DNA of 64,000 bases from assembly GCA_003173865.1 (NCBI GenBank), contig PJMF01000012.1, forward strand, positions 8,908 through 72,907, given 5' to 3'. This DNA is from Minisyncoccota bacterium (GTDB lineage Bacteria > Patescibacteriota > Microgenomatia > UBA1400 > PJMF01). Shown piece after piece: positions 1 through 64,000 of the stretch. The notes below the pieces were generated by a model. That model saw only the letters and a program-made list of their open reading frames with translations, made no database searches and was not told the origin of the DNA. The number at the start of each line of letters is the position of its first letter. The stretch's first letter is position 1. The position numbers were made by a program, and so were the translations under genes.

Positions 1-373
1 CGCAGTTCTCGGTCTTTCTTTCAAGCCACAAACAGACGATATGCGAGAAGCTCCGAGTGTCAAAGTCATTCCTTACTTAACATCACACGGCTCAACTGTG
101 ATGGGCTATGACCCAAAAGCGCTTCCAGTTGTTTCTTCCTTCATTCCTGAGCACCCACAAGCGAGTTACACCGACTCGATTCATCAGGCAGTAAAAAACG
201 CCGACGTAGTTATTGCCCTCATTGAGTGGCCAGAAATTATTGGTTTTGATTTTGCTCCTTTTGGCAACAGCAGTAACTCAACTTCAAAATGGTTTATTGA
301 TGCGCGCAATCAATTTGATAAACAAAAAGTACTGAGTTGGGGATATCAATATCTAGGAGTTGGCCGTTCATGA
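1..373 (+). CDS. ugd: UDP-glucose/GDP-mannose dehydrogenase family, C-terminal part (5' end outside the window)
   Basis: The frame is open from the window edge: AVLGLSFKPQTDDMREAPS...YDPKA...IEWPE...FIDARN, the typical C-terminal UDP-binding domain. Confidence 0.85.
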   Translation, partial: AVLGLSFKPQTDDMREAPSVKVIPYLTSHGSTVMGYDPKALPVVSSFIPEHPQASYTDSIHQAVKNADVVIALIEWPEIIGFDFAPFGNSSNSTSKWFIDARNQFDKQKVLSWGYQYLGVGRS

Positions 374-1323
374 ATCTAGAAGCACCTATCTTGATTACAG
401 GCGGCACTGGTTTCGTTGGGTCTCACCTCCTAGAAAAATTAATTTCTTTGGGATACCACAACATTCATGTGACATCTTTTAACGGTGTCCCGCCTGAAAT
501 AGCAGCAATTATTCCCGCTAATCACGTTCATATGATTGATTTGAAGAATCACGAGCAGGTTAATCTGCTTATAAAAGAACTTAAACCTGAACACATTTAT
601 CATCTGGCTGCGTTTGCAGCAGTTGGCTCGAGTTTTGATCAATGCAAGATGGTTTTGGAAAATAACTCGGAAATTCAGTTGGCACTCCTTGAGGCAGTTC
701 GTGATCATGCGCACGAAGCCCGTATATTGGTGATCGGCAGTGCGATGGAGTATGACTTAATTGGGAATACACAACGAGTAATCAGCGAAACTCATCCGCT
801 TGGTCCCGTGAGTCCTTACGCCGTTTCCAAAGTGATTCAGGACCTGCTCGCATTGTCGTTCTTTTATTCCTATCGATTACAAATTGTGCGGGCTCGCCCG
901 TTTAATCATATTGGCGAACGCCAAACTACTGACTTTGCAATTCCCCATTTTGCACAACAAATTGTAGCCATTGAACGCGGTCAACAAACCGAAATTCATG
1001 TAGGAAATCTTGATGCGGTACGTGACTTCACTGACGTGAAGGATGTTGTGGAAGCGTATGTATTACTGATGGAAAAAGGAACTACGGGAGATGTCTACAA
1101 TATTGGCAGTGGCCGCGGATACACCATGCAACAAATGCTCGATACCATGTGTCATTTAGCCAAGACGCCCGTGAAAGTGATTACTGATCCAAATAAGGTT
1201 CGTCCTCTTGACGTCCCTGCAATTATTGCCGATAGTAGTAAGATCAGAAAGCTTGGCTGGCAACCCAAAATCTCGATTGAAGAAACAGTACAAAGAATTT
1301 TAAATGAGTGGCGTGCAAAATAG
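370..1323 (+). CDS. rmd: GDP-4-dehydro-6-deoxy-D-mannose reductase-like extended SDR
   Basis: GGTGFVG, HLAA, SPYAVSK (YxxxK), RPFNHIG and [14 protein letters not shown] motifs; lies next to gmd; ATG at 370 overlaps the upstream stop. Confidence 0.8.
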
Positions 1324-1333
1324 AAAGGCTCCT

Positions 1334-2311
1334 ATGAAGAAAGCATTTATTACCGGTATTACAGGTCAAGACGGTTCGTACTTGGCTGAGTCTCTCTTAA
1401 GTAAAGGCTACAAAGTGTATGGTCTGACACGACGCACCAGTACGCAAAATTTCCAACGTATTGAACATATTATTCACCATGAAAATTTAGAACTTGTTTC
1501 TGGTGATTTACTTGACCAGCACTCCATTACCGTTGCTCTCAAGGAAATTCAACCTGACGAAGTGTATAACTTAGCCGCTCAATCATTTGTGAAAACAAGT
1601 TGGGATCAACCGGTTTTAACTGGTGAGTTTACGGCAATTGGTGTTACACGGATGTTAGAAGCAGTTCGTTTTGCTTGTCCAGAGGCGCGATTTTATCAAG
1701 CGAGTTCTTCGGAAATGTTTGGCAAAGTACAAGAAGTACCTCAAACAGAAAACACACCATTTTATCCTCGTTCCCCGTATGGCGTCGCGAAAGTGTATGG
1801 GCACTGGATCACAATCAATTATCGTGAATCTTTTAATATGTTTGCTGTATCAGGTATTTTATTTAATCATGAATCTCCCCGACGCGGACTTGAGTTTGTC
1901 ACTCGCAAAATTGCGAACGCAGTCGCTCGGATTAAACTTGGTAAACAACAATTTGTTGAGCTTGGCAATTTAGAAGCGAAACGCGACTGGGGCTTTGCCA
2001 AAGATTATGTCGAAGCAATGTGGTTAATGTTACAACAAGACCACGCAGACGACTTTGTCATTGCAACTGGCGAAACACACTCTGTGGGTGAGTTTTTGGA
2101 ATTAAGTTGTCAAGTTGCAGGAATTTCAGATTGGAGAAGTGTTTACCGACATAATCCAAAGTACGATCGCCCGGCTGAAGTCGATTTGCTTATTGGTGAT
2201 CCAAGTAAAGCAAAACAAAAATTAGGCTGGGAACCTTCTGTCACATTTGCAGAGCTAGTAAAAATCATGACTGAAGCAGAGCTCATTGAGGAAGCAAAAG
2301 ATCGAGATTAA
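1334..2311 (+). CDS. gmd: GDP-mannose 4,6-dehydratase
   Basis: [51 protein letters not shown] and RDWG motifs; RBS AAAGG upstream. Confidence 0.97.
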
Positions 2312-2314
2312 TTC

Positions 2315-3451
2315 ATGAAGAAAGCAATTGTTATCATTCCGACATATAACGAGCGTGAAAACATCCAAAACGTGGTGCCGATTTTGTCTGATGTCTTTAA
2401 AAAAATTCCCCACTGGGAAATGGGCATCTTAGTCGTTGATGACAGCTCACCAGATGGCACAGCTGATGTTGTTCGTGAACTTCAACACAAATACAAAGAA
2501 CTTTTCTTGTTAGTTAATCCCAATAAAAGCGGACTAGGAGGAGCCTATTTGAAAGGAATGGCCGAAGCGTTCGGACCGCTCGGCGCTGAAGTTGTCTTTG
2601 AGTTTGATGCTGATCTCTCTCACGATCCCACGAAGATTCCGGCTTTTCTCGAAAAAATTGACGCTGGTTACGACATGGTGATTGGTTCGCGCTACATGAA
2701 AGGTGGCGGTATTCCGGATAACTGGGGACTCCATCGGAAGTTTTTGAGTGTGTTAGGAAATAATATTATCCGTTGTGTCTGGACAAACTTTAGTATTCAC
2801 GACTGGACAGGTGGCTATCGCGCATTTTCAAAAAAAGTATACGAGGCAATTTTGCCAGAAATGCAGAGAGAGATCTTTACTGGATATACATTTCAAATTG
2901 GTTTTTTACATAAAGCTGTACAGAAAAAATTTAAAATCGCAGAAGTTCCTTTTAAGTTTGTCGATCGAACAATTGGTCAATCCAAGCTGGGAGCTGATTA
3001 TATTAAAAATGCGCTGTTGTTTGTTTTTCATGCTCGATATAAAGAAATCGTTGATCATCAGATCTTTAAGTTTGCTGTAGTGGGTGGTATTGGCTTTATG
3101 GTCAACTTAATTTTTCTCGAGATTTTTCATCGCTTTTTTCACATTGAAGCTGGAAATGCCGCAGCGCTCGGAGCCGAAGTTGCCATCATCAGTAACTTTA
3201 TCATTAATAATTACTGGACTTTTGCCGCACACAAAGTCACCAGAGCAACGCAAATGATCTCAAAATTTGTGCAGTTTAATGTGGGTTCCCTGGGTGCCGT
3301 CATTATTCAAAAAATCGTCGTTGGATTAGGAACAAAGTATACTTCTGACGCACTTCGTCTCGAGTGGTTTGTGCTTGCTGTTTTGATCGGCATGGTCGTG
3401 AACTACTTCGTTTACTCACGTTTAATCTGGAAAACGACAACAAAAAAATGA
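2315..3451 (+). CDS. GT2 polyprenol-phosphate glycosyltransferase (DPM1/Ppm1-like) fused to a C-terminal GtrA-like membrane domain
   Basis: IIPTYNERENI, VDDSSPDGT, DADLSHDP, GSRY; the C-terminal KFAVVGG...NFIINNYWTF...KFVQFN segment is GtrA-like with 4 TM helices. Confidence 0.9.
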   Translation: MKKAIVIIPTYNERENIQNVVPILSDVFKKIPHWEMGILVVDDSSPDGTADVVRELQHKYKELFLLVNPNKSGLGGAYLKGMAEAFGPLGAEVVFEFDADLSHDPTKIPAFLEKIDAGYDMVIGSRYMKGGGIPDNWGLHRKFLSVLGNNIIRCVWTNFSIHDWTGGYRAFSKKVYEAILPEMQREIFTGYTFQIGFLHKAVQKKFKIAEVPFKFVDRTIGQSKLGADYIKNALLFVFHARYKEIVDHQIFKFAVVGGIGFMVNLIFLEIFHRFFHIEAGNAAALGAEVAIISNFIINNYWTFAAHKVTRATQMISKFVQFNVGSLGAVIIQKIVVGLGTKYTSDALRLEWFVLAVLIGMVVNYFVYSRLIWKTTTKK

Positions 3452-4944
3452 AACGATTTTCGCTCACTCAATGGATTGTGCTTGCCGCAATAATTGTTGG
3501 GAGTTTTTTTCGTTTATGGAACTTCCCTAATACACTGCAATTTCTCGGGGATCAAGGACGAGATGCTTTAGTTGCTTTACATATCTTTAAAGATCATCAC
3601 TTTGTGTTGATTGGTCCCGTAACGAGTACCGGCAATATGTACCTTGGTCCGTTGTACTATTACTTCATGGTTCCCTTTTTGTACTTGAGTTATCCCAGTC
3701 CTTTAGGTCCGGCCTATGCAATTGCGGCACTTTCAATCGCTACAATTGTGCTTATTTACTACTTAGGCAAAGAATTGATCGGTGAACGTTCAGCGGTGAT
3801 TGCGAGCGTGGCGTTTGCATGTTCAGCAGCTGCCGTGACGTATGCACGCTTTAGTTGGAATCCCAATCCGGCTCCATTTGTTTCTATAATCTTGATCTGG
3901 GCTTCTTATCGCGCGCTTGTTAAAAATCCCTGGTACTTCGTTCTCGTTTCTGTCTGCATCTCGATCTTAATTCAGTTGCACTATGTCACTTTACTTACTA
4001 TTCCAGCTGCAGGAATTATTTGGTTGATGACTCTTTGGAACATTGCGCATACTCCACAAAAAAAATGGAAAGTCTTTTTTTTCAGTACGATTATTTCGGT
4101 GCTTTTATTTTTGAGTTCATTGACACCGCTAGTACTCTTTGACTTGAGACATCAATTTTTAAATCTGCACGCATTGCAGTCATTTCTGTCCCAGAATCAA
4201 GGCAACTTAACACACACTACGAACTCACTGAAAATCATTCAGGTCGCAAAAGAAACCGATGGACGCAGTCGACAAGTTTTATTTGAGCCGTTTATTGGGA
4301 AACATTTTCACTTAAATCAAGTGCTTTTGGCGATTTTTTTGTTGAGTTTTATTATTTTGGCACTGCCGAACAAGCAGAAAACAAATACAGGGATTCAAGT
4401 TATCGCAGTTTATTTTTTTGTCAGCATTGCGGGATTGGCATTTTATGAAAGTACGATTTTTGATCACTATATCGCGTACTTATTTCCCATCACCATGATG
4501 GTGTACGGCATACTCATGGACCGTCTTCTGCAGCACAAATTTGGCGTTGGAGTGGCTGCCTGTATCAGTCTTGGCTACTTGGGGTGGAACATCACTCATA
4601 TGCCACTGCAAACAATTGGCTGGAGTATTTTTGACATGAAGCGCACGGCACAAACATTAATTGATCGTGTGAAACCGGGCGATAAATATAACCTCGTGTT
4701 ATTGACGAGTACGGGCGATATTGAAGGCCAGAACTATCGTTACTTTTTAGAAACAAGTGGAAAACCGCCGCTCCCAAAAGAACGTTGGGGCGAAACAGAA
4801 ACACTTTTTATTATTAACGAAGACGGTAAATTGAAAAAAGTCACTGATTCGCCAATTTATGAGATTGTGGTTTTTCCCAACAAAACGCCAGCTGAAGTGT
4901 ATACTATTTCTCACGGTCCTCAGGTAACTGTCTTAAAAAAGTAG
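3448..4944 (+). CDS. GT-C fold glycosyltransferase (GT39/ArnT-like)
   Basis: Polytopic membrane protein with a first-loop FLGDQGRD, GP..YY and RFSWNPN motifs; ATGA overlap with the upstream gene. Confidence 0.75.
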   Translation: MKRFSLTQWIVLAAIIVGSFFRLWNFPNTLQFLGDQGRDALVALHIFKDHHFVLIGPVTSTGNMYLGPLYYYFMVPFLYLSYPSPLGPAYAIAALSIATIVLIYYLGKELIGERSAVIASVAFACSAAAVTYARFSWNPNPAPFVSIILIWASYRALVKNPWYFVLVSVCISILIQLHYVTLLTIPAAGIIWLMTLWNIAHTPQKKWKVFFFSTIISVLLFLSSLTPLVLFDLRHQFLNLHALQSFLSQNQGNLTHTTNSLKIIQVAKETDGRSRQVLFEPFIGKHFHLNQVLLAIFLLSFIILALPNKQKTNTGIQVIAVYFFVSIAGLAFYESTIFDHYIAYLFPITMMVYGILMDRLLQHKFGVGVAACISLGYLGWNITHMPLQTIGWSIFDMKRTAQTLIDRVKPGDKYNLVLLTSTGDIEGQNYRYFLETSGKPPLPKERWGETETLFIINEDGKLKKVTDSPIYEIVVFPNKTPAEVYTISHGPQVTVLKK

Positions 4945-4956
4945 TTTTTAACTTTT

Positions 4957-5730
4957 ATGAATAAAATGCCTTTGACATCAGCACCATTTCTCTCCGTGGT
5001 CGTGCCGTCGTATAACGAGATGCATAACATCTCCCGTGGTGTGCTCGATCAAATGTTAGAGTATTTAAAAAAACAAAGTTTTGATTGGGAACTGATTTTG
5101 AGTGATGATGGATCGAGCGATGGGACCTTTGAAGTGCTCGAGGATTTTGCCAAAAAATCGAAACACATCGTGCTCCTCAAAAATATTCATGCGGGAAAAG
5201 GACCGACCGTTCAAGCTGGAATGTTAAAAGCAAAAGGCCAGTGGCGTCTCTTTACTGACTTTGATCAATCTACACCACTCAAAGAAGTTGAGTTATTACT
5301 TCCGTTCACTGACCAGTATGAAATCGTGATTGGTTCGCGCGAAATCTCAGGCGCACGCCGCCGCCGTGAACCGTTGCATCGTCATGTGATGGGCAAGGCG
5401 TTTAACATTTTAGTACAGTGTCTAGCTATTCCCGGAATCCAAGATACTCAATGTGGATTTAAACTTTTTTCAGGTAAAGCTACTGAAAAAGTTTTTCCAA
5501 AACTGTTTGTGTATGGGCGTCAACCCGAGCGCCAAGATGCGTTTACCGGTGCATTTGATGTTGAGGCGCTGTATATTGCCCGTAAATTTGGCTTTCACAT
5601 CAAAGAAGTTCCTATTTTTTGGCAACATAACGAAACCGATCGTGTAAGTCCAATTAAAGATTCTTTGCGGATGCTCAGAGATATCGTCAGAGTCAGATTA
5701 GTTGATTTGAGCGGAAAGTATAAGAGTTGA
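4957..5730 (+). CDS. GT2 dolichyl/polyprenyl-phosphate glucosyltransferase-like (ALG5-like)
   Basis: SVVVPSYNE, DDGSSDGT, GKG, FTDFDQSTP, DTQCGFKLF and FDVE motifs. Confidence 0.9.
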   Translation: MNKMPLTSAPFLSVVVPSYNEMHNISRGVLDQMLEYLKKQSFDWELILSDDGSSDGTFEVLEDFAKKSKHIVLLKNIHAGKGPTVQAGMLKAKGQWRLFTDFDQSTPLKEVELLLPFTDQYEIVIGSREISGARRRREPLHRHVMGKAFNILVQCLAIPGIQDTQCGFKLFSGKATEKVFPKLFVYGRQPERQDAFTGAFDVEALYIARKFGFHIKEVPIFWQHNETDRVSPIKDSLRMLRDIVRVRLVDLSGKYKS

Positions 5731-6899
5731 TGAAAATCAATCAATTGAAGTTTGCTTTTCTTTGCTATTTTGTGGTTTTGATTTTTTACACCGTTTTTTC
5801 ATTTTCATTAACTGATCCAAATCTCGTTTTGCTTTCATGGGGACCATACTGGAACTTTCAACAGTTCATGTGGCATACTTTTTTTGAGAATCACGTGTTA
5901 TTAAGCTGGACATATGCAGCTCTTATCACAGCACTGTTCGGGGCGTATGCGTGGATCATCAAAGCGTCTTCAAACAGTACATTGTTGATGAACTGGAAGC
6001 TTGCGGGATGTTATTTTTTGCTTCTTCTCCCCCTCTTTTTTTCATACAATGCGCTTTCTTATGATGTGTTTAATTATATTTTTAATGCCAAAATGGTCTT
6101 GATTTATCATGCTAATCCTTATGTTCAAGTTGCTTTAGATTTTGCTCAAGATCCATGGGTACGCTTCATGCATAACACGCACACGACTGCTCCTTATGGA
6201 TATGGCTGGACTCTCTTTTCGCTGCTCCCGTTTGAACTAGGGTTTGGAAAGTTTGTGCCAACTTGGCTGATGTTTCGTTTCTTTAGTGTACTCAGTATTT
6301 TTTTACTGTATGTATGTATTAGCTTTGCAAAGAAAAAAGAATTTTTGGTTCGAGAGTTTGTCATTTTGTTCCTCAATCCGTTGTTTGTTCTCGAAGTGGT
6401 CAGCAATGCACATAACGATTTGTGGATGATGGTGCCTGCGCTCTATGCGGTTGCAATGGTATTTGACCACAAAAAAGGATCTCTAAAAAAATGTCTCATC
6501 GCAACTGCGTTAATGATTTTTTCGATCTCAATGAAGTTTGCATCTTTGCTTTTACTGCCTTTAATCGGAGCGAGTTTTCATCACAAAGTGAAACAATACT
6601 GGCCAGAAATTGCTGCCCTTCTCATGTTTGTTCTTCTGCTCACCAACCGCTCACAACAATTTCATCCTTGGTATTTGACGTGGGTACTTGTGTGGTTTCC
6701 ATTTATAAAAAACAAATTACTTAAACAAAGTATTTTAGTGCTTTCCGTGAGTTCGCTCTTTCGTTACGTACCATGGATGTGGAATGGTTACTTTTCTGAC
6801 CAAATTATTTTGCAACAAAAAATGATTACGTGGATTCCCCTTGTTCTCTTTTTGATAGTAATGAGTGTAAATAGCTTATGGAAAAAATTATTGAAATGA
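5730..6899 (+). CDS. GT-C membrane glycosyltransferase (MptA/MptB-like)
   Basis: LSYDVFNY, NPY, PYG.GW, NP...E...NAHND and HPWY motifs; multiple TM segments. Confidence 0.7.
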   Translation: MKINQLKFAFLCYFVVLIFYTVFSFSLTDPNLVLLSWGPYWNFQQFMWHTFFENHVLLSWTYAALITALFGAYAWIIKASSNSTLLMNWKLAGCYFLLLLPLFFSYNALSYDVFNYIFNAKMVLIYHANPYVQVALDFAQDPWVRFMHNTHTTAPYGYGWTLFSLLPFELGFGKFVPTWLMFRFFSVLSIFLLYVCISFAKKKEFLVREFVILFLNPLFVLEVVSNAHNDLWMMVPALYAVAMVFDHKKGSLKKCLIATALMIFSISMKFASLLLLPLIGASFHHKVKQYWPEIAALLMFVLLLTNRSQQFHPWYLTWVLVWFPFIKNKLLKQSILVLSVSSLFRYVPWMWNGYFSDQIILQQKMITWIPLVLFLIVMSVNSLWKKLLK

Positions 6900-8440
6900 A
6901 AAAAAGAAATTTTTTACTTCCAGCAACACTTGCTCTTTTTTACCTAGCAACTCATTTGTTAGGCTTGTTGAAGCTACCTGTTTTTGCAGATGAGTCAATT
7001 TATATTCGTTGGGCTCAATTAATTACAGATGACTGGAAACAGTATCTTTTTTTTCCTTTAAATGACGGCAAGACGCCCTTATTTATTTGGACATTGGTCC
7101 CTTTTCAACAGTTTTTTGCGTATCCATTACTCACCGCACGCTTGGTTTCAGTGGTGGTTGGTTTAGTGCAAGTATTTGTCATTGGTCTCATTATCAAAAA
7201 CTTGGGCGGTCGTTCAAAAACCCAGTGGCTAGGCATGCTCTGGACGACGATTTTACCTTTTTGGTACTTCGCCCATCGTATCGCACTCATGGATGGCATG
7301 TTGACACTGTGGATTTCACTTTTTGTTCTTGGTGTCATTAAAATCACACAACAAAGAAAAATCACATTGAATTGGATTTTTTTTAGCGGAGTTTTCTTAG
7401 GACTTGGACTGTGGACAAAACTGCCCACTTTATTTGCGGTGCCGATCGTCTTTGTCTGGCCATTGAGACAAAAAGAAGTTCGTTTAAAGTTTTACTTCCA
7501 TGCAGTTATTCCCCAAATTATTGCAATTTGTATTGGAATGTTTTTGTTTGCGACGCTACGAATAACTCCATCTTTTGGTCAGTTATTTCATCGTGGAAAT
7601 GATTTTACGTATCCCATCGCAGATGTTTTACTTCATGGCAAATGGATGACCACACTGGGAAATATTCCTACATATTTAACTTTTTTTGTAGCCTACTTGA
7701 CACCAGCCATTTTAATCTTAAGTTTTGCGGGTCTTTTTTCTCGACAATTTCGACGTACTACTGTCTGTTTGTTACTCTCTGCGGCTCTTTTTTGTTTCCC
7801 AATCGTGTTGTTTGGGAAGGTCGTTTATCCTCGCTACTTATTTCCGGCGTCGATATTTTTCACTTCAGCGGCAGCCTTGGCTTTTCAGGGGTGGTATGAC
7901 CGATACTTTAGTGCTCGTACCAATCAAAATATTCAGTCCAAGTTCATCGTTGGCTTAATTTTAGCGTTACTGCTCGCACAAACGGTAGTTTCGTCACTCC
8001 AATTTATGACATTCGCGGCCACAGATCCAAATTCTTTACCCCTAGTAGCTGCCGACCGAGAGCAGTACCTCGAAGAGTGGTCGTCAGGTCATGGCATCCT
8101 TGAAACTGTCGCCTTCATTCAGCAACAAGCACAAAACCACAGCATTGCCGTCGCTACAGAAGGTCGGTTTGGCACGTTGCCCGACGGTTTACTTCTCTAT
8201 TTTCATCACCAAGACGTTCATAACATTTATATCGAAGGAACTGGCGAGTATGCCCCAGTCAAAGATATTCCCGATTTTTTTACTCAGCGAGCCAAAAGCT
8301 TTCAGCAAAGCATTTTAGTTGTGAACTCACATCGCATGGGTATTACTTTGCCGAAGCAAAATCTTCTTGCAGAGTACTGCCGTCCTGATCACGCTCCTTG
8401 CTTGCAAATTTGGGACATTACTTCACTCGTCAAAAAATAA
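6896..8440 (+). CDS. GT-C fold glycosyltransferase (GT39/PMT-ArnT-like)
   Basis: FADESIYIRWA (DE motif), DGKTPLFIW, R.ALMD, K and PRY motifs; multiple TM segments plus a soluble C-terminal domain. Confidence 0.75.
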   Translation: MKKRNFLLPATLALFYLATHLLGLLKLPVFADESIYIRWAQLITDDWKQYLFFPLNDGKTPLFIWTLVPFQQFFAYPLLTARLVSVVVGLVQVFVIGLIIKNLGGRSKTQWLGMLWTTILPFWYFAHRIALMDGMLTLWISLFVLGVIKITQQRKITLNWIFFSGVFLGLGLWTKLPTLFAVPIVFVWPLRQKEVRLKFYFHAVIPQIIAICIGMFLFATLRITPSFGQLFHRGNDFTYPIADVLLHGKWMTTLGNIPTYLTFFVAYLTPAILILSFAGLFSRQFRRTTVCLLLSAALFCFPIVLFGKVVYPRYLFPASIFFTSAAALAFQGWYDRYFSARTNQNIQSKFIVGLILALLLAQTVVSSLQFMTFAATDPNSLPLVAADREQYLEEWSSGHGILETVAFIQQQAQNHSIAVATEGRFGTLPDGLLLYFHHQDVHNIYIEGTGEYAPVKDIPDFFTQRAKSFQQSILVVNSHRMGITLPKQNLLAEYCRPDHAPCLQIWDITSLVKK

Positions 8441-8441
8441 A

Positions 8442-9107
8442 CTAGCCTCGCATGACATAGCCGTATCCCCTCACTGTCTGCAACATTTTTCGTCGTGAAC
8501 CCATGATGATCCGAATTCTTCTAATATAGACATCAACAGTCGAGTACGTAGGAATCTCGCCATCTTCCCAGATGTGATCGATCAACATCTCCCGAGTAAC
8601 AATCATGTTTTTATGCTTAATCAGAAAAACCAAAATTTCGAACTCTCTTTTACGTAAATGCACAACTCGTCTGCCGAACTTACAAATGCCTAAACGGGGA
8701 AAGATCGCAATATCGCCGCAAGGCAATGTATCCACCTGGATATGTTTAACTTTCATCAATAATTTTTCAACTTTTAGCGAAAACTCGTCCATCGAAAATG
8801 GTTTTGGCAGATAATCATCGGCTCCTCTGCGTAATCCTTCGATCCGATCACTTAAAGAAGTCCTTTCACTAATCATTAAAATCGGCATCTGTGATTGATT
8901 GAGCTGCAAGTAACGAATAATTTCTAAACCGTCTCCATCTGGAAGTCCTCGATCTAAAATCAAGAGATCAAATTTTTGTTTTGTTAAATAGATGAAAGCT
9001 TGCGAAAGGGTCGCCGCGCTTTTAGTGCGATATGCTCGGTCAACTAGCGACGAGTGAATCAATCGCGAAAGATCAAAGTTGTCATCAACGATCAATACTT
9101 TTTGCAT
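8442..9107 (-). CDS. OmpR/PhoB-family response regulator (no cognate kinase adjacent)
   Basis: LIVDD, LILDRGLPDGDG, GADDYLPKPF and winged-helix VDVYIRRIR...TVRGYGY; start taken at ATG 9107. Confidence 0.93.
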   Translation of the reverse strand: MQKVLIVDDNFDLSRLIHSSLVDRAYRTKSAATLSQAFIYLTKQKFDLLILDRGLPDGDGLEIIRYLQLNQSQMPILMISERTSLSDRIEGLRRGADDYLPKPFSMDEFSLKVEKLLMKVKHIQVDTLPCGDIAIFPRLGICKFGRRVVHLRKREFEILVFLIKHKNMIVTREMLIDHIWEDGEIPTYSTVDVYIRRIRIIMGSRRKMLQTVRGYGYVMRG

Positions 9108-9130
9108 GACGACAATATAGAGTATATTTC

Positions 9131-9150
9131 TTAAATCCAGATTAAATAAT
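9131..9150 (-). promoter_or_regulatory. Putative OmpR/PhoB-type direct-repeat box over the -35 region of the regulator gene
   Basis: The + strand reads TTAAAT-CCAGA-TTAAAT-AAT (11-bp period). A similar box lies upstream of the second regulator at 27516-27535. Confidence 0.45.
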
Positions 9151-9226
9151 AAGAGCAAAATATGCCGAAATGACCTCAGTCCCAAATCAAATCACAACTG
9201 GTATAATTCCCCCACGCCATCAACTA

Positions 9227-9297
9227 TGCCGGATCGTCTAGCGGTAGGACAATGGACTCTGACTCCATTAACCTTGGTTCGAATCCAAGTCCGGCAT
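9227..9297 (+). tRNA. tRNA-Gln(CTG), CCA not encoded
   Basis: Acceptor stem TGCCGGA/TCCGGCA, D-arm GTCT-AGCGGTA-GGAC, anticodon arm ATGGA-CTCTGAC-TCCAT, T-arm CTTGG-TTCGAAT-CCAAG; extended -10 TGGTATAAT at 9199-9207. Confidence 0.95.
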
Positions 9298-9382
9298 CGT
9301 AGACATTTTGTATTCAACTTCTTGCCTGGAGAATTTATAAAATTGAGAACGTCGGGTTTTGCTTTTTGATATACTTCATCAT

Positions 9383-10243
9383 ATGGACTCTTCGTCGCTC
9401 AAAAACTTTATTCAAAATATTACTGAAAAAATGCTTGAAGCAGGCGAAATTGCAGAAAAGTTTCAAGGCAAGGTTGCAAATATAAAAAAAGAAGTCGATC
9501 TCGATAATAATGCTCCTCAAAGAATTAAAGATCGAAATCAAGCAAAAACCGAGATTGATGAAAAAGTTCAAGAAATGCTTTTAGAGTGTGTGAAAGACAC
9601 TCTTGGGATCAACAATATTAGAATTGATGCCGAAGAAGATACAGCATTGAAGCAACTTTTTCCAAATGAAGCAGCTCAAGTAACCATCGTGATTGATCCT
9701 ATTGATGGTACCTTAGAGTATCTGAATGGAAGTGATAGGTATTCGATTAACGTTGGGGTCGTTTCTCATGGAGAAATGCTTGCCGCTTTAATTTATTTTC
9801 CGAAACTGAAAAAACTTTATTTCTTGGATAATCAAAAAACTTCCTACGAAGTAGCCTATACTTCTAGTCTAGAAGTTAAAGATAAAAAAGTTCTAAAAGG
9901 AAATGAACAACCGCAAAGAAATAAAGTATATGTAAATAATCGGGTGGCCACAGATTTAGTAGACAACTTAGAAAAAGCAGATTTTTCAGTAATTCAGGAT
10001 GATGGAGAAGTATCTTGGCCAGATGCGCTTTTAAAATGCATTTCTGGTGAATACTTTGCGAGTATTTTTCATAGTCCTCAAACAAGGGATGTTTTACTTG
10101 GAGCCTTAATTGAAAACTTAGAAAATGGATGGAAAGTGGACTGGGAAGGAAATAAAATTACTTGGCCAAATGGAGGGAGAATTCCTAGAGTGATTTTTGG
10201 TACAGGAGCTCTTCCGCGAGAAATTTTTGAGAGTTTAGAGTAA
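9383..10243 (+). CDS. Inositol monophosphatase/CysQ-family phosphatase
   Basis: TEIDEKVQ, AEE and IVIDPIDGTLEY motifs. Confidence 0.8.
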   Translation: MDSSSLKNFIQNITEKMLEAGEIAEKFQGKVANIKKEVDLDNNAPQRIKDRNQAKTEIDEKVQEMLLECVKDTLGINNIRIDAEEDTALKQLFPNEAAQVTIVIDPIDGTLEYLNGSDRYSINVGVVSHGEMLAALIYFPKLKKLYFLDNQKTSYEVAYTSSLEVKDKKVLKGNEQPQRNKVYVNNRVATDLVDNLEKADFSVIQDDGEVSWPDALLKCISGEYFASIFHSPQTRDVLLGALIENLENGWKVDWEGNKITWPNGGRIPRVIFGTGALPREIFESLE

Positions 10244-10297
10244 AACAGGTCCTGACATGGTCCACTAGTGCCACAATAGATATTGTATTATTTTCTT

Positions 10298-11167
10298 ATG
10301 ACACAAACTGATGGACAAGAAACGAGTTTTGATCCTTTTGCAGGAAAATATCAATACGTGCCAAAAACTAATTATTCACAAGTGAGGTTCCATCACGAAT
10401 ATATAGAAGGAATGAAGTACGTGGGGCAAAAATATATTAACGAGATTTTGCCCGCTATTCATCCCAAAAAAAACGGCAATTATCTTGATATCGGTGGTGG
10501 GTCGGGAGAAGTTGCGGAAGCTTTAGAGCAAATGTATGGGGGTCATACGGTAGTGACTGATATCTCTCCAGCAGGATTAACAATGTTTACCGATAAAAAC
10601 AAGGCTGTATCAGATGCAATACACCAACCTTTTGCTGATGGTTCATTCAATTTAGTTCATCTCAAGGATGTGCTCGTGCATATTGAATCTCATAAAGATC
10701 TATTAAAAGAAATTTTTCGTTTACTGAAAGAAGGAGGTATTGCTGTAGTTACAACGGAAGAACTCAATGAAGGCAAGGCGACGCTATATTATGGATCTGA
10801 GCCAAATGAACGCGCTTCTATAAAAATTGATACACTCCAAGAATACAATGAGATTCTAGAAAGATTAAAAAATGGAGAAAAAGACTCAGAGGTCCTTACA
10901 GCCCATTCAAAAAAAATAAATAAATCAATCCCTCCAGATTGGTCAGCAATAAGCATATCGCCTCCGTTCTTTAAGATTAATTTAGAAGAATTGTTGCAAA
11001 TAGTTACGGAGCTTGGTTTTGAAGTAAAAGATATTAAAGACTATAACTCATCAGGAGATACTGATTGGTATAGAGAGTTAAATCGAAAAGTTGTTATTCT
11101 CCGTAAACCACTAGCATCAGTTAAAGAAAAACAGAAACCTTTCCTTCTAAGAAGCTTATTTAAGTAA
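10298..11167 (+). CDS. Class I SAM-dependent methyltransferase
   Basis: LDIGGGSG, TDISP, PFADGSFNLV and RLLKEGG motifs. Confidence 0.85.
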   Translation: MTQTDGQETSFDPFAGKYQYVPKTNYSQVRFHHEYIEGMKYVGQKYINEILPAIHPKKNGNYLDIGGGSGEVAEALEQMYGGHTVVTDISPAGLTMFTDKNKAVSDAIHQPFADGSFNLVHLKDVLVHIESHKDLLKEIFRLLKEGGIAVVTTEELNEGKATLYYGSEPNERASIKIDTLQEYNEILERLKNGEKDSEVLTAHSKKINKSIPPDWSAISISPPFFKINLEELLQIVTELGFEVKDIKDYNSSGDTDWYRELNRKVVILRKPLASVKEKQKPFLLRSLFK

Positions 11168-11253
11168 TTAATTAGTATTGTTTAACACAATACGTTCGAA
11201 CACTGTCTATCACTACCATCGTGATCAATGTTTGTGATAAACTAAATGATAAT

Positions 11254-11466
11254 ATGTCAAACCCTTTAGAAAATGAAAGACTAGATCGTCCAGGTATGGG
11301 AGGGAGAAAAACAATCTTGTACGAAACTGATCTCGATCTTATTCCTGGAGATAAAGTCGTTGTGACAGAACATAAAAATGATTTAGATAAAAGAATTGAG
11401 AAACCAAGAAGAAAATTAGGAGTGCCACTAGATGACGGAAAACCAAACAACAATGATCAGAAGTAA
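11254..11466 (+). CDS. Small hypothetical protein
   Basis: Short hydrophilic ORF co-oriented with its neighbours; no family recognised. Confidence 0.4.
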   Translation: MSNPLENERLDRPGMGGRKTILYETDLDLIPGDKVVVTEHKNDLDKRIEKPRRKLGVPLDDGKPNNNDQK

Positions 11467-11590
11467 TTAAGATAAGAGAAGGAATTTTCCTTTACTTCAG
11501 GTAGTTAAAACCATTGCACAACATGACTTCAGTTCTTCATCTTCAAAGTAGTGCTCGAAGAGTAATGAAGAGTTTGATATGATCACAAAC

Positions 11591-12313
11591 ATGAATACTG
11601 ATGCTCGTGAACCCACAATGAGTGTATTTCGAGCTGGCAAAGGAAACACTCACGCTGTAGATGTTCCCATCAACGATCTTCAGTTTATTGGTGAAGGAGC
11701 AGTGGGAACTGTACATCGAGTTACCATTTCCCCTAGAAGAGAAGGTTTAGAACCACTTTATTTTGCTTACAAAAAACTAGACAGCTCAGATCCTAACCGT
11801 ATACAAACAGCCTACACCATTCATCAGAAACTTCTTGAGTTACCCCACGGGAGACAGTTCACCGTGCAAACATTCCGTTTTACTGATGAAGGTCTTTTTA
11901 TGACAGATCTATCAGAAGGAGGAAAAAATTTGGTGGTGTCTTCTAATGATCTTGAGAAGGATGTTCTTTTAGAGGCAAGGCAAATCAATAAAAAAAATCC
12001 CAACTTTATCTCAAACTTCGTACAAAAAGAAGACCTTATCGCAAATGAAGAAGAATGGGAGGCTGAGTTTGAAAAACGCGCAGACGTTATAGCCCGCGAA
12101 ACTGCAGAAGCCGGAATTAAATTACAAGGAGATAGTATCTTTTTTGTTATTTATCCTGATGGTGAGTATAGGCTTTTTGTTGTTGATCTTGATAACGTCA
12201 AGTTATACGAAAACTATCCTTCCGACAACCTATATCAAATAAATTTGCGCGAGATTAAAGATTTAAAGCCTCATCTTTTAGGGTTGTGGTTGAGCCTGGA
12301 AAAATTACTCTAA
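11591..12313 (+). CDS. Protein-kinase-like fold protein (atypical)
   Basis: Gly-rich loop IGEGAVGTVHRV, FAYKKL (VAIK-like Lys), hinge LFMTDL and LFVVDLD (DFG-equivalent). Confidence 0.6.
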   Translation: MNTDAREPTMSVFRAGKGNTHAVDVPINDLQFIGEGAVGTVHRVTISPRREGLEPLYFAYKKLDSSDPNRIQTAYTIHQKLLELPHGRQFTVQTFRFTDEGLFMTDLSEGGKNLVVSSNDLEKDVLLEARQINKKNPNFISNFVQKEDLIANEEEWEAEFEKRADVIARETAEAGIKLQGDSIFFVIYPDGEYRLFVVDLDNVKLYENYPSDNLYQINLREIKDLKPHLLGLWLSLEKLL

Positions 12314-12329
12314 ATAAATTCCCCACTTC

Positions 12330-13433
12330 ATGAAAAAAAAGTACTTTCTTATTTTAGTCATTCTGATCTTCTTAGCATGTACTTGGCTGGTCACAAGTGG
12401 CACACTTCTCGCACTCATGGCGAACGGAGCTGATTATGTACTTCGACCCTTGATTGGTGAAAAAAATACAATTAAACTCGAGTCAATCGTGTTTCAGCTT
12501 TCTGACAAAGCTCATCAACTCCACTCACAAAAAATTTCTTCTGCCAAGTCACTCCTCAAAAATACATCAAGCTCTTCTCCCCGTTTGAGAACAGACCTTG
12601 ATTTGAGCCCTGTTGCAAATCCAACAAAATTACCTTCTTTTGAGGGTGAAGGAATCTGGGAGCCCATCCTTTTTGATCAATTTCCCAACGAAGAAGTCAT
12701 GGCTCAAACGGTGATTCACGTTGATAACGATCGTTCGTTTGCGTATGTCGCTTTAGTCAAAATCGATACTCGTAAAATCAAGATTGGTGCAGTTGCGGGA
12801 ACACGTCAACCCGGCGGCCCGATCGGCAATCCGGGAGAAGGAAAAGTTCCAGATGACATTAAACAAAGTGGGAAGTTACTGGCAGCGTTTGATGGAGGAT
12901 TTCAGTATCGTGACGGAGCATATGGCATGATTGTGGACCAAAAAACGTATGTGCCGCTGCGACCAAATTTAGCCACTTTATTTATTGATGAAAATGGTAA
13001 ACCGTCGATGTCTACATATCACGGCGAACCACTTTCCCCACAAACGGCAACAGTTCGTCAAAACGGGGTTCTCTTGGTCGAAAACGGCCAAATTACCCCA
13101 TTTACTGAACCCGGCGCAGACAACTGGGGTCGCACAGTAACCAACTCAATATATACTTGGAGATCTGCTGTAGGTATCACCAGAGATGGCAGTTTACTTT
13201 TTGCAGTCGGTCCCTCATTGCGACCAGATACATTAGCACTAGCCCTGAAAACAGCAGGTGCGGTTACTGCAATGCAGTTAGACGTCAACCCCTATTGGGT
13301 ACGATTTGCTATTTTTCATCCTGCGGAAAATAATACGTATCAATCAACGCCACTCTTGAATGATTTACAGAATGGCGGCTATAGTTATCTTCATGGTTAC
13401 CAAAAAGATTTTTTCTATTTATACGCAAAGTGA
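12330..13433 (+). CDS. Phosphodiester glycosidase (NAGPA-like) family, membrane-anchored or secreted
   Basis: N-terminal hydrophobic segment; AAFDGGF, WRSAVGIT.DG and AMQLDVN motifs. Confidence 0.75.
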   Translation: MKKKYFLILVILIFLACTWLVTSGTLLALMANGADYVLRPLIGEKNTIKLESIVFQLSDKAHQLHSQKISSAKSLLKNTSSSSPRLRTDLDLSPVANPTKLPSFEGEGIWEPILFDQFPNEEVMAQTVIHVDNDRSFAYVALVKIDTRKIKIGAVAGTRQPGGPIGNPGEGKVPDDIKQSGKLLAAFDGGFQYRDGAYGMIVDQKTYVPLRPNLATLFIDENGKPSMSTYHGEPLSPQTATVRQNGVLLVENGQITPFTEPGADNWGRTVTNSIYTWRSAVGITRDGSLLFAVGPSLRPDTLALALKTAGAVTAMQLDVNPYWVRFAIFHPAENNTYQSTPLLNDLQNGGYSYLHGYQKDFFYLYAK

Positions 13434-13512
13434 GAACGGACGATTGCAATCTTAAACATCTGAGGTAAACTGAGAATTTGCTGAAAAGGCAGGCTGCTAA
13501 CAAGTTTTTAAT

Positions 13513-14346
13513 ATGCGTTACTTAATCATTAATGCTGACGACTTTGGCATGAGCCAAGAGATTAACGAAGGCATCAAGCGGGGCATCGAAGCAGGTGTGA
13601 TCACCAGCGTTTCGGTCATGGTGAACATGCCATTTGCCGATGACGCAATCAAGTTTTTAAAAAAACATCCTGAAGTCTCTGTTGGATTACATTTTAATAT
13701 CACCGAAGGATCCCCAACTCTCAAACCAAAACAAATTACGACTTTGCTGAGGGAAGATAATAGTTATTTTCACTGGAGTTCTTTAGTTATTAAATTGCTG
13801 CTCGGTCAATGTTCTTTAGACGAAATTAATCTGGTGCTCATCAGTCAATATCGGAAGTTGAAGAGTACCGGCCTGAAAATTACACATTTAGATAGTCATC
13901 ATCACATTCATCTATTTCCCACCATTTTTAAAGGATTTGTTGACTTTGCGCATCGGGAAAAAGTAGCTGCACTGCGGTCGCGCCGATTTAATCTCTGGAA
14001 CTTAACGAGCAGTCTACGTAAAGGAATCACTTCCAAACAATGTTTAATTTTATCGATGTGTCTTTTTAATAATTTCTTTACTAAGAACTCGCTTGACCTC
14101 TCCGGCGGAAATAGCATCTACGACTTAAACTGGGATCCTAATCTCACTGAAGCAAAGTTTCTCCGCATTATCCAAAACTTCGGCCCTGGTGTAACGGAAA
14201 TCATTTGTCATCCTGCCATCGCAAGTAAAGATGGCAACGAAAAGTTTTTACGACCCAGAGAACGTGGGCTTAACTTACTGCTTAGTCCAGCCTTTTTAGC
14301 AGAGTTGAAAAAAAATAAAATCAAGTTAATTTCTCGAAACGCCTAG
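13513..14346 (+). CDS. ChbG/HpnK (YdjC) family carbohydrate deacetylase
   Basis: LIINADDFG, VGLHFNITEG, HLDSHHHIH and EIICHP motifs. Confidence 0.92.
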   Translation: MRYLIINADDFGMSQEINEGIKRGIEAGVITSVSVMVNMPFADDAIKFLKKHPEVSVGLHFNITEGSPTLKPKQITTLLREDNSYFHWSSLVIKLLLGQCSLDEINLVLISQYRKLKSTGLKITHLDSHHHIHLFPTIFKGFVDFAHREKVAALRSRRFNLWNLTSSLRKGITSKQCLILSMCLFNNFFTKNSLDLSGGNSIYDLNWDPNLTEAKFLRIIQNFGPGVTEIICHPAIASKDGNEKFLRPRERGLNLLLSPAFLAELKKNKIKLISRNA

Positions 14347-14349
14347 ACT

Positions 14350-15876
14350 CTATACAAATCCTGGAAAGTAATCTTTTTTAATCCGCTGACGCTGTACCCC
14401 CATACCTAATAAAACACTTTCGTACGCTTCAACCATTGCGTGCGGACCTGAAAGATAAAAAAATCGCTCAGCAAAATCGGGAACTTCTTCTTTAATCATG
14501 GCGTCATTAATTCTCCCCACTTTTCCTTTCCAATCTTTTGGAACAGTTTCCAAATCAGTTAAGGTATAAACAACTTTAATGCCCAGTTGGGTTTCAGCTT
14601 GAGAAAATACGTCACTATACGCAATCTCTTTTGCTTCTTTATTCGCATAAAAAAGAATGATTGGCCGCGGTTCGTTTTTATCAAGTAGGTGCTTCAACAT
14701 GCTTCGAAATGGTGTTACTCCGATACCACCAGCGATAAAGACGCATTTTTGCTGCGGATTTTCGGGCAGTGTAAAGTCTCCCGAAAGTTGAGCCCCAACG
14801 ATCAGAGTGTTTTCGTTCATTTGCGACATTGCCTTTTTATATGAACTGCCTTTAGGATAAAACTTGACTCCTAAGTGAATCATGTCTTCACTGGGTGAAG
14901 ATGCAATCGTGAAGTAACGGCGATTTCCTCGATCGTCAGAACGCCGGTGAGGCAACGTCCACTCCATGTATTGTCCCGGATTAAAAACAAAATTTTTAGG
15001 TCTCTCAAATTGAAAATCCACTACGTCATCCCCATACTTCACCTGATTTTTAAGCTGCAACATTAATTTAAATTTGGGACTCACAAAATAAGAAAAAATA
15101 TTTCCGATTCCCAGCGCAACTTCCGGCGTTGAGTAAAATTGGGCGATATGAATTTGCGGCGCGAACAAAAAACCAACCAATGCTCCGTAGATCATCTGCA
15201 GTTTTTGAGTGGGAGGTGTCGTCAACGGCTCTGTTAACATGACAAAGGCCAAGAAAAAAAGTGGCGAGTCAAGTGCAACTGTTTTTACGGTTGTCATGAC
15301 GTTTCCACCACTCAGCAAAGTTAAACCAAATATAGTAGCTATCGCGAAAACAAAAAAAGCTGCCACCAACCGAGCGCGACGCATTTTTCGTATTAACAGT
15401 GCTCCTCCAATAATCACAAATGGAGCAAGTAACGCTGTTCCTATCCACCAGCTTGCCGCAACATTGAGCCCAAAAGAAATCAACACCACTCCCACCACGA
15501 CGGGATTAAAAAAATGCTTTTTATGGAAAGCAAAAATATACTTAGAGGCCATCGTCAAGATAGAGGCCCAAAAAAGCACCGGCACTTCAGATATATTTTT
15601 GGCGGGATCAAGAATTAAAACGAGTATCAGCGCCGAAATAAACACCGACTCCACGTTAGTGGGCGCCGAAAAAATCATCGCGAAAATCTCATTTACCAGC
15701 CAGCACACCACTACAATAAATTCAGCTGACAGCAGCAACGAAAGAGCTGAAAAAGGCATAAGGCCAAAAAGAGCAAAAATAAAGGCGATGATCACGAGGA
15801 CAATTAAGTAATACAAAACCAAACGATACATCGTAATGAAGTTCAAAAAGTTATCGATTTTTTCCAGTACGTTCAT
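14350..15876 (-). CDS. RnfD/NqrB-like membrane domain fused to an FNR-type FAD/NAD(P)H reductase
   Basis: TM region with SKY...H.FNP and MLTEPLTTP; C-terminal F.PGQY, RYFTIASSP, AGGIGVTPFRSM and YLSGP..MV. Confidence 0.88.
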   Translation of the reverse strand: MNVLEKIDNFLNFITMYRLVLYYLIVLVIIAFIFALFGLMPFSALSLLLSAEFIVVVCWLVNEIFAMIFSAPTNVESVFISALILVLILDPAKNISEVPVLFWASILTMASKYIFAFHKKHFFNPVVVGVVLISFGLNVAASWWIGTALLAPFVIIGGALLIRKMRRARLVAAFFVFAIATIFGLTLLSGGNVMTTVKTVALDSPLFFLAFVMLTEPLTTPPTQKLQMIYGALVGFLFAPQIHIAQFYSTPEVALGIGNIFSYFVSPKFKLMLQLKNQVKYGDDVVDFQFERPKNFVFNPGQYMEWTLPHRRSDDRGNRRYFTIASSPSEDMIHLGVKFYPKGSSYKKAMSQMNENTLIVGAQLSGDFTLPENPQQKCVFIAGGIGVTPFRSMLKHLLDKNEPRPIILFYANKEAKEIAYSDVFSQAETQLGIKVVYTLTDLETVPKDWKGKVGRINDAMIKEEVPDFAERFFYLSGPHAMVEAYESVLLGMGVQRQRIKKDYFPGFV

Positions 15877-16673
15877 AGCTTTGCCTTGTTCAATGCGGAC
15901 TGCAGTGAAGTGATAAATGCTTGACTCGTGGCAGTCGCACTTGTCACGATATTGACCTGTGCGCTTTGCGCTTGAATTGCTTCTTGTTGGAGGATTGGCA
16001 TTGCAGTGGCATTCAACATTCTCGAGTGATTGACCTTATCTGGATACTGTAAAAATTGAACGTTCATGATCTTGCCATTTTGAATACTAGCCTGGACTTG
16101 TACGTTTCCGTAGTATGCGTCAACCACATCTCCCACGAATAGACCATCACTATATCCACTTGCTGGCCGAGGGGTAGGTGTTGGCCACGGCGTTGGCTCA
16201 GGCGTGGGAATAACAAAGTATGTCGGGTAAGGCGTTGGTGTGGGAAACGGGGTTGGTTGAGAAGTTGGCCAAGGAGTGGCCTGATACGTAGGATATGGAG
16301 TAGATCGAGGTGTCGCCGTGGGAAATGGTGTTGAAAACGGTGTGGGGTAATACGTAGGCCGCGGAGTGTTTGTGTATGAGACGAGCCTTGGTGTCGGAAT
16401 TGGTTTCGGTGTAGGTGGAAGTGTGACTAAAACCGGAGCTCCAGATAAATCAGGGGACGGTGAAGGAGAAGAAAAAGTATCTGAAGAACTCTCGGCATCG
16501 CTTGCGTCAGAAGAATCACTCAAAGTCGGAGTTGGCGAGGGAAAGTTCGTTAAGGTATTTTGATTGGGAGTTGCAATCAGCGAAGCAGCAAGCCTACTCT
16601 CCTGCCGACGATAAAGCAAAGAATAAAAAGTAAATACTCCAAGTACACTAAAAGAAAAAATGAGTTTTTTCAT
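15873..16673 (-). CDS. Membrane-anchored FMN-binding-domain protein with a long Pro/Thr-rich stalk
   Basis: N-terminal TM; PTP[YFW]PT repeats; C-terminal YSDG.F.G...YYGNVQV...GKI...VTSATATS..F..SLQSAL. Confidence 0.85.
   Translation of the reverse strand: MKKLIFSFSVLGVFTFYSLLYRRQESRLAASLIATPNQNTLTNFPSPTPTLSDSSDASDAESSSDTFSSPSPSPDLSGAPVLVTLPPTPKPIPTPRLVSYTNTPRPTYYPTPFSTPFPTATPRSTPYPTYQATPWPTSQPTPFPTPTPYPTYFVIPTPEPTPWPTPTPRPASGYSDGLFVGDVVDAYYGNVQVQASIQNGKIMNVQFLQYPDKVNHSRMLNATAMPILQQEAIQAQSAQVNIVTSATATSQAFITSLQSALNKAKL
16166..16538 (-). repeat. Degenerate coding repeats encoding Pro/Thr/Ser-rich units (xTP[YFWRE]PT)
   Basis: The translation shows TPFPT, TPYPT, TPWPT, TPFPT, TPYPT, TPEPT and TPWPT; boundaries are approximate. 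Confidence 0.7.
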
Positions 16674-16762
16674 TCGTGTAAAAAGTATATGTCATTTCGG
16701 ATTCTAGGAAAAGGAAAAGATCTAGTTGAACAAACTCTTTTTGCCGAATAGAATTGATGTAT

Positions 16763-17899
16763 ATGTCTAAATCCTCTTTTTCAATCTCTGATTCTTTTAG
16801 TAAAGCGTGGGAGGCCTTTAAGTCTCATTTTGCAGATATCATGCTGGCGGGAATTGTGGTATTTTTTTGTTCGATTCTTATTGGTGTTTTGGGCAGACTT
16901 TTCTTTGGTTCTCTTCCCGCTCAAGTTATTTACCGCATTGTCAGCGCCGTTCTAAGTGCCTTTTTAAGTATCGGATTGATTAAGATTGGGCTTGGAGCTT
17001 TACGTGGAGGATCAACTGATCTTTCTCAATTTCAGCAGCCAGTAAGCAAAGCAGTGAAGTATGTCGTTGCGTCGTTCATGTTTTCAGCGGTCATGCTTCT
17101 GGGTATCATTTGTTTTATCATTCCAGGTGTGTATTTTGCGCTCCGATATCAGTTTGTATTTGTTCTTATTGCCGATAAAGATGTCGGAATCTTAGAAGCG
17201 TTTGCCATGAGTTCGCAGATGACAAAAGGTTCCAAACTTGATTTGTTTGGTTTGGCGATCATGAACTTAGTAGTAAATGTTTTGGGATTTTTCGCGCTCC
17301 TAATTGGTCTTATTGTGACTATTCCGGTAACTCAACTCGCTAAATTGGCTGCGTATCAACAATTAATACCTAAAGTTAACAAATCATTGCTCCCACAGCA
17401 AAAAAAGAATGATCAAAATATTTTCGTGCTTGTACTTCTCTTCTTGATTGTGGTTGCGTTTGCTTCTGTATTTGCGTGGAAAGCCTTTCTGCAAAATCGC
17501 CATGTTTTTCAGTCAGCAGAATCACTCGGCATCCCTACTTACCCTCCCAGCCTAAGTGCCGGTACCTCAAACCCAAGTTCAAGTACTCAACTTTTTTACA
17601 ATTGGTATCTTGCTTGTAATAAGGCTCATCTAAACTGTCTGGATAAACTAAGTTTATTTGCTGTCGATGGTAGTTTGGCTAGTCAATTTCTTCCCAAACG
17701 AGCTCTTGATCCAATTGTCTGTGCTCAAGACATGCCACGTTCAGTTGAAGTAATAGGTCAGAGTCTTTATCCAAGTGGTAATCAGGCTACTATTTACGCA
17801 AATGGAAACTTTGATAGCGGAATCGTTACTCATATGTCGGTCCTCACGACGAAAGTCAACGGGGCGTGGAAAATTCAAAACGTGACGTGTTCGAAGTAG
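16763..17899 (+). CDS. Membrane protein (DUF975/YciC-like N-terminus) with an extra TM and a Cys-containing extracellular domain
   Basis: IIPGVYFALRYQF...GILEAF..S.QMTKG; C-terminal FYNWY...DPIVCAQD.P...NGAWKI.NV.C resembles DUF3828-like domains. Confidence 0.55.
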   Translation: MSKSSFSISDSFSKAWEAFKSHFADIMLAGIVVFFCSILIGVLGRLFFGSLPAQVIYRIVSAVLSAFLSIGLIKIGLGALRGGSTDLSQFQQPVSKAVKYVVASFMFSAVMLLGIICFIIPGVYFALRYQFVFVLIADKDVGILEAFAMSSQMTKGSKLDLFGLAIMNLVVNVLGFFALLIGLIVTIPVTQLAKLAAYQQLIPKVNKSLLPQQKKNDQNIFVLVLLFLIVVAFASVFAWKAFLQNRHVFQSAESLGIPTYPPSLSAGTSNPSSSTQLFYNWYLACNKAHLNCLDKLSLFAVDGSLASQFLPKRALDPIVCAQDMPRSVEVIGQSLYPSGNQATIYANGNFDSGIVTHMSVLTTKVNGAWKIQNVTCSK

Positions 17900-17991
17900 G
17901 TGCGGACGAAACCGTGCTGGTTCTGTACTTTTCTTGACCCAGAAGGAAATTGTTGGCAATTTGTGGGAAAGCGGGAGTAAAATACAGGATC

Positions 17992-18183
17992 ATGACGAAT
18001 GCTGAATTTTCTCCTAATTTCACAAGTGCAGTTGCACTTTTAAATAAGGAAAGCCTATCTTTGGAAGAGCAAATAATACTGATGACGCTAAAAAAGTCAC
18101 TTACCCCTAAAGAGAAAATCAAACTTTCAATGGTCGAGTACATTGCAGGAAACAAAAAAAGATTTTTAGATCAAAATAAATAA
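17992..18183 (+). CDS. Small hypothetical protein
   Basis: 63-aa ORF with TAAAAT 8 nt upstream of the ATG; no family recognised. Confidence 0.4.
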   Translation: MTNAEFSPNFTSAVALLNKESLSLEEQIILMTLKKSLTPKEKIKLSMVEYIAGNKKRFLDQNK

Positions 18184-18237
18184 GTATCTAACACAACCTC
18201 ATTGCACTTCCGCCCAAAACCATTTATCCTTTTAGTA

Positions 18238-19881
18238 ATGCCCTTTACTCCTGACGCAACGCATCCAATTGCTTTTTTTTGTGCTGAGTTTGGTGTTGAT
18301 TCTGCGCTTCCTATCTATGCCGGTGGACTTGGAGTCCTTGCCGGCGACATTCTCAAAGAGGCCGCTGATCAAAACTTACCGTATGTTGGTGTAGGTCTTC
18401 TCTATCGCGGTGAAGGTGCAGTTCAAGAAATTTCCTCAGAGGGTGAACAAATTGAAAAGAACTACTCATTCGATCCCTTAAGCCTTGGACTCGAGCATGT
18501 GTACCTCGATGAAATGCCACTTTTTATTAAAGTGCATTTAACTCAACTCGATATTTGGGTGCGTTGTTGGAAGAAAAAAATTGGTGAGACGGTAACGCTC
18601 TATCTCCTCGACACAGATACGGAACAAAATCATGCGAGCGACAGACGCATTGCCCATGCGCTGTATGCGGGTTCAGAAGAAGAGGTGATTAAGCAGCAAC
18701 TCATTCTAGGAATTGGCGGGGTAAAGTTACTGCATGCGTTAGGCATTCATCCAAGTCTCTATCATGTCAATGAAGGTCGACCTGCATTTTTACATTGGCA
18801 GTTAATTCGGAGTCACATGGATGAAAATGGAATGAGCTTCAAAGATGCCAACGAACTTGCTCGGCAAAAAACCGTGTACACCAACCACACGCTTGTAGAA
18901 GCTGGCAATCAACAATTTACTGCACATTTTTTACGCGCATACGGGACATACTACGCAAAGCGCATGGGTGTTGAAATTGATGATCTTTTAAAGCCGGGCT
19001 TAGATCAAAGTGGTGAACACTTTAGCATTACCGAGTACGCGTTAAATACTTCTCGCAAAGCATCTGCTGTGAGTCAGCTGCACTATCAATTTTGTCAACA
19101 GCAATGGCCCACTGCACATTGGGTCGGGATTACAAATGGTATTCATTTGCCAACTTGGCAAAATTCTGAAGTGGCTACTCATCTGCATGACCCAAATCAA
19201 TTGTGGTTTGCTCATCTTGGACTCAAGCGCCGAACCATGGAGTACATTCAAAAAAGAACCGGCTTTGGGTATGATCCCAATCGCCTCGTTCTCACTTGGT
19301 CACGCAGAATTGCAGGATATAAACAAATTGACGGATTATTTGCTGATTTGCAAAGATTGAAATCAATTCTGTCAGTTTCTAATAAACCCGTCCAACTCTT
19401 AATTGCCGGGAAAGCTCACATCTACGATACAGCCGCTAAAAAAACATTACAAAAAATCATTCACTACCTGCAAACAGATCTGAGTGGCTATGCGCTTTTT
19501 ATTCCCAACTTAGATATTGAGCTCGATCAAATGCTCGTCAGTGGCTCTGACGTTTGGTTGAACACACCGGAATACGGCAAAGAAGCATCGGGAACTTCCG
19601 GCATGAAGGCGTTATCAAACGGTGTTTTACAATGCACCGTCGCTGACGGTTGGGCAAACGAAGTTGAGTGGAACGGAATCGGTTGGAAACTTGATCCGCA
19701 TCATTTATCAGAAAGTTTTTATCACTTTATGGAAAGAGATATTCAACCACTTTTTTATGCACGTTCGAGTGAAAGAGTTCCCCTTGAATGGGTGCGCCGC
19801 ATGCAAGAAAGCATTCAACTTTCTTCAAAGTTCTCAGCAACGCGAATGATCAAGCAATATTGTGATGAGCTCTACTCATAA
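18238..19881 (+). CDS. glgP: Alpha-glucan phosphorylase (short form)
   Basis: FCAEFG, YAGGLGVLAGD, HVNEG, ITNGIH, RRIAGYK, AGKAH and EASGTSGMKA..NG (PLP Lys) motifs. Confidence 0.93.
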   Translation: MPFTPDATHPIAFFCAEFGVDSALPIYAGGLGVLAGDILKEAADQNLPYVGVGLLYRGEGAVQEISSEGEQIEKNYSFDPLSLGLEHVYLDEMPLFIKVHLTQLDIWVRCWKKKIGETVTLYLLDTDTEQNHASDRRIAHALYAGSEEEVIKQQLILGIGGVKLLHALGIHPSLYHVNEGRPAFLHWQLIRSHMDENGMSFKDANELARQKTVYTNHTLVEAGNQQFTAHFLRAYGTYYAKRMGVEIDDLLKPGLDQSGEHFSITEYALNTSRKASAVSQLHYQFCQQQWPTAHWVGITNGIHLPTWQNSEVATHLHDPNQLWFAHLGLKRRTMEYIQKRTGFGYDPNRLVLTWSRRIAGYKQIDGLFADLQRLKSILSVSNKPVQLLIAGKAHIYDTAAKKTLQKIIHYLQTDLSGYALFIPNLDIELDQMLVSGSDVWLNTPEYGKEASGTSGMKALSNGVLQCTVADGWANEVEWNGIGWKLDPHHLSESFYHFMERDIQPLFYARSSERVPLEWVRRMQESIQLSSKFSATRMIKQYCDELYS

Positions 19882-19934
19882 TCCTCATAAATTGTGCTAT
19901 TCTAATCTTAACTACTTGTAGATTAGGGGCACAT

Positions 19935-21182
19935 ATGTCCAACATTCAACGCCTTCAGGCACGTCAAATTTTAGATTCACGCGGAAATCCAACTGTGGAA
20001 GTGGATCTTTTTCTTGACGATGGTTCTTGGGGCCGTGCTGCAGTGCCAAGTGGAGCGAGCACTGGATCACGCGAAGCACTTGAACTGCGAGATGGCGATT
20101 CCGCCTATTTAGGAAAAGGCGTCCTCAAAGCAATTCAACATATTCGTGAAGTGATTGCTCCAGCAGTTGAGGGGAAAAGTTTTTCTCAAAAAGAACTTGA
20201 TGACCTGATGCTTCAACTTGACGGCACTGAGACGAAAAGTAACTTGGGTGCAAATGCAATTTTAGCTGTATCTATGGCATATGTCGTTGCACAAGCACAT
20301 GCACAACACCTGCCGCTATACAAATATATTGGTCAGTTAGCTGGAAATACCGATTTCCACCTCCCAAAACCGATTTTTAATTTACTCAATGGTGGCGCCC
20401 ACGCAGATTGGACCACTGACATTCAAGAGTACATTCTTTTTCCAATGAAACATGAACCATATGCTGAACAGTTGCGCAAATCAGTTGAGGTCTTTCATCA
20501 TTTAGGCAAAATTTTAATCAGTCGAGGATACTCTACACACGTTGGGAATGAAGGTGGCTACGCACCAAGTTTACAGTCAAACGAAGAAGCATTTAACTTA
20601 ATTCCCGAGGCCGTGCAACAAGCAGGCTATACCATGGGGCACGACGGTGACTTCATGTTGGGTATTGATGCCGCGGCATCTGAGTTTTTTAAAGAAGGAA
20701 TGTATCATCTCAAACGAGACGGCGCGACTAAAAGTTCAACTGAAATGATTGCGTGGTATCAAGACTTGATGACGAAATACCCCATTTTTTCGCTAGAAGA
20801 TTTACTTGCAGAAGAAGATTGGGATGGCTGGAAACACGTCACTGCCCAAATTGGAGCAGACGTCCAAGTGGTTGGCGATGACTTAACTGTGACCAATCCT
20901 CGCTATATTCAAAAAGCAGTTGATGGCAAAAACTGCAACGCCGTGATCATCAAACTGAACCAGATTGGAACGGTGAGCGAAACACTGGAAGCAATTCGCT
21001 TGTGTAAAGCTGCTGGCTGGGTTACCATTGCCTCTCATCGGAGCGGCGAAACAGAAGATACGTTTATCGCACATCTTGCAGTCGGTGCGGGCACCGATCA
21101 AATCAAAACCGGTGCACCTTCACGAACAGATCGTACAGCGAAGTACAACGAGTTACTGCGCATTGCAGAAGAACTTTTATGA
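19935..21182 (+). CDS. eno: Enolase
   Basis: DSRGNPTVE, VPSGASTG, VGDDL and SHRSGETED motifs. Confidence 0.98.
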   Translation: MSNIQRLQARQILDSRGNPTVEVDLFLDDGSWGRAAVPSGASTGSREALELRDGDSAYLGKGVLKAIQHIREVIAPAVEGKSFSQKELDDLMLQLDGTETKSNLGANAILAVSMAYVVAQAHAQHLPLYKYIGQLAGNTDFHLPKPIFNLLNGGAHADWTTDIQEYILFPMKHEPYAEQLRKSVEVFHHLGKILISRGYSTHVGNEGGYAPSLQSNEEAFNLIPEAVQQAGYTMGHDGDFMLGIDAAASEFFKEGMYHLKRDGATKSSTEMIAWYQDLMTKYPIFSLEDLLAEEDWDGWKHVTAQIGADVQVVGDDLTVTNPRYIQKAVDGKNCNAVIIKLNQIGTVSETLEAIRLCKAAGWVTIASHRSGETEDTFIAHLAVGAGTDQIKTGAPSRTDRTAKYNELLRIAEELL

Positions 21183-22738
21183 TTAAAAATAAAGTTGACG
21201 GGCCAGTGGTACTCATCGTTTTGGATGGATGGGGTGTGCGCGAAGAAAAAAAAGATAACGGAGTTGCCCTCGCTCACACTCCTTTTTTTGATTCATTACT
21301 TGCTAAATATCCCCACACGACGCTTCATGCTTCTGGCGAACACGTCGGATTACCCGCAGGTCAAATGGGTGGCAGCGAGGTGGGACACACTACCATCGGG
21401 GCCGGAAAGGTGCAGTATCAGCAACTTGTCAAAATTAATAACGCAATTAAGTCAGGTGAATTTGCTCTAAATCCCGCTTTTCAAGAAGCATTTGCGTATA
21501 CATACACGCATCATAGCCAACTCCACATCATGGGATTACTCAGTCCAGGTGGTATTCACTCACATCAAAATCATTTTTTTGAGTTAATTAATGCAGCTCT
21601 TGCCGCGAAAGTAGAAAAAATCATTTTACATCCATTTCTGGATGGCTCGGATACCCCAAGAACTGCCGGCTCCGGGTACCTCGAGTCACTGGAAAAATAT
21701 ATTGAGACACGGCCAAGTTGTCACATTGCGACAGTGATGAGTCGTTACTTTGCAATGGATCGCAATACGAACTGGGATCGAATTCAGGTAGCTCTTGATG
21801 CAATCCAGTTTGGCAAAGCACAAAACACATACACTGGAGAAGTCAAACCTTCACGAGTTGTGAGGGATTTTTATAAAGACTCTGTCTTTGACGATCACAT
21901 GCCACCTTTAGTCTTTGGTGAACCAAACCCTTTTACGTTTCAAAAAAACGATGCCGTGATCTTTATCAACTTTCGTTCTGATCGTGCGCAGCAACTCAGT
22001 CAAAAAATTTGCGAAGTTACTGACAAACTTCAGCTTTGTTTTGTCACCATGAGTAATTACGGGAGTTCTGTAAAAGCAAAAGTTGCATTCGAAGTCGATA
22101 AAATTGAGCACACGCTTGCAAGTATTCTTTCCGCACATCATTTTACGCAAGCGCATCTGGCTGAAACTGAGAAAATTGCTCACGCAACTTTTTTTCTGAA
22201 CGGGGGTCGCGCTGAACCCTTCCCAGGCGAAGAACACGTCTTGATACCCAGTCGTAAAGACGTCGCAAGTCATGATCTCGCTCCTGAAATGAAAGCCAAA
22301 GAAATTTGTGATGCAGCACTCGAAAGATTAGATCGAAGTAATTTTCTTTTTATTAACTTTGCCAATCCAGATATGGTTGGGCACACTGCGGTTCCTCACG
22401 CAATTATCAAAGCAGTTGAAACAGTTGATCAGCAGCTGGCGCGACTGGTACCCGCGGTCATTGCAAAAAATGGCGCTTTGCTGATTATTGCCGACCACGG
22501 CAATGCAGAAGAAATGGTTGACCAAAAAACTGGGGAGCCACACACCTCGCATACTACCAACCCAGTCCCATGTATTTTTGTACACTCCAGTTTTCATCCA
22601 AAATTAAAACACCAAGATCAAGGATTAAAAGATGTCGCACCCACTATTTTGGAGTTATTTGGTATTCAAAAACCAGACATCATGACGGGGAAATCACTTT
22701 TTCTCTCCCACTACATGACCCCCAAACTCACTTCTTAA
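21179..22738 (+). CDS. gpmI: 2,3-bisphosphoglycerate-independent phosphoglycerate mutase
   Basis: LIVLDGWG, GQMGGSEVGH, RYFAMDR, NFRSDR, AETEK, NPDMVGH, ADHGNAE and HTSHT motifs. Confidence 0.96.
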   Translation: MIKNKVDGPVVLIVLDGWGVREEKKDNGVALAHTPFFDSLLAKYPHTTLHASGEHVGLPAGQMGGSEVGHTTIGAGKVQYQQLVKINNAIKSGEFALNPAFQEAFAYTYTHHSQLHIMGLLSPGGIHSHQNHFFELINAALAAKVEKIILHPFLDGSDTPRTAGSGYLESLEKYIETRPSCHIATVMSRYFAMDRNTNWDRIQVALDAIQFGKAQNTYTGEVKPSRVVRDFYKDSVFDDHMPPLVFGEPNPFTFQKNDAVIFINFRSDRAQQLSQKICEVTDKLQLCFVTMSNYGSSVKAKVAFEVDKIEHTLASILSAHHFTQAHLAETEKIAHATFFLNGGRAEPFPGEEHVLIPSRKDVASHDLAPEMKAKEICDAALERLDRSNFLFINFANPDMVGHTAVPHAIIKAVETVDQQLARLVPAVIAKNGALLIIADHGNAEEMVDQKTGEPHTSHTTNPVPCIFVHSSFHPKLKHQDQGLKDVAPTILELFGIQKPDIMTGKSLFLSHYMTPKLTS

Positions 22739-23596
22739 AACGTTAACGACTCTATTTGCATAACGCGGATTATTTGCAGATTCCTTTCGAACGTTGAGTG
22801 AAGCTTCAATAATGGGTACTTGTACATTCAGCTCTTGAGCAGTTTCTACTGTCCATTGCCCTTCACCACTATGCGCGATCGTTGTGGCAATATCTTGAAG
22901 TTCAGTGCCTTGATGCAGATAACCAGACTGTAACCAACCAATTAAGCGTGACTCGATCACACTGCGATTGTTATAAACTTCACTCACTTTGAATAAATCT
23001 AAATGAAACGGTGACTCTTTGAGTACCTCAAATCCTTCTCCAATTGCTTGCATCATGCCATACTCGATGCCATTGTGCACCATTTTGACAAAATGTCCGG
23101 CGCCATTTCCCGAAAAAAATTGCAGCGCATTTGGAGCCGTGATGTCGATAAATAACTGCTTATACATTTCGAATGCATGAGCATCACCACCTATCATTAA
23201 ACACGCCCCACTCCGTGCACCTGCTGGCCCACCCGAGACACCCACATCAATAAAACGTATTCCAGCCTTTTGCAACGCAGCTGCTCGCTGCATGGTATCT
23301 TTATAAAAAGAGTTTCCTCCATCAATAATCGTGTCACCTTTGGTCAGTAAGGGCGTAATTTGGTCAATCATCTCACCCGTGACGGCGCCTGCGGGTAACA
23401 TCAGCCATATTACTCGGGGAGTTTTCAGTTGGGCAATGAGTTGTTCAATACTTTCAACTGTCACTGCACCTGCTGCTTCAACTTCTGCGCGTGGCTCGGC
23501 AGAACGATTCCATGCCACTACGTCATGCCCTTTTTCTAATACATGCAACACCATATTCTTGCCCATTTTCCCTAAACCAATATATCCAAGCTGCAT
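22694..23596 (-). CDS. gnd: 6-phosphogluconate dehydrogenase (decarboxylating, short YqeC type)
   Basis: GLGKMG, DGGNS, GVSGG, GAGHFVKMVHNGIEYG, SGEG.WT and R.EFGGH motifs. Confidence 0.95.
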   Translation of the reverse strand: MQLGYIGLGKMGKNMVLHVLEKGHDVVAWNRSAEPRAEVEAAGAVTVESIEQLIAQLKTPRVIWLMLPAGAVTGEMIDQITPLLTKGDTIIDGGNSFYKDTMQRAAALQKAGIRFIDVGVSGGPAGARSGACLMIGGDAHAFEMYKQLFIDITAPNALQFFSGNGAGHFVKMVHNGIEYGMMQAIGEGFEVLKESPFHLDLFKVSEVYNNRSVIESRLIGWLQSGYLHQGTELQDIATTIAHSGEGQWTVETAQELNVQVPIIEASLNVRKESANNPRYANRVVNVLRSEFGGHVVGEKK

Positions 23597-23605
23597 ACCT
23601 TCCTT

Positions 23606-25075
23606 TCACATTTCAACACTTGGTTGAATCCATTGACGTTTATCTTGTTTAATTAATTGAGTAAATGAACTGGGACCCCAGCTGCCTGCTTTATATGCCT
23701 CAGGCCGAAACTTCGCTCTCATTTTGTAATCGAGGAGTGGTTGAACAAAATGCCAAGAACTTTCAATTCCATCTGAGCGTGGGAAAAGCGTTGGATCACC
23801 TTGAACTGCATCATAAATTAACTTGACATATGCTTCGACGAGTCCCATCTGAAACTCATTCCGATAACCAAACTGCATCGGGACTTCATTGAGTTGTAAA
23901 TGAAGACCTGGTTTTTTGACCTTTAAGCGAACGACGACTCCTTCGTTTGGTTGAATGCGCAAAGTAAGTACATTCCCTCTTTGCACGCGATCAAGTTCTG
24001 AAAACATTGCATTGGGCGGCTCTTTAAACTGAATTGAAATTTCTGTCACTGTACTTTCAAGACGTTTCCCTGCCCGAATATAAATAGGTACATTGCGCCA
24101 ACGGTCACTATCCACAAAACAACGCAGCGCTGCAGCTGTTTCCGTTTGCGAGTGCGGTTCGATATGATTTTCTTCTAAAAATCCTCGAACGATATTTCCG
24201 TTGACTTTTCCGGCGATATACTGACCAAACTTCACGTCACGATCAATCTGGTCCAACTCAAATGGCCGAAGATTTGCAAGTACTTCATGGCGTTTCTGTC
24301 GAACATCCTGCGCTTGCAAGCTTTTTGGCTCATCCATCAAAGTAACAGCCAGCATCTGTAGTACATGATTCTGAATCACATCCCGAATGGTCCCTGTTTG
24401 GTCATAAAAAATTTCTCGCCCATCTATGCCTAAGTTTTCGGATGCAGTAACTTGGATGTTATCGATAAAGTTGCGATGCCAAAGGTGTTCAAAGATTCCG
24501 TTTGCAAAACGAAAAACGAGTAAATTTTGAACTGTTTCTTTTGCTAAAAAATGATCGATACGAAAAATCTGGTCTTCTTTAAATACAGATGTTAGCGCCT
24601 CATCGAGTTCGTGTGCAGATGCCACGTCCGTACCAAACGGCTTTTCCAGCATGATTTTTGTCCAACCACATGGCGCTTTTCCCATTCTAGCTGCTTGGAT
24701 GTGCCGAACCGTCTGGATATACAAACTCGGCAACGTTGCAACGTACCACAGATGATTGCCGCACGTAGCAAAGCTTTCATGGAGCGAGCGAATTTGTTCA
24801 AACGTTTGGCGATGATCAACGTCCCCTGGCAAATAGTAAAGACTTTTGGCAAATTTTTTCCATTCCGACTCATCTTTTGGTTGAACGACGCTGTACACGA
24901 ATTGTTCAAACTCGTGGTGAGTCATCACTTTGCGAGAGTTTCCGACTAAATTAAAAATTTCTGGTAGTAAACCTTCTTGATGAAGTGTATACAGCGCTTT
25001 CAAAATTTTTTTCTTGGCAAGATCACCAGTCGCTCCAATCAAAAAAAGAGTAAGGGGATGTTTAATTGGCTTCAT
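23606..25075 (-). CDS. zwf: Glucose-6-phosphate 1-dehydrogenase
   Basis: GATGDLA, EKPFG, RIDHFLAKE, RDVIQNH and RAGK motifs; start at ATG 25075. Confidence 0.97.
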   Translation of the reverse strand: MKPIKHPLTLFLIGATGDLAKKKILKALYTLHQEGLLPEIFNLVGNSRKVMTHHEFEQFVYSVVQPKDESEWKKFAKSLYYLPGDVDHRQTFEQIRSLHESFATCGNHLWYVATLPSLYIQTVRHIQAARMGKAPCGWTKIMLEKPFGTDVASAHELDEALTSVFKEDQIFRIDHFLAKETVQNLLVFRFANGIFEHLWHRNFIDNIQVTASENLGIDGREIFYDQTGTIRDVIQNHVLQMLAVTLMDEPKSLQAQDVRQKRHEVLANLRPFELDQIDRDVKFGQYIAGKVNGNIVRGFLEENHIEPHSQTETAAALRCFVDSDRWRNVPIYIRAGKRLESTVTEISIQFKEPPNAMFSELDRVQRGNVLTLRIQPNEGVVVRLKVKKPGLHLQLNEVPMQFGYRNEFQMGLVEAYVKLIYDAVQGDPTLFPRSDGIESSWHFVQPLLDYKMRAKFRPEAYKAGSWGPSSFTQLIKQDKRQWIQPSVEM

Positions 25076-25096
25076 ATGATAAGATGTCCTAGTATT

Positions 25097-25909
25097 GTGA
25101 CACACTCTTCTCAATTTCGCTTTCACATTTTTTCTGCTGAAAAAGTTGCGGTCGAAGCTGCTCACTCCTTGGCGAAAATATTAACAGACTCGTTGTCTCA
25201 AAATAAATCCGTACTGCTATTACTCTCCGGCGGATCGGCAATTAAGATGTATGGATATATCTTTCAATTTTTAGAAACAGGAACTCATTTACAGCACTTG
25301 AACCTTGGCTTAGCTGACGAGCGTTTTGGCCCGTTTGGTCACCCAGATAGTAATGAGCAACAGTTACGTGATGCTGGCGTTATCAAAGCGTTTGAAGATC
25401 GAGGAGCTCACTTTTTTGGTATGTTAACTCAAGATCACCTTAATGAAAAAGAAACTGCTAAACGAGCTGCGACAATTTATCGCCGCCTTTTTGAAGAGGC
25501 AGATACAATCATTCTTTCGGCAGGAATTGGTGAAGACGGTCATACGCTCGGCTGGTTACCAACCCAAACACGTAAAGAATTTATGCACCTTTACGATTCA
25601 CCTGCAGACGTTACTTTTTATACACTCGATCCTCGCAACTCACCGAATCCGTTTCGCTCACGCTTGACACTTACACTTACAGCAGCCAAAAAAGCACATC
25701 GTATGTTTGTTTTTGCTCAGGGAAAAAATAAACGTATGGCTCTGCAGAAGTTAACACAAGAAGTAGGTCCAGTTCACACTATTCCTGCTCGAGCGCTCTT
25801 CCAAAGCCTGCATCCACTCGAAATTTGGACAGATCAGGTGGTAACAGGTAAAAAAATAAAAAACGTCGTCCCAACTCCTTCTTCAGATCTGAATGAAATA
25901 CTTCCGTGA
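25097..25909 (+). CDS. pgl: 6-phosphogluconolactonase (glucosamine/galactosamine-6-P isomerase family)
   Basis: LLSGGSA, DERFG...H.DSN, GIGEDGHT, RLTLT and GKNK motifs; the start is uncertain (ATG 25076 or GTG 25097). Confidence 0.8.
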   Translation: MTHSSQFRFHIFSAEKVAVEAAHSLAKILTDSLSQNKSVLLLLSGGSAIKMYGYIFQFLETGTHLQHLNLGLADERFGPFGHPDSNEQQLRDAGVIKAFEDRGAHFFGMLTQDHLNEKETAKRAATIYRRLFEEADTIILSAGIGEDGHTLGWLPTQTRKEFMHLYDSPADVTFYTLDPRNSPNPFRSRLTLTLTAAKKAHRMFVFAQGKNKRMALQKLTQEVGPVHTIPARALFQSLHPLEIWTDQVVTGKKIKNVVPTPSSDLNEILP

Positions 25910-26814
25910 AAATCTTCTTGGATAATTTGTTTTGAAATTGATAAACCAATTCCCATTCCTAATTCTGGCTTTTTGGTAGTAAAGAGTGGTTCAAATACTT
26001 GGGCACGAATACTTCTCGGAATGCCACACCCATCATCATGAATCGAGACAACAATTCCCTCTTCCGATTTCTTTGACTGAATGACCACAGATTTATCAGA
26101 AAATTCGCTCTCTCTATTATCTTGATATGCATCAATTGCATTCGAAAGGAGATTGGTTATCACTTGATTAAACTTCAAGCTATTTCCGAACAAAATCAAC
26201 TCTCGATCTACCTCAGACTTCATTTTTACTTGTTTCTTTTTGGCTTTATACGAGAGAACTTGAATTGAGTGTTGAATTTCTCGACTCAGCGAGAAACGAG
26301 AGCTTAACTCCTGCTTTTGAATTTGTTTTCGCGCGGCAAGAATGAATTCTTCCATTTGTCTCAAGCTCTGCAACGCTCTTTTTACTGCGAGTAAATCATC
26401 TTTATGAGGTTTGATTCCTTCTAAATTTAACGACACTGCCGTTAAGGGATTAGTTAGGTCATGAAATAATCCAGAGGAAATTTTGCCTAGTTCTGCAAAA
26501 CGATAGAGTTGAAGAATTTTTTCCAGTTGCAGCTGTTTGAGTTCGCGAGTGCGTTCTTCCACTTTTTTTTCTAACAAATCACGCTCTTCTTTTAAAGCCT
26601 GTTCGGACCGGTGAACGCGTTCATATGAAAGTTCAATTTCTCGACTAGAAAGCCACAGTAATCCAGCAAAAAAGAAACTGGGAAAAAATGCGACGAACAT
26701 GTTAAAGTAATCACTTAAAACAATTGCCACCACAAAAGTGAACAACATCCCACTTATTAAAAGTCTATTTAAAACCAGCTCACGCCGGGCTAGTAATTTG
26801 GGTAGCTTAATCAA
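25834..26814 (-). CDS. Sensor histidine kinase (2 TM, coiled coil, HisKA/HATPase)
   Basis: H-box FHDLTNPL, N-box NLLSNAIDA, DDGCG, FEPLFTTK and GMGIGL motifs. Confidence 0.93.
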   Translation of the reverse strand: MIKLPKLLARRELVLNRLLISGMLFTFVVAIVLSDYFNMFVAFFPSFFFAGLLWLSSREIELSYERVHRSEQALKEERDLLEKKVEERTRELKQLQLEKILQLYRFAELGKISSGLFHDLTNPLTAVSLNLEGIKPHKDDLLAVKRALQSLRQMEEFILAARKQIQKQELSSRFSLSREIQHSIQVLSYKAKKKQVKMKSEVDRELILFGNSLKFNQVITNLLSNAIDAYQDNRESEFSDKSVVIQSKKSEEGIVVSIHDDGCGIPRSIRAQVFEPLFTTKKPELGMGIGLSISKQIIQEDFHGSISFRSEEGVGTTFFIFLPVTT

Positions 26815-27469
26815 TTTTGTATCCTAATCCACGAATAGTTTGAATTCGATGTGATCCATGTGGTTTATCGATCTTATCTCGCAAAAACTTGATATGAACG
26901 TCAATGGTATTGATCGAGGGATTTGCATTGCTCTCCCAAACATGCTCGAAAAGCATGTCACGGGTCACTACTCTTCCGGCGTTGCGCATCAAGTACTCGA
27001 GAATTTGAAACTCTCTTCGTCGTAACTCAATTTTTTTTCCGTGGAGAAACACTTCTCCTGATTCAGGATCAAGAATTAGATGTTTAATCGAGATTCGATT
27101 GTACAGTATTTGTGGGCCTCTTCTACTTAAGGCGCGAAGTCGCGCATGTAGCTCGGCGAAGCTAAAAGGCTTCGAAAGAAAATCGTCAGCACCGGCATCC
27201 AAGCTGCGTACTTTATCTTCAACAGCAATACTAGCCGTTAAAATTAAGATCGGAGCAGTAATTTTATTTGCGCGAATACGCTGACACAGTTTAATCCCGT
27301 CTGAATCAGGCAAATTTAAGTCTAAAATAATTACGTCGTATGATGAGGACTCTAAGTAACTCAGCGCTTCACGGGCGGTTTCAGTCAAGTCAATCGCATA
27401 ACGATGTTTTACTCCATCGCGAATCGTTTGAGCTGTTTCAAGATCGTCTTCAATTAATAATATGCGCAT
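26807..27469 (-). CDS. OmpR/PhoB-family response regulator
   Basis: LLIEDD, LDLNLPDSDG, GADDFLSKPF and IDVHIKFLRDKID...TIRGLGY; overlaps the kinase start. Confidence 0.95.
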   Translation of the reverse strand: MRILLIEDDLETAQTIRDGVKHRYAIDLTETAREALSYLESSSYDVIILDLNLPDSDGIKLCQRIRANKITAPILILTASIAVEDKVRSLDAGADDFLSKPFSFAELHARLRALSRRGPQILYNRISIKHLILDPESGEVFLHGKKIELRRREFQILEYLMRNAGRVVTRDMLFEHVWESNANPSINTIDVHIKFLRDKIDKPHGSHRIQTIRGLGYKID

Positions 27470-27515
27470 AAGAAAGAATCCCTCGGGCAGACTCATCACT
27501 TATGACACACAAAGA

Positions 27516-27535
27516 TTAAAAATTCATTAAATAAT
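27516..27535 (-). promoter_or_regulatory. Putative OmpR/PhoB-type direct-repeat box
   Basis: The + strand reads TTAAA-AATTCA-TTAAA-TAAT, with the same spacing and 3' flank as 9131-9150. Confidence 0.45.
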
Positions 27536-27554
27536 ATCCGCAGAATTTGCGTTA

Positions 27555-28622
27555 TTAAACTTTAAACTCACCCTCGACTAAAATTTCCTTGCCATTCGCT
27601 AACACTTTAGAACCAGAGAGCCGCATATCTTTGACCATATCCATATGAATTGCAGATTGGTTGATACCACCACAATCTGGGAACGCAAAACCAATTGCCA
27701 TGTGAATGGTGCCCTTCATTTTTTCGTCAAAAAGCACGTTGTTCATATACTTTGTGACACCTGGATTTCCACCAATTGCAAACTCACCCAAACGCCGGGA
27801 ACCTTTGTCTGTATCAAGGATGTGCTCGAGAAACGCTTGGTTTTCAGTAGCCTCAGCTTTGACGACGAGTCCTTTCTCAAAAAACAAGTGAATGTCCCGC
27901 ATCGTTACGCTTTGGTACGTTAACGGATAATTAAAGTAGACTTCGCCTTCAACTGAGTCATCAACTGGCGCAGTAAATGTTTCGCCTCCAGGAATATTGG
28001 CTTTCCAGTCATCAAAAATCCAAGTGCGGCCTTTTGTTGAGAGTTTGAGATGCGTTTTTTCACCAATGACTTCAATTTCCTTATTCGTCAACGCTTTTGC
28101 CAATTTTTTCATTTGCTGTTCGATCTCAGTCCAATCTTGATTCACAGAACTAAAGTAAAAATCTTCAAGCTCTTGTAAATTCATGTTGGCAGCTTGAGCC
28201 ATCGCTGGCGTTGGATAGTACGTGAGCACCCAAGGCTTTTTAGAAATAATGCGATGATGCGGTTCAATGATTTTCGCGCGAACTTGAATCTTCTTCGGAT
28301 CGACATTAATCATGTCCCGAGCATTGACTTCAGAACGAATAACAATCGATTTATCAAAGTGACGTGCGTTAAATGCATAAAGATCTGGTTCAACTTTGAG
28401 CTGAGCATCTGAAGCATTTTTGTAGTACCAACTTCCCAGCTCTTCTACTGCGATATCTAGATATGGAAGCCCGCCAGCGAGAATCACTTGCTTATAGACT
28501 TCTTTCGCCATGGGTAAACCAATTGGATCAGATAAACGAATCCAAACTTTTTCACCTTTTTTGACCGAAACTGATTTATTCACTAGATTTTGCGCGAGTT
28601 GGATGAGACGTGAATCAGTCAT
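27555..28622 (-). CDS. Aminopeptidase, M29 (AmpS/PepS) family
   Basis: NIPGGETFTAP, LGEFAIG, LFDEKM.GTIHMAIG and NQSAIHMD motifs. Confidence 0.93.
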   Translation of the reverse strand: MTDSRLIQLAQNLVNKSVSVKKGEKVWIRLSDPIGLPMAKEVYKQVILAGGLPYLDIAVEELGSWYYKNASDAQLKVEPDLYAFNARHFDKSIVIRSEVNARDMINVDPKKIQVRAKIIEPHHRIISKKPWVLTYYPTPAMAQAANMNLQELEDFYFSSVNQDWTEIEQQMKKLAKALTNKEIEVIGEKTHLKLSTKGRTWIFDDWKANIPGGETFTAPVDDSVEGEVYFNYPLTYQSVTMRDIHLFFEKGLVVKAEATENQAFLEHILDTDKGSRRLGEFAIGGNPGVTKYMNNVLFDEKMKGTIHMAIGFAFPDCGGINQSAIHMDMVKDMRLSGSKVLANGKEILVEGEFKV

Positions 28623-28698
28623 AGACTTAAGCGACATTATAGTGAATTACTTTACGTTGACAATACGCTTCGTGTGATAATTTAAGGGCAGATACAAA

Positions 28699-30393
28699 TT
28701 ACGCCTCACATGCATACACACACATTTTCGATTGATTAAATTTCTGCGCAGCATTCGTGCTGTGCTGATAATAGAGTGTCTTGATCTTTGACTCCCAAGC
28801 AAAAATGTACAAGTTATTAATATCCTTGGCTGGAACGCTTGGGTTAATCATCAAGTTCAATGACTGACCTTGGTCAATATACTGTTGACGTGTTGAAGCC
28901 TGATCAATAATCGCAATCTGGTCGATTTCACAAAATGTCTTGAACACTTCTTTTTCCTGTTCTGATAAAAACTCGAGATGTTGGACTGATCCGTCATTAT
29001 TACGAATTGAGTTCCAGACTTCTTTGGTATTCTTGCCTTTTTCCTCGAGCAACTTCTCGAGTGCCGGGTTTTTGATCGTCACTTTAATTTTTGCGATGTC
29101 TTTGACGTAACAGTTCGACCAAATTGGCTCAATACTTTGAGAAACTTGCCCAAGAATAAATGCTGATGATGTGGTCGGCGCAATTGCGTTGAGCGTGGTG
29201 TTCCTTCTACCGTATCCTTTCAGCAGTGAAGGCTCTCCAAACTCTTTTGCTAAATCTGCAGAGGCTTGGTACGACTTCTCTCGAATTGATTTGAAGACTT
29301 TGGCGTTGAGTTTTTTGGCTTCAATGCTCTCAAATGAAATCATTTTCGATTGAAGGTATGAGTGCCAACCCAACACTCCCAGTCCTAACGCTCGATTCGC
29401 AACTGCGAAGTTATATGCGCGTTCCATGAAGTAAAATGCTCTGCGGTCACTCTCTTTTTTAGAATCCCGGAAGTGTTCAAGCTTCTGAATAAACTCAGTC
29501 ATGACTGCATCGAGGAAGTACACCATGGTTTCGACTGCATCCGTATCTTTCCACTCGTCGTAATGTAAAAGATTGAGCGAAGATAAGTCGCAAACAAATG
29601 ACCACTCATCGTTCGTGGGTAACATGATTTCTGAACATAAATTACTGTGACGAATTGGCAGTTTTTTATCTTTGTATACGTCGACTGTGTAATTATTGAC
29701 GTTATCTTTGAAAAAGATATACGGATATCCCATCTCCACGCGGCGCTGAATCACTTTTGCCCAAATTTTGCGCTTCTTTGTATCGCCAGCAATCATTTCT
29801 TCCATAAATTTATCTGTTACCGTGACGCCATGCGTAAGCTCTTGAATGGGGTTGCCTTCTGTCCCAATCTCCAAAAATTCTTCGATATCTGGATGCTCAA
29901 CTGGCAAATAGGGCGAGAAAGCACCTCGCCGAGTGGAGCCTTGACTCACCACATTAATAATGGTTTCAAACAACTTCATGAAGTGCACAGATCCGGATGA
30001 AACTCCATTATCCGTAATGTCTGCCCCACGAGGACGTAAATCACCAAAGTAAGCACCCGTCCCGCCACCAAACTTCGTCATCATTCCCACCTCTGCTTGG
30101 GCATATAAAATTTGACTCATACTGTCCGAAATGTGCACGGAAAAACAACTAATGGGTAACCCTTTTTCCAGTCCAAAATTGGCCCAGATTGGAGTTGATA
30201 AAGAGTAGTACCCTTTTGCCATGTAGGTATAAAATTTATCCGCAAACCCTTTTTTCTTGAGGATTTTTTCAGCACGCTTCGCAATAAACTCAATGCGCTC
30301 CTCTGGAGTCACTCCTTCGGCGAGGTAGCCTCGATCGAGGAACTTGCGGCTGTTTTCATTTAACCAGGTGATTGGGGTGGTGTTTTTTTTCAT
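28699..30393 (-). CDS. nrdA: Class I ribonucleotide reductase alpha subunit, short form lacking an ATP cone
   Basis: LPISCF, GGGTG, SNLCSEI, FVCDLSS, AIAPTTSS, IDQGQSLN, KTLYY and C-terminal C..ACE motifs. Confidence 0.95.
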   Translation of the reverse strand: MKKNTTPITWLNENSRKFLDRGYLAEGVTPEERIEFIAKRAEKILKKKGFADKFYTYMAKGYYSLSTPIWANFGLEKGLPISCFSVHISDSMSQILYAQAEVGMMTKFGGGTGAYFGDLRPRGADITDNGVSSGSVHFMKLFETIINVVSQGSTRRGAFSPYLPVEHPDIEEFLEIGTEGNPIQELTHGVTVTDKFMEEMIAGDTKKRKIWAKVIQRRVEMGYPYIFFKDNVNNYTVDVYKDKKLPIRHSNLCSEIMLPTNDEWSFVCDLSSLNLLHYDEWKDTDAVETMVYFLDAVMTEFIQKLEHFRDSKKESDRRAFYFMERAYNFAVANRALGLGVLGWHSYLQSKMISFESIEAKKLNAKVFKSIREKSYQASADLAKEFGEPSLLKGYGRRNTTLNAIAPTTSSAFILGQVSQSIEPIWSNCYVKDIAKIKVTIKNPALEKLLEEKGKNTKEVWNSIRNNDGSVQHLEFLSEQEKEVFKTFCEIDQIAIIDQASTRQQYIDQGQSLNLMINPSVPAKDINNLYIFAWESKIKTLYYQHSTNAAQKFNQSKMCVYACEA

Positions 30394-30413
30394 AGGGTGA
30401 AAACTCCTTGAGC

Positions 30414-31676
30414 CTAAAATAAATCCTCGCTCGTAATACTTTTACTCCTTTTGTTGTAATTAATTGATCGTTTCACAAAAAAGTCTCCGTGCTTGGTCGC
30501 AATAATTTCATCGTCAAACCACTCGGTTTGTTCAAGCAGTTTTTTATCAATCGAAAAAAGACTCTGCAACCCAATACTCTTGAGCGAGTTATTCAGACGA
30601 TTTTTAATAAACTCTTTAATCACTGCTTTTGGCAAAAAGTCTAGTTCACCTTCTTCAAAGATCCAGTCGATGATGTCACTTTCTGCGTCATAAGCAGTCT
30701 GACATGACTGCAGAATCAGCTCTTTAAAGTGACCATCAAACCAGTCCGGATTTTCTTCTTTGATAATATTAATCACGTCAATTCCAAACAGCCCATGAAT
30801 TTGTTCTTCTTTAGAAGTAGCCTCGACCGCGTTCGAAATCCCTTTAAACATATTTTTAAATTTATTAAACGACATGATGATCAAAAATTGTGAGAAAAGT
30901 GAAACGTGCTCAATAAAAAGCGAGAAAAGTAAAATCGAACGGGTATACTCTTTGTTATCTTCACTTTTTGCAGTCGCGAGCGCAGTACTTAAGTAGTGAA
31001 TCCGTTCATTCATCACGGGAATCTTGAGAATGCGTTCGAACTCACTGTTCAATCCGAGCACTTCTAGTAAATGAGAGTACGCATCAAAATGCCTGACTTC
31101 ACTCTCCGCAAATGTATACCCGACTGCACCAATTTCGGGCTTCGGAAGTTTTTTAAATAAATCGCCCCAGAAAGTTTTGACTGAAACTTCAATCTGGGAA
31201 ATTGCCAGCATCGTATTCTTCAACGCATTTCGTTCGGCTTTCGTGGTGTTTACTTTAAAATCTTGGATGTCCGCTGTGTAGTTAAACTCTGTGTGCAACC
31301 AATACGAGTGACGAATAGCGTCTACATACTCAGCCAATTGAGGATATTCATAAGGCTTGAGAGGAACTCTCTTTTTGAAGATATCTTTTTTGCGTTCAAG
31401 TCGTTTTTTTTCGCGATACAGAATGTACGCTTTCGCCACTACGAGAAAATTACTTTCCATTAAGGTTTCTTCCACAATGTCTTGAATTTTTTCGACTGTT
31501 AAAGGATGTTTGTTACTTTTCTTCAGTTTAATTTCTACCTTCAGCGAAACTTTTTTGGCATCTGGTTTGGTGCCCACTTTGACGGCTTTCATTGCCGCCC
31601 AAATCGCTTTGGTGATTTTTTCGTTATTGTAGGTTTCTAAAGTACCATCTCTTTTTTCGATTTGCGTTATCTTCAT
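30414..31676 (-). CDS. nrdB: Class I ribonucleotide reductase beta subunit with an N-terminal ATP cone
   Basis: IEKRDG...KI.KAI...VEKIQDIVE..L...AKAYILYR (ATP cone), followed by ESEVRHFDAY, IEHVSLFSQF, EEQIH and DFF.KR..NY. Confidence 0.95.
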   Translation of the reverse strand: MKITQIEKRDGTLETYNNEKITKAIWAAMKAVKVGTKPDAKKVSLKVEIKLKKSNKHPLTVEKIQDIVEETLMESNFLVVAKAYILYREKKRLERKKDIFKKRVPLKPYEYPQLAEYVDAIRHSYWLHTEFNYTADIQDFKVNTTKAERNALKNTMLAISQIEVSVKTFWGDLFKKLPKPEIGAVGYTFAESEVRHFDAYSHLLEVLGLNSEFERILKIPVMNERIHYLSTALATAKSEDNKEYTRSILLFSLFIEHVSLFSQFLIIMSFNKFKNMFKGISNAVEATSKEEQIHGLFGIDVINIIKEENPDWFDGHFKELILQSCQTAYDAESDIIDWIFEEGELDFLPKAVIKEFIKNRLNNSLKSIGLQSLFSIDKKLLEQTEWFDDEIIATKHGDFFVKRSINYNKRSKSITSEDLF

Positions 31677-31690
31677 AAGTGCCTCTATAA

Positions 31691-31714
31691 CAAAAAGCCA
31701 CCTTCGAGAGGTGG
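31691..31714 (-). terminator. Intrinsic terminator (riboswitch expression platform) just upstream of the nrdB RBS
   Basis: The minus strand reads CCACCT-CTCGA-AGGTGG-CTTTTTG. Confidence 0.75.
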
Positions 31715-31721
31715 ACAAATA

Positions 31722-31877
31722 CGACTGCATACTCCAGCCGATGTTCCTTGCTCGAGAAATTAAAAGAAGATTCAGGCAGTCTGACTTATCCGTTTAAGGA
31801 CATTACAGTTACGGCATAGCCGTGGAATCGCACCACACTTCCCCTGACGGGCTGAGGTCTGATTCTCAGTATCTTCT
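31722..31877 (-). ncRNA. Cobalamin (B12) riboswitch upstream of nrdB-nrdA
   Basis: The minus strand reads AGAAGAT...CAGGGGAAGTGTGGTGCGATTCCACGGCTATGCCGTAACTGTAA...AAGTCAGACTGCCTGAATCTTCT. This gives the GGGAA junction, T-loop hairpin, CCG-AACTGT and B12 box, followed by the candidate kissing hairpin CGGCTG-GAGTATG-CAGTCG. Confidence 0.85.
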
Positions 31878-31993
31878 GCTATTTAGTTTCTGTAATCAAT
31901 ATAACATACTAGGGATTGTGTTTGTCAATGATTCGAATTCTTCCTCAGCAATCCTCTTTTTTCTTGTTGTCGAGTTTGATAATATCGGAACAC

Positions 31994-32608
31994 ATGGATA
32001 ATTCTTCAGAAAAACGGAACTATAGAGAACAAATTATTTCCTCTCATCAAGAAGATGGTTTGACAACTGCTGAAATAAGAAAGGCTTTGTGTGAACGATT
32101 AGAAAATGGAATTACCGTGGAATTAGAGGGTAACAAGAAAGTAGTTTTTAGACTTAAAAAAGAGATTCCGGAAGGTGTCCCTGCAATTATTTGGAGAATC
32201 GCTGTTGACACAACAACTGGAAATGAATTGGCATTTTGTCAAGCAGAAACAGGAGAAGATAACGTGCAGGCTTACGATTTACAGAAATACTACACTGCAT
32301 TTGCACCACCTGAACTGAGAGGAAAAGGACTTATTACTAATTGTAATGCCCTCCTCTTTCAAGTTTTGCGAGAAAAAAATGTAACGTCAGTGATTTCCGT
32401 TATTAATAGCACAAATATTGCTTCTATTCGCACTAAACTCTCTACACCTGACATCGTGGGCGGTGGCTATTTTTATTCAGAAATTACTAATATCACTCAC
32501 AACGATGAGCTTCACACGAGTCATTATGAAATCACGACATATTTAGATGATGCAAAAAAAATTGAACAGCCTCAAGTTTTTGATCCAAAAAAAAACTTAT
32601 TGACCTAA
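31994..32608 (+). CDS. GNAT-like acetyltransferase fold protein
   Basis: PELRGKGL acetyl-CoA loop and I.STNIAS motifs. Confidence 0.55.
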   Translation: MDNSSEKRNYREQIISSHQEDGLTTAEIRKALCERLENGITVELEGNKKVVFRLKKEIPEGVPAIIWRIAVDTTTGNELAFCQAETGEDNVQAYDLQKYYTAFAPPELRGKGLITNCNALLFQVLREKNVTSVISVINSTNIASIRTKLSTPDIVGGGYFYSEITNITHNDELHTSHYEITTYLDDAKKIEQPQVFDPKKNLLT

Positions 32609-33178
32609 AAACTCTTTCAACTTTGCTACTGCGCGCGCACGATGACTTATCATATTCTTCATTTTGGGGCCAAGTTGTGCAAATGTTTGGTCGTATCCTT
32701 CAGGAATAAAAATGTAGTCGTATTCAAAACCTGAGTCGCCTGCTTCTGCAAAAGCAATTGTCCCTTTTACCTCGCCACGAAAAAAATGATGAGTCTTTAA
32801 AACTGGGTCATATACACAAAGCACAGCCACAAACTTCGCAGATCGGTCACTGGAGTTTTTTAATAACTCAAGTACATAATGATTGCGATCACTTGCAGAC
32901 CCTTTAATAAAACGTTTCGAGTGAACTCCCGGTCGCCCACCTAAGGCGCTCACTTCTAATCCTGAATCATCGGCAATTGTCACCATCCCACTTTTTTCTG
33001 CAAACGCACGCGCCTTAAGAAAAGCATTTTCTTCAAATGTCTGACCAGTTTCTTCGACATCAAAATCAGATCCGATCCCAACTGCACTGGGTCCAATTAA
33101 CTCAACATCTGGAAGATGAACGAGCTGTTCTAACTCACGCCGCTTGTGTTCGTTTTGACTTGCAAGAAGAAGACGCAT
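32597..33178 (-). CDS. rdgB: dITP/XTP pyrophosphatase (RdgB/HAM1)
   Basis: SQNEHK..E, ETGQTFEENA..KA, ADDSGLEV..L.GRPGVHSKRF, GFEYD.IF and KN.ISHRARA motifs. Confidence 0.95.
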   Translation of the reverse strand: MRLLLASQNEHKRRELEQLVHLPDVELIGPSAVGIGSDFDVEETGQTFEENAFLKARAFAEKSGMVTIADDSGLEVSALGGRPGVHSKRFIKGSASDRNHYVLELLKNSSDRSAKFVAVLCVYDPVLKTHHFFRGEVKGTIAFAEAGDSGFEYDYIFIPEGYDQTFAQLGPKMKNMISHRARAVAKLKEFLGQ

Positions 33179-33194
33179 GCAGTCCTCGAGAACT

Positions 33195-33482
33195 TTAGTT
33201 TTGACTACCACCAAGCATGCCACCAAGACCACCAGTCATTTGTTGTAACTTCTTGGCGGCCAGTTCTTGAGATTTCTTAACTGCCTTATTTAACACATCA
33301 ATGACATCTTGACTTTGAATTCCTTGAACTGACAACTCGATAAATTGCTGATCACCACGAATCTTGACGACAATGTCACCTTCTTCAATGGTAATAATCT
33401 CTTCAGCAAGTTCTTGTTGCATTTGTTTGGCCTGCTTACGGAGTTGATTAAGGTCACCTAATGCTTTCAATGGATTTGCCAT
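33195..33482 (-). CDS. ybaB: YbaB/EbfC nucleoid-associated protein
   Basis: KQAKQMQQEL..E...G.I.VKI.G motif; lies directly downstream of dnaX. Confidence 0.88.
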   Translation of the reverse strand: MANPLKALGDLNQLRKQAKQMQQELAEEIITIEEGDIVVKIRGDQQFIELSVQGIQSQDVIDVLNKAVKKSQELAAKKLQQMTGGLGGMLGGSQN

Positions 33483-33529
33483 ACGGCTCCTTTAATAAAG
33501 TTACTTCCTTAATAATTGTGGTGATTGTA

Positions 33530-35119
33530 CTACACTAGTATTTCTTTAGCGAGCTGAATCAAGTGATCTTCTTCGTTTACTTGACCAGAAACGCTGGAGA
33601 GCTGGGCACCTACCTTCGCATGATCAGCCAAAATAAACTCGAGAAGTACACGTGCTCCCAAAGTCGACTCGAGACATTCTTCCAAAATTGCCAAAAATTT
33701 GGGTTGTTGCAGCTGCTCTCGATGAAATTGATAATAGACTTCAATCTTGGCTTTCTGACCTTCCGTTGAGACTATTTTGGAGGAACGCAGCAGTGCGGCA
33801 ATTGAAGAGTTGCGCTGATGAACTCGTAGTAAAAACTCATCCCATTTTTCCAGTAACAGTTCGGCTTGTACAAATCCAACAGTAGTAGAGGGACTCACTG
33901 TTTCGTATTGTTTTTCCGGGACCGTTGGCAGAGGTGCTAAAGTGATCGAGGTCGGTTCAACATTCACCACTTCTTTAGCGACTTGACTTCCCGGAGTTTG
34001 AGGTGATGGAGGTGAGTTTTTTGGTTCAGAGCCTTCGCGCTCTTTCGCTTTAAATACGAGTTCTAAGGCCTTTAACTCCAACGGTAAAAAAGGAACGGTA
34101 TTTGTCTGTTCTATCTTCACGCTACTCAAATGGGTTAATAAATAATGAGAAATTTTTGCGGTAAACTCAGCTGCTCCTGGACCTTCGGTAACTGCAGTCA
34201 GTAACTGTTGATGCAGATACTCCAGTAAACGTTTGTGAAAAGTGACTGGATCTTTGCCTGCAGCTCGTTGGTCTTGAAAGATACTCACGACTTTCTCAGG
34301 CTGTTTTTGGATAATTGCGTTGAGTAGTTGTTTGAGAGTACTTTGCTCGGGACTTTTGAGAACTTCTCTGACACTCGCTTCTGTAATGTTTGCTTGACCA
34401 TTGGCAACACTTTCGAGTAACTTCACTCCATCCCGGAAACTCCCATCAGCAGCTTCAATAACTAACTGCAGTGCGGCAGGCTCAAAAGCAATTTTTTCTT
34501 GTTCTAAAATTGCCTGCAGTGCGGTTAAGAGCTCTTTGTGAGTCGCACGATAAAACTGGATGACTGTACATCTCGACACAATTGTGGGTGGTACTTTTTG
34601 TAACTCGGTAGTAGCTAAAATAAAAACAACGTGCGCAGGCGGCTCTTCGAGAATTTTAAGGAGAGCATTGAACGCCTCAGTCGTTAACATATGCACTTCA
34701 TCAAGAATATAGACTGCGACGAGACCATCCTGTGGCGGCAACATTATTCGCTCTTTTAAGAGTCGAATGTCATCAATTCCACGGTGACTTGCGGCATCCA
34801 TTTCAGTTACGACAAATGAAGTGCCACGTTGGATGCGTTGTACCACTTCATTTGTTTGGTCTGGTTCTTGAAAGACAAGTTTTTTTGTTGTCGGTTTTTT
34901 TCCAAAAAAAATAGTTTCGACCGTGGCGGCATTGTGAGGATCGTTCAATAAAGCTCCAACAATTCGCGCGGTTGACGTCTTGCCTGTTCCCTTTGGTCCA
35001 GTAAAAAGCAGTGCATGAGGGAAATTTCCTGCAGTTATCATTTTCTGCATCGCTTCACGCACTGCAGTCAGATGCAAACCAGCAATTGTAGTAGGGCGAT
35101 ACGTTCTGTACCAAGACAT
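33530..35119 (-). CDS. dnaX: DNA polymerase III subunit gamma/tau
   Basis: YRTYRP, GPKGTGKT, EMDAASHRGIDDIR, DEVHML and ILATTE..K.P.TI.SRC motifs. Confidence 0.96.
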   Translation of the reverse strand: MSWYRTYRPTTIAGLHLTAVREAMQKMITAGNFPHALLFTGPKGTGKTSTARIVGALLNDPHNAATVETIFFGKKPTTKKLVFQEPDQTNEVVQRIQRGTSFVVTEMDAASHRGIDDIRLLKERIMLPPQDGLVAVYILDEVHMLTTEAFNALLKILEEPPAHVVFILATTELQKVPPTIVSRCTVIQFYRATHKELLTALQAILEQEKIAFEPAALQLVIEAADGSFRDGVKLLESVANGQANITEASVREVLKSPEQSTLKQLLNAIIQKQPEKVVSIFQDQRAAGKDPVTFHKRLLEYLHQQLLTAVTEGPGAAEFTAKISHYLLTHLSSVKIEQTNTVPFLPLELKALELVFKAKEREGSEPKNSPPSPQTPGSQVAKEVVNVEPTSITLAPLPTVPEKQYETVSPSTTVGFVQAELLLEKWDEFLLRVHQRNSSIAALLRSSKIVSTEGQKAKIEVYYQFHREQLQQPKFLAILEECLESTLGARVLLEFILADHAKVGAQLSSVSGQVNEEDHLIQLAKEILV

Positions 35120-35203
35120 ACTGTTTTTCTTCTTTTTAATTAAGCAGCATCTGCGACCGCGGTTGGAGCAATCTCGTTTTTCTTATACGTGTGTATCCTC
35201 CTG

Positions 35204-35596
35204 CTATTCTTCGTGATGATACCCTAAAAGATGCATGAGACCATGTTCGATGAAAAAACAAATCTGGTCATCAACCATTTTTCCATAACGGCGTGCGTGT
35301 TGAATTGCTTCGGGATAACTCACAACGATATCACCCAAATGGGGTGGCACTCCGTCAGGCAACGGAAAATCATCATGTTGATGCCGTTCATGTTGTGGAA
35401 AAGAAAGAACATCTGTCGTTCCCTCATGCTTTAACTCTGATTCATTGAGCTCTTTGATTTTGCGCGCACCAACAATTGAGATATCAACTTGAGCAGATTC
35501 TACTTTATTTTCTTTTAGGACACGTTCTACGGTGGCGCGAATTTTTTTGCGCCCAACCGGATAACGCGACTGAACAAAAAGATTAATTAGGATCAT
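35204..35596 (-). CDS. ybeY: rRNA maturation RNase YbeY
   Basis: TDVLSFP, LGDIVV and HGLMHLLGYHH motifs. Confidence 0.96.
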   Translation of the reverse strand: MILINLFVQSRYPVGRKKIRATVERVLKENKVESAQVDISIVGARKIKELNESELKHEGTTDVLSFPQHERHQHDDFPLPDGVPPHLGDIVVSYPEAIQHARRYGKMVDDQICFFIEHGLMHLLGYHHEE

Positions 35597-35600
35597 AAAA

Positions 35601-36260
35601 TTACTTATATCGTAGGTCTATTACTCCCAACGGAACCTTGTTTTCCTCATCATCAACAAAGAGAACAAATACTTTCCCTCTACTTTTTATACTCCATAAA
35701 AGACCTTCACGCACCACTTCTGGCGAAGCCCCAAACTGATACTGCATCCACTCAGCTGGGCCTATGGTGCCTATCTTCCCAACAACAGCTCTTTCTTCAG
35801 CAGGATTAATGACAATCATCTTCCGCCATTTGTACCAATTTTTGGACTCCGGATCAAGTGAAGGCCACCCTTCCACGAAATCGGCCTGCACGGCCAGAAA
35901 GTATTTTTCGGCAAGTCGCGTTTCCGAAGTTAATTGACCCATTTGGGTAAACCATCCAAACATTCCTCGAGTTTTTTCTAAGCCAGCTTCACGGTACTCA
36001 TCGTGAAGAGCAAGCTGATCTGTAGGGTAACGACGAAGATGTGCAAGCGCTTTGATCTTGCCAATTGAATGATTCAGGCGATGCCCTTCAAGCTCAGCTA
36101 CAACTTGAAATCCGAGCATGTCGCTGAGCTGCTGTTCTAAATATAATTCGTCTTGTTTAGGAAGGTGCCCCGCTGGCTTTTGCACTGCATCAATGATTTT
36201 TTGAAGTACAGCCGCATGTTCCTCTTCTGAGATTTGCAGATAGATAGGAGTATTACTCAT
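35601..36260 (-). CDS. Conserved hypothetical protein
   Basis: Long ORF in the gltX-ybeY-dnaX run; no function recognised. Confidence 0.65.
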   Translation of the reverse strand: MSNTPIYLQISEEEHAAVLQKIIDAVQKPAGHLPKQDELYLEQQLSDMLGFQVVAELEGHRLNHSIGKIKALAHLRRYPTDQLALHDEYREAGLEKTRGMFGWFTQMGQLTSETRLAEKYFLAVQADFVEGWPSLDPESKNWYKWRKMIVINPAEERAVVGKIGTIGPAEWMQYQFGASPEVVREGLLWSIKSRGKVFVLFVDDEENKVPLGVIDLRYK

Positions 36261-36292
36261 AGTGTGGGATCTATTGTGACATAGGCAACGAA

Positions 36293-37738
36293 TCAGTGAA
36301 AGTGGATTGTGAGTCTTTTCAAAACTTCTTCCCGGCCAATAACACGCATTGTTTCAAAAAGTGGTGGAGTTGCTTGCTGACCAGTGACCGCAATACGTAA
36401 CATCATAAAGTATTGACTCTTCTTCCAGTTATTTTTTTCTTGCAGTTGGCGAATAGACTCTTCTAGAGCTTCGTGACTCTGCCAACTTGCCTCCGGCGTG
36501 AGTACTTCTCTCGTGACTTTGAGTTGCGATTCTACTTCTTCAAGTGATGATTTTTTCAGTAGCTCATCACGATCAACAGTAATTGGACGAAAGAAAAAAC
36601 TGGTTAACCCTTCAACGTCCTTCAATGTTACTAATCGCTCCAGAATGAGTGGTAAAATGTGGTCAAGTCGCTCTCGAGGAAAATCACTGGGTAAAAAGGG
36701 TTCTAAGCGATGCTTTAAGTCTTCTACGGACAAATTACGAATATAGATTCCATTCATCCAATCAAGTTTTTTTGTGTCAAACACGGGGCCAGTTTTTTGA
36801 ATACGATCGAGTGACATCACATCCAAAAATTCAGACAGCGAGAAAATTTCTTTTCCTTCTGGATGTGACCAACCTAATAACGCAATGAAGTTGAGGAGCG
36901 CTTCTGGCAGGTACCCTCGATCACGATAACTTAAGATGGAAACATCATTTTTACGTTTCGACAACTTGCTTTTGTCAGCATTTCGAATCAGCGGCATGTG
37001 AGCAAGGAAAGGCATCTCCCAACCCAATGCTCGGTAAAGCAAAATATGCTTGGGCGTACTGCTAATCCACTCTTCACCCCGTAAAAGATGTGTGATCTTC
37101 ATTAAATGATCATCAACTACCACGGCAAGATGATACGTTGGGAAACCATCAGACTTCATTAACACTTGATCATCAACAGCACTCGATTCAAACTCCACGT
37201 GACCCCGAATTAAATCTTCCCAACTAATTACACCCACATCTGGCACTTTCAAACGAATTACATGTGGCTCGTTGGCCTTCAGTTTTTGTTGAACATCATC
37301 AGAACTTAATCCGCAGCAGAGACGATCATATTTGGGAAGTAGACCAGCTTTTTGTTGGTCGTTGCGCATTTGAGTAAGTCGTTCAGCTGAACAAAAACAG
37401 TAATACGCATCTCCTTGGGCAATCAGTTCTTGAGCATATTTTTGATAGACATCCAAACGCTCTGACTGCTTGTACGGCGCATACGGTCCACCCTTTTGGC
37501 CTCCTTCATCATACTCAATACCCAACCACTCAAAAGCTTCGTAAATTTTTGCTTCTGCATCTTCTACAAAGCGGGTGCGATCTGTGTCTTCGATGCGTAT
37601 GAGAAACTGTCCACCCGATTGGCGAGCAAGTGCCAAATCAAACATCGACATCCACGCCGTCCCGACATGTGCAATTCCCGTGGGACTTGGAGCAATACGT
37701 GTTCGTTTCGGCCCGGTAAATGAAGAAGTATGCGACAT
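36293..37738 (-). CDS. gltX: Glutamate--tRNA ligase
   Basis: RIAPSPTG.AHVG, RIEDTD, YYCFCS, PTYHLAVVVDD and KLSKR motifs; TATAAT lies 6 nt before the ATG. Confidence 0.97.
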   Translation of the reverse strand: MSHTSSFTGPKRTRIAPSPTGIAHVGTAWMSMFDLALARQSGGQFLIRIEDTDRTRFVEDAEAKIYEAFEWLGIEYDEGGQKGGPYAPYKQSERLDVYQKYAQELIAQGDAYYCFCSAERLTQMRNDQQKAGLLPKYDRLCCGLSSDDVQQKLKANEPHVIRLKVPDVGVISWEDLIRGHVEFESSAVDDQVLMKSDGFPTYHLAVVVDDHLMKITHLLRGEEWISSTPKHILLYRALGWEMPFLAHMPLIRNADKSKLSKRKNDVSILSYRDRGYLPEALLNFIALLGWSHPEGKEIFSLSEFLDVMSLDRIQKTGPVFDTKKLDWMNGIYIRNLSVEDLKHRLEPFLPSDFPRERLDHILPLILERLVTLKDVEGLTSFFFRPITVDRDELLKKSSLEEVESQLKVTREVLTPEASWQSHEALEESIRQLQEKNNWKKSQYFMMLRIAVTGQQATPPLFETMRVIGREEVLKRLTIHFH

Positions 37739-37770
37739 CAAGCGATTATACAATTAAACCGCCCATTGCA

Positions 37771-38868
37771 CTACGGAGAGGTACTCGGTTGAGCTGTACT
37801 ACTTTGAATGTATCGAGGATCAACAGCTGGAACATACCCAATAAAACCGCCATCTCCTACAAAAATATAAATCGGTTGCAAGTAATCTTGTTCTTGAAAA
37901 TCATCATAGTAACCAATCCCCACATTACGAATTGTGGCGGTAGATGTATTGCCTTTATTCACGATAAATCCTTGGCCAGCCTGTAAAGTTTGCCACGCAG
38001 ATTGGACCGATCGAATGGGATACGTCTCGGGTTGGGTATAGTCAACTGGATGGTATCGATACTCAAGTTCGACAATTTGATCGTTTCCTGTCAAACCCCC
38101 ACTCAGCACAGCGTGAATAATGCCTTCTCTCCCTTTTGTCGTAAATAACGGATAAATACTGTCAATCGGGGGTCGCTGAATGTTTACTTCAACTAAGTTT
38201 GCATCAGAAACGGACACAGCAGGAGTAATGTCACTTCCAAATGACTTTAAGAAGCTCGTTTGACCTGACATCGTCGCAATATCCGCGCCCAAGGTAACTC
38301 CATTGGCGATAAATGATCGGACGGTGGACACTGCTGTATCTGCATCGGGAAGATTTTTATTTGAAAATAATTCTGGTACCGACATGTAGTTCGTCGTAAT
38401 CGAAAAGTCACTATTTTGTAAATCCATTTCCAGAGTAGATTGCAAAGGCTGTGCCTTCGTCCAGCGATACGTACGTTGATTTAGAATAATTGGAGCAGAA
38501 AGATACCCTAAATTTGCTGCAGCTTCTTTTGCTTTTTGATCTGCTAACAAATCTAACGAAGCTTTTGGCATGTAAAAAACTTTCGCTCGATCTTTAAATC
38601 GCGGAAACTGACCACTGGCTGTTTGCAGCTGATAAGAACTCGGTTTGTCACTTGCCGTTTGCGCCGGAAATCGCAGTGGAGGCAGTGCTCCAAAACCGAC
38701 TGTAGGGGGAGGTGGTGGCGCCGGATGAGTTGCTGCCCAGTATGATGTGGCAGCGCTCAAAAATGTTTTTCCTACTGTTAACGTAATCAATGCAACAATA
38801 CCAAACTTAATAAAAAGTCGACCATAGTAAGCAAGCTGGGTTAACGTTAAACCCGATTGTGATTCCAT
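37771..38868 (-). CDS. Membrane-anchored extracellular hypothetical protein
   Basis: N-terminal TM, PPPPP linker and YLQPIYIF.G C-terminal motif. Confidence 0.65.
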   Translation of the reverse strand: MESQSGLTLTQLAYYGRLFIKFGIVALITLTVGKTFLSAATSYWAATHPAPPPPPTVGFGALPPLRFPAQTASDKPSSYQLQTASGQFPRFKDRAKVFYMPKASLDLLADQKAKEAAANLGYLSAPIILNQRTYRWTKAQPLQSTLEMDLQNSDFSITTNYMSVPELFSNKNLPDADTAVSTVRSFIANGVTLGADIATMSGQTSFLKSFGSDITPAVSVSDANLVEVNIQRPPIDSIYPLFTTKGREGIIHAVLSGGLTGNDQIVELEYRYHPVDYTQPETYPIRSVQSAWQTLQAGQGFIVNKGNTSTATIRNVGIGYYDDFQEQDYLQPIYIFVGDGGFIGYVPAVDPRYIQSSTAQPSTSP

Positions 38869-38885
38869 TACTTCAGTGTAGCAAA

Positions 38886-39851
38886 TTACTGAATTGTTTC
38901 CCACTGATAATGCGCGAAGAGCCAATTAATCAGCCAAGTCGTTTCTGTAAAACGACTTTTACTCCCCAGCACGACCACAATCACTTGATGACCATTTCGA
39001 TCAATTTCAGTAATTAAATTTTCACCAGCAAACTCAGTGGTTCCGGTCTTCACCCCGACTACGCCGTCTACTACACCTAGCAGTTCTTGCGTCGTATTTA
39101 GTTGATGGGCATACTGACCAGTCACATCATGGATTGTGGTTTGTCTAGTTCCCACGACTTCACGCAGGATGGGGTCTTTCATCAGTTCATTTGCCAAGAT
39201 GGCGAGATCTCGCGCTGTAGTCAGTTGCGTTTGATCATCTAAACCAGATGGATTTTTAAAGATTGTTTTTGTTAAGTGAAGTTCGGCCGCTTTTTGGTTC
39301 ATGTCGTGTACAAAACCTTCGTACCCCTGGGGGTGATTATTTGCAAACACAAAAGCGGCGTCGTTACCCGAAGGAATTAAAAGTGCCTTGAGCAGCTCAT
39401 GCACTGTAATTTGCTCACCAACATGAAAATGAACTGTTGAGCCAGTGGCAAATGCTTCTTCGCCCACGGTAAGAACTTTATCGAGTGGATATAACTGACG
39501 CACAACCAACGCTGTCATCATCTTGGCAGTGGAGGCCGGATAGTGAGCTTGGTCAGCATTTTTTTGAAAAAGGACCGACCCCGATTGACGATCCATGACA
39601 TACGCCGAATCTGCTGTTAACGCGGCGGGTGAAAAATCAGCAGGTACTGCCGAGGGAGTCGCGACATCTTCAACAAAGAGGGGAAGCGTGACGTGCTGAA
39701 TTAATGGCAACGTTGGTGGAAGAGGCTGCACCGAGGAATGTTCACTTGGTTCTTCAGCTGACGTGAGGTATACAGGAACAACTAAAAACACCGCCAAAAG
39801 TAACACAATACTCATCCACTGATCTACGCGCAGCTTTGGTACATTTTGCAC
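38886..39851 (-). CDS. D-alanyl-D-alanine carboxypeptidase (peptidase S11)
   Basis: PASTAK (SxxK), SGND (SxN) and KTG motifs. Confidence 0.93.
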   Translation of the reverse strand: MQNVPKLRVDQWMSIVLLLAVFLVVPVYLTSAEEPSEHSSVQPLPPTLPLIQHVTLPLFVEDVATPSAVPADFSPAALTADSAYVMDRQSGSVLFQKNADQAHYPASTAKMMTALVVRQLYPLDKVLTVGEEAFATGSTVHFHVGEQITVHELLKALLIPSGNDAAFVFANNHPQGYEGFVHDMNQKAAELHLTKTIFKNPSGLDDQTQLTTARDLAILANELMKDPILREVVGTRQTTIHDVTGQYAHQLNTTQELLGVVDGVVGVKTGTTEFAGENLITEIDRNGHQVIVVVLGSKSRFTETTWLINWLFAHYQWETIQ

Positions 39852-39866
39852 AGAGATTATTGTAGC

Positions 39867-41267
39867 CTATCCCACAATCTTTAAAGACAACTCTTTTAAG
39901 AGTTCCGCGCTGACTTCACTGGGCGCGTCCATGACCGCCGTCTTCCCAGAAGAGTTCATTGGAAATGCTATCACTTCACGCAGTGAGTTTTCATTCGCTA
40001 AGATCATCACATAACGGTCGAGTCCCAGCGCAATGCCGCCGTGTGGCGGAGTGCCCACTTCGAATGCTTCAAGCATATGTCCAACACTTGCTTGAATTTC
40101 TGCATCTGAGTACCCCATTACTTTGAACGTCGCTTTCAGTAACTCAGGTCGATGTGCACGAATACTACCACCACCTGCTTCATAGCCGTTACAGACTAAG
40201 TCATATTGAGTAGTTAAAATTTGGGCGACGTTCTCACCTTTCAACAGCCACTCTTCATGTTCTGGAATTGGTGCACTGAATGGATTGTGTGTAAATGTCC
40301 AACCGCTTTTGCCATCTTGAACTTCAGCCTTATCCGCTTTATCAACTTTTTTAAAAAAAGGAAAGTTGACGACCCATGCAAACGCAAGTAGACCCTCTTT
40401 TTTTTCTTGTTCTGTGCGTAAATCAAACTTGTCAGCCCCAAATTTTTCCATTGCTTCTTGATAACTAAAAACTGGAAACTGCTCTTGTTGTAACTGTCCA
40501 CCGACTGCTTTCACTGACGACTTGACGATTTCTTCAACGGTTGACATTACATCTTCACGCTGCACAAAACTCATCTCCAAATCAAGTTGCGTAAACTCAA
40601 AACCTCTGTCGGCGCGCAAGTCTTCATCACGGATACAGCGCGCAAACTGGAAATAATTTTCTACACCAGCAGTCATTAATAATTGTTTGTATTGCTGTGG
40701 ACTTTGTGGCAGCGCGTAAAATTTTCCTGGTTGCAAACGCGAAGGTACTATAAAATCACGGGCGCCTTCTTTCGTTGATTTGGTCAACATGGGCGTTTCA
40801 ACCTCAACAAAAGATTTTTGGGCAAGATTGTTACGCAATGCAGCATAAAAATCAGATCTCAACTGCACAATTTTATGCATTCGCTCACGACGCAAATCTA
40901 GGTAACGATACTTGAGACGAACTTCTTCGTTTACTTCACGGCCGTTACCTTCAACTTGAATTGGCAGTTCTTTCGCCTTATTCAGCACGGCATACTCTTG
41001 AACGTCAATCTCAATTGTGCCAGTCGGACTATTTGAGTTAATCATTTTTTCCGGACGCGCTTTGACGAGACCATTAATTTCGATCACTGATTCTGTTGTG
41101 AGTTCGCCCATTTTCTGATAACCAACACACTGTACCGTTCCCGAGCGATCGCGCAGATCGATAAACGTTAATTTGCCATGATCACGCTTAGTACTCACCC
41201 ATCCCTTGATGGTTACAACTTGGCCAATCATCTCAACAGTTTGTTCAACTAAAGTGCGCTCTGTCAT
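39867..41267 (-). CDS. aspS: Aspartate--tRNA ligase (short form without a full GAD insertion)
   Basis: RDHGKLTFIDLRD, RYLDLRR, ALPQSPQQYKQLLM, RDEDLRADR and PPHGGIALGLDR motifs; RBS GGAGGAG. Confidence 0.96.
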   Translation of the reverse strand: MTERTLVEQTVEMIGQVVTIKGWVSTKRDHGKLTFIDLRDRSGTVQCVGYQKMGELTTESVIEINGLVKARPEKMINSNSPTGTIEIDVQEYAVLNKAKELPIQVEGNGREVNEEVRLKYRYLDLRRERMHKIVQLRSDFYAALRNNLAQKSFVEVETPMLTKSTKEGARDFIVPSRLQPGKFYALPQSPQQYKQLLMTAGVENYFQFARCIRDEDLRADRGFEFTQLDLEMSFVQREDVMSTVEEIVKSSVKAVGGQLQQEQFPVFSYQEAMEKFGADKFDLRTEQEKKEGLLAFAWVVNFPFFKKVDKADKAEVQDGKSGWTFTHNPFSAPIPEHEEWLLKGENVAQILTTQYDLVCNGYEAGGGSIRAHRPELLKATFKVMGYSDAEIQASVGHMLEAFEVGTPPHGGIALGLDRYVMILANENSLREVIAFPMNSSGKTAVMDAPSEVSAELLKELSLKIVG

Positions 41268-41286
41268 AACTCCTCCAGATAATAAT

Positions 41287-41450
41287 AAAAAAAACCTTTC
41301 CAACACACCGCAACAGCGATGCATTGAAAAGGTTTCTCGTTTTGAGAAAGGTGCCAACCTTTTCGGTACTTATTATGGCATTTCGGCTGCCTGCCGGGAA
41401 GTGAAACTACTGTGTCAGGAGTAGCTCGTCTCGAATGAAACTATTCCTTC
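41287..41450 (-). ncRNA. T-box riboswitch (transcriptional), Asp specifier, short stem I
   Basis: Antiterminator GAAAAGG(T)-TGGCACC-TTTCTC/GAGAAA-CCTTTTC; competing 20-bp terminator plus U tract; hairpin GAGCTACT-CCT[GAC]AC-AGTAGTTT; CGGC/GCCG plus GGCA/TGCC pseudoknot. Confidence 0.75.
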
Positions 41451-41491
41451 GTGATTTTACTATAAAAAAAAGCTCAATTCTATAGGAATTG

Positions 41492-42826
41492 TCAGAGATG
41501 GTGCCAAATCTTTAGTTTCTCATCGATCCAGCCATCGTAAAATTGTTCTATGTATTGACGTTTTGTTTGTTGACCACTCAAGTATCGAAGTTGACGTTGC
41601 GCAACAAAAAATCTAGGAAGCAACGCGAAAAGCAAACTCAGCGTGATCGTTATGTACATATATGACCGTGATCTCGGTCTTTGATCAATATAATTTTTCA
41701 TAGTGAAGACATACAAAATCGCGAGAACTGCAAATCCTGAGAGGGCATATCTTGTCGATAAAGGCGGTATATACCACCAGATGATCCATTGCGCAGCTGC
41801 AAAGAAAAGTAAAAAAAGCAATGGACGACTGGAGATCATTTTGCGCCAATTCATCACAAATATTGGAGCAAATACCAAAAATAAAAGTGACGTGTAGTCA
41901 CGGGAAAAGAGGGTCAGTTCAGTCAATGAAGTCGGAAGGAAAAGTGTTCTTTGCCAAAGATATTGTCCAAGCGAAGTAGCCCCTCCAATTTCTCCTAATT
42001 TTGCTGTATGGAGATCGAAAGAATAAAAAGGATTTCCTGTGTGTTGAAAAGCGAAAACATAAAATGGCAGAGCAACGAAGAGACTCAAAGGAAAAAATAT
42101 ATTTATGGCGAATACTGGTAATAAAAACAAAGAAAATAATTTAGTTGCTAAAGAAGCACCAAAAAAAAGTGCGCTCCATATTTTCTCTGAAATTCCACCA
42201 CAGTGATCCAACACCCGCACAAGAAGCCACACGGCCGCAATTTCCCAAAACGCTTTTGCGATGTCAACGTAAAAACTACTTGACTGCCAAGCCACAACTT
42301 GAAATGTTGAAATGATCAGCACAGAGATCAGTGTCCATTGCCGATTCATGACTTCGCGGGCGAGTTGATACGATACAAACAAAAAGCTCACACCAAACAT
42401 ATACGCCACGAATTTCGCACCAATTTCACCTGCCAATTGATACCCATGAAGAAAAATTAAATCGCTCCAGAGAGGATTAAGCGATTGGTAAAAATCTGGA
42501 AGATACACAACCCTATGCAACTTTGCGAACTCTGCAACTATTGGCAAATGATACCAGACAGCATCAAAACCAGTTTCTGGCACAAAGACACCGAGCAAAT
42601 GCAGAAGCCAAATTGTTACCAGGGCAGCAATCAAAAATTTTTCTCCCCTCTGCAACGCTGGGATCAACACAACCATTTGCCACATCCATGATATCAAAAA
42701 TAAAAGTGGGATGAGTATAATTAATGAAAAAGGCGGATACAGCCAACCTAAAAAACCTGCCACGCTAGTCAAAACTCCACACCAAAAAAATGTAAACAGA
42801 TATGCAAAAAAAAGTTGTGAACGCAT
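41492..42826 (-). CDS. Polytopic membrane protein, probable GT-C glycosyltransferase
   Basis: FDAVWYHLP, YVD, K, TGNPFY and RY motifs within a multi-TM protein. Confidence 0.65.
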   Translation of the reverse strand: MRSQLFFAYLFTFFWCGVLTSVAGFLGWLYPPFSLIILIPLLFLISWMWQMVVLIPALQRGEKFLIAALVTIWLLHLLGVFVPETGFDAVWYHLPIVAEFAKLHRVVYLPDFYQSLNPLWSDLIFLHGYQLAGEIGAKFVAYMFGVSFLFVSYQLAREVMNRQWTLISVLIISTFQVVAWQSSSFYVDIAKAFWEIAAVWLLVRVLDHCGGISEKIWSALFFGASLATKLFSLFLLPVFAINIFFPLSLFVALPFYVFAFQHTGNPFYSFDLHTAKLGEIGGATSLGQYLWQRTLFLPTSLTELTLFSRDYTSLLFLVFAPIFVMNWRKMISSRPLLFLLFFAAAQWIIWWYIPPLSTRYALSGFAVLAILYVFTMKNYIDQRPRSRSYMYITITLSLLFALLPRFFVAQRQLRYLSGQQTKRQYIEQFYDGWIDEKLKIWHHL

Positions 42827-42834
42827 ATAACCGC

Positions 42835-43695
42835 TTATTTAGAAATCCACAGCATGCTTAAATCAAACACTTTTGCGGAATGTGTAAGGGCGCCGGAAGA
42901 AATATAATCCACACCGGTTTCAGCAATTTGACGGACATTTTCCAAAGTGACATTGCCAGATGCTTCGAGTTTTGCTTTTTTTGCGTTGTCGGCGTTGAGT
43001 TTCACTGCTTCGTGCATCATTTCCACACTCATGTTGTCGAGTAAAATATACTCAACTCCCAATTCCAAACCAATCTTCACATCTTCGAGCGTACGCGCCT
43101 CAATTTCGATTTTTAAGTTCTGATTCGCAGCACGCGCTTTTTGGACTGCCTTAGACAGCGATCCAGCAAAATCAATGTGATTATCTTTTATCAAAATCAT
43201 GTCGTACAAACCCATCCGGTGGTTTTGCCCCCCACCACGTTGTACCGCGAGTTTATCTAATCGACGCAAACCTGGAGCGGTTTTGCGCGTGTCAAGCATC
43301 ACCGTTTTTGTTCCTTTTATCGCGTCAACAAATTGATTCGTCATCGTGGCAATGCCCGACATTCGACCCAAAAAATTGAGCGCTGTTCGTTCGGCAGTCA
43401 AAAGAGCTCGTGCGTTTCCAGAAATCTCAACCAACGCTTTTCTATTCTCCACTTGTGAGCCCTCGGTTACTTTCATAATAAATTTTACCTTTGGATCAAA
43501 CAACCGAAATGTCGCTGCAGCCACATCCAGACCAGCAACCACACCTTTCTGTTTCGCAATAATCTGCGCGCTCATTCGTGCCTCAACAGGTACAATGCTA
43601 TTCGTCGTGACATCACCTTCACCAACATCTTCAGCCAAAGCGTGAGTAATTGTTTCGAGAATGGAGGGAGAAAGTGCAGTTGTATTCATTTTCAT
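42835..43695 (-). CDS. nadC: Nicotinate-nucleotide diphosphorylase (quinolinate phosphoribosyltransferase)
   Basis: ED...GDVTT, ERTALNFL, DTRKTAPG, HRMGL.D.ILIKDNH, LLDNM, EASG and GALTHS motifs. Confidence 0.97.
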   Translation of the reverse strand: MKMNTTALSPSILETITHALAEDVGEGDVTTNSIVPVEARMSAQIIAKQKGVVAGLDVAAATFRLFDPKVKFIMKVTEGSQVENRKALVEISGNARALLTAERTALNFLGRMSGIATMTNQFVDAIKGTKTVMLDTRKTAPGLRRLDKLAVQRGGGQNHRMGLYDMILIKDNHIDFAGSLSKAVQKARAANQNLKIEIEARTLEDVKIGLELGVEYILLDNMSVEMMHEAVKLNADNAKKAKLEASGNVTLENVRQIAETGVDYISSGALTHSAKVFDLSMLWISK

Positions 43696-43701
43696 AAAAG
43701 C

Positions 43702-44451
43702 TCATTCCGGAAGCTCCATATTTAAATCAAAAAGAGCGTGCTCACCTAATTCCAATAGGCTGCGATTCAACGCAACAAATTCTTGCATTCCTCTTTGACC
43801 TTTAGAGTCATATATGTATCCATCTCCAGAATATAGTTCTCTGAGTTGAACTGTAAAGTACAAAAAAGCTCGGATATCAGCAAGTGACATCGGAGAAGCT
43901 AAAAATCGATCATAGGTCATAAATAGTGGATGGTTCTTTCCGGCTTTCTCTATATCTAAAAATGATGTTCCCGTGATCGTTTCAATTTCAGAAAATGTTT
44001 TTAATTTCAATTGCTCTCTATGAATATTAAGTGTTATGGCAATATCCGGATAAACCACTGAGATTAAATCCAACGTGTTGTCCCATGTCGCTGATTTTGC
44101 TACCTCATCATTCTCGGGAAAAACAATTAACTTAAATTGAGTACCTGCCCTAACCTTATGCACAATATAGTCTGGGTGATAACCAATTGCTAAAAGCATT
44201 TCATAACCACTTTTTCCGGGCAGTAAGGAGAGTCCGTCCGCAGCCATGAGCATAACTAACTTGCGCATGGGATCATCACTTAACATTTGAAAATCTTGTG
44301 CTGCAGTTCCGCGCAAAATTCGTCCGCATAAATGTTCTGCTCTTATTATTTCCGAAGAACGTAATGCTTCAAGATATAAACCCAAATCTGAAACTGCCTG
44401 TAATTTGTCTATATCAATATTGCTTTGAGCTTTTTTTACTTCTTTTGGCAT
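43702..44451 (-). CDS. Hypothetical protein between nadA' and nadC
   Basis: 249-aa ORF with 6-nt and 19-nt gaps to its co-oriented neighbours. Confidence 0.7.
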   Translation of the reverse strand: MPKEVKKAQSNIDIDKLQAVSDLGLYLEALRSSEIIRAEHLCGRILRGTAAQDFQMLSDDPMRKLVMLMAADGLSLLPGKSGYEMLLAIGYHPDYIVHKVRAGTQFKLIVFPENDEVAKSATWDNTLDLISVVYPDIAITLNIHREQLKLKTFSEIETITGTSFLDIEKAGKNHPLFMTYDRFLASPMSLADIRAFLYFTVQLRELYSGDGYIYDSKGQRGMQEFVALNRSLLELGEHALFDLNMELPE

Positions 44452-44470
44452 AAATTTCTTAATGAATTCG

Positions 44471-45022
44471 TTAACCTACCGCCAACATCCGTTCAATTGG
44501 CAACCTTGCCCTTTCTGCAATTTCAGCTGGAACCCTAACCTCAAACTTTAAATTCATTAAACTATCCAATAACTTCTCCAACGTAATCATTTTCATAAAT
44601 TTGCATACCATGTCATCGCGCAAAGGATAAAACTTTTTCTCTGGATTTTGCTTCCGCAGTTGGTGGATAATACCATTTTCTGTGGCCACCACATATTCTT
44701 TCACTGGAGATTGTCGAACATGAGTCAACATGCCACCTGTAGATAAGATATGTGTTTTTTGTTCAGGGATTTCTTTTGTTGCCGCATAGTGAATACATTC
44801 TGTTGTGCAACCGCATTCAGGATGAATTAAAAATTCTGCTGATGAATGTTCGCTGAGTTTCTTTAAAACATCTTTTAAATTCGCGCGTGCATGAACGTGA
44901 CACTCACCCGGATAAACATAGATTTTCCGACCAGTCATTCTTGCCACATAACTTCCTAAAAATAAATCCGGCACAAAAATGATTTCCTTATCTTTTGGAT
45001 TATATCGTTCAAAATAATTCAA
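44471..45022 (-). pseudogene. nadA: Quinolinate synthase NadA, C-terminal fragment (5'-truncated)
   Basis: IIFVPD.FLG, GECHVH, HPEC, STGGM, ATE.G and C.FMK motifs are present. It is only 183 aa, and the N-terminal region with the first Fe-S Cys is absent. Confidence 0.8.
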
Positions 45023-45076
45023 AAATCAACTTGAAAATGAATAAGCTTATATAAACTTATTTTAATCCTAGAAAAT

Positions 45077-46198
45077 ATGCTTTATATTCCAGAAAATCCT
45101 ACAAGAAAAAACGAATTTCAAGCTTCACTAAGCGAAGTAATAAATATCTTGTTTTCAATTCATCTTCACACTTTCCAAATTGATTCTCAAAGAAAAGAAC
45201 CAAAAGAAGAGTGGAAAAAATTTATCTTAATGGTGGAAGAATGTAAGAGAGAGAATCCTAAGAAAATGACTGAATGTATTGAGGCGCTCAATCATGCAAA
45301 AACAATAATTCTCAAAGCGAGTCAGCACTGGAATGCTCCCTTGGATTTTGGAAGTGCAGAGACCTTATATCCACATTATTCCGGCCTTGACGTAACGCCG
45401 TTCGAAAAATTAAAAAAAGTATTATATGAATCACTTCGGATCGATCTTGATGATCAAAAATCACCAAGACAAGAAAAAATAAACACTCTTATAGGTTGGA
45501 TTCATGACTTAGAAAGCGAACGGTTAACTTTTTTCAATTCTAAGACTCAAACTTTCGAGACAGTAGATTTTTCCGGTGATCAGTTTAATGAAGATTTGAA
45601 AAGAGATCTATTGCAAAGAATGAAACAATTTCTTTTGAGTCAATTAGCTACAATCATTGATGAAGGTCATACGACAGCAACTAAAAAAGTAGATGCTCAA
45701 TACAGTCAGCGAATTGAGATAAAGCATGAGATTGCAAAACAAATCCTACAATCTGTGGATGCTCTTCCGTTAACTCGAGATACTATTCATCAATTAAAGG
45801 AAATTGTACACGCAAGAGCTCGGACAACGGAAGCTTTCTTATATGGAATAAGGGAGGTGGGTATAGATTCTCTTCACTTCCTTGTCCCGAAGGAAGTTTT
45901 TAATAAAGTAGTGAAAATTAAGCAAACTAAACCTCAAGATTTTGAAACACTTCTTGCCCCTTTATATATCAATGCTTACATGCACACATTGTTAGCATTT
46001 GCCGATGTCTTTTTTACTGACAAACAAATTTACACTGATCTTCACCCATCTGCATCCTTAAAACTTCAGCTAAGAAGAACTATCGAGATTATTTCCGCTT
46101 TCCAGTCCAAGTGCGGTTCTTCTTTTTCTGATGAGAAACTGAAACCATTTCAGCAGTTTGTTGCAGACCTAAAGGCACTTGTTAATCAAGAAGATTAA
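45077..46198 (+). CDS. Hypothetical protein (predicted mostly helical)
   Basis: 373-aa AT-rich ORF; no family recognised. Confidence 0.65.
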   Translation: MLYIPENPTRKNEFQASLSEVINILFSIHLHTFQIDSQRKEPKEEWKKFILMVEECKRENPKKMTECIEALNHAKTIILKASQHWNAPLDFGSAETLYPHYSGLDVTPFEKLKKVLYESLRIDLDDQKSPRQEKINTLIGWIHDLESERLTFFNSKTQTFETVDFSGDQFNEDLKRDLLQRMKQFLLSQLATIIDEGHTTATKKVDAQYSQRIEIKHEIAKQILQSVDALPLTRDTIHQLKEIVHARARTTEAFLYGIREVGIDSLHFLVPKEVFNKVVKIKQTKPQDFETLLAPLYINAYMHTLLAFADVFFTDKQIYTDLHPSASLKLQLRRTIEIISAFQSKCGSSFSDEKLKPFQQFVADLKALVNQED

Positions 46199-46240
46199 AA
46201 TACATTGAAGTGCCGGAAATGAACATCCAGAATTTTTCTC

Positions 46241-46270
46241 TTGCCCAGCGGTACTAAAAAATGGTACACT
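46241..46270 (+). promoter_or_regulatory. Sigma70-type promoter of the glyQS T-box leader
   Basis: TTGCCC-N18-TACACT with a TG extension; the predicted +1 is near 46277, the first base of stem I. Confidence 0.65.
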
Positions 46271-46276
46271 AGCCAC

Positions 46277-46415
46277 GTGGCATTGATTGGCTTGGCAACC
46301 GGGAGTCACAAAACAAAGTGGGCAAGCAAAATGTGCAAGCCAACTAGGGTGGAACCGCGATTCTTCATTCATTGGAGAACCGTCCCTATAAAGTATAAAG
46401 TACTTTATGGAGACG
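46277..46415 (+). ncRNA. T-box riboswitch (translational/SD-sequestering), Gly specifier, ultrashort stem I, no stem II
   Basis: GTGGC-ATT-GA-TTGG-CTT[GGC]AA-CCGG-GA-GTCAC (K-turn hairpin); T-box AACTAGGGTGGAACCGCG at 46342-46359; antisequestrator TAGGG/CCCTA and GCG/CGT; the sequestrator 46381-46415 covers the GGAG SD. Confidence 0.88.
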
Positions 46416-46418
46416 TCT

Positions 46419-47813
46419 ATGTTTACATCAACCCATCCTTCCCTCGAAGATATCGTCGCCCTGGCTAAACGCCGTGGATTTGTTTTTCCTACTTCTGAAA
46501 TTTATGGCGGACTTGCCAATTCCTACGATTACGGTCCACTCGGAGCCGAACTCCTCCGCAATATTCGCAATGAGTGGTGGAAACAATTTATCCACAAACG
46601 TCGTGACATGGTTGGACTTGATTCCCAAATCATGCTTCACCCCGAAACCTGGGTAGCATCTGGGCACGTTGGTTCTTTTTCTGATCCACTCGTCGAAGAT
46701 AAAGTCACCGCAAAACGTTACCGCGCCGACCATCTTATTGAGGCTTGGCTTAAAGAACAAAAACTTGAAAGTAATGAAGTTCAAGTTGAAAATATGCGCA
46801 TTGAGGAAATGGGTGAGTTTATCGCGACCAAAAACATCACCAGTCCAGATGGCAATCCAGTCACAGAGCCACGCAGCTTCAATTTATTATTTGAAACCGC
46901 AATTGGATCAGTAGCTGGAGAAAAATCAAAAGTGTACCTCCGCGGAGAAACAGCTCAGGGAATTTTTTCAAATTTCAAGCAAATTTTAGATTCAACGCGC
47001 GTGCAACTTCCGTTTGGGGTTGGACAGATCGGAAAAAGTTTCCGTAACGAAATTACAACCGGGCAGTTTGTTTTCCGTACTCTTGAGTTTGAACAGGCCG
47101 AAATCGAGTACTTTTTTAACCCTGCTCAAAGTGACTGGAAAGAACTTTTTGAAGACTGGAAGAAAAGTATGTGGAGTTTTGTGACCGAAATACTCGGGAT
47201 TCAAGCTGAAAATCTGCGCTGGCGCCAACATACTGATAAAGAACGCAGTCATTATAGTAAAGATACATATGACCTCGACTACAACTTTTCATTTGGATGG
47301 AAAGAACTTTGGGGAATTGCTTACCGCACTGACTACGACTTGAAGCAACACATCAATCATTCTGGAAAAAGTTTAGAGTACACTGATCCCTACACTGGCG
47401 AAAAATTCGTGCCTCACGTCATTGAGCCGGCAGTCGGTGTAAATCGAATGTTCTTGATGGTGCTCAGTGATGCCTATTTTTACGATGCCGAGCGTCAAAG
47501 AACTGTTTTACGCCTAAAGCCAAACTTAGCACCGTATAAAGTTGCTATCTTTCCATTAGTCAAAAACAAACCAGAAATTGTAGCTAAGGCTGAAGAGGTT
47601 TATCAACTCTGTGCGGTTGTTGCTCCCACCGTCTGGGACGATCGCGGTAACATTGGGAAACGCTATCTTAGTCAAGACGAGATCGGTACGCCTGCCTGCA
47701 TCACGATTGACTACCAAACTCTCGAAGATAATACAGTGACTTGGCGAGACCGAGACACTACTGAGCAAGTTCGAGTCGCTATCTCCGACCTTGCCCAGCG
47801 CATCCGGATGTAA
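46419..47813 (+). CDS. glyQS: Glycine--tRNA ligase (alpha2, GlyQS type)
   Basis: KRRGFVFP.SEIYGG, YLRGETAQG, GKSFRNEIT, FR..EFEQ.E and PHVIEP..G motifs; SD GGAG 6 nt before ATG 46419. Confidence 0.97.
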   Translation: MFTSTHPSLEDIVALAKRRGFVFPTSEIYGGLANSYDYGPLGAELLRNIRNEWWKQFIHKRRDMVGLDSQIMLHPETWVASGHVGSFSDPLVEDKVTAKRYRADHLIEAWLKEQKLESNEVQVENMRIEEMGEFIATKNITSPDGNPVTEPRSFNLLFETAIGSVAGEKSKVYLRGETAQGIFSNFKQILDSTRVQLPFGVGQIGKSFRNEITTGQFVFRTLEFEQAEIEYFFNPAQSDWKELFEDWKKSMWSFVTEILGIQAENLRWRQHTDKERSHYSKDTYDLDYNFSFGWKELWGIAYRTDYDLKQHINHSGKSLEYTDPYTGEKFVPHVIEPAVGVNRMFLMVLSDAYFYDAERQRTVLRLKPNLAPYKVAIFPLVKNKPEIVAKAEEVYQLCAVVAPTVWDDRGNIGKRYLSQDEIGTPACITIDYQTLEDNTVTWRDRDTTEQVRVAISDLAQRIRM

Positions 47814-47826
47814 GTTGTGATGGATG

Positions 47827-48303
47827 TTATGCGCTTGCCATCCCAACTGATAAGTGGTTGTTATGTCCATGAGTGAAGTGAGTTTTTCTTCGTATTATCA
47901 CGATTAAAGCAATAATCAGAAGCACACTGAAAAGTATCGGCGAATACCAGACAAAAAGCTGTGTCCAATTTTGCGTGAAAGTAGTAATATGCGAAACTTG
48001 GCCATTTTGATCTGTGACCATAGTGACGTGATCATTTAATGCTAGAGGTGAGCTTGTTTTATCCCAAATTGGACGCTCAACTTTCACATGTTGTGGCATC
48101 ACGACTTGGGTGACTTGATTGCCTTGTTGCACTTTGACTACTGTGTTATTTATTGCCACCAGTGTGCCGTTAATCGTTGTTTGATGTTGCTGTGAAGGAA
48201 ATGCAATTGCTTGGGAACTCGGAGCAAGACTTACTGCAGTCAGTTGACCGAGTAAAAAGAAAAGAGTGAGAGAAAAATTTCGATCGTATCTTGGATATTT
48301 CAT
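47827..48303 (-). CDS. Secreted/membrane-anchored small beta-domain protein
   Basis: Signal peptide, a short OB-like beta region and a C-terminal TM followed by RRK. Confidence 0.6.
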   Translation of the reverse strand: MKYPRYDRNFSLTLFFLLGQLTAVSLAPSSQAIAFPSQQHQTTINGTLVAINNTVVKVQQGNQVTQVVMPQHVKVERPIWDKTSSPLALNDHVTMVTDQNGQVSHITTFTQNWTQLFVWYSPILFSVLLIIALIVIIRRKTHFTHGHNNHLSVGMASA

Positions 48304-48402
48304 TGTCTCTATGTTAGTGACTAAACATTAGAGCCGGTAAATAATCCTGTAAAACTTTCGTGAGAGTTTGCAGATCCTAGTGGGTTGAAGTGGATCGAAG
48401 CG

Positions 48403-48430
48403 TTGACAATCCCAGACAGTCCATTATAAT
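48403..48430 (+). promoter_or_regulatory. Consensus sigma70 promoter
   Basis: TTGACA (48403-48408), N16, TATAAT (48425-48430). Confidence 0.85.
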
Positions 48431-48437
48431 TTCCTAC

Positions 48438-48518
48438 ATGTTCGCAGGTCTTTTATACTCTATCTCTAGTCTTCTTCTCCTTATTATTATCAAGGCGCAT
48501 CTCGCTTGGGAGAAGTAG
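48438..48518 (+). CDS. Leu/Ile-rich attenuator leader peptide MFAGLLYSISSLLLLIIIKAHLAWEK
   Basis: The ATG lies at the predicted +1; tandem LLLLIII codons at 48471-48491; a terminator follows. Confidence 0.75.
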   Translation: MFAGLLYSISSLLLLIIIKAHLAWEK

Positions 48519-48541
48519 TATTAAAGTAAAAAGAAATACAC

Positions 48542-48567
48542 ACCCCTCTCAAGCAGAGGGGTTTTTT
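48542..48567 (+). terminator. Attenuator terminator
   Basis: ACCCCTCT-CAAGC-AGAGGGGT-TTTTT; the competing pairing is GCTTGGGAG (48504-48512) with CTCTCAAGC (48546-48554). Confidence 0.85.
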
Positions 48568-48583
48568 GTTTTAGAAAGGTTTT

Positions 48584-51277
48584 ATGAGTAGTAACAAAGG
48601 AACTGCGGAATCTAGGATTCTTGCTTCCAGTGAAATTTTTCATCAAGAAGAGCAGTTAAAGCAGGCGGCAGATAACTTATCTAAACGTTGTTTTAATGCA
48701 ATGTTTAACAGAGCCGTTCAAACATCTGGAAATCTTCAAGAAACAAAGCTACCTAAAAAAGGCCAAAAAGGCGAATCTATTCAAGCAAAGCCTATGCTGG
48801 GATACCGTCGACCAGGCGAGTTTTTTTCTGTCCAAGGTATAGATTCTCAGCAAGAACTTGAAGCTATTTTTAATAGTCTTATTCTCAATGCCCTGCGTAA
48901 ACTCGCAGCGGAAGCAACAACTCCCGAAGAGCGAAAATTGAAAACCGAAATGCTAGGGATGGTGTTACCCGATTTTATTAGAGCATTAGTTTTAGATGGC
49001 GAGTTCATTGATCATATTCATGCAGATGATATTTCAAACATAGTAGATATTGCTTTAGATTGGTTCCTCCATCCGGAATTAGTCTCTCTGACACAAATTA
49101 AAATCGGTTTTGGAGGTAATGAGGAAGCGAACAGTCGTATGCCTGCTTATCCAATCAGTGCAATTCGTACTGCCGAAAGAGTCCAAGAAACTTTTGGTAG
49201 ACATCGAAACTGGGCGCTCTTAAAAGAGTTATATAAACTGACCGAAAAATCTGAAGACATTCGCCAGGCTTTAGAACTACACACAGAAGAATTTCTTTTT
49301 GTGAAAAGACAGGATGATGCTTCAATACCAACTCACGATTCAAGTACATACAGTGAGTTTGTACGAGACGAGCTTGCGAACTGTCAATATGTACGTGTTC
49401 AAGATGTTACTATGATCTTGCTAAAAACTTTTGCAGCTCTTGGTCACCCTTTAACCGAAAAAGAACAGGTTTCTCTGGCCCAAAAATATCACTTCACGGA
49501 CCAAACTCCTACTTTAGTATTTTTTAATGCTGCTCACGCAGCAATTACTATTAACTCGATGAATCGAGAGGCGGTCTTACAAACCCGCGAATACAACAAA
49601 GCTTTGATCACTGCCTACATGTCGGAATTTCATCCAGATCTTCCTATGCCTATATTTCAAAATGATCGAGATTGGAGTGAACATGACTCTTTCACCAAAC
49701 TCATGATTCTCTATGCCCAATTTGTCATTGAAAGTCATAGAGACGAAATGGGTGGAGTCGATGATCAGTTAGAGTCATTTGAAGCAAATCACCGTCAGAA
49801 TGCAAAAAGTACTCATTATGGAATGAATCCTGCCAAAATTTACGGATCTCTTCATCCATATTTCTTTGGTGATTCTCCCAATACCGAGAGCGGTGACCAA
49901 CTTCCTTTCAACAACGTGATGACTCCTCTTTTCCAACCTCGTCATATCGTTGGCCATCAAGGTGTCCCTGAGGTTACTTTTGGTGTCTATAGAGACGTTT
50001 TCAAAAGACATGCCAATCTACGAGATCTAGTGGAATGGTTAAAAAGAACAGAAAATTTGTCAAAAACATCCCTCTCTCAACTAGCAATAGAAGTTGATAC
50101 AAAGGTCATGGAAGCAGAAACACCTTCTTATGGCAAGAGGTTAATCGACTATATCACTAAAAAGGTGATGCCAGAAGCCAATATTGTTTCAACATCCAAA
50201 AACAAATTGCTGGAGAAGGCAAAGCATTTAAGGAATGAAGAGAACTCAGAAGTAGCCAGACAAGAATGGCTCTCCTTTTGTGCAGAACTTCAGTCTGAAG
50301 ATATTTTTGCTAAAACTGGAGTGACTGCTGACGAAGTAAGTAATGCGTTAATTCAAGTTCAAACTTGGCAGAGTGAAGCAAGAAATTTAAACGAACGTCT
50401 CTTTGCAACTACTGACCCAGATCAGCGTTTTGAAATCACAGAGCAATTGGCCGATTCATCTATTCCTATTCCAGTGCGAAGCACTGTGCGTATTGGAACA
50501 TCTGTGGGAAAACATGCCACTTATTATCTCAAAGAAGGTGATACACCTTTAGAAGGTTTCCACTCGGCTGATCAAATTTCATTAGTAAACTATACTCAAC
50601 GCTTTACTGCTGCAAGTTTGAATAAGCGCACTTTAGAAGGAACTGTTCCTTACACACAAAAAAATGTCTTGCCTGCTCTCATTGATAGTGACACCTCAAG
50701 AGGATGGGATATTTTTGCAGCCGCTTTAGCCGATCAATTGGGAACTATCTTTGGTGAAGAAGTATTTGCTCAATGGATGTCGGAAGACGTTGATAAAATG
50801 GCGAATCTTTATCGAGGCTCTGTTCAGGAAGAGCTAACATTTCAAGGAGATAAAGTAGAAAAAGCATCTCACGTTCATAATTTTCTTAGTCAAGGTATTC
50901 AAAACATCGCAGAAGAAAGAATTCAGGTCATCTTGGATGAAGCAGCACATCAAGGTATTACTTTAGAAACTCAGGGAGTCCGCCACTATGTATGGTCCGC
51001 CTTAGTTGGCTCATGGACCACTGAAGGTGGTAAGCAAGCGATTACTGATTCAGAAGTCATTGTCGACGAGATTCGAAGCACTATGTCCGACTTTATGGTC
51101 ATACTTCACGATGTCGCTCAGGCAAAAGGATATCATGGTTCTTCTGAAGAATTGGCCAAGGATGCTGGATGGATTGCTCTAGCAGAAAGAGAGTATCAAA
51201 AGGTAATGAGAAAAATATTCGCTGAGGATCAAGTAAACAGCGACGCTGTGCTGTTTGCTGCTGTGGCTGAGATTTAA
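48584..51277 (+). CDS. Large hypothetical protein (897 aa) with a possible Rossmann/HUP-like core interrupted by helical inserts
   Basis: Long ORF with RBS AGAAAGG; motifs IKIGFGG, LVFFNAAHAA, YGSLHP, IVGHQGVPEVTF and TYY. Confidence 0.8.
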   Translation: MSSNKGTAESRILASSEIFHQEEQLKQAADNLSKRCFNAMFNRAVQTSGNLQETKLPKKGQKGESIQAKPMLGYRRPGEFFSVQGIDSQQELEAIFNSLILNALRKLAAEATTPEERKLKTEMLGMVLPDFIRALVLDGEFIDHIHADDISNIVDIALDWFLHPELVSLTQIKIGFGGNEEANSRMPAYPISAIRTAERVQETFGRHRNWALLKELYKLTEKSEDIRQALELHTEEFLFVKRQDDASIPTHDSSTYSEFVRDELANCQYVRVQDVTMILLKTFAALGHPLTEKEQVSLAQKYHFTDQTPTLVFFNAAHAAITINSMNREAVLQTREYNKALITAYMSEFHPDLPMPIFQNDRDWSEHDSFTKLMILYAQFVIESHRDEMGGVDDQLESFEANHRQNAKSTHYGMNPAKIYGSLHPYFFGDSPNTESGDQLPFNNVMTPLFQPRHIVGHQGVPEVTFGVYRDVFKRHANLRDLVEWLKRTENLSKTSLSQLAIEVDTKVMEAETPSYGKRLIDYITKKVMPEANIVSTSKNKLLEKAKHLRNEENSEVARQEWLSFCAELQSEDIFAKTGVTADEVSNALIQVQTWQSEARNLNERLFATTDPDQRFEITEQLADSSIPIPVRSTVRIGTSVGKHATYYLKEGDTPLEGFHSADQISLVNYTQRFTAASLNKRTLEGTVPYTQKNVLPALIDSDTSRGWDIFAAALADQLGTIFGEEVFAQWMSEDVDKMANLYRGSVQEELTFQGDKVEKASHVHNFLSQGIQNIAEERIQVILDEAAHQGITLETQGVRHYVWSALVGSWTTEGGKQAITDSEVIVDEIRSTMSDFMVILHDVAQAKGYHGSSEELAKDAGWIALAEREYQKVMRKIFAEDQVNSDAVLFAAVAEI

Positions 51278-51307
51278 TATTTGATCGTGCTAAAATGAGA
51301 CATTTGT

Positions 51308-52429
51308 ATGAAAACAGACATCATTGAAGTATTGACTAAGCTTGTTTCATTCCAAACAGTGTCAGCTACAAGTGATCAAGAAAAAAACGCATTCCACGCT
51401 CAGCAATTTGTTGAAGCACACGAATACATCAAGCATTTATTTCAAGACACTCCCTTAATTGTTGAGACTATTGAAACTGCTGGTAAAAAAACTCTTACTG
51501 TTTCAAATAAAAAAACGATCGCTCCTGATATTGCAATGATTGTGCATTTAGACGTAGTCCCAGCCGGGGAGAGCTTATGGACAATGCGACAAGAGGGCGA
51601 TAGGCTCTTTGGTCGAGGCGTTTCCGACATGAAGGGCAGTATTACCGCCTGTTTAATAGTGATGAGAGAATTAGTAAAAATGAAATCAAATGATTTGCCT
51701 TCAGTCATGTTAATTATCACCCCCGACGAAGAAATCGGTGGTGCCTCAATGAAATTTCTACGTGACAAATTAAAATACTCTCCTCAATTTGTGCTTTGTC
51801 CTGACGGCGGTTATGGGTGGAAAATGGTTACGAATGCAAAAGGATGCCTACAGTTTCACTTTCAAACAACTGGAAAATCTGCTCACGCCTCACGACTCGC
51901 TGAAGGAGTGAATGCAGCAGAACCCCTGATTGAATTGTACCAGCAGCTACGTCGTGTTTTTCCCCATCAAAACGAAGCAGCTTGGGAAACAACAACTTTT
52001 AATTTAGGAGCCTTTCATACAGGTCAAGCCGCTAATCAAGTTCCAGATTTGGCAGAAATGAAGCTAGACTTTCGTTTCACTAATCAAAGTGAACGAGCGC
52101 TAATTGAGAAAGAACTCCAATCTGCAATCAACGCAAGTCCGTTAGAAATTAAAACTCTATCAGTCGTTGATGGTCATTTTTTTGAATCCAATCCTAATCA
52201 TCAAATCACGAAAAAATTCCTTTATTGTGTAGAAAAAGTGATCGGCAAACAGATTGAATTTGTAAAAGAGTACGGTGCTTCTGACGCAAGGTTCTTTACA
52301 GACGTGCCAACAGTTGTTTTGATCGGAGACGGGAAATATCATCATTCTTCAAAAGAAGAAATGTCTTTAACGAGTTTGGAACAATATGCCGAAGCAGTAC
52401 TAACATTTATTAAGAGTTATCGCCAATAA
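51308..52429 (+). CDS. M20 family metallopeptidase/deacylase (ArgE/DapE-like)
   Basis: HLDVVP, GRGVSDMKG, DEEIGG, GKSAHAS, NQVPD, GASDARFF and HS..E motifs. Confidence 0.93.
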   Translation: MKTDIIEVLTKLVSFQTVSATSDQEKNAFHAQQFVEAHEYIKHLFQDTPLIVETIETAGKKTLTVSNKKTIAPDIAMIVHLDVVPAGESLWTMRQEGDRLFGRGVSDMKGSITACLIVMRELVKMKSNDLPSVMLIITPDEEIGGASMKFLRDKLKYSPQFVLCPDGGYGWKMVTNAKGCLQFHFQTTGKSAHASRLAEGVNAAEPLIELYQQLRRVFPHQNEAAWETTTFNLGAFHTGQAANQVPDLAEMKLDFRFTNQSERALIEKELQSAINASPLEIKTLSVVDGHFFESNPNHQITKKFLYCVEKVIGKQIEFVKEYGASDARFFTDVPTVVLIGDGKYHHSSKEEMSLTSLEQYAEAVLTFIKSYRQ

Positions 52430-53381
52430 GGGTGAGAAAATTTGGCATCAAAACCTCGCGAGGTCTATTCGTTTTTCTTTCCCAGATCTGTCTTTGAAGG
52501 TCAGCCAATCCCTGCGTACCACGTTCTTGAGTAATGGCTTGAGCTCTTAATAAAACTATTGCTGCGAGCATCGCATTCGTTATTTCAGGATGATTTTGAA
52601 CAGAGACAATGGGCCTATCTTTATAACTCAGCATTTGATTCTTGCCGGCACAATTAGATGCAAGTACATCGGCATTTTTGGGTTTTTGAGAAACATGTTG
52701 CGAATGAGTCGCTGAAATAGTGAGAGAATCTCCTTCATAACAATGAAGTAAAGGTTCCGATTTCGCCCTTTCAGTCAGTTGAATATCAACAGGGCCAATC
52801 TCCCGTTCTCTATTACCTCCAGTAGAAGTCATCCAAGAAACCTCTCCGCCCTGACAAAACGCAAACAACTGATGACTAAAACAAATGAGTAAACTCGGAG
52901 TTTGACTTAACGACAACACTTTATCAAAAGCAAGTACCCGTCTAATCCAAGGAGCATCCTGATGATGCATATCATGGATTGTTGTGACCATTGCCTCGGA
53001 TCCAGACATAATCACCCCATCGTACTCTTCCAACTGACGAGGAGGAGATGTTTCACCCTGACTTGCATGCCATACTTCAAAACGCTCATCATGTGGACTA
53101 AAACCAAGTTGGTAACGAAAAATATCGGAAACCGTATGATTACCCGAATGACCTACAGCGCCTATTTCGAGTAATTTTCTGCGCTCAGAGTTGAGTGGAG
53201 CAAAAAGACCATTTCCCCACCGTAATGCTAACTCTACAAACAAGATTTTAGATTGAGTCCTCAATTTATCGGCAACAACTCTTATCATTTCACGATGATG
53301 TGTTTCAGTATCTGCAATCTCTTCCTCACAACATTGTTTCTCTTGCTGAGTTAATGGAGAACTTATTTCTGCGAATGCCAT
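52410..53381 (-). CDS. Type 1 glutamine amidotransferase-like hydrolase (standalone, GMP-synthase-like/gamma-glutamyl peptidase type)
   Basis: GVIMSGS, LICFSHQ (nucleophile Cys), EIG, HSQHV and QNHPE (His-x-Glu) motifs. Confidence 0.85.
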   Translation of the reverse strand: MAFAEISSPLTQQEKQCCEEEIADTETHHREMIRVVADKLRTQSKILFVELALRWGNGLFAPLNSERRKLLEIGAVGHSGNHTVSDIFRYQLGFSPHDERFEVWHASQGETSPPRQLEEYDGVIMSGSEAMVTTIHDMHHQDAPWIRRVLAFDKVLSLSQTPSLLICFSHQLFAFCQGGEVSWMTSTGGNREREIGPVDIQLTERAKSEPLLHCYEGDSLTISATHSQHVSQKPKNADVLASNCAGKNQMLSYKDRPIVSVQNHPEITNAMLAAIVLLRAQAITQERGTQGLADLQRQIWERKTNRPREVLMPNFLTLIGDNS

Positions 53382-53384
53382 ACA

Positions 53385-54494
53385 TTAATCCAATATTAGT
53401 TTCTCTACCGTATATTTCTTCAGTTTCATTTCATCGACTTCAAAACCCAACCCAGGCGCTGTCGGCACTTGAATATTTCCCTCGAGGTCAACAGTAAAAC
53501 TGTCTTTTACCAAATCATCTTTGTAGTAAAAACTATTTGGAGACATGTCTGCGGGATCAATAAAGTTCGGCAACGAAGCAACTGCAATGTTAAACGCTCG
53601 TCCAATACCTGTCTCAAGCATGCCACCACACCATACCCCCACATGTTGGGCTTGGCAAAGATCGTGAATTTTTTTACTTTCTAAAATACCGCCTACACGA
53701 CCGGGTTTGATGTTAATAATTTTGCAAGCACCAAGAAAAAGTGCTTTACGTGCATCTTCCACTGACAAAATGCTTTCATCTAAACAAATTGGTGTTTTAA
53801 TTTGCTTTTGCAGCACAGAGTGATCGACAATGTCGTCATCTCCAAGTGGTTGCTCGATCATTGTCAGATTATATTGATCAAGTTCTTTAAAAATCTCGAT
53901 CTGGTCGAGTGTAAACACAGAGTTTGCATCAACCATCAAGGGAACGTCACCAAACCTCGCACGCACTGCTTTGACCAGCTTGACGTCCCAACCAGGCTTA
54001 ATTTTCAGCTTCATACGCTGATACCCTTGAGAAATTCTTAACTCAATTTCTTCCAAAGTCGCCTCAATAGAATCCTTAATCCCAATACTTTCTCCTGCTC
54101 CAATCTTTGCGCGCGTGCCACCAAGCAAAGCCGACAGAGAACGTTCTTCTTGCAAAGACTGGACCATCAATAATGCTGTCTCTAAACCTGTTTTCGCAAA
54201 ATTATGTTTTTTAATAATTTTTAATTCATCCATGACCGCTTGGACTGTGGTGAACTCCTTATTCAAGACGAGCGGCGCAATATAATCGCGCAACACTAAC
54301 ATACAAATATCAGTCGTATCTGGCTTATAAAATGGATACGGCATTGCAGCGGCTTCCCCATATCCAATGAGTCCATCTGCCATTTCAACTTGAACGATCA
54401 CGGTGGCTTTACTTTCCAATTTCCACGAGCTCACTGCAAAAGAAGTGACCATCGGCACATCGACTTTGTAGAGAGTAATTTTTTTTATTTTCAT
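53385..54494 (-). CDS. menC: o-succinylbenzoate synthase / N-acylamino acid racemase (NSAR/OSBS subfamily, enolase superfamily)
   Basis: KLKIK, VDAN, IEQP, LDES, NIKPGRVGG and WCGGMLETGIG motifs; no other men genes are in the window. Confidence 0.9.
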   Translation of the reverse strand: MKIKKITLYKVDVPMVTSFAVSSWKLESKATVIVQVEMADGLIGYGEAAAMPYPFYKPDTTDICMLVLRDYIAPLVLNKEFTTVQAVMDELKIIKKHNFAKTGLETALLMVQSLQEERSLSALLGGTRAKIGAGESIGIKDSIEATLEEIELRISQGYQRMKLKIKPGWDVKLVKAVRARFGDVPLMVDANSVFTLDQIEIFKELDQYNLTMIEQPLGDDDIVDHSVLQKQIKTPICLDESILSVEDARKALFLGACKIINIKPGRVGGILESKKIHDLCQAQHVGVWCGGMLETGIGRAFNIAVASLPNFIDPADMSPNSFYYKDDLVKDSFTVDLEGNIQVPTAPGLGFEVDEMKLKKYTVEKLILD

Positions 54495-56053
54495 GAAATG
54501 ACAACCTCTCGTAATTGAATTAATTCTCTGAGTGCACGTTCTAGAGACATTGTTTTTTGTTTTTCATTTACAAAAGCGAGGGCTCGATCAGCACCATTTT
54601 GTTTTTGTTGTAACACCCACTGTGGATAAGCCAAGAAAGTTTGCTCTTCTGTAGATAATCCTTCGGCAGCTAAATCCAGGATTCTTTGTGTAAATGTATA
54701 AACCGAAAGATCCTCTACTACTCCGTCTAATCCTTGTTCAATAGCTACATCGCGTAACTTACTGAGTTGTCCCCAAGGAAAATGTTCAATGTATTTTTTT
54801 GTTTTATCTAAATTGCGAATTAAGCCAGCTTGCAATGCCGATGGACTTGTTGCCACCGAAAGTGCAATTTCTTTTCCCGCAGCATAAAGCTCTCGATCAG
54901 GAAGATTTGATCCAGGCGCTCTGCCCTCGATATACATAAAATGCGCATGTGCTTCAAAGATTTCTTCTACTTTCATTTGCGAAGTTTCTTTGCACGCTGC
55001 AACAAACTCCGCAACTGGAAAACCATCTTTTTTCAATGAATAACGAATACGACCTCCTGCTTCAAACTGCGCAAACTGCAGTACTTCCATATGCGCAATT
55101 TCTGGCGAAACTTCATACGCTTTAATAGCAGTTCCCGTAATAATCTCCGATAAATTCCGAGCTTTCCAAGTCTTCCCATCTAAATAATCGAGGACTGGTG
55201 GATTCCCATCCACGATCATGATGTCATCTTTTGCGTTTTTGTAACCAACTGCGCTCTGACTTGGCATCACAAAATAAATACCACTATCGCCACCAAACAT
55301 CCATTGAAAATATTGTGCGAGATTTTGAAATGGTTTATCGGGAAAACGAATCAAACGTCGATCACCAGCAACAGTTGACCCACTCATCATGCGCTCCCAC
55401 ATCATCAAACGATTTTCTTTGTATTGAGAAATCTTTCCTTCCTCAAAAGGACTGTTTGCAAAAAGTGCAATATTGGCCGCACTCGCACCGATGATCACAG
55501 TAAGTGCATCAGCTGCTTGAGAAACAGCAACTTGAGTACTGGGACTATTTTGCGCTCGCGCATCAATTCCAGCCGAATGATCCCAACCACGCTGCCACAA
55601 AAAGTCATACACTCCTTTCGGCACGACAAATTTTTTGTATGTCTTCATGTCTCTTGGAGCAAGTGGGTGAATTGATAGATTTATGGCAAAAGCATCTTCA
55701 GCTTGTAACGCCTTTTGAGTAGTTGAAATATCAAGTTGAATCGCTTTATGTAATTCCTGGAGCGTTTCGAATGGTGGCAAAGCTGTCTCTAATAAATTGA
55801 ATCCATTGTCCAAACCTTGCTCACCAAGATCTTGGCTGACAACTCCTACCGCAACTGTTTTCCCTTTTTTATCCTTTAAATTGTGAAGATGATCAAATGT
55901 GTGACGATGACTTGCCTGTTTGCTTAATTCATTAAAAAACACATCAGTAACATGATGAGAACTCCCGTCCTTTTTAGAAACGATAGTTTTCTCAAGTTCA
56001 GCACCAAATTTTTCGTTTTTCTTGACTAATTTTGACACAGGTGATTTTAACAT
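54491..56053 (-). CDS. Glutamate--cysteine ligase / carboxylate-amine ligase family protein
   Basis: GAELE, DNGFNLLE, HP, Q, ALFANSPF, R...W and IEGR motifs; its stop overlaps the menC ATG. Confidence 0.75.
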   Translation of the reverse strand: MLKSPVSKLVKKNEKFGAELEKTIVSKKDGSSHHVTDVFFNELSKQASHRHTFDHLHNLKDKKGKTVAVGVVSQDLGEQGLDNGFNLLETALPPFETLQELHKAIQLDISTTQKALQAEDAFAINLSIHPLAPRDMKTYKKFVVPKGVYDFLWQRGWDHSAGIDARAQNSPSTQVAVSQAADALTVIIGASAANIALFANSPFEEGKISQYKENRLMMWERMMSGSTVAGDRRLIRFPDKPFQNLAQYFQWMFGGDSGIYFVMPSQSAVGYKNAKDDIMIVDGNPPVLDYLDGKTWKARNLSEIITGTAIKAYEVSPEIAHMEVLQFAQFEAGGRIRYSLKKDGFPVAEFVAACKETSQMKVEEIFEAHAHFMYIEGRAPGSNLPDRELYAAGKEIALSVATSPSALQAGLIRNLDKTKKYIEHFPWGQLSKLRDVAIEQGLDGVVEDLSVYTFTQRILDLAAEGLSTEEQTFLAYPQWVLQQKQNGADRALAFVNEKQKTMSLERALRELIQLREVVIS

Positions 56054-56070
56054 ATCTTTGCTTGAATATT

Positions 56071-56098
56071 TTGCTTTTTTAAAAAAATGCTGTACAAT
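56071..56098 (+). promoter_or_regulatory. Sigma70-type promoter of the Phe leader
   Basis: TTGCTT-N16-TACAAT. Confidence 0.65.
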
Positions 56099-56106
56099 TC
56101 TGGGAC

Positions 56107-56178
56107 ATGTCGAGGCATGAAACATTTACTTTTAGTTTTTTCTTTTTTACCAAACTTCCTCAAAGGGAGCTTTGCTAA
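56107..56178 (+). CDS. Phe-rich attenuator leader peptide MSRHETFTFSFFFFTKLPQRELC
   Basis: The ATG lies 8 nt after the -10; 6 Phe in 8 codons; a terminator follows. Confidence 0.8.
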   Translation: MSRHETFTFSFFFFTKLPQRELC

Positions 56179-56201
56179 TTGAACTGAAAAAGCAACGCAA
56201 T

Positions 56202-56225
56202 AACTCCCTAAAAGGGAGTTTTTTT
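56202..56225 (+). terminator. Attenuator terminator
   Basis: AACTCCCT-AAA-AGGGAGTT-TTTTT; the competing pairing is AGGGAG (56164-56169) with CTCCCT (56204-56209). Confidence 0.85.
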
Positions 56226-56244
56226 ATTTTAAAAAGGAGCAAAA

Positions 56245-57174
56245 ATGATTTCAACTCAAGAAGCAACTAGTCAACGAATCTCTGAAATGGCGCAAGTTAT
56301 TAACAACGCGCTATCCGCAACTCAAGAAATGATGCCCAAATTGATTAATAAAACAGTTCCAGTTGAAAATGCCTCAGGAACCGACATTATTATGGGTATC
56401 GGTCTCGTTTCGAACGGCAAAGTGAGCAGGGGCTTAAATCCGAGTGCCATTCCAATGGCCATAGCAGCCACCAATTTGCAGCGTGAAATCCAACAAAATG
56501 ATTATCGAAGCAAAATTAAGGTGTTAATTGCGGACACGTACGCAAAACAATTCCACAGAGAATATATTAATGCTGCTTACGCCGATGACGATGAACTTGA
56601 TCGAGATCCCGTAGCAGAAGCTGCTGTTTCGATCGAGCAAGCTCTAGGATTGCTGTTCATTGCTCTCGGAGCAACCGCAGATGTTGAAATTATTCGCACA
56701 TCGGATCTTGAAACTCCTAATTTTGAAACTTATGAAGAACAAGAAACCTATCACCTCAGTCGCGCTGTTGAAGAAGGTGCCGGTCTCATCGTCGGTTGGT
56801 CAAGCGAACGAGCACCATTGCCAGGAATGCCACCAGTTCGCGATGAAACCGTGTTTCATCGACATATGGATAAAGAACATCCAGATCTTCGCGGTATGTC
56901 AGGGAGGTTATACACCGTCGAAGGCCTTAGTTTAACTGACCAAATAAAAGGTCAGGCTCAATATGTCCCTCCTTACTTCACGACTCGAGTTGAAGCAGCT
57001 CTGGGCACAATTGTCGATTTAGAAGGACTAATAGACAAAAAAAACCAATTAAAAAATTTCTTTAAAGAGGTGGGGAGAGCACTTCGTAAAATTTTGCCAG
57101 GCGAAAAGACGGATGGGAAAGGTGATTTGCAGATCGTTCATGAACTGGTGAGAGAAATCGCTACTCAGGTGTAA
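56245..57174 (+). CDS. Hypothetical protein with a possible class-Ic aaRS/CDPS-like Rossmann fold
   Basis: RBS AAGGAG; motifs IIMGIGL, VLIADTYA, YEEQE, IVGW...DETVF and VPPYF. Confidence 0.8.
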   Translation: MISTQEATSQRISEMAQVINNALSATQEMMPKLINKTVPVENASGTDIIMGIGLVSNGKVSRGLNPSAIPMAIAATNLQREIQQNDYRSKIKVLIADTYAKQFHREYINAAYADDDELDRDPVAEAAVSIEQALGLLFIALGATADVEIIRTSDLETPNFETYEEQETYHLSRAVEEGAGLIVGWSSERAPLPGMPPVRDETVFHRHMDKEHPDLRGMSGRLYTVEGLSLTDQIKGQAQYVPPYFTTRVEAALGTIVDLEGLIDKKNQLKNFFKEVGRALRKILPGEKTDGKGDLQIVHELVREIATQV

Positions 57175-57183
57175 AATCTGCAT

Positions 57184-57211
57184 TTGACTCAGTCCGAAAA
57201 TCACATATAAT
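57184..57211 (+). promoter_or_regulatory. Sigma70 promoter
   Basis: TTGACT-N16-TATAAT. Confidence 0.8.
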
Positions 57212-57221
57212 TTAATGTCAT

Positions 57222-57296
57222 ATGTTTTCAAAGAATTACGTCATTGCTGTTATGCGCCAAGCCCTGCACGCAGGGGGAGGGTTTTGGATTTCGTAA
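57222..57296 (+). CDS. Putative attenuator leader peptide MFSKNYVIAVMRQALHAGGGFWIS
   Basis: First ATG downstream of the predicted +1; the ORF spans the protector and antiterminator segments. Confidence 0.5.
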   Translation: MFSKNYVIAVMRQALHAGGGFWIS

Positions 57297-57322
57297 AAAT
57301 GTAAAACATTTATTTAAAAATC

Positions 57323-57353
57323 AAAACCCCTCTCCAAACCAGAGGGGTTTTTT
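57323..57353 (+). terminator. Attenuator terminator
   Basis: AAAACCCCTCT-CCAAACC-AGAGGGGTTTT-TT; the competing pairing is GAGGGTTTTG (57277-57286) with CAAAACCCCTC (57322-57332). Confidence 0.85.
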
Positions 57354-57373
57354 GTAAAAGGAAGGAGTTAGAA

Positions 57374-57661
57374 ATGGAACCTACAATGGATTACAGATTA
57401 AAATTTACGGAAAATGCTTTTAGGCAAGACGACGATTCTGAGTTTTTTGTGATGAGTGCAGCCGTTGAACTCCTACTAGAAGCTCGAAGTGCTCAAGAAG
57501 AAGCATTGTATTGGGAAGCTTTATGTGATTTATTTCCAGCAGCTTATGAAATTATCCGTAAAGAAATCCTTTTTCACGAGTTTACTTCACGAGATTTCAC
57601 TCAGACAGAGCGAAAAATTAGTGATCGTTATCGGCTCGTATTTGAACATCCTGAAAAATGA
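57374..57661 (+). CDS. Small acidic hypothetical protein (95 aa)
   Basis: Strong RBS AAGGAG right after the terminator; no family recognised. Confidence 0.6.
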   Translation: MEPTMDYRLKFTENAFRQDDDSEFFVMSAAVELLLEARSAQEEALYWEALCDLFPAAYEIIRKEILFHEFTSRDFTQTERKISDRYRLVFEHPEK

Positions 57662-59294
57662 CATCCCTCACCACAATCTGCACATTTGTCTTGCCTTTCC
57701 ACTCATTGAGATCAATCTGGCCAGCAATTGAAACTTGTTGGCCAGGTTTAAGATTTTGAGCAAGCGCGCCTAAACCCCATCCAATACAGGAAACTTCGCG
57801 ACGCGAGTCATCCGCTTCACCTTGCAACTCCACTCTTAAGCGAAGATGTTTTGCTTTGCGCCCCATCGGCACAGCTTGGCGGATGATTGCCTGCGCGATG
57901 CCAAACACAGGTTCGCTGTTTTTTTGACCAAACGGCGCAAATTCTTGAATCGAATAAAAAGCATCGAGAGTAATCAATTCAGGAGCAATCATGCACTCGA
58001 CACTCACTCTCGGCTTGAGAAGTTCTACATCAATTTGTTCGCGCGCGATCGTGCGCAGCCTTGTTTTCACGAGCTCTACCTTGGCAGACAGTACACCAAA
58101 ACCTGCTGCCATTGGATGCCCACCAACTTCCAACAAATCATCTTTAACTAAACGCAGTAACTCCGTAATATTAATGCCGCCTACTGAACGAGCCGAAGCT
58201 TTGGATGTTTCGACCCCAAGCGAAATCGCAATTGCCGGTTTGTGAAACTGCTCCGCCAACTTTCCAGCAAGCAAACCAATCACTCCTTCGTGATATTCAG
58301 TCGAAACAACAATAATAATATGTTCGTTTTCCCACTCAGCGGCGTTGACCAATGCATGATCAATCATTTCATTCGTGAGGTCCTGGCGAGAAGCGTTCGT
58401 GTCATTTAGTTCATTAACGAGCGCATCTGCTTTTTCCAGATTTTTGGTGCAAAGCAAGCGCAGGGCATCCATGCCATGTTTAATTCGGCCCATCGCATTA
58501 ATTCGCGGCGCAATTGCATAATTGACTGAGTTAACACTTACTTGAGGAGTCTCAATATTGGCCTTTGCCAAGAGCAATTGAAGACCAACGCGCTGCGTTT
58601 CACGCAGCGCTGCCAAACCAAAACGCACAAACGAACGACTCACTCCCAGCATCTGCATCTGGTCGGCAATCGTAGCAATCGCAGTGAGATCGAGAGATGC
58701 CGCCGCCGCCTCTTCACTTAACTCTCGAGCTAGAAACCAAGCAACCGTCGAACCACACAACTGTGTCGAGTGCACAACCGCTAAAGCTTCCGGAAATGAG
58801 TTCTCACTTTCAGGCTGATGATGATCAGTCAAAATTGCGTCAATGCCTAATTTTTTTAGCTCAGCAAAAGCAGTGTGAGCTACGACACCGTTGTCCACCG
58901 TAATTAATAAATCTGGCTTTTTTTCTTCAAGCACCGCTTTGAGCGAGCGCAGTGACAAACCATATCCATGTTTTTCCCGACTAGGAATAAACGGGCGCGC
59001 AATAACTCCAAATTGCTTCAATCCTTCCCACAAAATAGCAGTCGCACAAATTCCATCTGCGTCGTAATCACCAAAAATGAGCACGTCTTCTTTGTTTTTT
59101 TTTGCCTGCTGCAGCCGCTGAATAGCTTTTTTCATTTGATCTGGATCTAAGCCAACCTGCTCCAAACTCAACTTCAGAGGATCAATCGGATCAAAAAAAA
59201 TTTCTTGATTCTCTATCTGGCGATTTTCTAGCAAAATGGCTTTAAGTTCATCAAGAGTTTGGGCAATTTGAGATGATTTAATTTTCCATTCCAT
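57618..59294 (-). CDS. recJ: ssDNA-specific exonuclease RecJ
   Basis: GDYDADG, ITVDNG, TDHH, TIAD, PRINAMGR, SARS and GGH.MAAG motifs. Confidence 0.97.
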   Translation of the reverse strand: MEWKIKSSQIAQTLDELKAILLENRQIENQEIFFDPIDPLKLSLEQVGLDPDQMKKAIQRLQQAKKNKEDVLIFGDYDADGICATAILWEGLKQFGVIARPFIPSREKHGYGLSLRSLKAVLEEKKPDLLITVDNGVVAHTAFAELKKLGIDAILTDHHQPESENSFPEALAVVHSTQLCGSTVAWFLARELSEEAAAASLDLTAIATIADQMQMLGVSRSFVRFGLAALRETQRVGLQLLLAKANIETPQVSVNSVNYAIAPRINAMGRIKHGMDALRLLCTKNLEKADALVNELNDTNASRQDLTNEMIDHALVNAAEWENEHIIIVVSTEYHEGVIGLLAGKLAEQFHKPAIAISLGVETSKASARSVGGINITELLRLVKDDLLEVGGHPMAAGFGVLSAKVELVKTRLRTIAREQIDVELLKPRVSVECMIAPELITLDAFYSIQEFAPFGQKNSEPVFGIAQAIIRQAVPMGRKAKHLRLRVELQGEADDSRREVSCIGWGLGALAQNLKPGQQVSIAGQIDLNEWKGKTNVQIVVRDVIFQDVQIRADNDH

Positions 59295-59413
59295 AATAAC
59301 TCCGTGTAGGGACAAGAGTATCTTATTTCCCATCTAAAAAAGCAATTAGGTTTTTGTTACGGATTCTTCTTTTCTCCGCTTTCTTCCCTTCAACTTTTCC
59401 TTATAATGACGTC

Positions 59414-60919
59414 ATGGACAAAGATCTGCGCATCAGCCAAGAAGCACTCTTTATTTTAGACACTTTAAAAAAAGCTGGATTTGACGCCTACATCGTTGGT
59501 GGAGCTGTCCGTGATTTGGTACGAGGTTTATCAACTGCCGACTATGACTTCACGACAAACGCTACTCCAGAGCAATTGCTGGCGCTTTTCCCAGAAAGTT
59601 TTTACGAAAATACTTTTGGCACCGTGAGCATTGCTCCAAAACATTTGCGCGAGATGATGGGCTTACCACCTCTTGAGGAAAAAAGCCCTTCAGAAACTCC
59701 GCCAAAAACAATCGATCTTTCTTCCGCCAGCAAAGTGCATGAATCTTTGCAGCTCCCCACGTTTTCAACTCCTGAAATGTACAACGACTCTAACTTTGAG
59801 ATTACTACCTATCGTTCAGAGGGAAAGTATGAAGATCATCGTCGCCCAACCGAGATTACTTGGGGAAAAAGTATCGAAGAAGATTTGAGTCGTCGTGATT
59901 TTACGATGAATGCCATGGCTCTTACTCTCGACGATCAAGATAATCCTCATATTTTGGATCCATATCACGGCCAAAAAGATCTTGAGCATCACTTCATTAG
60001 AACAGTTGGCGATCCAGCCGAACGCTTTGCTGAAGATGCATTGCGTATGTTACGTGCTGTTCGTTTTTCTGTACAACTCAACATGCAGATGACAGATGAA
60101 ATTTTTGCGGCCATTTCTGAACTCGCAGCTGACATCACGCACGTGAGTTGGGAGAGAATTCGCGATGAGTTTTTTAAGATGCTCAAAAGCGAATATCCTG
60201 CTGAAGCTATCGAACTTCTCGAAGAGACCGGTTTGCTTCATTATATTTTGCCAGAGCTGCGTGAAGGACAAGGAGTTGATCAGGCAGGACATCACACTAC
60301 TGACGTCTGGACGCACAGTCTCGATGCACTGCGGAACTGCCCTTCACCCGATCCGATTGTCCGTTTTGCCACGCTTCTGCATGATATTGCCAAACCGCGT
60401 ACTTTTCGGATTGATGATGCAGGCAAAATTACGTTTTATAACCATGAAATTATTGGCGCCCGGATTGCCAAGCAAATCGCGCAACGTTTTCGCTTGTCTA
60501 AACGTGATGTCGATCGCATCTTTGCACTTGTGAGGTATCACATGTTTTATTACCAACCTCACAACACCGATGCCGCCATTCGCCGCTTCATGCGCAAAGT
60601 GGGTCTGGAAAATGTGAACGACATTCTCGATCTGCGTGAAGGAGATCGTTTAGGCAGTGGCGCACGCAAAACGAGCTGGCGTCTCGAAGAAATGAAACAG
60701 CGGATGATCGAGCAACTTCATCAACCTTTTGCAGTGACTGATCTCGCGATTGATGGTAATGACTTAATGGAAACATATGGATTAAAACCGGGCCCGCAGA
60801 TTGGTCAAATTCTACAAACCCTTTTTGAAAAAGTACTCGATCAACCAGAGCTCAATGAGCGCGAAACGTTACTTGATGAAGCAAAAAAAGTATTAAACGA
60901 ACATCCTGATGCAGATTAA
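59414..60919 (+). CDS. cca: CCA tRNA nucleotidyltransferase with HD domain
   Basis: VGGAVRD, DYDFTT, EITTYR, DLSRRDFTMNA, EDALRMLRAVRF, ERI.DE and LLHDIAK motifs. Confidence 0.93.
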   Translation: MDKDLRISQEALFILDTLKKAGFDAYIVGGAVRDLVRGLSTADYDFTTNATPEQLLALFPESFYENTFGTVSIAPKHLREMMGLPPLEEKSPSETPPKTIDLSSASKVHESLQLPTFSTPEMYNDSNFEITTYRSEGKYEDHRRPTEITWGKSIEEDLSRRDFTMNAMALTLDDQDNPHILDPYHGQKDLEHHFIRTVGDPAERFAEDALRMLRAVRFSVQLNMQMTDEIFAAISELAADITHVSWERIRDEFFKMLKSEYPAEAIELLEETGLLHYILPELREGQGVDQAGHHTTDVWTHSLDALRNCPSPDPIVRFATLLHDIAKPRTFRIDDAGKITFYNHEIIGARIAKQIAQRFRLSKRDVDRIFALVRYHMFYYQPHNTDAAIRRFMRKVGLENVNDILDLREGDRLGSGARKTSWRLEEMKQRMIEQLHQPFAVTDLAIDGNDLMETYGLKPGPQIGQILQTLFEKVLDQPELNERETLLDEAKKVLNEHPDAD

Positions 60920-61463
60920 ACCTTGGCAAGTTCTTAGCTCACGTGTTATTCACGAGACACCGTGGATTCAAGTTACCGAAGACGAGTGCCGATCAAGTGA
61001 TGGGAAAATTTTTACCTATACATATGTCAAACGCAAAGACGCTGGGCCAGTGATTATTGCGGAAGAAAACGATGGCAAAATTTGGTTAGTGCAGCAGTAT
61101 CGCCATCCTGTGCGACAAATTCTTTGGCAACTGCCTGCCGAAGGTAAAATGGAGGGAGAAAGTTGGGCAGATGCCGCGCAGCGCGGCATCGAAGAAGAAA
61201 TAGGCAAAACTGCTCATTCACTCGAAGATCTGGGTACTCTAGCAGTAGACCCTGGTGGATTAAATCAAGTTACGCACGTATTTCTGGCACGCGAGTTCCA
61301 CTCGATCCAAATTGAAAAATACCATCACGATGAAAACGAAGTTGAACATCTCAATATCGCTGCGTTTTCTCCTCAGGAAATTCGCGAAATGATGTTAGAT
61401 GGCAGAATTGCTGATAACTGGACGCTGGCCGCGTTGCATCTTTACGACTTGAAAAGAAGCTAA
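60909..61463 (+). CDS. NUDIX hydrolase (ADP-ribose pyrophosphatase-like)
   Basis: LVQQYRHP motif and a degenerate Nudix box, LPAEG...GES...AAQRGIEEEIG. Confidence 0.85.
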   Translation: MQIKPWQVLSSRVIHETPWIQVTEDECRSSDGKIFTYTYVKRKDAGPVIIAEENDGKIWLVQQYRHPVRQILWQLPAEGKMEGESWADAAQRGIEEEIGKTAHSLEDLGTLAVDPGGLNQVTHVFLAREFHSIQIEKYHHDENEVEHLNIAAFSPQEIREMMLDGRIADNWTLAALHLYDLKRS

Positions 61464-61468
61464 TCAAG

Positions 61469-62380
61469 TCACTTTCTGTTTCTTTTTTTTAGCCAAGCAC
61501 GTACATCATCCCACAGCAAAAGCAGCGGTGCAGCAGTGAATGTCGACGAGTACGTTCCAGTGATTGCACCAACTAATAAAGCCACTGCAAACCAGCGAAT
61601 CGTTTCACCACCCAAAAGCACCAAAGTGGAGAGCATGATAATAATCGTCATTGAGTTATTAATCGATCGGCCTAACGTCTGCAGCACAGCACTATTCACG
61701 ATATCAACGAATGGTACATTGGAATGTTTTTTTACTGTTTCACGCACTCGATCGAAAACAATAATGGTGTCGTGGACAGAAAAAGATAAGATCGTCAAAA
61801 GAGCCGTCACGAACAACACATCGACTTCTACATTCCAAATTTTTCCCAACACCGCAAACACACTAATGACGATCCCTGCATCGTGACACATTGCTAATAC
61901 AGCCGCGACACCGTACTTCAAGTCATGAAATTGATTCCAGATATAAAGAATAATAATCATCACCACAACCGCACCCGCAACGAGCGTTTTTTGTAGTAAT
62001 TCCCGGCCAAGTAAAGGTCCAACTGTTTGGAACTGTAACTCTTTCACTTGCCCAATGCCTTTTTGCAAATTAGCCATGATGGTGTTTTTTTGTTCATTGG
62101 TAATCGGTTTTCCGCGTAAAGTTACTTGATCACTGGCGTTGTGTTGAACTGACACCAGTTCGTAGCTTGGACCAACTACTTTTTGCAAGTCTGACTGAGA
62201 CAAGCTGTTTTGTTGGGTGTTTTTTTCGATTTTAATTTCCAACATTGAGCCACCAGTAAAATCAATGGACGGCTTCAAACCGAAAAGCGCCAAACACATA
62301 AATCCCGGCAACAAAAAACACAGCGAAAAAACAAAGTAGAGATAGCGAAAACGCATAAAGTTCATAACTGCCTCACTCAC
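61469..62380 (-). CDS. secF: Protein translocase subunit SecF
   Basis: IDFTGG, VGP..G.EL, HD, FSVHDTIIVFDRVRE, RSIN.S and GTYSS motifs. Confidence 0.96.
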   Translation of the reverse strand: MSEAVMNFMRFRYLYFVFSLCFLLPGFMCLALFGLKPSIDFTGGSMLEIKIEKNTQQNSLSQSDLQKVVGPSYELVSVQHNASDQVTLRGKPITNEQKNTIMANLQKGIGQVKELQFQTVGPLLGRELLQKTLVAGAVVVMIIILYIWNQFHDLKYGVAAVLAMCHDAGIVISVFAVLGKIWNVEVDVLFVTALLTILSFSVHDTIIVFDRVRETVKKHSNVPFVDIVNSAVLQTLGRSINNSMTIIIMLSTLVLLGGETIRWFAVALLVGAITGTYSSTFTAAPLLLLWDDVRAWLKKRNRK

Positions 62381-63707
62381 CTTTCAAAAACAACTTCATC
62401 AGTGTTCGTGTCACGACCATACTGGTAAATAAACTAATGAGCACACCAATCAAGAGTGTTAAACCAAAACCACGGACCAAACCACTCGTATTAAGAAAAC
62501 TAAAATCAAGAGGATTAATTAACACCAATGAAATCAAAATAGTTGTCATGTTTGCGTCTTTGATGCTATTCCAGGCTCGTTGAAAACCAAGCTGCATCGC
62601 TTGCGTAAAACCTTTCCCCGCTCTTAATTCTTCCTTCATTCGCTCAAAAATTAAAATATTCGCGTCAACAGCCATACCAATCGTCAAAAGAAGACCAGCG
62701 ACGCCTGGTAAAGTTAACGTGACTCCCATCAATTTATAAATCGCCACGGTATAAATTGCGTAAAATACCAAGCTAATACTTGCCAGTAAACCTTTCCATC
62801 CATAGTTCGCAATCATAAAGAAAATAATAAATCCAAGACCAATCAGACCTGCGCGCAAACTTTGTTGTACTGATTCTTGACCCAAGCTTGCACCAATCGT
62901 CTGCTGCTCTAAAACCTCAATTGGTACTGGCAGCGCCCCTGCATTCAACTGAATACTCAGCTGCTTTGCTTGATCAAGTGTAAAACCACCCGTAATCACT
63001 GCCTGTCCATCAACAATTGCCGTATTAATTTTCGGCAGCATGACTGGGAAGTTATCTAAAAAGATTCCCAGAACTCGACCAATATTTCGCTGGGTAATGT
63101 CAGCAAACATTTGCCGCCCTTGATCATTGAACTCCATTGAAACTTCTGGCTGACCTGTCTTCGGATCAAAAGTCACTGCCGAACGCTTTAATTGTTTTCC
63201 TGTCAAGCCCGTCTCTTTGAATTGATTGAAAAAAGCAGTCGCAGAAACCGTTGCTTCTGCAGATGGTGAGGCATCTTGTAAACGGAAGTCGAGTAATGCG
63301 GTGGTCCCCAGCAACTGGAGCGCTTGTGAAGTGTCCTTAATTCCAGCCAGCTCAACTAAGATGCGATACTCGTCACCCGTTTGGGCTGTTTGCACCACTG
63401 GTTCACTGACTCCAAATAAGTCCACACGTCGCTGCACCACATCTTTGGCTGACTCAAGTGCTTGTTGACGATCACTTTGCGGAATATCTTTCATGTCCGC
63501 TTTGAGCACAACCTCCATGCCACCTTGAATATCGAGACCTTCTTTCAGATCGATGTCATTCGTGAGCTGCTTCCCTAATAAATTAAATTGAAAATTGGGG
63601 CGACGGAACGTGAGCTTTCCAACTGAAAACTCTTTCGGTAAGGCTAATAAGACGGCAAAAACCGTACTAATCAAAATTAAAAAAAACACTCTCAACGTCT
63701 GTCTCAT
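62373..63707 (-). CDS. secD: Protein translocase subunit SecD
   Basis: GLDIQGG, RRVD.FGVSEP, AGALPVP, IGASLG and GMAVDANILIFER.KEE motifs. Confidence 0.97.
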   Translation of the reverse strand: MRQTLRVFFLILISTVFAVLLALPKEFSVGKLTFRRPNFQFNLLGKQLTNDIDLKEGLDIQGGMEVVLKADMKDIPQSDRQQALESAKDVVQRRVDLFGVSEPVVQTAQTGDEYRILVELAGIKDTSQALQLLGTTALLDFRLQDASPSAEATVSATAFFNQFKETGLTGKQLKRSAVTFDPKTGQPEVSMEFNDQGRQMFADITQRNIGRVLGIFLDNFPVMLPKINTAIVDGQAVITGGFTLDQAKQLSIQLNAGALPVPIEVLEQQTIGASLGQESVQQSLRAGLIGLGFIIFFMIANYGWKGLLASISLVFYAIYTVAIYKLMGVTLTLPGVAGLLLTIGMAVDANILIFERMKEELRAGKGFTQAMQLGFQRAWNSIKDANMTTILISLVLINPLDFSFLNTSGLVRGFGLTLLIGVLISLFTSMVVTRTLMKLFLKGE

Positions 63708-63715
63708 GAGATTTC

Positions 63716-64000
63716 CTATACTCCAATGTTCGGGGCTTTCCGCTCGACTAAGTCTTCTTCATTACCGACGATCATAATGCGCGTCCCATAAAGCACTTCC
63801 ATTAAAAACGGGTCGCGACGTTGTTTACGAAACTCAAACTCTTCGTCACCTAAAACGGTGTAGTTAATTTCTCGGCCTCGCTTTTGCTCTTCTTCCTTCA
63901 TGATTGCTTCGAGCTCAGCTAAAACAATGTCTCCCACAATCAATACGTCTACCTCACTGCGATGAGATTGATCAGTCCGAACGAATTTACCAGTAAACAT
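63716..64000 (-). CDS. Nucleotidyltransferase-like (MNT-type) domain protein, C-terminal part (5' end outside the window)
   Basis: TGKF...SEVDVLIVG and GREINYTV...EF motifs. Confidence 0.6.
   Translation of the reverse strand: MFTGKFVRTDQSHRSEVDVLIVGDIVLAELEAIMKEEEQKRGREINYTVLGDEEFEFRKQRRDPFLMEVLYGTRIMIVGNEEDLVERKAPNIGV

Follow-up and report, generated by a model that had tools for sequence, protein, structure and literature searches.

The window (the whole stretch of 64,000 nucleotides that we analyzed) comes from a draft genome of 1.2 Mb that is 41% G+C and 95% complete. On its minus strand, an RNA leader of T-box type precedes aspS, the gene for an aspartyl-tRNA synthetase (AspRS); the features are collected in Table 1. 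A Pfam search of the AspRS found the catalytic and OB domains only, with no match to the GAD domain. The protein has an RDHG motif, which is typical of non-discriminating AspRS. Because a family search of this 95%-complete genome found no asnS over the cut-off and found gatB to be present, the enzyme is likely non-discriminating, presumably charging both tRNA-Asp and tRNA-Asn. Three synthetase genes, gltX, aspS and glyS, all lie within 11.5 kb (window 36293-47813), and nadC-like and nadA-like open reading frames (ORFs), named from their translations rather than by family search, sit between aspS and glyS. The ORF upstream of the leader encodes 444 amino acids, resembles a membrane protein and matched nothing in Pfam or NCBIfam. 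Just past its stop codon, at 41476-41491 (minus), a 6-bp hairpin is followed after 3 bases by a run of eight Ts, possibly the terminator of this ORF.

Table 1. Features of the aspS leader and its surroundings (positions are those of the window)
Feature	Position	Strand	Basis or remark
aspS leader, T-box-type, ~100-nt RNA	41427-41287	minus	hairpin, pseudoknot, T-box bulge, terminator
Candidate -10 box TAAAAT	41454..41459	minus	sequence; uncertain
Second GAC	41428..41430	minus	paired in part in each of the three trial folds
Stem I, 8-bp hairpin with 8-nt end loop (41419-41412)	41404..41427	minus	pair probability 0.98-1.0
Specifier codon GAC (Asp), purine next	41414..41416	minus	unpaired probability 0.97-1.0
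Pyrimidine-rich linker, 7 nt, in place of stem II	41397..41403	minus	sequence
Stem IIA/B-type H pseudoknot, 4 + 4 possible pairs	41377..41396	minus	covariation across 15 leaders
Purine-rich linker, 13 nt, AAG run kept, no stem III	41364..41376	minus	sequence
Antiterminator	41327..41363	minus	-8.4 kcal/mol; covariation in helices A1 and A2
Intrinsic terminator, 20 pairs (41335-41292) and U run to 41287	41287..41335	minus	-28.1 kcal/mol
Ribosome-binding site GGAGGAG	41270..41276	minus	sequence; outside the terminator
aspS, 466 aa, bacterial-type AspRS	39867..41267 (start 41267)	minus	NCBIfam PRK00476, 590 bits vs cut-off 443
Glycine T-box leader	46277..46421	plus	short K-turn-like stem I, stem III, canonical T-box at 46347

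The hairpin, the GAC at 41416-41414, the pseudoknot, the UGGC and the 20-pair terminator, all of which a first-pass annotation had named, were recovered in their places by sequence and folding. The transcript would start a few bases downstream of TAAAAT. A -10-like hexamer stands at a similar distance 5' of the hairpin in homologous leaders, as judged by eye; the box is uncertain here because a consensus promoter scan gave no site at 41454..41459. Stem I, whose position and layout also recur in homologs, has no elbow-binding domain and no K-turn signature. The pseudoknot is formed by strands 41396-41393/41387-41384 and 41391-41388/41380-41377, and its F-box position reads CCGAAA, not the CCGUCA given as the F-box sequence in section 4.2 of PMC7583486. 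Despite the absence of stem III, the AAG run and an A run remain. A weak hairpin (41451-41432) lies 5' of stem I, and an 8-nt direct repeat flanks stem I on either side (41444-41436 and 41410-41402, minus).

A second GAC, at 41430-41428, had been put forward as an alternative specifier, and a longer stem I that would make it the true specifier can indeed be drawn, with the short repeat 5' of this GAC pairing with the strand used by the 3' copy. These alternative pairings have a probability of 0.02 or less, however, and the longer stem reaches -4.0 kcal/mol versus -6.8. The second GAC is also partly paired, and of 30 aspS leaders only this one and one other have a GAC within the 8 nt that precede the hairpin. 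That the upstream GAC is the codon read is thus highly improbable.

In the antiterminator, helix A1 pairs 41363-41357 with 41333-41327 and helix A2 pairs 41348-41344 with 41338-41334. Between them lies a bulge of 8 nt (41356-41349) that begins with UGGC beside helix A1 and holds the T-box heptamer at 41356-41350. The earlier description of this bulge as TGGCACC was right about the UGGC but not about the size: a fold forced to the 7-nt bulge has only -0.8 kcal/mol, compared with -8.4 for the 8-nt bulge, which can adopt two registers (-8.4 and -7.6 kcal/mol). Helix A2 begins with a U-A pair instead of the G-U wobble that has been described as a steric sensor of T-boxes at the base of this helix; G-C is commonest at that column among 15 homologs. 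In RNA that ends before the terminator is complete, A1 has a pair probability of 0.81-0.93.

The 5' strand of the terminator shares 41335-41327 with the 3' strand of the antiterminator, and both A1 and A2 covary, in agreement with the first-pass proposal that the two structures are mutually exclusive. In stability the terminator exceeds the antiterminator by about 20 kcal/mol, and a terminator scan returned three overlapping versions of this one site where 0.1 was expected. A local hairpin (-4.1 kcal/mol) can also trap the T-box sequence. Folding of the whole leader gave a z of -5.44 relative to shuffles (0/200), a value driven mostly by the terminator. Rfam, at the gathering score, identified no T-box anywhere in the window; RF00230 did not match the aspS leader at E up to 10, the glycine leader being the sole one to score in E-value mode. 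The window also holds weak Rfam matches to Phe and Trp leaders at 48437-48570 (plus; 29.3 and 26.2 bits, below gathering), probably just a terminator.

We compared the 30 best aspS loci among 61 related genomes. The T-box motif is present in 17, including this one, and 13 are without such a leader. By eye, the short hairpin of the 17 motif-bearing leaders holds GAC in 14 and AAC in 3. The three with AAC (Asn) in place of the loop GAC are L005, L009 and L018, and L229 is likewise changed. A tie between AAC leaders and the absence of asnS was considered and showed no contrast, asnS being found in neither the GAC nor the AAC genomes searched. In the nearest relative (L002, 81% AspRS identity), GAC falls in no clean loop.

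The paired core could be aligned across 15 leaders. Since the structure was drawn from these same 15 sequences and the pseudoknot of this leader sits one column off in the alignment, the following counts describe the family more than this copy: 92% of cells are paired (slid controls, 35-52%), 9 of 15 pairs are changed on both sides, and in each pseudoknot helix 2 of 3 pairs are changed on both sides. The covariation score of the aligned cores was reached by no shuffle. Covariation in both pseudoknot helices upholds the initial view of an H-type pseudoknot reminiscent of stem IIA/B, and this leader's own pseudoknot and F-box depart from the family consensus.

From the core that runs from the pseudoknot to the antiterminator we built a covariance model, R1, leaving out stem I, the codon hairpin. 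R1 matches 113 of 141 genomes of the order (E up to 0.01), 16 of 121 genomes across the phylum under stricter filters (E up to 1e-4), and three places in this genome. The leaders analyzed below number 132, namely the three from this genome, 29 further loci and the next 100 among the matches listed; the weakest listed matches and 99 further matches lie outside this set. Aminoacyl-tRNA synthetase genes follow 123 of the 132: ileS (41), aspS (34), serS (33), valS (7), argS (3), cysS (1) and trpS (3, plus one more distant). The other downstream genes are serB (2), an aminotransferase (1) and six that were unassigned. A U run is likewise present after 123 of the 132. Three family leaders stand on biosynthetic genes (L050, L082 and L112), with GAC at an aspartate-aminotransferase-like gene and UCC at serB.

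Because R1 lacks stem I, the match between codon and gene is a test independent of the model. The first-pass annotation had expected the loop codon of homologous leaders to match the synthetase downstream. With a strict parser (requiring 4 or more pairs in the hairpin, and a purine plus one base after the codon), a GAC hairpin was found in 30 of 34 aspS leaders and in 1 of 91 leaders of other named genes, and an AUC hairpin in 34 of 41 ileS leaders against 3 of 84 others. The same parser found UCC in 10 and AGC in 13 of the 33 serS leaders, and CGC in 2 of 3 argS leaders, with no cognate hairpin in valS (0/7), trpS-side (0/4) or cysS (0/1) leaders; by eye, several valS leaders have GUC in larger loops. 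In seven aspS leaders AGC scored as well, the likely source being their reduced stem II loop. A caller blind to the gene made calls for 101 of the 125 assigned leaders (24 were without a call) and matched the gene in 74, while shuffled labels gave 23.9 plus or minus 4.0 matches on average and at most 42 in 10,000 trials, figures to be read knowing that related genomes are not independent and that a few of the 74 matches are accidental, coming from the wrong hairpin. The scan of related genomes thus found, as had been anticipated, that the codon follows the gene.

Two of the finer sequence arguments made earlier fared less well. Loops of aspS leaders are mostly 7 nt, or close to 6 nt, so the 8-nt CYU-codon-AN loop is not a shared layout; what is constant is the codon, a purine and one base, and then the 3' strand. 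The match at the discriminator base does exist, the tRNA-Asp(GUC) gene of this genome having G at that position, but it is weak as evidence: the N of UGGN is C in 10 of 41 ileS leaders too and U in 6 of 34 aspS leaders, and appears only loosely tied to the gene in this family.

Could the site be a plain terminator whose likeness to a T-box is due to chance? The Rfam T-box model gives it no score, as such a reading would predict. The covariation of the homologous leaders and their codon-gene matching refute it, and we give it practically no credence. Given its parts, its covariation, the way the antiterminator overlaps the terminator, and the agreement of codon and gene, the aspS leader is, as far as sequence can tell, a real T-box-type switch.

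We consider it likely, with a probability of roughly three in four, that the leader is a working transcription attenuator responding to uncharged tRNA-Asp. Pairing of the anticodon with the specifier and of NCCA with UGGN stabilizes the antiterminator in T-boxes (PMC7778990, introduction; PMC7583486). Here, uncharged tRNA-Asp would base-pair through its anticodon to the loop GAC and through its free 3' end to UGGC in the bulge; the two contacts together would hold the antiterminator, and RNA polymerase would read into aspS. If the tRNA-Asp were charged, the far more stable terminator would take over and end transcription near 41290. The pseudoknot is likely a rigid spacer between the two tRNA contacts, given that its role in other T-boxes is to position stem II and that this leader has no stem II. 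From the analogy with known T-boxes we infer tRNA binding and the discrimination of charged from uncharged tRNA without an elbow contact, S-turn or stem III, as well as the transcript start.

A looser specificity would suit a synthetase that likely charges both tRNAs. The 3' part might dominate, so that the leader answers uncharged tRNA-Asn or other G73 tRNAs besides tRNA-Asp. The genome has gatB and no asnS over the cut-off, asnS exceeds the cut-off in only 1 of 61 relatives, AAC occupies the same loop in 3 of 17 homologous aspS leaders, and there is no stem II to proofread codon-anticodon pairs. A tight codon-gene tie across the family would not persist if the codon went unread, however, and GAC and AAC differ at a Watson-Crick position. 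We regard this relaxed response as improbable.

Reading the aspS leader as a working switch for tRNA-Asp also requires that the missing domains can be dispensed with, and the family bears on this. An S-turn-like signature, defined by a regular expression of our own, occurs in 38 of 41 ileS, 7 of 7 valS and 1 of 1 cysS leaders, but in 3 of 34 aspS and 0 of 33 serS leaders. The spacer that corresponds to stem II is 28-74 nt in all 34 parsed ileS leaders, with stem II absent in none, and shrinks to no more than 10 nt in 8 of 30 GAC aspS leaders, counting the one studied here. At least three families of the order contain leaders that lack stem II. We also scanned GTDB genomes for Asp leaders that lack stem II, using an exact pattern that cannot match the divergent pseudoknot of this leader, and obtained 27 stretches: by eye, ten are such leaders on or just before aspS-like genes, ten are other T-box leaders with the pattern inside the stem II region, and seven look like chance. 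Some of these records have unlikely taxon titles and some may duplicate genomes whose loci are already counted here, so they were not added to the other counts. Because the short spacer is found in 8 of 30 GAC aspS leaders and in further Patescibacteria-type records, the loss of stem II is, on comparative grounds, shared and not private decay. A quick AspRS tree placed stem II-less leaders in several places, needing 9 changes over 12 rows where shuffling gave a mean of 11.2; repeated loss is only suggested, because the labels were set by eye, with at least one wrong, and the set includes poorly aligned divergent enzymes.

The other two departures also have counterparts. A form without stem III is the commonest in the family, and a minority of leaders insert a hairpin right after the AAG run. 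Ten of 131 leaders have the 8-nt bulge, each with a U following ACC, and it is present in all four T-box-bearing leaders of this leader's tree group. In 10 of 10 cases the extra bulge base before UGG can pair (C-G in 3, U-A in 5, U-G in 2), so that UGGN would stay beside helix A1; of the two registers, this one matches the rule in PMC7583486, where UGGN next to helix A1 is an invariant of T-boxes.

These comparisons weigh on whether the leader might be decaying, that is, whether a functional ancestor lost stem II and stem III and left a fixed, leaky terminator with little tRNA response. Published work calls the missing domains essential, the energy gap between antiterminator and terminator is large, 13 of 30 relatives lack the leader altogether, and the pseudoknot and F-box differ from consensus. 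Yet the codon, the purine next to it, the UGGC and both antiterminator helices are intact here, and both pseudoknot helices are kept intact through changed but still-pairing bases. The recurrence of the stem II-less form in at least three families and the prevalence of the stem III-less form also speak against decay, and transcription must have some means of passing a 20-bp terminator if it is to reach an essential gene. We think decay unlikely, though it deserves some weight.

How does such a leader relate to known T-boxes? Four classes are listed in PMC10482949, and by the features that we tested the aspS leader, judged on sequence, works like a T-box but fits none of them. It has the general features of an exposed cognate codon, UGGN at the bulge's 5' edge, and a mutually exclusive antiterminator; it lacks the 7-nt bulge, the stem III flanked by RRRxG and AA purines, and the A2 G-U wobble. 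With class I (the B. subtilis tyrS type, RF00230) it shares the terminator/antiterminator logic, the pseudoknot and a synthetase target, while the long stem I, elbow-binding motif, internal-loop specifier, S-turn stem II and stem III of that class are absent. Like class II (the Bacillus subtilis glyQS type), it is transcriptional and has no stem II, as those leaders are described in PMC10482949. Class II is glycine-specific, however, with a long stem I that has an elbow-binding motif and an internal-loop specifier, and its whole stem II domain is replaced by a linker, whereas the aspS leader keeps the pseudoknot and reads Asp.

The likeness to class III, the actinobacterial ileS leaders of Nocardia farcinica and Mycobacterium tuberculosis, which have an 'ultrashort' stem I and are called 'class II' in TBDB, extends to a short stem I without an elbow-binding domain, an apical-loop specifier, the stem IIA/B pseudoknot, an F-box-like strand and a UGGN bulge (PMC10482949, introduction; PMC7583486). 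Class III is described in PMC10482949 as having an apical specifier, requiring stem II for function and being mostly translational. Unlike class III, the aspS leader has no S-turn stem II, no stem III, an Asp codon and an 8-nt bulge, and its loop is 8 nt, compared with the 5-6 nt described there. Its output is also different: a terminator and U run with the ribosome-binding site outside, while class III, in the same account, mostly sequesters the ribosome-binding site.

The aspS leader therefore combines an apical-loop specifier with an intrinsic terminator. PMC7583486 states that transcriptional T-boxes generally need a long stem I, that stem III is indispensable, and that stem II is essential with a short stem I, but only for A-U-rich codons; PMC9177973 ties a short stem I to translational T-boxes. 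In PMC7778990, the short-stem model was searched only in Actinobacteria and in class I matches with a truncated stem I, and TBDB entries with truncated stem I may include leaders of the aspS type. We found no paper on T-boxes in Patescibacteria, the candidate phyla radiation, Microgenomates or Saccharibacteria in a search that mostly excluded subscription literature, and no such leader by title or abstract start among the papers that broader searches listed. The S-turn pattern across the family partly fits the published weak-codon idea for stem II; codon strength is not the whole explanation, since GUC and GAC do not differ in G+C count.

It is tempting to view the aspS leader as a near-minimal natural sensor of about 100 nt, made of a codon hairpin, a pseudoknot strut and an antiterminator with an 8-nt bulge, that reads both the identity and the charging of tRNA-Asp, and as a member of a family spread across the CPR that retains the S-turn with AUC and GUC codons and does without it where the codon is GAC, UCC, AGC or CGC. 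We would put even odds on this wider picture. According to structural and binding work, a T-box cannot hold tRNA unless it has an elbow-binding domain or the S-turn of stem II, and it depends on stem III for sensing the charging state. A conserved leader that has none of these three parts but keeps the codon match and the terminator makes this rule testable with a 100-nt RNA. If the picture is true, the keeping or dropping of the S-turn by codon would be a natural experiment on which tRNA contacts T-boxes need. Regulation by tRNA sensing, overlooked by Rfam's model, would then exist in a lineage whose genomes are very small, and designers of tRNA sensors would gain a compact part.

The same genome contains other leaders of interest. 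Its ileS leader (L031, G000:C13:16476-16545, plus) belongs to the same family and has AUC in a short hairpin, a stem II region of 40 nt, a consensus pseudoknot, an 8-nt bulge with C as the extra base, and a terminator, and so offers a control for the aspS leader from within the same genome. L033 (G000:C32:17370-17580, plus) has a T-box, UGGC and a strong terminator, followed by an ORF of 109 amino acids that matched no known family, a tRNA-Trp-like gene and trpS; its best short hairpin holds AAC (Asn), not UGG. At G000:C8, around 45590-45831 (minus), a short-hairpin leader that R1 did not match immediately precedes a tRNA-His gene; it has UGGG, and its 7-nt loop contains CAC (His).

The glycine leader of the window scores 30.9 bits with the Rfam T-box model, against a gathering score of 93, and has GGC in the loop at 46291-46298. 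The gene behind it had been taken for glyQS; by family search it is of the dimeric GlyRS type (glyS). The T-box motif is present at 14 of 30 glyS loci, this one included, and of the other 13, 12 were judged by eye to have a U run at the end. Here, the final hairpin (46381-46421, plus) has no U run and covers GGAG (46409), six bases before the likely glyS start at 46419, which makes translational control plausible and may reflect a lineage-specific switch from transcriptional control.

Follow-up and report, generated by a model that had tools for sequence, protein, structure and literature searches.

T-box riboswitches are sorted into four classes, among which class II carries a long stem I and class III requires stem II (PMC10482949), and in the published schemes every T-box has either an elbow-binding platform or stem II. 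PMC7583486 names the strong GGC/GCC duplex as the reason that glycine T-boxes need no stem II, reports that a truncated stem I with an Ile codon barely binds tRNA when stem II is missing, and states that transcriptional T-boxes generally need the IDTM. For the glyQS T-box of Bacillus subtilis, deletion of the platform halves the on-rate and abolishes the ultra-stable complex (PMC5951919).

The leader described here precedes a glycine-tRNA ligase gene on the forward strand of a 64,000-nt stretch of DNA (the window, to which all positions refer). We consider it fairly probable that the leader forms a T-box whose stem I measures 33 nt and bears an apical GGC, and which has no elbow platform and no stem II; it would likely bind tRNA-Gly(GCC) at only two points and, in this copy, probably control the translation of glyS.

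The glyS leader carries a T-box with an ultrashort stem I

The T-box extends over 112 nt (46277-46388), and every element named in the original prediction was found in its predicted place when sequence and fold were checked. Stem I is only 33 nt long (46277-46309) and consists of a 5-bp C-stem (GUGGC 46277-81/GUCAC 46305-09), a K-turn formed by an AUU bulge and tandem GA (46285-86 and 46303-04), a 4-bp upper stem (UUGG 46287-90/CCGG 46299-302) and an 8-nt apical loop, CUUGGCAA, which holds the putative specifier GGC (Gly, 46294-46296) followed by A46297. An 11-nt A-rich linker (46310-46320), too short for either stem II or stem IIA/B, ends in an RRRNG motif (AAGUG 46316-20, identified by motif tests) and leads into stem III (46321-41) with its 3′ AA (46342-43). 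Both the K-turn at stem I's base and the RRRNG-stem III-AA module (46321-46343 for stem III and AA) are present by sequence pattern and covariation, their geometry being predicted.

The antiterminator-type (ON) fold at 46345-46388 is supported by a match to RF00230, by covariation and by folding. It comprises helix A1 (46345-49/46384-88) and helix A2 (46357-59/46381-83), with an added hairpin, such that UAGGG-UGGAACC-GCG (46345-59) has CGUCCCUA (46381-88) as its predicted pairing partner. The T-box bulge, UGGAACC (46350-56), is a 7-nt UGGN bulge, and its UGGA is complementary to the U73-CCA end of tRNA-Gly as originally proposed, since the tRNA-Gly(GCC) encoded in this genome does carry U73.

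The Rfam model RF00230 matches the leader (E 3.8e-4), but at 30.9 bits the match is far below the gathering score of 93; on R1, a model built here, this copy scores 72 bits as a seed member. Stem I by itself is not unusually stable (z −0.17, single-sequence hairpin tests of this kind being weak), and the case for it is therefore made by comparison. We reject a chance motif, as none of 100 shuffled versions of the window contained GGCA at T-box spacing.

Relation to published T-box classes

With the class II T-box of B. subtilis glyQS (RF00230) the element shares Gly specificity, the GGC specifier, the UGGA bulge, the K-turn, the RRRNG-stem III-AA module and a single-stranded linker that replaces stem II. 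Its stem I, in contrast, measures 33 nt rather than about 100, lacks the AG bulge and distal loop (IDTM), and presents the specifier in an apical instead of an internal loop; minimal leaders score 27-55 bits on RF00230 where they are matched at all, against a cut-off of 93. With class III (Nocardia farcinica and Mycobacterium ileS) it has in common the short K-turn stem I, the apical specifier and the lack of an IDTM, and this copy may also have an SD-sequestering output. However, stem II and stem IIA/B (S-turn, pseudoknot), said to be required in class III, are missing here, the amino acid is Gly and not Ile, the loop has 8 nt instead of 5-6, most relatives bear a terminator, and the element is non-actinobacterial. 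The Staphylococcus glyS T-box with its stem Sa likewise controls a single-chain glyS and has extra antiterminator structure, whereas it is transcriptional with a long stem I.

The element thus fits none of the four published classes as these are laid out in PMC10482949. A literature search covering titles and abstract openings, with most subscription journals outside its coverage, found neither a description of this architecture nor a paper combining T-box, riboswitch and Microgenomates. The proposal of a new minimal class therefore stands within the literature searched, but not as a class limited to one lineage or to Gly (see below). Some such leaders may already be listed in TBDB, because its translational model is applied to entries with a truncated stem I.

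Stem I and its GGC are conserved among related glyS leaders

To place the element among its relatives we used the leaders of the 30 best GlyRS loci from 61 genomes searched, one per genus and picked by protein. A T-box core is present in 22 of the 30 and absent from 8, and R1 finds the identical 22. The original prediction hinged on GGC being conserved in homologous loops, and a GGC does sit in a hairpin loop of all 22 T-box-bearing leaders, 51-115 nt before the T-box and followed by A in 21, compared with a background of 17 GGC starts at 1744 other positions. A loose RRRNG-stem III-AA pattern is found in 21/22.

Stem I pairing was tested in the 14 of 22 leaders that could be anchored on two GA dinucleotides by sequence alone (8 stem positions each), leaving out seven with a bare hairpin and no K-turn and one with a degenerate K-turn. 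Pairing was seen in 102 of 112 cells, as against 70.4 ± 4.0 with the 3′ halves shuffled (0/20000 as high). In a hand-picked, mostly motif-selected set (A2) the covariation score is 0.457 against 0.149, with slid partners reaching at most 0.171, and both partners vary in 9 of the 10 pairs of stem I; a model-fitted set (A3), biased to the model, gives 0.56 against 0.17. Stem I thus covaries, as the earlier proposal required of an alignment of related leaders, and the K-turn hairpin with GGC in its terminal loop is borne out by sequence pattern, covariation and the conserved triplet. The K-turn is absent from 7/22 T-box leaders (L011, L012, L016, L019, L023, L024 and L027), which carry GGCA in a bare hairpin and so display a still simpler stem I.

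Among the 22 glyS T-box leaders, none has an IDTM-like pattern or an F-box, and a loose S-turn pattern occurs in 2. Together with the position of the −10 box (below), this leads us to conclude that both the elbow platform and stem II are truly missing; the predicted lack of both a long stem I and stem II holds in this copy too, where the 33-nt stem I and 11-nt linker show no IDTM-like pattern.

Gene and upstream context argue against a long stem I

The gene downstream (46419-47813) matches NCBIfam PRK04173 (E 2e-180, 600 bits, cut-off 312), a single-chain (alpha2) glycine-tRNA ligase, and is therefore named glyS and not glyQS, as had first been supposed. It belongs to a 1.2 Mb genome that is 95% complete. 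Among the matches listed, its product is 79% identical to the GlyRS fragment of L148 and 73% to that of L062 (both from Patescibacteria-titled records) and 72% to that of the Anaerolineae-titled L058. Translation from ATG 46407 is unlikely, as this codon lies inside the hairpin described below and homologues align from 46419.

Stem I begins 78 bases beyond the stop of the upstream ORF (46198). Further upstream, on the minus strand at 42835-45022, are ORFs that we take, by eye, to resemble nadC and the C-terminal half of nadA. A predicted sigma-70 promoter (46241-46270) with −35 TTGCCC (46241-46) and extended −10 TGG-TACACT (46262-70) agrees with the consensus at 8/12 positions, and a scanner run on the locus did not call it. 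The proposed +1 near 46277 is still a prediction, although one that gains from the relatives: a −10 box falls within the 24 nt that precede stem I in 21/22 glyS T-box leaders, against 4-8/21 for six control slots. With the −10 box directly upstream of stem I in 21/22, there is no room for a long stem I. We reject such a stem upstream of this leader for the same reason, and because the RF00230 alignment begins within the upstream ORF, without AG bulge or distal loop motifs.

The loop triplet follows the gene in non-glycine leaders

R1 matches at E ≤ 0.01, a count that takes in every type of T-box, occur in 42/151 genomes of the class and 43/151 of the phylum, and we examined 52 of the 59 class matches and 28 of the 49 new ones from the phylum. 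Of those examined, 29 precede a non-Gly synthetase gene (9 unparsed phylum loci being named by eye), and for 14 of the 29 a parser that uses pairing only recovers a short K-turn stem I. In all 14 the triplet is the cognate one and ends 6 or 7 nt before the 3′ GA: AUC for ileS, GAC for aspS, ACC or ACU for thrS, CCC for proS, GUC for valS and UGG for trpS. The chance of such a codon-gene match is ∼4e-7, counting one locus per amino acid and allowing two registers, which were fixed after the Gly cases and first outputs had been seen. The fourth base of the bulge shifts along with the triplet (UGGA, UGGC, UGGU), and the UGGC and UGGU bulges presumably fit the discriminators of the Trp, Asp, Ile, Val and Pro tRNAs. 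This natural triplet swap is the strongest evidence that the loop triplet acts as specifier.

The Ile leaders have stem II-like linkers of 49-81 nt, and linkers of only 19-25 nt are seen in a single Val leader, in two Trp leaders and in one for Asp. In six loci (L163, L167, L173, L181, L184 and L202) stem I and T-box are only 19-26 nt apart, and no stem III hairpin is predicted. T-boxes that combine a short stem I with GAC or AAC also stand before PEP carboxylase and an aspartate aminotransferase-like gene (L188, L193, L178). The source genome itself contains a second short-stem-I T-box (L002; G000:C8:45646-45833, minus strand) with the loop GUCACGA, which includes CAC (His), a UGGG bulge and a long linker; a tRNA-His gene comes next, and hisG after it. 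Long T-box leaders are present in this genome too (L001 and L004; G000:C8:19612-19922 and C32:17257-17532), one before a 310-aa ORF and the other upstream of tRNA-Trp and a trpS-like gene.

This copy probably buries the SD sequence where most relatives bear terminators

The ON fold is mutually exclusive, through helices A1 and A2, with a predicted 15-bp OFF hairpin (46381-46415; −16.1 kcal/mol, z −5.7, 0/200 shuffles as stable). Of the SD-like GGAG (46409-12) that serves the likely start ATG (46419-21, with which homologue starts align), this hairpin holds three of the four bases, so the proposed burial of GGAG applies to most of it; in the free fold G46409, G46410 and G46412 are each paired with a probability of at least 0.97. 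GGAG lies in the hairpin's 3′ arm and precedes the ATG by 6 nt, the ATG itself being 3 nt beyond the stem. The tail after the hairpin, UCUAUGUU, contains no run of U, in keeping with the original claim, but U does make up 5 of its 8 bases. Taken together, these features make it probable, on the folding model, that this copy controls glyS translation by SD burial. The ON fold speaks less clearly for such a switch: when it is enforced, the GGA of the SD is still predicted to pair with coding sequence in a helix of 3 bp, the hairpin keeps its inner 8 bp, and the ON ensemble is predicted to lie 8.5 kcal/mol above the free one.

In the mechanism that we propose, the anticodon would pair with GGC, A46297 stacking under the duplex, and the K-turn bend would bring the tRNA 3′ end to the stem III/bulge module, where an uncharged U73-CCA would pair with UGGA and hold the ON fold with the help of the purines around stem III. 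Otherwise 46381-88 would pair with 46408-15 and the SD would be buried. A two-contact sensor of this kind is plausible in light of the strong GGC/GCC duplex (PMC7583486). Weighing against it are the published findings on truncated stem I and on platform deletion, the 8/30 relatives with no T-box, the 7/22 T-box leaders with no K-turn and the absence of an L7Ae/YbxF match from the 95% complete genome.

That this output is typical of the group, as the label 'translational' had implied, is not what the relatives indicate. A terminator, scored as a hairpin that uses the antiterminator 3′ strand, has a free energy of −7 kcal/mol or better and closes at 5 or more U, is found in 15 of 21 related glyS T-boxes, including the two closest by GlyRS. 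This rule was set after the output of earlier classifiers and agrees with a reading by eye; two earlier classifiers, left unused, gave 13/22 (this copy being counted as a terminator) and 5/21, with the U run paired into the stem. In the GlyRS tree this copy groups with two terminator-bearing loci (support 98/91, the bootstrap not being fully settled), so that the loss of its U run is likely recent. The SD-burying hairpin is thus probably a derived state: most relatives would couple the same sensor to an intrinsic terminator, and this copy likely descends from such a terminator through loss of the U run and a move of the start codon to the side of the stem.

The same minimal tRNA-Gly sensor might instead act here mainly or partly by termination, at a weak, factor-assisted terminator. 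This we regard as unlikely, although terminators occupy the same hairpin in the 15/21 relatives, among them the closest by the GlyRS tree (L007, L010, L009), the tail holds 5 U in 8 bases, and SD release is incomplete in the predicted ON fold. Against it, there is no U run, the stem is followed at once by UCU, no terminator was called by the scanner after the hairpin, and GGAG is placed in the 3′ arm close to the ATG; two other copies, L041 and L140, likewise have a start codon at the end of the stem and no U run.

More doubtful still is a decaying or near-constitutive relic of a terminator T-box, with glyS no longer regulated in this genome. The leaders without a T-box (8/30) are scattered over the tree (7 changes), the U run has been lost in this copy and a two-contact complex may be short-lived, all of which would suit decay, but every module is intact, stem I (9 pairs) and the ON fold (8 pairs) consist of standard pairs throughout, the copy scores 72 bits on R1 as a seed member, and a strong hairpin over the SD that never opened would presumably hinder an essential gene. 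A protein or a third RNA contact (the A-rich linker or the hairpin added to helix A2) in place of stem II is very improbable, since purine-rich linkers in most copies and the published need of a truncated stem I for support (PMC7583486) are set against linkers that vary in sequence and length, copies with only 19-26 nt between stem I and T-box, and a 95% complete genome in which no K-turn-binding protein of the L7Ae/YbxF family was found.

Breadth across genomes

Translational control by SD burial on a minimal sensor is thus our preferred reading of this copy, and the sensor itself is widespread. A pattern scan of species genomes gave 119 loci (of about 122), of which 31 lack the antiterminator 3′ strand and look chance-like, 36 are near misses or T-boxes of other kinds, with many long glyQ leaders of Bacillota among them, and 52 parse as an ultrashort K-turn stem I (40 before glyS, 3 before glyQ, 1 before a purU-like gene and 8 not called). 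As GGC was built into the scan pattern, the 52 loci show range and not conservation; for the stem I pairing and IDTM scans the set comprised these 52, minus 3 repeats of protein-selected leaders, plus 3 near misses. The 52 loci span records titled as groups of Patescibacteria, as Anaerolineae, Clostridia and Bacilli, and as Acidaminococcus, although not every depositor label looks reliable; the design occurs in Patescibacteria, Chloroflexota and Bacillota records. It is restricted neither to this lineage nor to Gly, given the records from other phyla and the non-Gly synthetase leaders.

Five Anaerolineae-titled loci (L058, L060, L086, L100 and L154) have the same T-box, and the GlyRS of L058 and L060 are ∼70% identical to the one described here; transfer between phyla may have taken place. 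Tandem short Gly T-boxes precede glyS in L156, L162 and L167, the last combining a GGC copy with a GGA copy. The minimal Gly T-box of L151 stands before an ORF that we take, from a motif, to be purU-like.

Implications

We think it quite probable that these leaders represent a fifth T-box architecture, a two-contact sensor made of an apical codon and a 3′-end module, with neither IDTM nor stem II, which would serve Gly as well as, within Patescibacteria, Trp, Val, Asp and Thr, for the most part through transcription terminators and in copies like this one through SD control. Given the published need for stem II or the IDTM, such minimal elements go against current rules, and if true a fifth architecture would overturn two of them, namely that stem II is indispensable to a short stem I and that an elbow platform is required in transcriptional T-boxes. 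Switches of this kind in nature, having neither part, would define how little RNA is enough to read a tRNA's identity and charge and would offer a compact scaffold for structural work and engineering. With them one could also test whether, as claimed, fast binding by transcriptional T-boxes depends on the platform, as this copy and its terminator-bearing relatives offer one sensor with two outputs. Because the Rfam cut-off misses minimal leaders, counts of T-box control in Patescibacteria and in Bacillota of the gut are probably too low. The contribution of this particular locus is a probable change from a terminator to SD control on a minimal sensor.

Follow-up and report, generated by a model that had tools for sequence, protein, structure and literature searches.

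An attenuator-controlled gene island of a Minisyncoccota bacterium as a possible D-amino-acid salvage system

The window analysed here, a stretch of 64,000 nucleotides from a Minisyncoccota bacterium with a tiny genome, contains an island in which leader-peptide units precede three genes whose products (897, 309 and 95 aa) have no Pfam or NCBIfam name, together with an enzyme module. With slightly less than an even chance, this island may be a starvation-induced D-amino-acid salvage system, in which proteins mimicking synthetases would release tRNAs that D-amino acids have blocked. The 309-aa protein is referred to as X. The features are:

48403..48430, + strand: promoter P1, sigma70-type (TTGACA-16-TATAAT, 12/12 consensus)
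48438..48518, + strand: leader peptide 1, 26 codons (MFAGLLYSISSLLLLIIIKAHLAWEK), control run LLLLIII, begins at about +1
48542..48570, + strand: attenuator terminator 1, antiterminator partner at about 48498-48516
48584..51277, + strand: 897-aa protein, no family
51308..52429, + strand: M20 ArgE/DapE-type deacylase
52410..53381, - strand: hydrolase of the class I GATase fold that has the Cys and the His-x-Glu motif
53385..54494, - strand: NSAR/OSBS-subfamily racemase, K-x-x-R (K263/R266 equivalent) present
54491..56053, - strand: GCS2-family carboxylate-amine (gamma-glutamyl) ligase
56071..56098, + strand: promoter P2, weak (TTGCTT-16-TACAAT, 8/12)
56107..56178, + strand: leader peptide 2, 23 codons (MSRHETFTFSFFFFTKLPQRELC), control run FTFSFFFF
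56202..56226, + strand: attenuator terminator 2, alternative hairpins fold
56245..57174, + strand: protein X, 309 aa, TyrRS fold, without HIGH, decayed KMSKS
57184..57211, + strand: promoter P3 (TTGACT-16-TATAAT, 11/12)
57222..57296, + strand: leader peptide 3, 24 codons (MFSKNYVIAVMRQALHAGGGFWIS), switch window VIAVMRQA
57327..57353, + strand: attenuator terminator 3, alternative hairpins fold
57374..57661, + strand: 95-aa acidic ORF, orphan

Leader peptides and attenuators

The three plus-strand units of promoter, leader and terminator claimed in the preliminary description are all present in the sequence, ahead of genes starting at 48584, 56245 and 57374. The ATG of leader 1 lies 7 nt past P1. 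P2, which with 8/12 is under the threshold of the promoter scan, was identified by eye. The switch window of leader 2 is also covered in part by another frame, which begins at 56117 (MKHLLLVFSFLPNF...). An alternative Cys-Cys frame of leader 3, with its start 3 nt past the -10 box, was set aside. DNA contigs of run X1, which may be the source sample, span all three leaders with 0 differences.

Stretches comprising leader and terminator folded with z-scores of -1.6 to -3.3 compared to shuffled sequences, while leader-only stretches were no better than shuffles. In the folding model, the terminator probability was 0.99 without a ribosome. It fell to 0.02-0.05 with a stall at L12-L15 of leader 1 and to 0.02-0.10 with a stall at F7-F12 of leader 2, and returned to at least 0.96 when the stall was placed past the control codons. 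The modelled stalls open leader 1 exactly at the Leu/Ile run and leader 2 at the Phe run, both of which end 20-50 nt ahead of the intrinsic terminator. The E. coli control pheL revealed the same modelled response; leuL and trpL switched by only one of two measures. A genome-wide strict scan, demanding 6 T in 8 so that weaker cases may escape, detected 28 terminators, nine of them intergenic ahead of a gene. Only the three island units join a free-standing short ORF, an antiterminator duplex (-10.7 to -16.6 kcal/mol) and a terminator located 23-27 nt ahead of a long ORF. Two further short-ORF terminators (C20, C31) were rejected as gene tail or overlap with the downstream ORF. Among 102,437 intergenic open windows of eight codons, the leaders' own windows counted, five contained at least six Phe and four at least seven Leu/Ile. 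On the basis of the folding model, leaders 1 and 2 probably sense a shortage of usable Leu/Ile-tRNA and Phe-tRNA, respectively. The composition of leader 3 is unremarkable, since 1,911 of the 102,437 windows held at least four Val/Ile/Met. Its geometry is present, but a clear amino-acid run is not, and the assumption that it senses a definable amino acid is not supported.

As in pheL, leuL, ilvL and pheM of E. coli, the leaders of the island are short, and their codon runs are positioned such that a stalled ribosome releases the antiterminator. On the other hand, the island leaders lack a Shine-Dalgarno sequence, their first codon falling at +1 or close to it. They reside in a CPR genome also using T-boxes, and govern unnamed genes instead of biosynthesis or canonical aaRS genes.

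The layout was also found in two other genomes. In G501, which belongs to another family, a leader (...FQIIMVLLMV..., Ile/Met/Val/Leu) and a terminator precede the gene of an 840-aa homolog of the 897-aa protein. GCS2 (51%) and NSAR (66%) genes follow, and then a six-Phe leader (...KEFFFFFFL...) with terminator, a 334-aa ORF and two M20 genes. G970 contains a 476-aa protein without a name, an NSAR-type enzyme, peptidase E, a Phe leader (...QKFFFFS...) and a 334-aa ORF. Modelled switching of the G501 Phe leader was weak (0.47 versus 0.52 without a ribosome), and the switch window of G970 opens three codons ahead of the Phe run. Both genomes thereby bear out the expectation that homologs lie near the enzymes and are preceded by leaders whose amino-acid class agrees with that in the island.

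The enzyme module

The families previously assigned to the four enzymes (M20, class I GATase, NSAR/OSBS, GCS2) agree with our analysis. For the ligase, the most probable start codon is the ATG at 56053 rather than 56125. The nearest solved relative of the GATase-fold hydrolase is gamma-glutamyl peptidase 1 (E 1e-10). The racemase matched 1sja with E 1e-87 and TIGR01928 with 342.7 bits (cut-off 200.65). Searches for menD, ilvD and pheA detected none of them in the genome of the window (G000), G501, G970 and G276. Because menD was not found in these four genomes, a function in menaquinone synthesis is not open to the NSAR/OSBS gene. In G000, the minus-strand ligase-racemase-GATase operon diverges from attenuator 2, and no attenuator controls it.

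The enzyme families probably fit a D-to-L route of tagging, racemization and untagging by GCS2 ligase, NSAR and gamma-glutamyl peptidase. According to the proposed mechanism, ribosomes stalling for lack of usable Phe-tRNA or Leu/Ile-tRNA would open the attenuators. Hydrophobic D-amino acids would receive a gamma-glutamyl tag from the ligase and, once tagged, would be inverted by the NSAR enzyme, and the GATase-fold peptidase, the M20 enzyme or both would strip the tag to release an L-amino acid which this auxotroph cannot make. Of the earlier idea that the island supplies hydrophobic amino acids, a supply route is likely to stand, narrowed to D-to-L salvage and not synthesis. Amino-acid biosynthesis, which CPR bacteria largely lack, is not wholly absent from this genome, as it has a His T-box operon, but neither ilvD nor pheA was detected.

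A passage in bioRxiv 10.1101/2022.03.03.481873 describes a D-to-L route composed of GNAT, NSAR and M20. The island has the NSAR K-x-x-R motif, an M20 enzyme and the missing menaquinone context in common with this Geobacillus-type pathway (GNAT succinyltransferase, NSAR/OSBS, M20 desuccinylase). By contrast, its operon lacks a GNAT succinyltransferase and harbors an ATP-dependent GCS2 ligase and a gamma-glutamyl-peptidase-like hydrolase instead, and the island is tied to tRNA-sensing control and aaRS mimics. The module is likely an ATP/glutamate version of D-to-L amino-acid conversion. If true, it would explain how auxotrophic episymbionts tolerate and feed on their neighbours' D-amino acids.

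Protein X, its family and its possible functions

That X belongs to tRNA or amino-acid metabolism, as the preliminary description supposed, is supported by its TyrRS fold and by a context of tyrS, tRNA-Tyr and T-boxes. The AF2 model (pLDDT 87.7; a single-sequence model with pLDDT 38 was of no use) comprises a predicted Rossmann catalytic domain and a helical anticodon domain. Foldseek yielded 34 matches at E<=0.001, with TyrRS in all matches listed. The best VIA match was an archaeal TyrRS (Z 15.6, residues 13-309, rmsd 3.6, 234 aligned), whereas CDPS reached only Z 8.1-9.7 over residues 24-228. X and TyrRS are approximately 12% identical. PF00579 was not reached above cut-off (4 of 13 X members match, best E 0.024, the window copy none), and X had no Pfam match to PF16715 (CDPS).

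X shares with archaeal/eukaryotic TyrRS (class Ic) the whole fold including the anticodon domain, and the family keeps Tyr and Asp of the Tyr pocket. What separates them is the replacement of HIGH by S/A-x-A/G-x-P, a KMSKS motif decayed to K/R-V/A-S-P-Y, the loss of about 25 residues of the dimer region, and Glu at both amino-binding Gln positions in 33/33 aligned members. The first of these positions differs between the window copy (E) and a paralog on contig C8 (Q). All aligned members (33/33) have G-x-G, H, Y-x3-E-x2-D, D-E and S-P-Y, with Y/E/D equating to TyrRS Y151/Q155/D158 in the numbering of a passage in PMC3105412. A Thr/Ser three residues past the second Gly is likewise conserved (33/33), the C8 paralog having none. 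As the ATP motifs are absent, the assumption that the unnamed proteins charge tRNA themselves is not supported.

In all 21 distinct loci outside the own genome, counting duplicates across two locus lists (L026, L027, L028, L033) once, tyrS lies at most three genes from X, and in many of them the two genes are translationally coupled. tRNA-Tyr was found near X in 17/21 loci and a T-box core ahead of it in 10/21, UAC being the constant triplet in the eight stem-I ends found. Editing genes are nearby in four loci: YbaK (G462, L036), B3/4-TyrRS (G316) and dtd directly downstream (G351). A racemase gene is close to X in five loci and not nearby in the other 16; the five are not independent cases because all form one clade in the tree. 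GCS-like, enolase and GATase genes are neighbours of X in G276, while four Saccharimonadia-type loci contain an unassigned 397-aa ORF, an NSAR-type and a D-Ala-D-Ala dipeptidase gene. Three loci carry Gammaproteobacteria/Pseudomonadales titles but cluster among CPR sequences in the tree, and were not counted in favour of a range beyond CPR. A G036 match (E 0.009), an aminotransferase, was dropped as chance. X does not substitute for a missing synthetase, since by motif (partial inventory) G000 has TyrRS, LeuRS, ValRS, TrpRS, GluRS and CysRS. Substitution for DTD is unsupported, dtd occurring in 5/20 genomes with X-type genes and in 28/151 of the class sample.

Both X copies of G000 sit away from tyrS. 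The C8 paralog lies behind a putative Tyr-type T-box (RF00230, E 1.5e-16, 74.2 bits, under the 93-bit cut-off) with the UGGU bulge and UAC in context; AUA reading by T-boxes is rare according to a passage in PMC7778990. Members under a Tyr T-box keep the Tyr-hydroxyl Asp, while the Phe-led window copy appears to have lost it (D-to-H), as judged from GW-motif spacing and the modelled helix 163-176; MAFFT puts its Tyr six residues later than this spacing-based reading. By this inference, the earlier idea that the leader predicts the substrate would hold for X. In the proposed scheme, the ancestral X would act on tRNA-Tyr and be controlled by a Tyr T-box, whereas the window copy, arisen by duplication, would have lost the Asp and come under the Phe leader. 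CPR bacteria, which are thought to be regulation-poor, provide evidence for T-boxes as well as leader-peptide attenuation, one possibly exchanged for the other after duplication.

Within the salvage scheme, D-amino acids would also be loaded on tRNA, and the TyrRS mimic would bind the aminoacyl-tRNA via the amino-acid pocket and the anticodon domain, both of which it retains. Without ATP, it would hydrolyse the D-aminoacyl ester, so that the synthetase could use the tRNA again and the D-amino acid would re-enter the tag-racemize-untag loop. Accumulation of D-aminoacyl-tRNA is known, as a passage in PMC1807948 reports. Clearing or avoiding such tRNAs, as proposed here for X, is the job of DTD1, YbaK/ProX, B3/4 and TyrZ, and DTD, YbaK and B3/4 are neighbours of X as well; the three deacylases have a fold unrelated to X, and TyrZ, unlike X, is a complete synthetase in which the ATP motifs are present. 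T-boxes respond to uncharged, not D-charged, tRNA, which counts against the clearing of D-aminoacyl-tRNA, and a second deacylase looks redundant because the broad-specificity DTD adjoins X in G351. A wider reading, which we regard as rather unlikely, is that CPR bacteria possess a whole clan of synthetase mimics working without ATP, with a separate member for each amino-acid class (Tyr, Phe, Leu/Ile/Val), labelled by its own T-box or leader. These mimics would act directly on aminoacyl-tRNA and convert D-charged into usable, L-charged tRNA, either by on-tRNA epimerization or by a deacylase feeding the gamma-glutamyl racemase loop. The family would then represent a surviving transitional form between TyrRS and cyclodipeptide synthases. 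In the open-access literature no paper was found on the X family, CPR leader-peptide attenuators or a gamma-glutamyl NSAR route. The X family would be a previously undescribed group of aaRS paralogs in which the regulators point to the candidate substrate. If the proposed activity is true, translation engineering would also gain a new enzyme that deals with chirality.

It is unlikely that X is a CDPS-type tRNA-dependent transferase moving the L-aminoacyl group to an acceptor, e.g. a D-amino acid, to give a dipeptide for racemase and dipeptidase. Like AlbC-family CDPSs (PF16715), X combines a catalytic fold of class Ic with a lack of ATP motifs and has a Y-x3-E pair (AlbC Y178/E182). Its conserved Thr/Ser could serve as nucleophile, its ESM Atlas neighbours are CDPSs (24-32%, score 0.87, a weak lead), and M15, S51 and M20 dipeptidases occur in the operons. 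However, X in its model retains the anticodon domain absent from CDPSs, has no Ser two residues past the pocket Gly (AlbC S37), and is encoded in operons for translation rather than in tailoring clusters; moreover, the nucleophile is missing in the C8 paralog. Consuming charged tRNA during its shortage would be counter-productive, and another candidate tagging enzyme is already present in each module. Quite improbable is a non-canonical synthetase, as previously proposed, using other ATP binding or an activated donor as TyrRS/PheRS backup under starvation. The whole TyrRS architecture and the retention of both D-E, which corresponds to the ribose/amino-binding pair, and the first KMSKS Lys/Arg would suit it, as would the induction logic and co-transcription with tRNA-Tyr, yet HIGH and KMSKS are both replaced, and a canonical TyrRS always adjoins X loci and is also present in G000. 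An ester bond raises the acidity of the alpha-proton, which would ease epimerization of D- to L-aminoacyl-tRNA on the tRNA by the two glutamates at the TyrRS glutamine positions. Although this would directly yield usable charged tRNA, in keeping with induction, and would not be redundant with DTD, we consider it very doubtful since no precedent was found and the first Glu is not shared by the C8 paralog. Hardly any more credible is a non-catalytic TyrRS partner or tRNA-holding protein: coupling to tyrS and the inactive TyrRS halves of trypanosomes (described in a passage of PMC9437257) speak for it, the missing dimer-region residues, the catalytic look of the invariant acidic and His pocket residues and the G000 copies remote from tyrS against it. 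A chance set of acquired genes with T-rich look-alikes as leaders would match the patchy distribution (GCS2 ligase in 1/300 class genomes) and the island GC of 0.38-0.44 versus 0.45 in flanking housekeeping genes, but is extremely improbable and largely refuted by the repetition of leader class and enzymes with re-written leader sequences in G501 and G970 and by leader-run chance rates of about 5e-5.

The 897-aa, 334-aa and 95-aa proteins

The 95-aa ORF stays an orphan (homologs in 0/100 genomes), and its membership of the module is not supported. Of the preliminary interpretation as a whole, leader recurrence and the link to tRNA metabolism were retained, while leader 3, the 95-aa gene and tRNA charging were not.

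Alignments of the 897-aa and 334-aa families with TyrRS/X by hhalign gave E-values of 0.4, 0.26, 0.0035, 0.13, 0.099 and 0.17, and in a gapped-alignment test the score was within its null. The 334-aa proteins of G501 and G970 showed no detectable homology to X. For the 897-aa protein, homologs were detected in 0/250 order genomes and 0/400 phylum genomes, none were confirmed in metagenomes, the ESM Atlas gave nothing, and 15/15 motif-scan matches were rejected as chance frames. From its sequence, a class Ic-like motif order is suspected, and in the proposed scheme this protein would be the Leu/Ile/Val counterpart of X. Its homologs are P0003 (30%) and the 840-aa protein of G501 (31%), the sole genomic one, which surfaced via the ligase search.

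Predicted leader-peptide attenuators and their recurrence

The preliminary description had placed three promoter-leader-terminator units ahead of the genes for an 897-aa protein, a 309-aa protein (X) and a 95-aa ORF; all three are present in the window sequence. A strict terminator scan across the genome (G000) detected 28 terminators, nine of them intergenic and ahead of a gene, and only the three island units combined a free-standing leader with a strong antiterminator. For the stall scan, the RNA was masked under the ribosome codon by codon and the terminator probability computed each time. In this folding model, the terminator of leader 1 had a probability of 0.99 without ribosome, 0.02-0.05 with a stall at L12-L15, intermediate values (0.25-0.53) at S10-S11 and I16-I18, and 0.98-0.99 from K19 onward. 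For leader 2, values of 0.02-0.10 at F7-F12 were followed by at least 0.96, and for leader 3 the probability was low at I8-A14. Of the E. coli controls, pheL behaved likewise, whereas switching of leuL and trpL was seen on the second measure only, sequestration of the terminator 5' arm (0.83-0.85 with the ribosome on the control codons, 0.01 with it at the stop). Among 102,437 intergenic windows, 4 held a run of the leader 1 type and 5 a run of the leader 2 type (the leaders' own windows counted); the composition of leader 3 occurred in 1,911. The leader 2 region also holds an overlapping Leu-rich frame, but the Phe frame is preferred because its ATG lies at about +1, like that of leader 1. 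Leaders 1 and 2 are very probably real attenuators.

A homolog of the ligase was detected in one of 300 class genomes (G501), and a related locus occurs in a further genome, G970:

G501 island, one strand: promoter, leader VINNTFQIIMVLLMVRISAAGSA, terminator, 840-aa homolog, GCS2, NSAR
G501 island, continued, same strand: second promoter, leader MNVTRRKEFFFFFFLANRGASV, terminator, 334-aa ORF, two M20 proteins
G970 locus: leader MLGQLLVQKFFFFSPTYCGDGS ahead of the 334-aa ORF homolog; NSAR-type enzyme and peptidase E upstream

Over 647 aa, the 840-aa protein shares 31% with the 897-aa protein (E 6e-78), and the enzymes likewise match their counterparts in the window (GCS2 51%, NSAR 66%). For the 897-aa protein, G501 thus shows both the leader upstream of a homolog and the co-occurring enzymes that had been anticipated. 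G970 encodes a homolog (37%) of the 334-aa ORF, which is present in two of 25 genomes of that family. In the folding model, stalls at Q7-V15 open the first G501 leader and stalls at L6-F11 that of G970, with only weak switching for the Phe leader of G501. That the leader sequences are re-written while their amino-acid class is kept argues for selection. In G970, a 476-aa ORF without family (locus L065:5595-7025) lies ahead of NSAR and peptidase E and is a candidate for a third tagging enzyme, perhaps aspartyl.

The 897-aa family has three known members. Its motif order (G-F-G-G...P-A-Y, N-A-A-H-A, Y-x3-H-x2-F, G-x-x-E-x-x-F, Y-Y) resembles by eye the motifs of X and the 334-aa ORF, but no profile or alignment test was significant. 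A class Ic fold is a guess, about as apt to be wrong as right.

A TyrRS-like family linked to tyrS

Queried alone, X yielded no database homolog. Iterated searches found the family in 11 of 351 class genomes, G000 itself among them, and further yielded 55 proteins and 13 GTDB loci; after merging of four duplicates, 21 non-own loci remained. The AF2 model of X, built from a 67-sequence alignment, reached a pLDDT of 87.7. The Foldseek matches listed were TyrRS throughout (best E 5e-6), and VIA ranked archaeal and human TyrRS on top (Z 15.6 and 15.2) over residues 13-309, whereas CDPSs matched with the catalytic domain only (Z 8.1-9.7). X lacks HIGH, and K/R-V/A-S-P-Y occupies the KMSKS position. 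Y-x3-E-x2-D and D-E are invariant in all 33 aligned members; in the numbering of PMC3105412, the former corresponds to TyrRS Y151/Q155/D158 and its Y/E pair to Y178/E182 of the CDPS AlbC. The second G000 copy (contig C8, 29% identity) lies behind the T-box match that scores best in G000 (E 1.5e-16; short of the Rfam cut-off) and reads Y-x3-Q-x2-D. Its Phe-led paralog most likely reads Y163-x3-E167-x2-H170, in an inferred register that differs from the MAFFT placement. Both copies are sisters on long branches (support 100/100; long-branch attraction possible).

At all 21 non-own loci, tyrS follows X within three genes; tRNA-Tyr(GUA) is present at 17 and an upstream T-box core at 10, the most frequent arrangement being T-box, tRNA-Tyr, X, tyrS. 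The search pattern matched in 8 of 14 X leaders, and all eight carry UAC where stem I ends; among Ile T-boxes, AUA is used by 1% (PMC7778990). Upstream of X at L008, L009 and L013, T-boxes with very short stem I and UAC specifier control a tRNA-Tyr gene lying inside the leader region, that of L008 having seemingly lost its antiterminator core. Editing genes occur at four X loci (YbaK twice, B3/4-TyrRS, dtd). An enolase-family racemase is found at five loci forming one clade, together with a GCS-like ligase and GATase in genome G276 and with a 397-aa ORF and a D-Ala-D-Ala dipeptidase at the other four. Conserved in L030, L032, L035 and L038 (about 2400-3700), the 397-aa ORF gave no Pfam/NCBIfam hit, is GNAT/Fem-like by eye only and heads a racemase-dipeptidase-X-tyrS-tRNA-Tyr operon; tyrA or pheA is convergent downstream in three of these four. 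In genome G316 (L026:5874-7742), TyrRS carries a fused B3/4 editing domain and has a TrpR-like gene ahead of it, and two unrelated ORFs (636 aa; GH10-like, 485 aa) separate tRNA-Tyr from X. L034:985-3903 carries two tyrS genes after X with a nucleotidyltransferase/HEPN-like pair (by eye) in between. L029, L031 and L033, titled Gammaproteobacteria/Pseudomonadales, have a CPR-type gene order and X proteins grouping with CPR ones; their taxon labels look wrong.

Island enzymes and the possible role of X

The glutamate ligase, NSAR/OSBS and GATase originally named were borne out by a GCS2 match (E 3e-9) and by the nearest solved relatives, an N-acylamino-acid racemase from Amycolatopsis (E 1e-87, with K-x-x-R retained) and gamma-glutamyl peptidase 1 (E 1e-10), respectively. 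No menD, ilvD or pheA was found in G000, G501, G970 and G276 (genomes 95-98% complete). The known D-to-L route comprises GNAT, NSAR and M20 (bioRxiv 10.1101/2022.03.03.481873), whereas in the island a ligase/peptidase pair would add and remove a gamma-glutamyl tag. The island enzymes probably serve D-to-L conversion.

Bacteria release D-Leu, D-Met, D-Phe and D-Tyr (PMC5898190), and D-isomers are loaded by synthetases, whereby tRNA is tied up (PMC1807948). An auxotroph would gain from freeing the D-charged tRNA and inverting the D-amino acid. Since a leader peptide senses usable L-aminoacyl-tRNA, it would respond to such a jam as well as to starvation. X may therefore tentatively be taken for an enzyme that acts on aminoacyl-tRNA without ATP, with D-aminoacyl deacylase as its likeliest activity. 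However, T-boxes do not see D-charged tRNA, most X loci are without racemases, and X and dtd are not anticorrelated (dtd in 5/20 X genomes and 28/151 of the class sample), all of which counts against a deacylase. Of the alternatives, a tRNA-dependent transferase is unlikely and a non-canonical synthetase rather doubtful; that X is an on-tRNA epimerase or a non-catalytic partner is in either case improbable, and a chance assembly of the island highly so.

Attenuators, T-boxes, NSAR salvage and aaRS paralogs are already known kinds. In a review table of aaRS duplicates, the TyrRS entries are TyrZ and fused TyrRSs only (PMC9437257). Searches of an open-access library yielded neither the X family and its operon nor the gamma-glutamyl route or CPR leader attenuators; there is a real chance of a new enzyme class.

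Genome setting

The G000 assembly (1.2 Mb, 95% complete) carries the window on contig C7. Homologs bearing the names Gottesmanbacteria and Microgenomates suggest that it belongs to the Microgenomates branch of the CPR. tRNA-Tyr and tRNA-Asn were not found in the assembly by ARAGORN, probably owing to assembly incompleteness. The island is flanked by recJ and a T-box-led glyS (46173-47813). The T-box-like leader of glyS (46173-46390, + strand) has a weak Rfam score (E 2e-5) and a UGGA bulge fitting the Gly discriminator U; no obvious U-tract terminator was found ahead of the start codon, so control is possibly translational. Besides the match at the C8 copy of X, the three remaining T-box matches precede glyS, the his operon and trpS. 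Those of trpS (C32:17257-17532) and of the tRNA-His/hisG/hisS/hisC operon (C8:45646-45833, TrpR-like gene upstream) are sub-threshold. An orphan 373-aa ORF occupies 45077-46198 of the window, and at 44471-45022 (- strand) only the C-terminal part of nadA is present (183 aa, Pfam positions 133-295), standing before a 249-aa ORF of no known family and nadC.

Follow-up and report, generated by a model that had tools for sequence, protein, structure and literature searches.

The closest described systems are the tyrosyl-tRNA synthetases (TyrRS), the cyclodipeptide synthases (CDPSs; AlbC family, PF16715), the trans-editing factors Dtd and YbaK/ProX, and a D-to-L conversion system built around an NSAR enzyme. 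CDPSs are class-Ic-derived enzymes that have lost the ATP motifs and that, according to PMC2922099 and PMC7731078, carry a signature serine after beta1 (Ser37 in AlbC), the latter source also describing Tyr178 and Glu182 of AlbC. The fungal arginine-containing CDPSs (AnkA/AvaA) are tRNA-dependent and possess a catalytic Cys and an acidic DDXXE motif (PMC11610942). The window, i.e. the whole 64,000-nucleotide stretch of DNA analysed here, encodes a 309-aa protein (P0002; 56245..57174, + strand) that resembles CDPSs in its apparent class-Ic origin, the loss of the ATP motifs, a Y-x3-E motif (Y163-x3-E167) and a predicted monomeric state. It differs from them in that its family has G-x-G in 36/36 members with no conserved serine after beta1, in that the CDPS alignment to the model ends near residue 228 whereas TyrRS also covers the C-terminal part, and in being under starvation control, which is opposite to what CDPSs need. 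PF16715 matched 0/14 family members at E values up to 1 and nothing in the window's genome, and the Cys and DDXXE of the fungal enzymes, compared by description, have no counterpart among the family's invariant columns (D-E-x-x-F-D).

The predicted model of the 309-aa protein is confident (pLDDT 81.5, pTM 0.83) and its best Foldseek matches are all TyrRS (top E 2.1e-5). The fold is shared with archaeal and eukaryotic TyrRS over residues 7-309, with a VIA Z of 14.9 to the A. pernix enzyme (2cya; rmsd 3.4, 234 residues aligned) and a Z of 14.6 to the human enzyme (1n3l), compared with 8.4-10.4 for CDPSs and 8.6 for PvcA; hhalign of the family against TyrRS gave an E of 4.6e-5. The sequence-only reading had likened the protein to class-Ic synthetase or CDPS cores, and a Rossmann-type fold is indeed predicted, nearer to whole TyrRS than to CDPSs; the protein is thus predicted to have a class-Ic (TyrRS/TrpRS) fold without ATP motifs. 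A motif scan confirmed the earlier observation that neither this protein nor the 897-aa protein treated below shows HIGH or KMSKS. The 309-aa protein lacks the two histidines of HIGH and the catalytic lysine of KMSKS, SRGL and EGLS...PPY occupying those places, and the one member of 36 that the pattern scan flagged (P0018) proved by eye to be a C-terminal chance match.

The motifs that had been picked out, IIMGIGL (48-54), VLIADTYA (93-100), YEEQE (163-167), IVGW (182-185), DETVF (200-204) and VPPYF (241-245), are the conserved core of the family across 36 sequences, in which G51, G53, Y163, W185, D200, E201, F204, P243 and Y244 are invariant. With residue equivalences taken from alignments, the family has the ADxH strand and Y-x3-Q/E-x2-D pocket of TyrRS and D-E where TyrRS has D-Q, whereas the 309-aa protein is set apart from TyrRS by 12% identity and by an invariant Trp and loop after beta4. 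The pocket Y-x3-E/Q occurs in 36/36 members (E in 25, Q in 11), and the Asp at +7, matching TyrRS YPLMQGYD, in 31/36. This Tyr-hydroxyl-binding Asp is replaced by His170 in the window's copy and by Ala in P0022, its sister in the tree (support 99/88), so that the pocket appears from sequence to be altered in the direction expected for Phe. The CP1 dimer insertion, between beta3 and the pocket tyrosine, has 46 residues in TyrRS but only 10 in the 309-aa protein and 9-24 in 34/36 members, so that the protein is predicted to act as a monomer.

No Pfam or NCBIfam model covers the 309-aa family, and a full-text search of mostly open papers found no literature on it. Searching 300 genomes of the class with the 309-aa sequence alone recovered none of its relatives, and the family came to light only with profiles; scans of viral sequences and genome contigs returned no member. 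In 20 of 23 other genomes tyrS lies within about 1.1 kb of the family gene, and a tRNA-Tyr gene lies directly upstream of it in 13/23, a frequent order being T-box(UAC), tRNA-Tyr, family gene, tyrS, with tight translational coupling of the last two in many operons. The specifier loop is a standard UAC one in ten of the 11 Rfam-called T-boxes at family genes, and the remaining T-box has a short stem. Both copies in the window's genome lie away from tyrS, and the paralog of the 309-aa gene there has its own T-box with a UAC (Tyr) specifier. The family is Tyr-linked by default and the Phe-controlled copy is a derived variant.

That control is exerted by what appear to be ribosome-mediated attenuators, in which a leader peptide rich in one kind of amino acid precedes a terminator and a mutually exclusive antiterminator (predicted folds). 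Ahead of the 309-aa gene, on the + strand, promoter-like hexamers TTGCTT ... TACAAT (56071..56098, a consensus match only) are followed by a 23-aa Phe-rich leader (56107..56178) with six Phe codons within nine (6 F in 23 residues, P=0.0009) and a predicted intrinsic terminator (56202..56226), whose alternative antiterminator would pair with the leader GGGAG. The same design on the + strand precedes the gene for the 897-aa orphan P0001 (48584..51277, + strand): a sigma70-like promoter TTGACA ... TATAAT (48403..48431, again by consensus match only), a 26-aa Leu/Ile-rich leader (48438..48518) with four Leu codons in a row and then three Ile (11/26 residues L/I, P=0.002), and a predicted intrinsic terminator (48542..48568), the alternative antiterminator pairing with the leader's 3' half. 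The sequence-only reading had described both genes as attenuated, and this held. Elsewhere in the same genome, attenuators of this kind precede thrS, where the leader has a run of Thr, and an operon of an ORF with cysS, where the amino acid is Cys. The same reading had also made the 309-aa protein Phe-specific: the Phe attenuation and the shift from Asp to His in the pocket agree with this, so that Phe specificity may be inferred for this copy, but its relatives are Tyr-linked.

Between the two attenuated genes lie an NSAR/GCS2/GATase cluster and an M20 deacylase gene. A GCS2-family carboxylate-amine ligase (54491..56125, - strand; PF04107, E 3.7e-9) is divergent from the 309-aa gene and is followed by an NSAR/OSBS-type enolase-superfamily enzyme (53385..54494, - strand) and a class I glutamine-amidotransferase (GATase)-like hydrolase (52410..53381, - strand) that retains the Cys and His-x-Glu and gives a weak Peptidase_C26 match. 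An M20 (ArgE-DapE family) deacylase (51308..52429, + strand) begins 30 nt downstream of the 897-aa gene and is likely on the same transcript. The enolase-superfamily product scores 342.7 bits against TIGR01928 (cut-off 200.65) and carries KxK, D189/E214/D239, K263 and R266. Because no menD was found in the window's genome (95% complete), it is likely, judging by sequence, an N-acyl-amino-acid racemase. The 2006 NSAR system reportedly comprises a GNAT succinyltransferase and an M20 desuccinylase. PMC12006748 cites that system and treats the role of R266 in NSAR/OSBS enzymes. The window shares with the 2006 system the K263/R266 enzyme, an M20 deacylase and the lack of a detected menD, and differs in having a GCS2 ligase and GATase-type hydrolase in place of the acyltransferase, which suggests a gamma-glutamyl acyl group.

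The best explanation, which we hold tentatively and at somewhat less than an even chance, is that the 309-aa family removes D-Tyr or D-Phe from tRNA without ATP and feeds a D-to-L salvage. When L-Phe is short the attenuator would allow synthesis of the 309-aa protein, which may bind aminoacyl-tRNA, its putative substrate, via the side chain, strip off D-Phe and free the tRNA, with catalysis by the invariant W/D-E-x-x-F/P-Y residues and selectivity for the D-form; the Tyr-linked members would act likewise on D-Tyr. The freed D-amino acid could then be N-gamma-glutamylated by the GCS2 ligase, inverted by the NSAR-type racemase and released in the L form by the GATase/M20 deacylases. Dtd and YbaK/ProX, whose folds are unrelated, have the role proposed here, and genes for such factors do occur next to family genes: Dtd (L045), a YbaK-type tRNA_edit (L048) and a B3/4-TyrRS fusion (L046). 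Editing genes near tyrS could have reasons of their own for being there. A simple replacement of Dtd by the family was not supported, as Dtd is present in 6/24 family-positive and 9/34 family-negative genomes and is adjacent to the family gene in one.

Links to racemization also recur. An Asp/Glu-racemase-family gene follows a distant member whose leader is rich in aromatic residues (L077), and each of the four near-full-length MR_MLE_C matches among 58 genomes is no more than about 2 kb from a family gene, two of them in the orders GCS2, enolase, GATase, family gene (G019 operon) and GCS2, family gene, enolase (G516). The enolase-linked members of G720 and G019 are sisters in the tree and therefore not independent evidence for the link, and in G720 the two genes are convergent and share no operon. 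In the DNA near the family genes, 19/23 other genomes have no racemase gene around the member. These same operons, together with a racemase-family neighbour in G585, would also suit a salvage transferase or hydrolase whose pocket takes D/L-Tyr or Phe, whether free or as a conjugate. Such an enzyme would either acylate the amino acid, perhaps with another aminoacyl-tRNA as donor, or release it from a peptide or N-acyl conjugate, as one step of a D-to-L conversion in which the racemase and deacylases also take part. Induction at shortage fits supply and the invariant acidic pair D200-E201 could serve such chemistry, but the acylating step is already filled where GCS2 is present, most members are accompanied by tRNA-Tyr and tyrS alone, and the C-terminal TyrRS part is retained in the model up to residue 309, which points to tRNA binding; we regard this alternative as rather unlikely. 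If the family does act on D-aminoacyl-tRNA, it would add an editing factor of class I fold as well as a new route for D-to-L salvage, and would explain how amino acid-auxotrophic CPR bacteria cope with D-amino acids from their hosts.

Other readings give the protein a different part in the regulon. A retained pocket with lost ATP motifs, and the tight translational coupling to tyrS, would be expected of a non-catalytic sensor of amino acid or uncharged tRNA, or of a synthetase accessory subunit, for which the pseudo-enzyme HisZ offers an analogy. This is unlikely, as the dimer-forming insertion is largely deleted, neither copy in the window's genome is close to tyrS and one of them responds to Phe, and invariant polar residues beyond the side-chain pocket suggest chemistry. 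A CDPS-like enzyme that uses Tyr- or Phe-tRNA for a small peptide, placed in the Tyr regulon for supply and with GCS2 and the epimerase as tailoring enzymes, would account for the structural kinship to CDPSs and PvcA and for the Y-x3-E shared with AlbC, but the GxS serine is absent and stand-alone copies with their own starvation switches would spend scarce substrate, making it quite unlikely. The same missing acyl-enzyme serine counts against the ATP-free transacylase of the sequence-only reading, which would load Phe (and Leu/Ile) on tRNA from scavenged donors. It fits the starvation-type control of both genes, the absent ATP motifs and the occurrence, among the weak look-alikes in the atlas (0.87), of clusters that contain CDPSs (24-32% of members with PF16715). 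However, the ester bond of an aminoacyl-tRNA lies above a peptide bond in energy, so that loading from peptides or cyclodipeptides without ATP would run uphill and is doubtful; an activated donor, e.g. host aminoacyl-tRNA, would be needed. With the kinship of the Leu/Ile protein also unproven, we consider it improbable. If the protein were instead a back-up synthetase whose ATP site is non-canonical, the copy in the window would be a class-I-fold PheRS. This would agree with the whole-TyrRS architecture and with the T-boxes and attenuators that typically govern synthetases, as at thrS and cysS, but it is very improbable given the missing HIGH histidines, KMSKS lysine and dimer insertion and the presence of the canonical enzymes. 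Replacement of missing synthetases was likewise rejected, as the window's genome has canonical genes for the Tyr, Trp, Phe(alpha) and Ile/Val/Leu-type synthetases.

The family is an apparently TyrRS-derived one without a catalogue entry, whose T-boxes and attenuators make the gene appear when the cognate amino acid is short. The Tyr/Phe pair in one genome, in which regulator and pocket residue change together, makes it possible to test substrate and mechanism directly. A TyrRS-type pocket should accept the L-form too, which counts against the proposed sparing of L-aminoacyl-tRNA. More speculatively, and with the chances clearly against it, Patescibacteria might possess a novel class of ATP-free enzymes derived from synthetases, each tuned by pocket and starvation switch to one amino acid (Tyr, Phe and, for the 897-aa protein, Leu/Ile). 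These would act on the aminoacyl groups of tRNA, stripping or transferring them, and be tied to a gamma-glutamyl D-to-L route, by which auxotrophs would make usable charged tRNA from the D-amino acids or the aminoacyl-tRNA of their hosts.

The 897-aa protein had been proposed as a distant paralog of the 309-aa protein on the basis of an ordered motif series. All the quoted motifs are present in the stated order (IKIGFGG 172-178, LVFFNAAHAA 311-320, YGSLHP 420-425, IVGHQGVPEVTF 455-466 and HATYY 644-648), but sharing beyond chance was not confirmed: the chain score was equalled by 25/150 shuffles of the protein and 9/150 of its homolog. Neither BLASTP between the two proteins (E 0.98) nor hhalign between the families was significant (E 0.5, 0.34 and 0.71 with 2, 14 and 36 sequences, the 897-aa profile holding only 2), so these comparisons neither establish nor refute the paralogy; against TyrRS hhalign gave an E of 0.79, and no PDB sequence matched under E 0.5. 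A word search found one homolog among 8000 scored candidates, a single family (P0003; 30% over 608 aa) in which most of the picked residues are retained. There were no others in the atlas, in 400 genomes of the phylum (0/400) or in viral and metagenome scans, and a motif-pattern search returned 15 loci, all chance. The model built from the two sequences has a pLDDT of 35 and a pTM of 0.27. A segment test gave no significant result either; only the first segment (beta1-alpha1) finds some support on the register of the sequence-only reading (3/40 shuffles, 0/18 other segments), in a test whose segments were picked after those motifs were known and whose control, the 309-aa family against TyrRS, also missed 3/4 segments. 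The protein may be a much more distant equivalent of the 309-aa protein, with a chance somewhat below evens. In the best explanation it is a Leu/Ile-starvation gene with a co-transcribed M20 deacylase.

The window covers G000:C7:8908-72907. Neither P0002 (309 aa, 56245-57174) nor P0001 (897 aa, 48584-51277) had an above-cut-off Pfam or NCBIfam match. The AlphaFold model of P0002, based on 14 sequences (pLDDT 81.5, pTM 0.83), gave 17 Foldseek matches under E 0.001, with TyrRS at the head and making up all of those listed, and a wide structural search placed TyrRS on top (Z 14.9, 14.6, 13.6), TrpRS second (Z about 12) and, lower, cyclodipeptide synthases (CDPSs; Z 10.4, 9.4, 8.9, 8.6, 8.4) and PvcA (8.6). 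The TyrRS alignment reaches residue 309 of P0002, whereas most CDPS rows stop at about 228. The family profile matched that of TyrRS at E 4.6e-5, and PF00579 was touched weakly by four of 14 members (best E 0.01). As a single query, P0002 recovered itself alone among 3334 candidates and no match in 300 other genomes of the class. Profile searches retrieved 24 proteins among 1.84 billion representatives and had matches in 14/286 order, 11/301 class and 5/401 phylum genomes, counts that all include the source genome G000 (1.2 Mb, 95% complete); the phylum match in G493 (E 7e-4) was dropped as an unrelated-looking ORF. A paralog in G000, P0004 (29%, contig C8), is preceded by a T-box with a UAC specifier (74 bits, short of the gathering score at 93; E 2e-15). 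Literature searches, which covered mainly listings and abstract openings, brought up no account of this family. The P0002 family appears to be an undescribed family within a known kind of synthetase-derived proteins, with the window copy as its putative regulator-matched Phe variant.

In an alignment of 36 sequences (32 distinct-looking full-length members and distant ones, without the short fragments P0023, P0024, P0026 and P0027), G51, G53, Y163, W185, D200, E201, F204, P243 and Y244 are invariant. S-x-G-L or S-x-A-I/V usually stands in place of HIGH, and the KMSKS loop is degenerate. From the TyrRS pocket pattern Y-x3-Q-x2-D the family keeps Y-x3-E/Q in 36/36 members and the Asp at +7 in 31/36, the departures being P0002 with His, P0022 with Ala, P0017 with the Asp displaced by one position, and P0028 and P0029. 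In TyrRS the hydroxyl of Tyr is bound by this Asp. Since P0002 and P0022 are sisters in the tree (support 99/88), the change there looks like one loss, and such a single event would fit a change of regulator, a Tyr T-box giving way to a Phe attenuator. Between beta3 and the pocket Tyr, 34/36 members have 9-24 residues versus 46 in TyrRS, which suggests that the TyrRS-type dimer interface has probably gone from the family.

The sequence-only reading had taken P0001 and P0002 as paralogs with a class-Ic core. The motifs listed for each are present in the order described, and neither shows HIGH or KMSKS; the core likeness held for P0002 and found no significant counterpart between P0001 and TyrRS. 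No sequence, profile, motif or segment comparison gave a significant link between P0001 and the P0002 family or TyrRS, so that paralogy gained no clear support, the segment test being low in power because one of four segments passes for the true family-TyrRS pair. Between P0001 and the family, the beta1-alpha1 register proposed earlier comes out on top in hhalign as well as in the segment test, and against TyrRS (hhalign E 0.79) the beta3 register is the expected one. The searches with P0001 found a single homolog family (P0003, 30% over 608 residues), with which its motifs form conserved blocks, and its fold prediction reached only pLDDT 35. Kinship of P0001 with the P0002 family is possible, with the balance somewhat against it.

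Both genes are attenuated, as had been noted: P0001 follows a 26-codon leader with 11 Leu/Ile (binomial P 0.002) and P0002 a 23-codon leader with six Phe (P 0.0009), each with a terminator for which a competing antiterminator fold is predicted. Leaders built in this way also stand before thrS, with a Thr run, and before an ORF-cysS operon, with Cys codons, and the leaders of G000 therefore report the cognate amino acid. In the latter operon (G000:C4:18100-20443) the attenuator, with Cys at 5 of 24 positions, governs a 256-aa ORF of no assigned function, with cysS directly after. A third promoter-leader-terminator unit (window 57184-57661) has a leader with a Cys-Cys pair at 57215-57304, an alternative short frame also being present, and stands upstream of a 95-aa ORF that has no NCBIfam match and overlaps the end of a recJ-like gene. 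At window 46172-46389 (G000:C7:55080-55297) there is a weak T-box match (30.9 bits), upstream of the glycyl-tRNA synthetase gene.

Among the 23 other genomes with a family gene, a TyrRS gene lies within about 1.1 kb of it in 20 and tRNA-Tyr directly upstream in 13, Rfam T-boxes occur at 10 of the loci, and 10 of the 11 called T-boxes (that of P0004 included) have a standard UAC specifier loop, that of G140 being short-stemmed; these counts are not independent because the genomes are kin. A nearby TyrRS gene is missing in G907, where the contig ends, and in the flanking DNA examined of G516 and G585. Upstream of tRNA-Tyr, loci L018, L019, L020 and L024 have short-stem T-box-like leaders with a common GAGAATTTTTACAC, of which Rfam calls L024 only. 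In many operons 2-3 nt separate the tRNA-Tyr gene end from the family-gene ATG, leaving no space for a ribosome-binding site. Two TyrRS genes adjoining family genes in Patescibacteria (L047:2440-3531, L048:1462-2592) are archaeal-type by eye. Other neighbours include Dtd in G097, a YbaK-type editing domain in G216, an aminotransferase in G863 and, in G060, a TyrRS fusion with a B3/4 editing domain at the N-terminus (L046:5874-7739) behind a TrpR-like ORF (TrpR by eye). In G585 a distant member (hhalign probability 92.8) lies behind a Tyr/Trp/Phe-rich leader and upstream of an Asp/Glu-racemase-family gene.

Between P0001 and P0002 lie genes for an M20 deacylase, a GATase-type hydrolase, an NSAR/OSBS enzyme and a GCS2 ligase. 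The NSAR/OSBS enzyme carries K263 and R266, the marks of that subfamily (PMC12006748), and no menD was found in G000 at its 95% completeness. The set (window 51308-56125) is a candidate gamma-glutamyl-based pathway for D-to-L amino-acid conversion. Similar sets occur in G019 (GCS2-like, enolase, GATase, family gene and tyrS on a single strand) and G516 (GCS2, family gene, enolase); in G720, M20, HisRS and a D-Ala-D-Ala-peptidase-like gene occur together with an enolase gene that converges on the family gene. Of the MR_MLE_C matches across 58 genomes, 24 of them family-positive and 34 negative, four are near-whole; these are in G000, G720, G516 and G019, each at most about 2 kb from a family gene. 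The others are partial, presumably mostly glycolytic enolase, and those of G707 and G097 lie elsewhere in their genomes. Dtd occurs in 6/24 family-positive versus 9/34 family-negative genomes, which counts against a simple reading of the family's role.

A protein induced when its own amino acid is short should supply that amino acid or free its tRNA. TyrRS and PheRS can load D-isomers. The best single reading, held tentatively, is a putative ATP-free removal of D-Phe or D-Tyr from tRNA by the P0002 family, with GCS2, NSAR and the deacylases salvaging the released amino acid from D to L; it is preferred because the pocket is kept, the ATP motifs are lost, the protein is a predicted monomer and the neighbours include tRNA-editing and chirality-inverting enzymes. 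Salvage chemistry on small molecules is an unlikely rival reading, and a role as sensor or accessory subunit, which might go with the retained pocket and the degenerate ATP motifs, is less likely again.

CDPS-like biosynthesis would share with the family its descent as an ATP-free class-Ic derivative, yet the family is not a CDPS member: it has G-x-G where CDPSs have the serine after beta1 that defines them (PMC2922099, PMC7731078), and this role seems improbable. The ATP-independent transacylase loading tRNA that the sequence-only reading had proposed would also be compatible with loss of the ATP motifs and induction on shortage, and is judged very improbable. Canonical synthetases are present in G000, so P0001 and P0002 are not replacements for missing ones, a reading we ruled out; a back-up synthetase, which the TyrRS fold might suggest, is the least probable of all with HIGH and KMSKS lost.

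In the same genome no tRNA-Asn was called, and tRNA-Tyr, missed by ARAGORN, is cut by a contig end (G000:C26 end). The PheRS alpha subunit (610 aa; G000:C20:54337-56169, minus strand) is, by eye, apparently fused to an N-terminal AlaX/tRNA_SAD-like editing domain.
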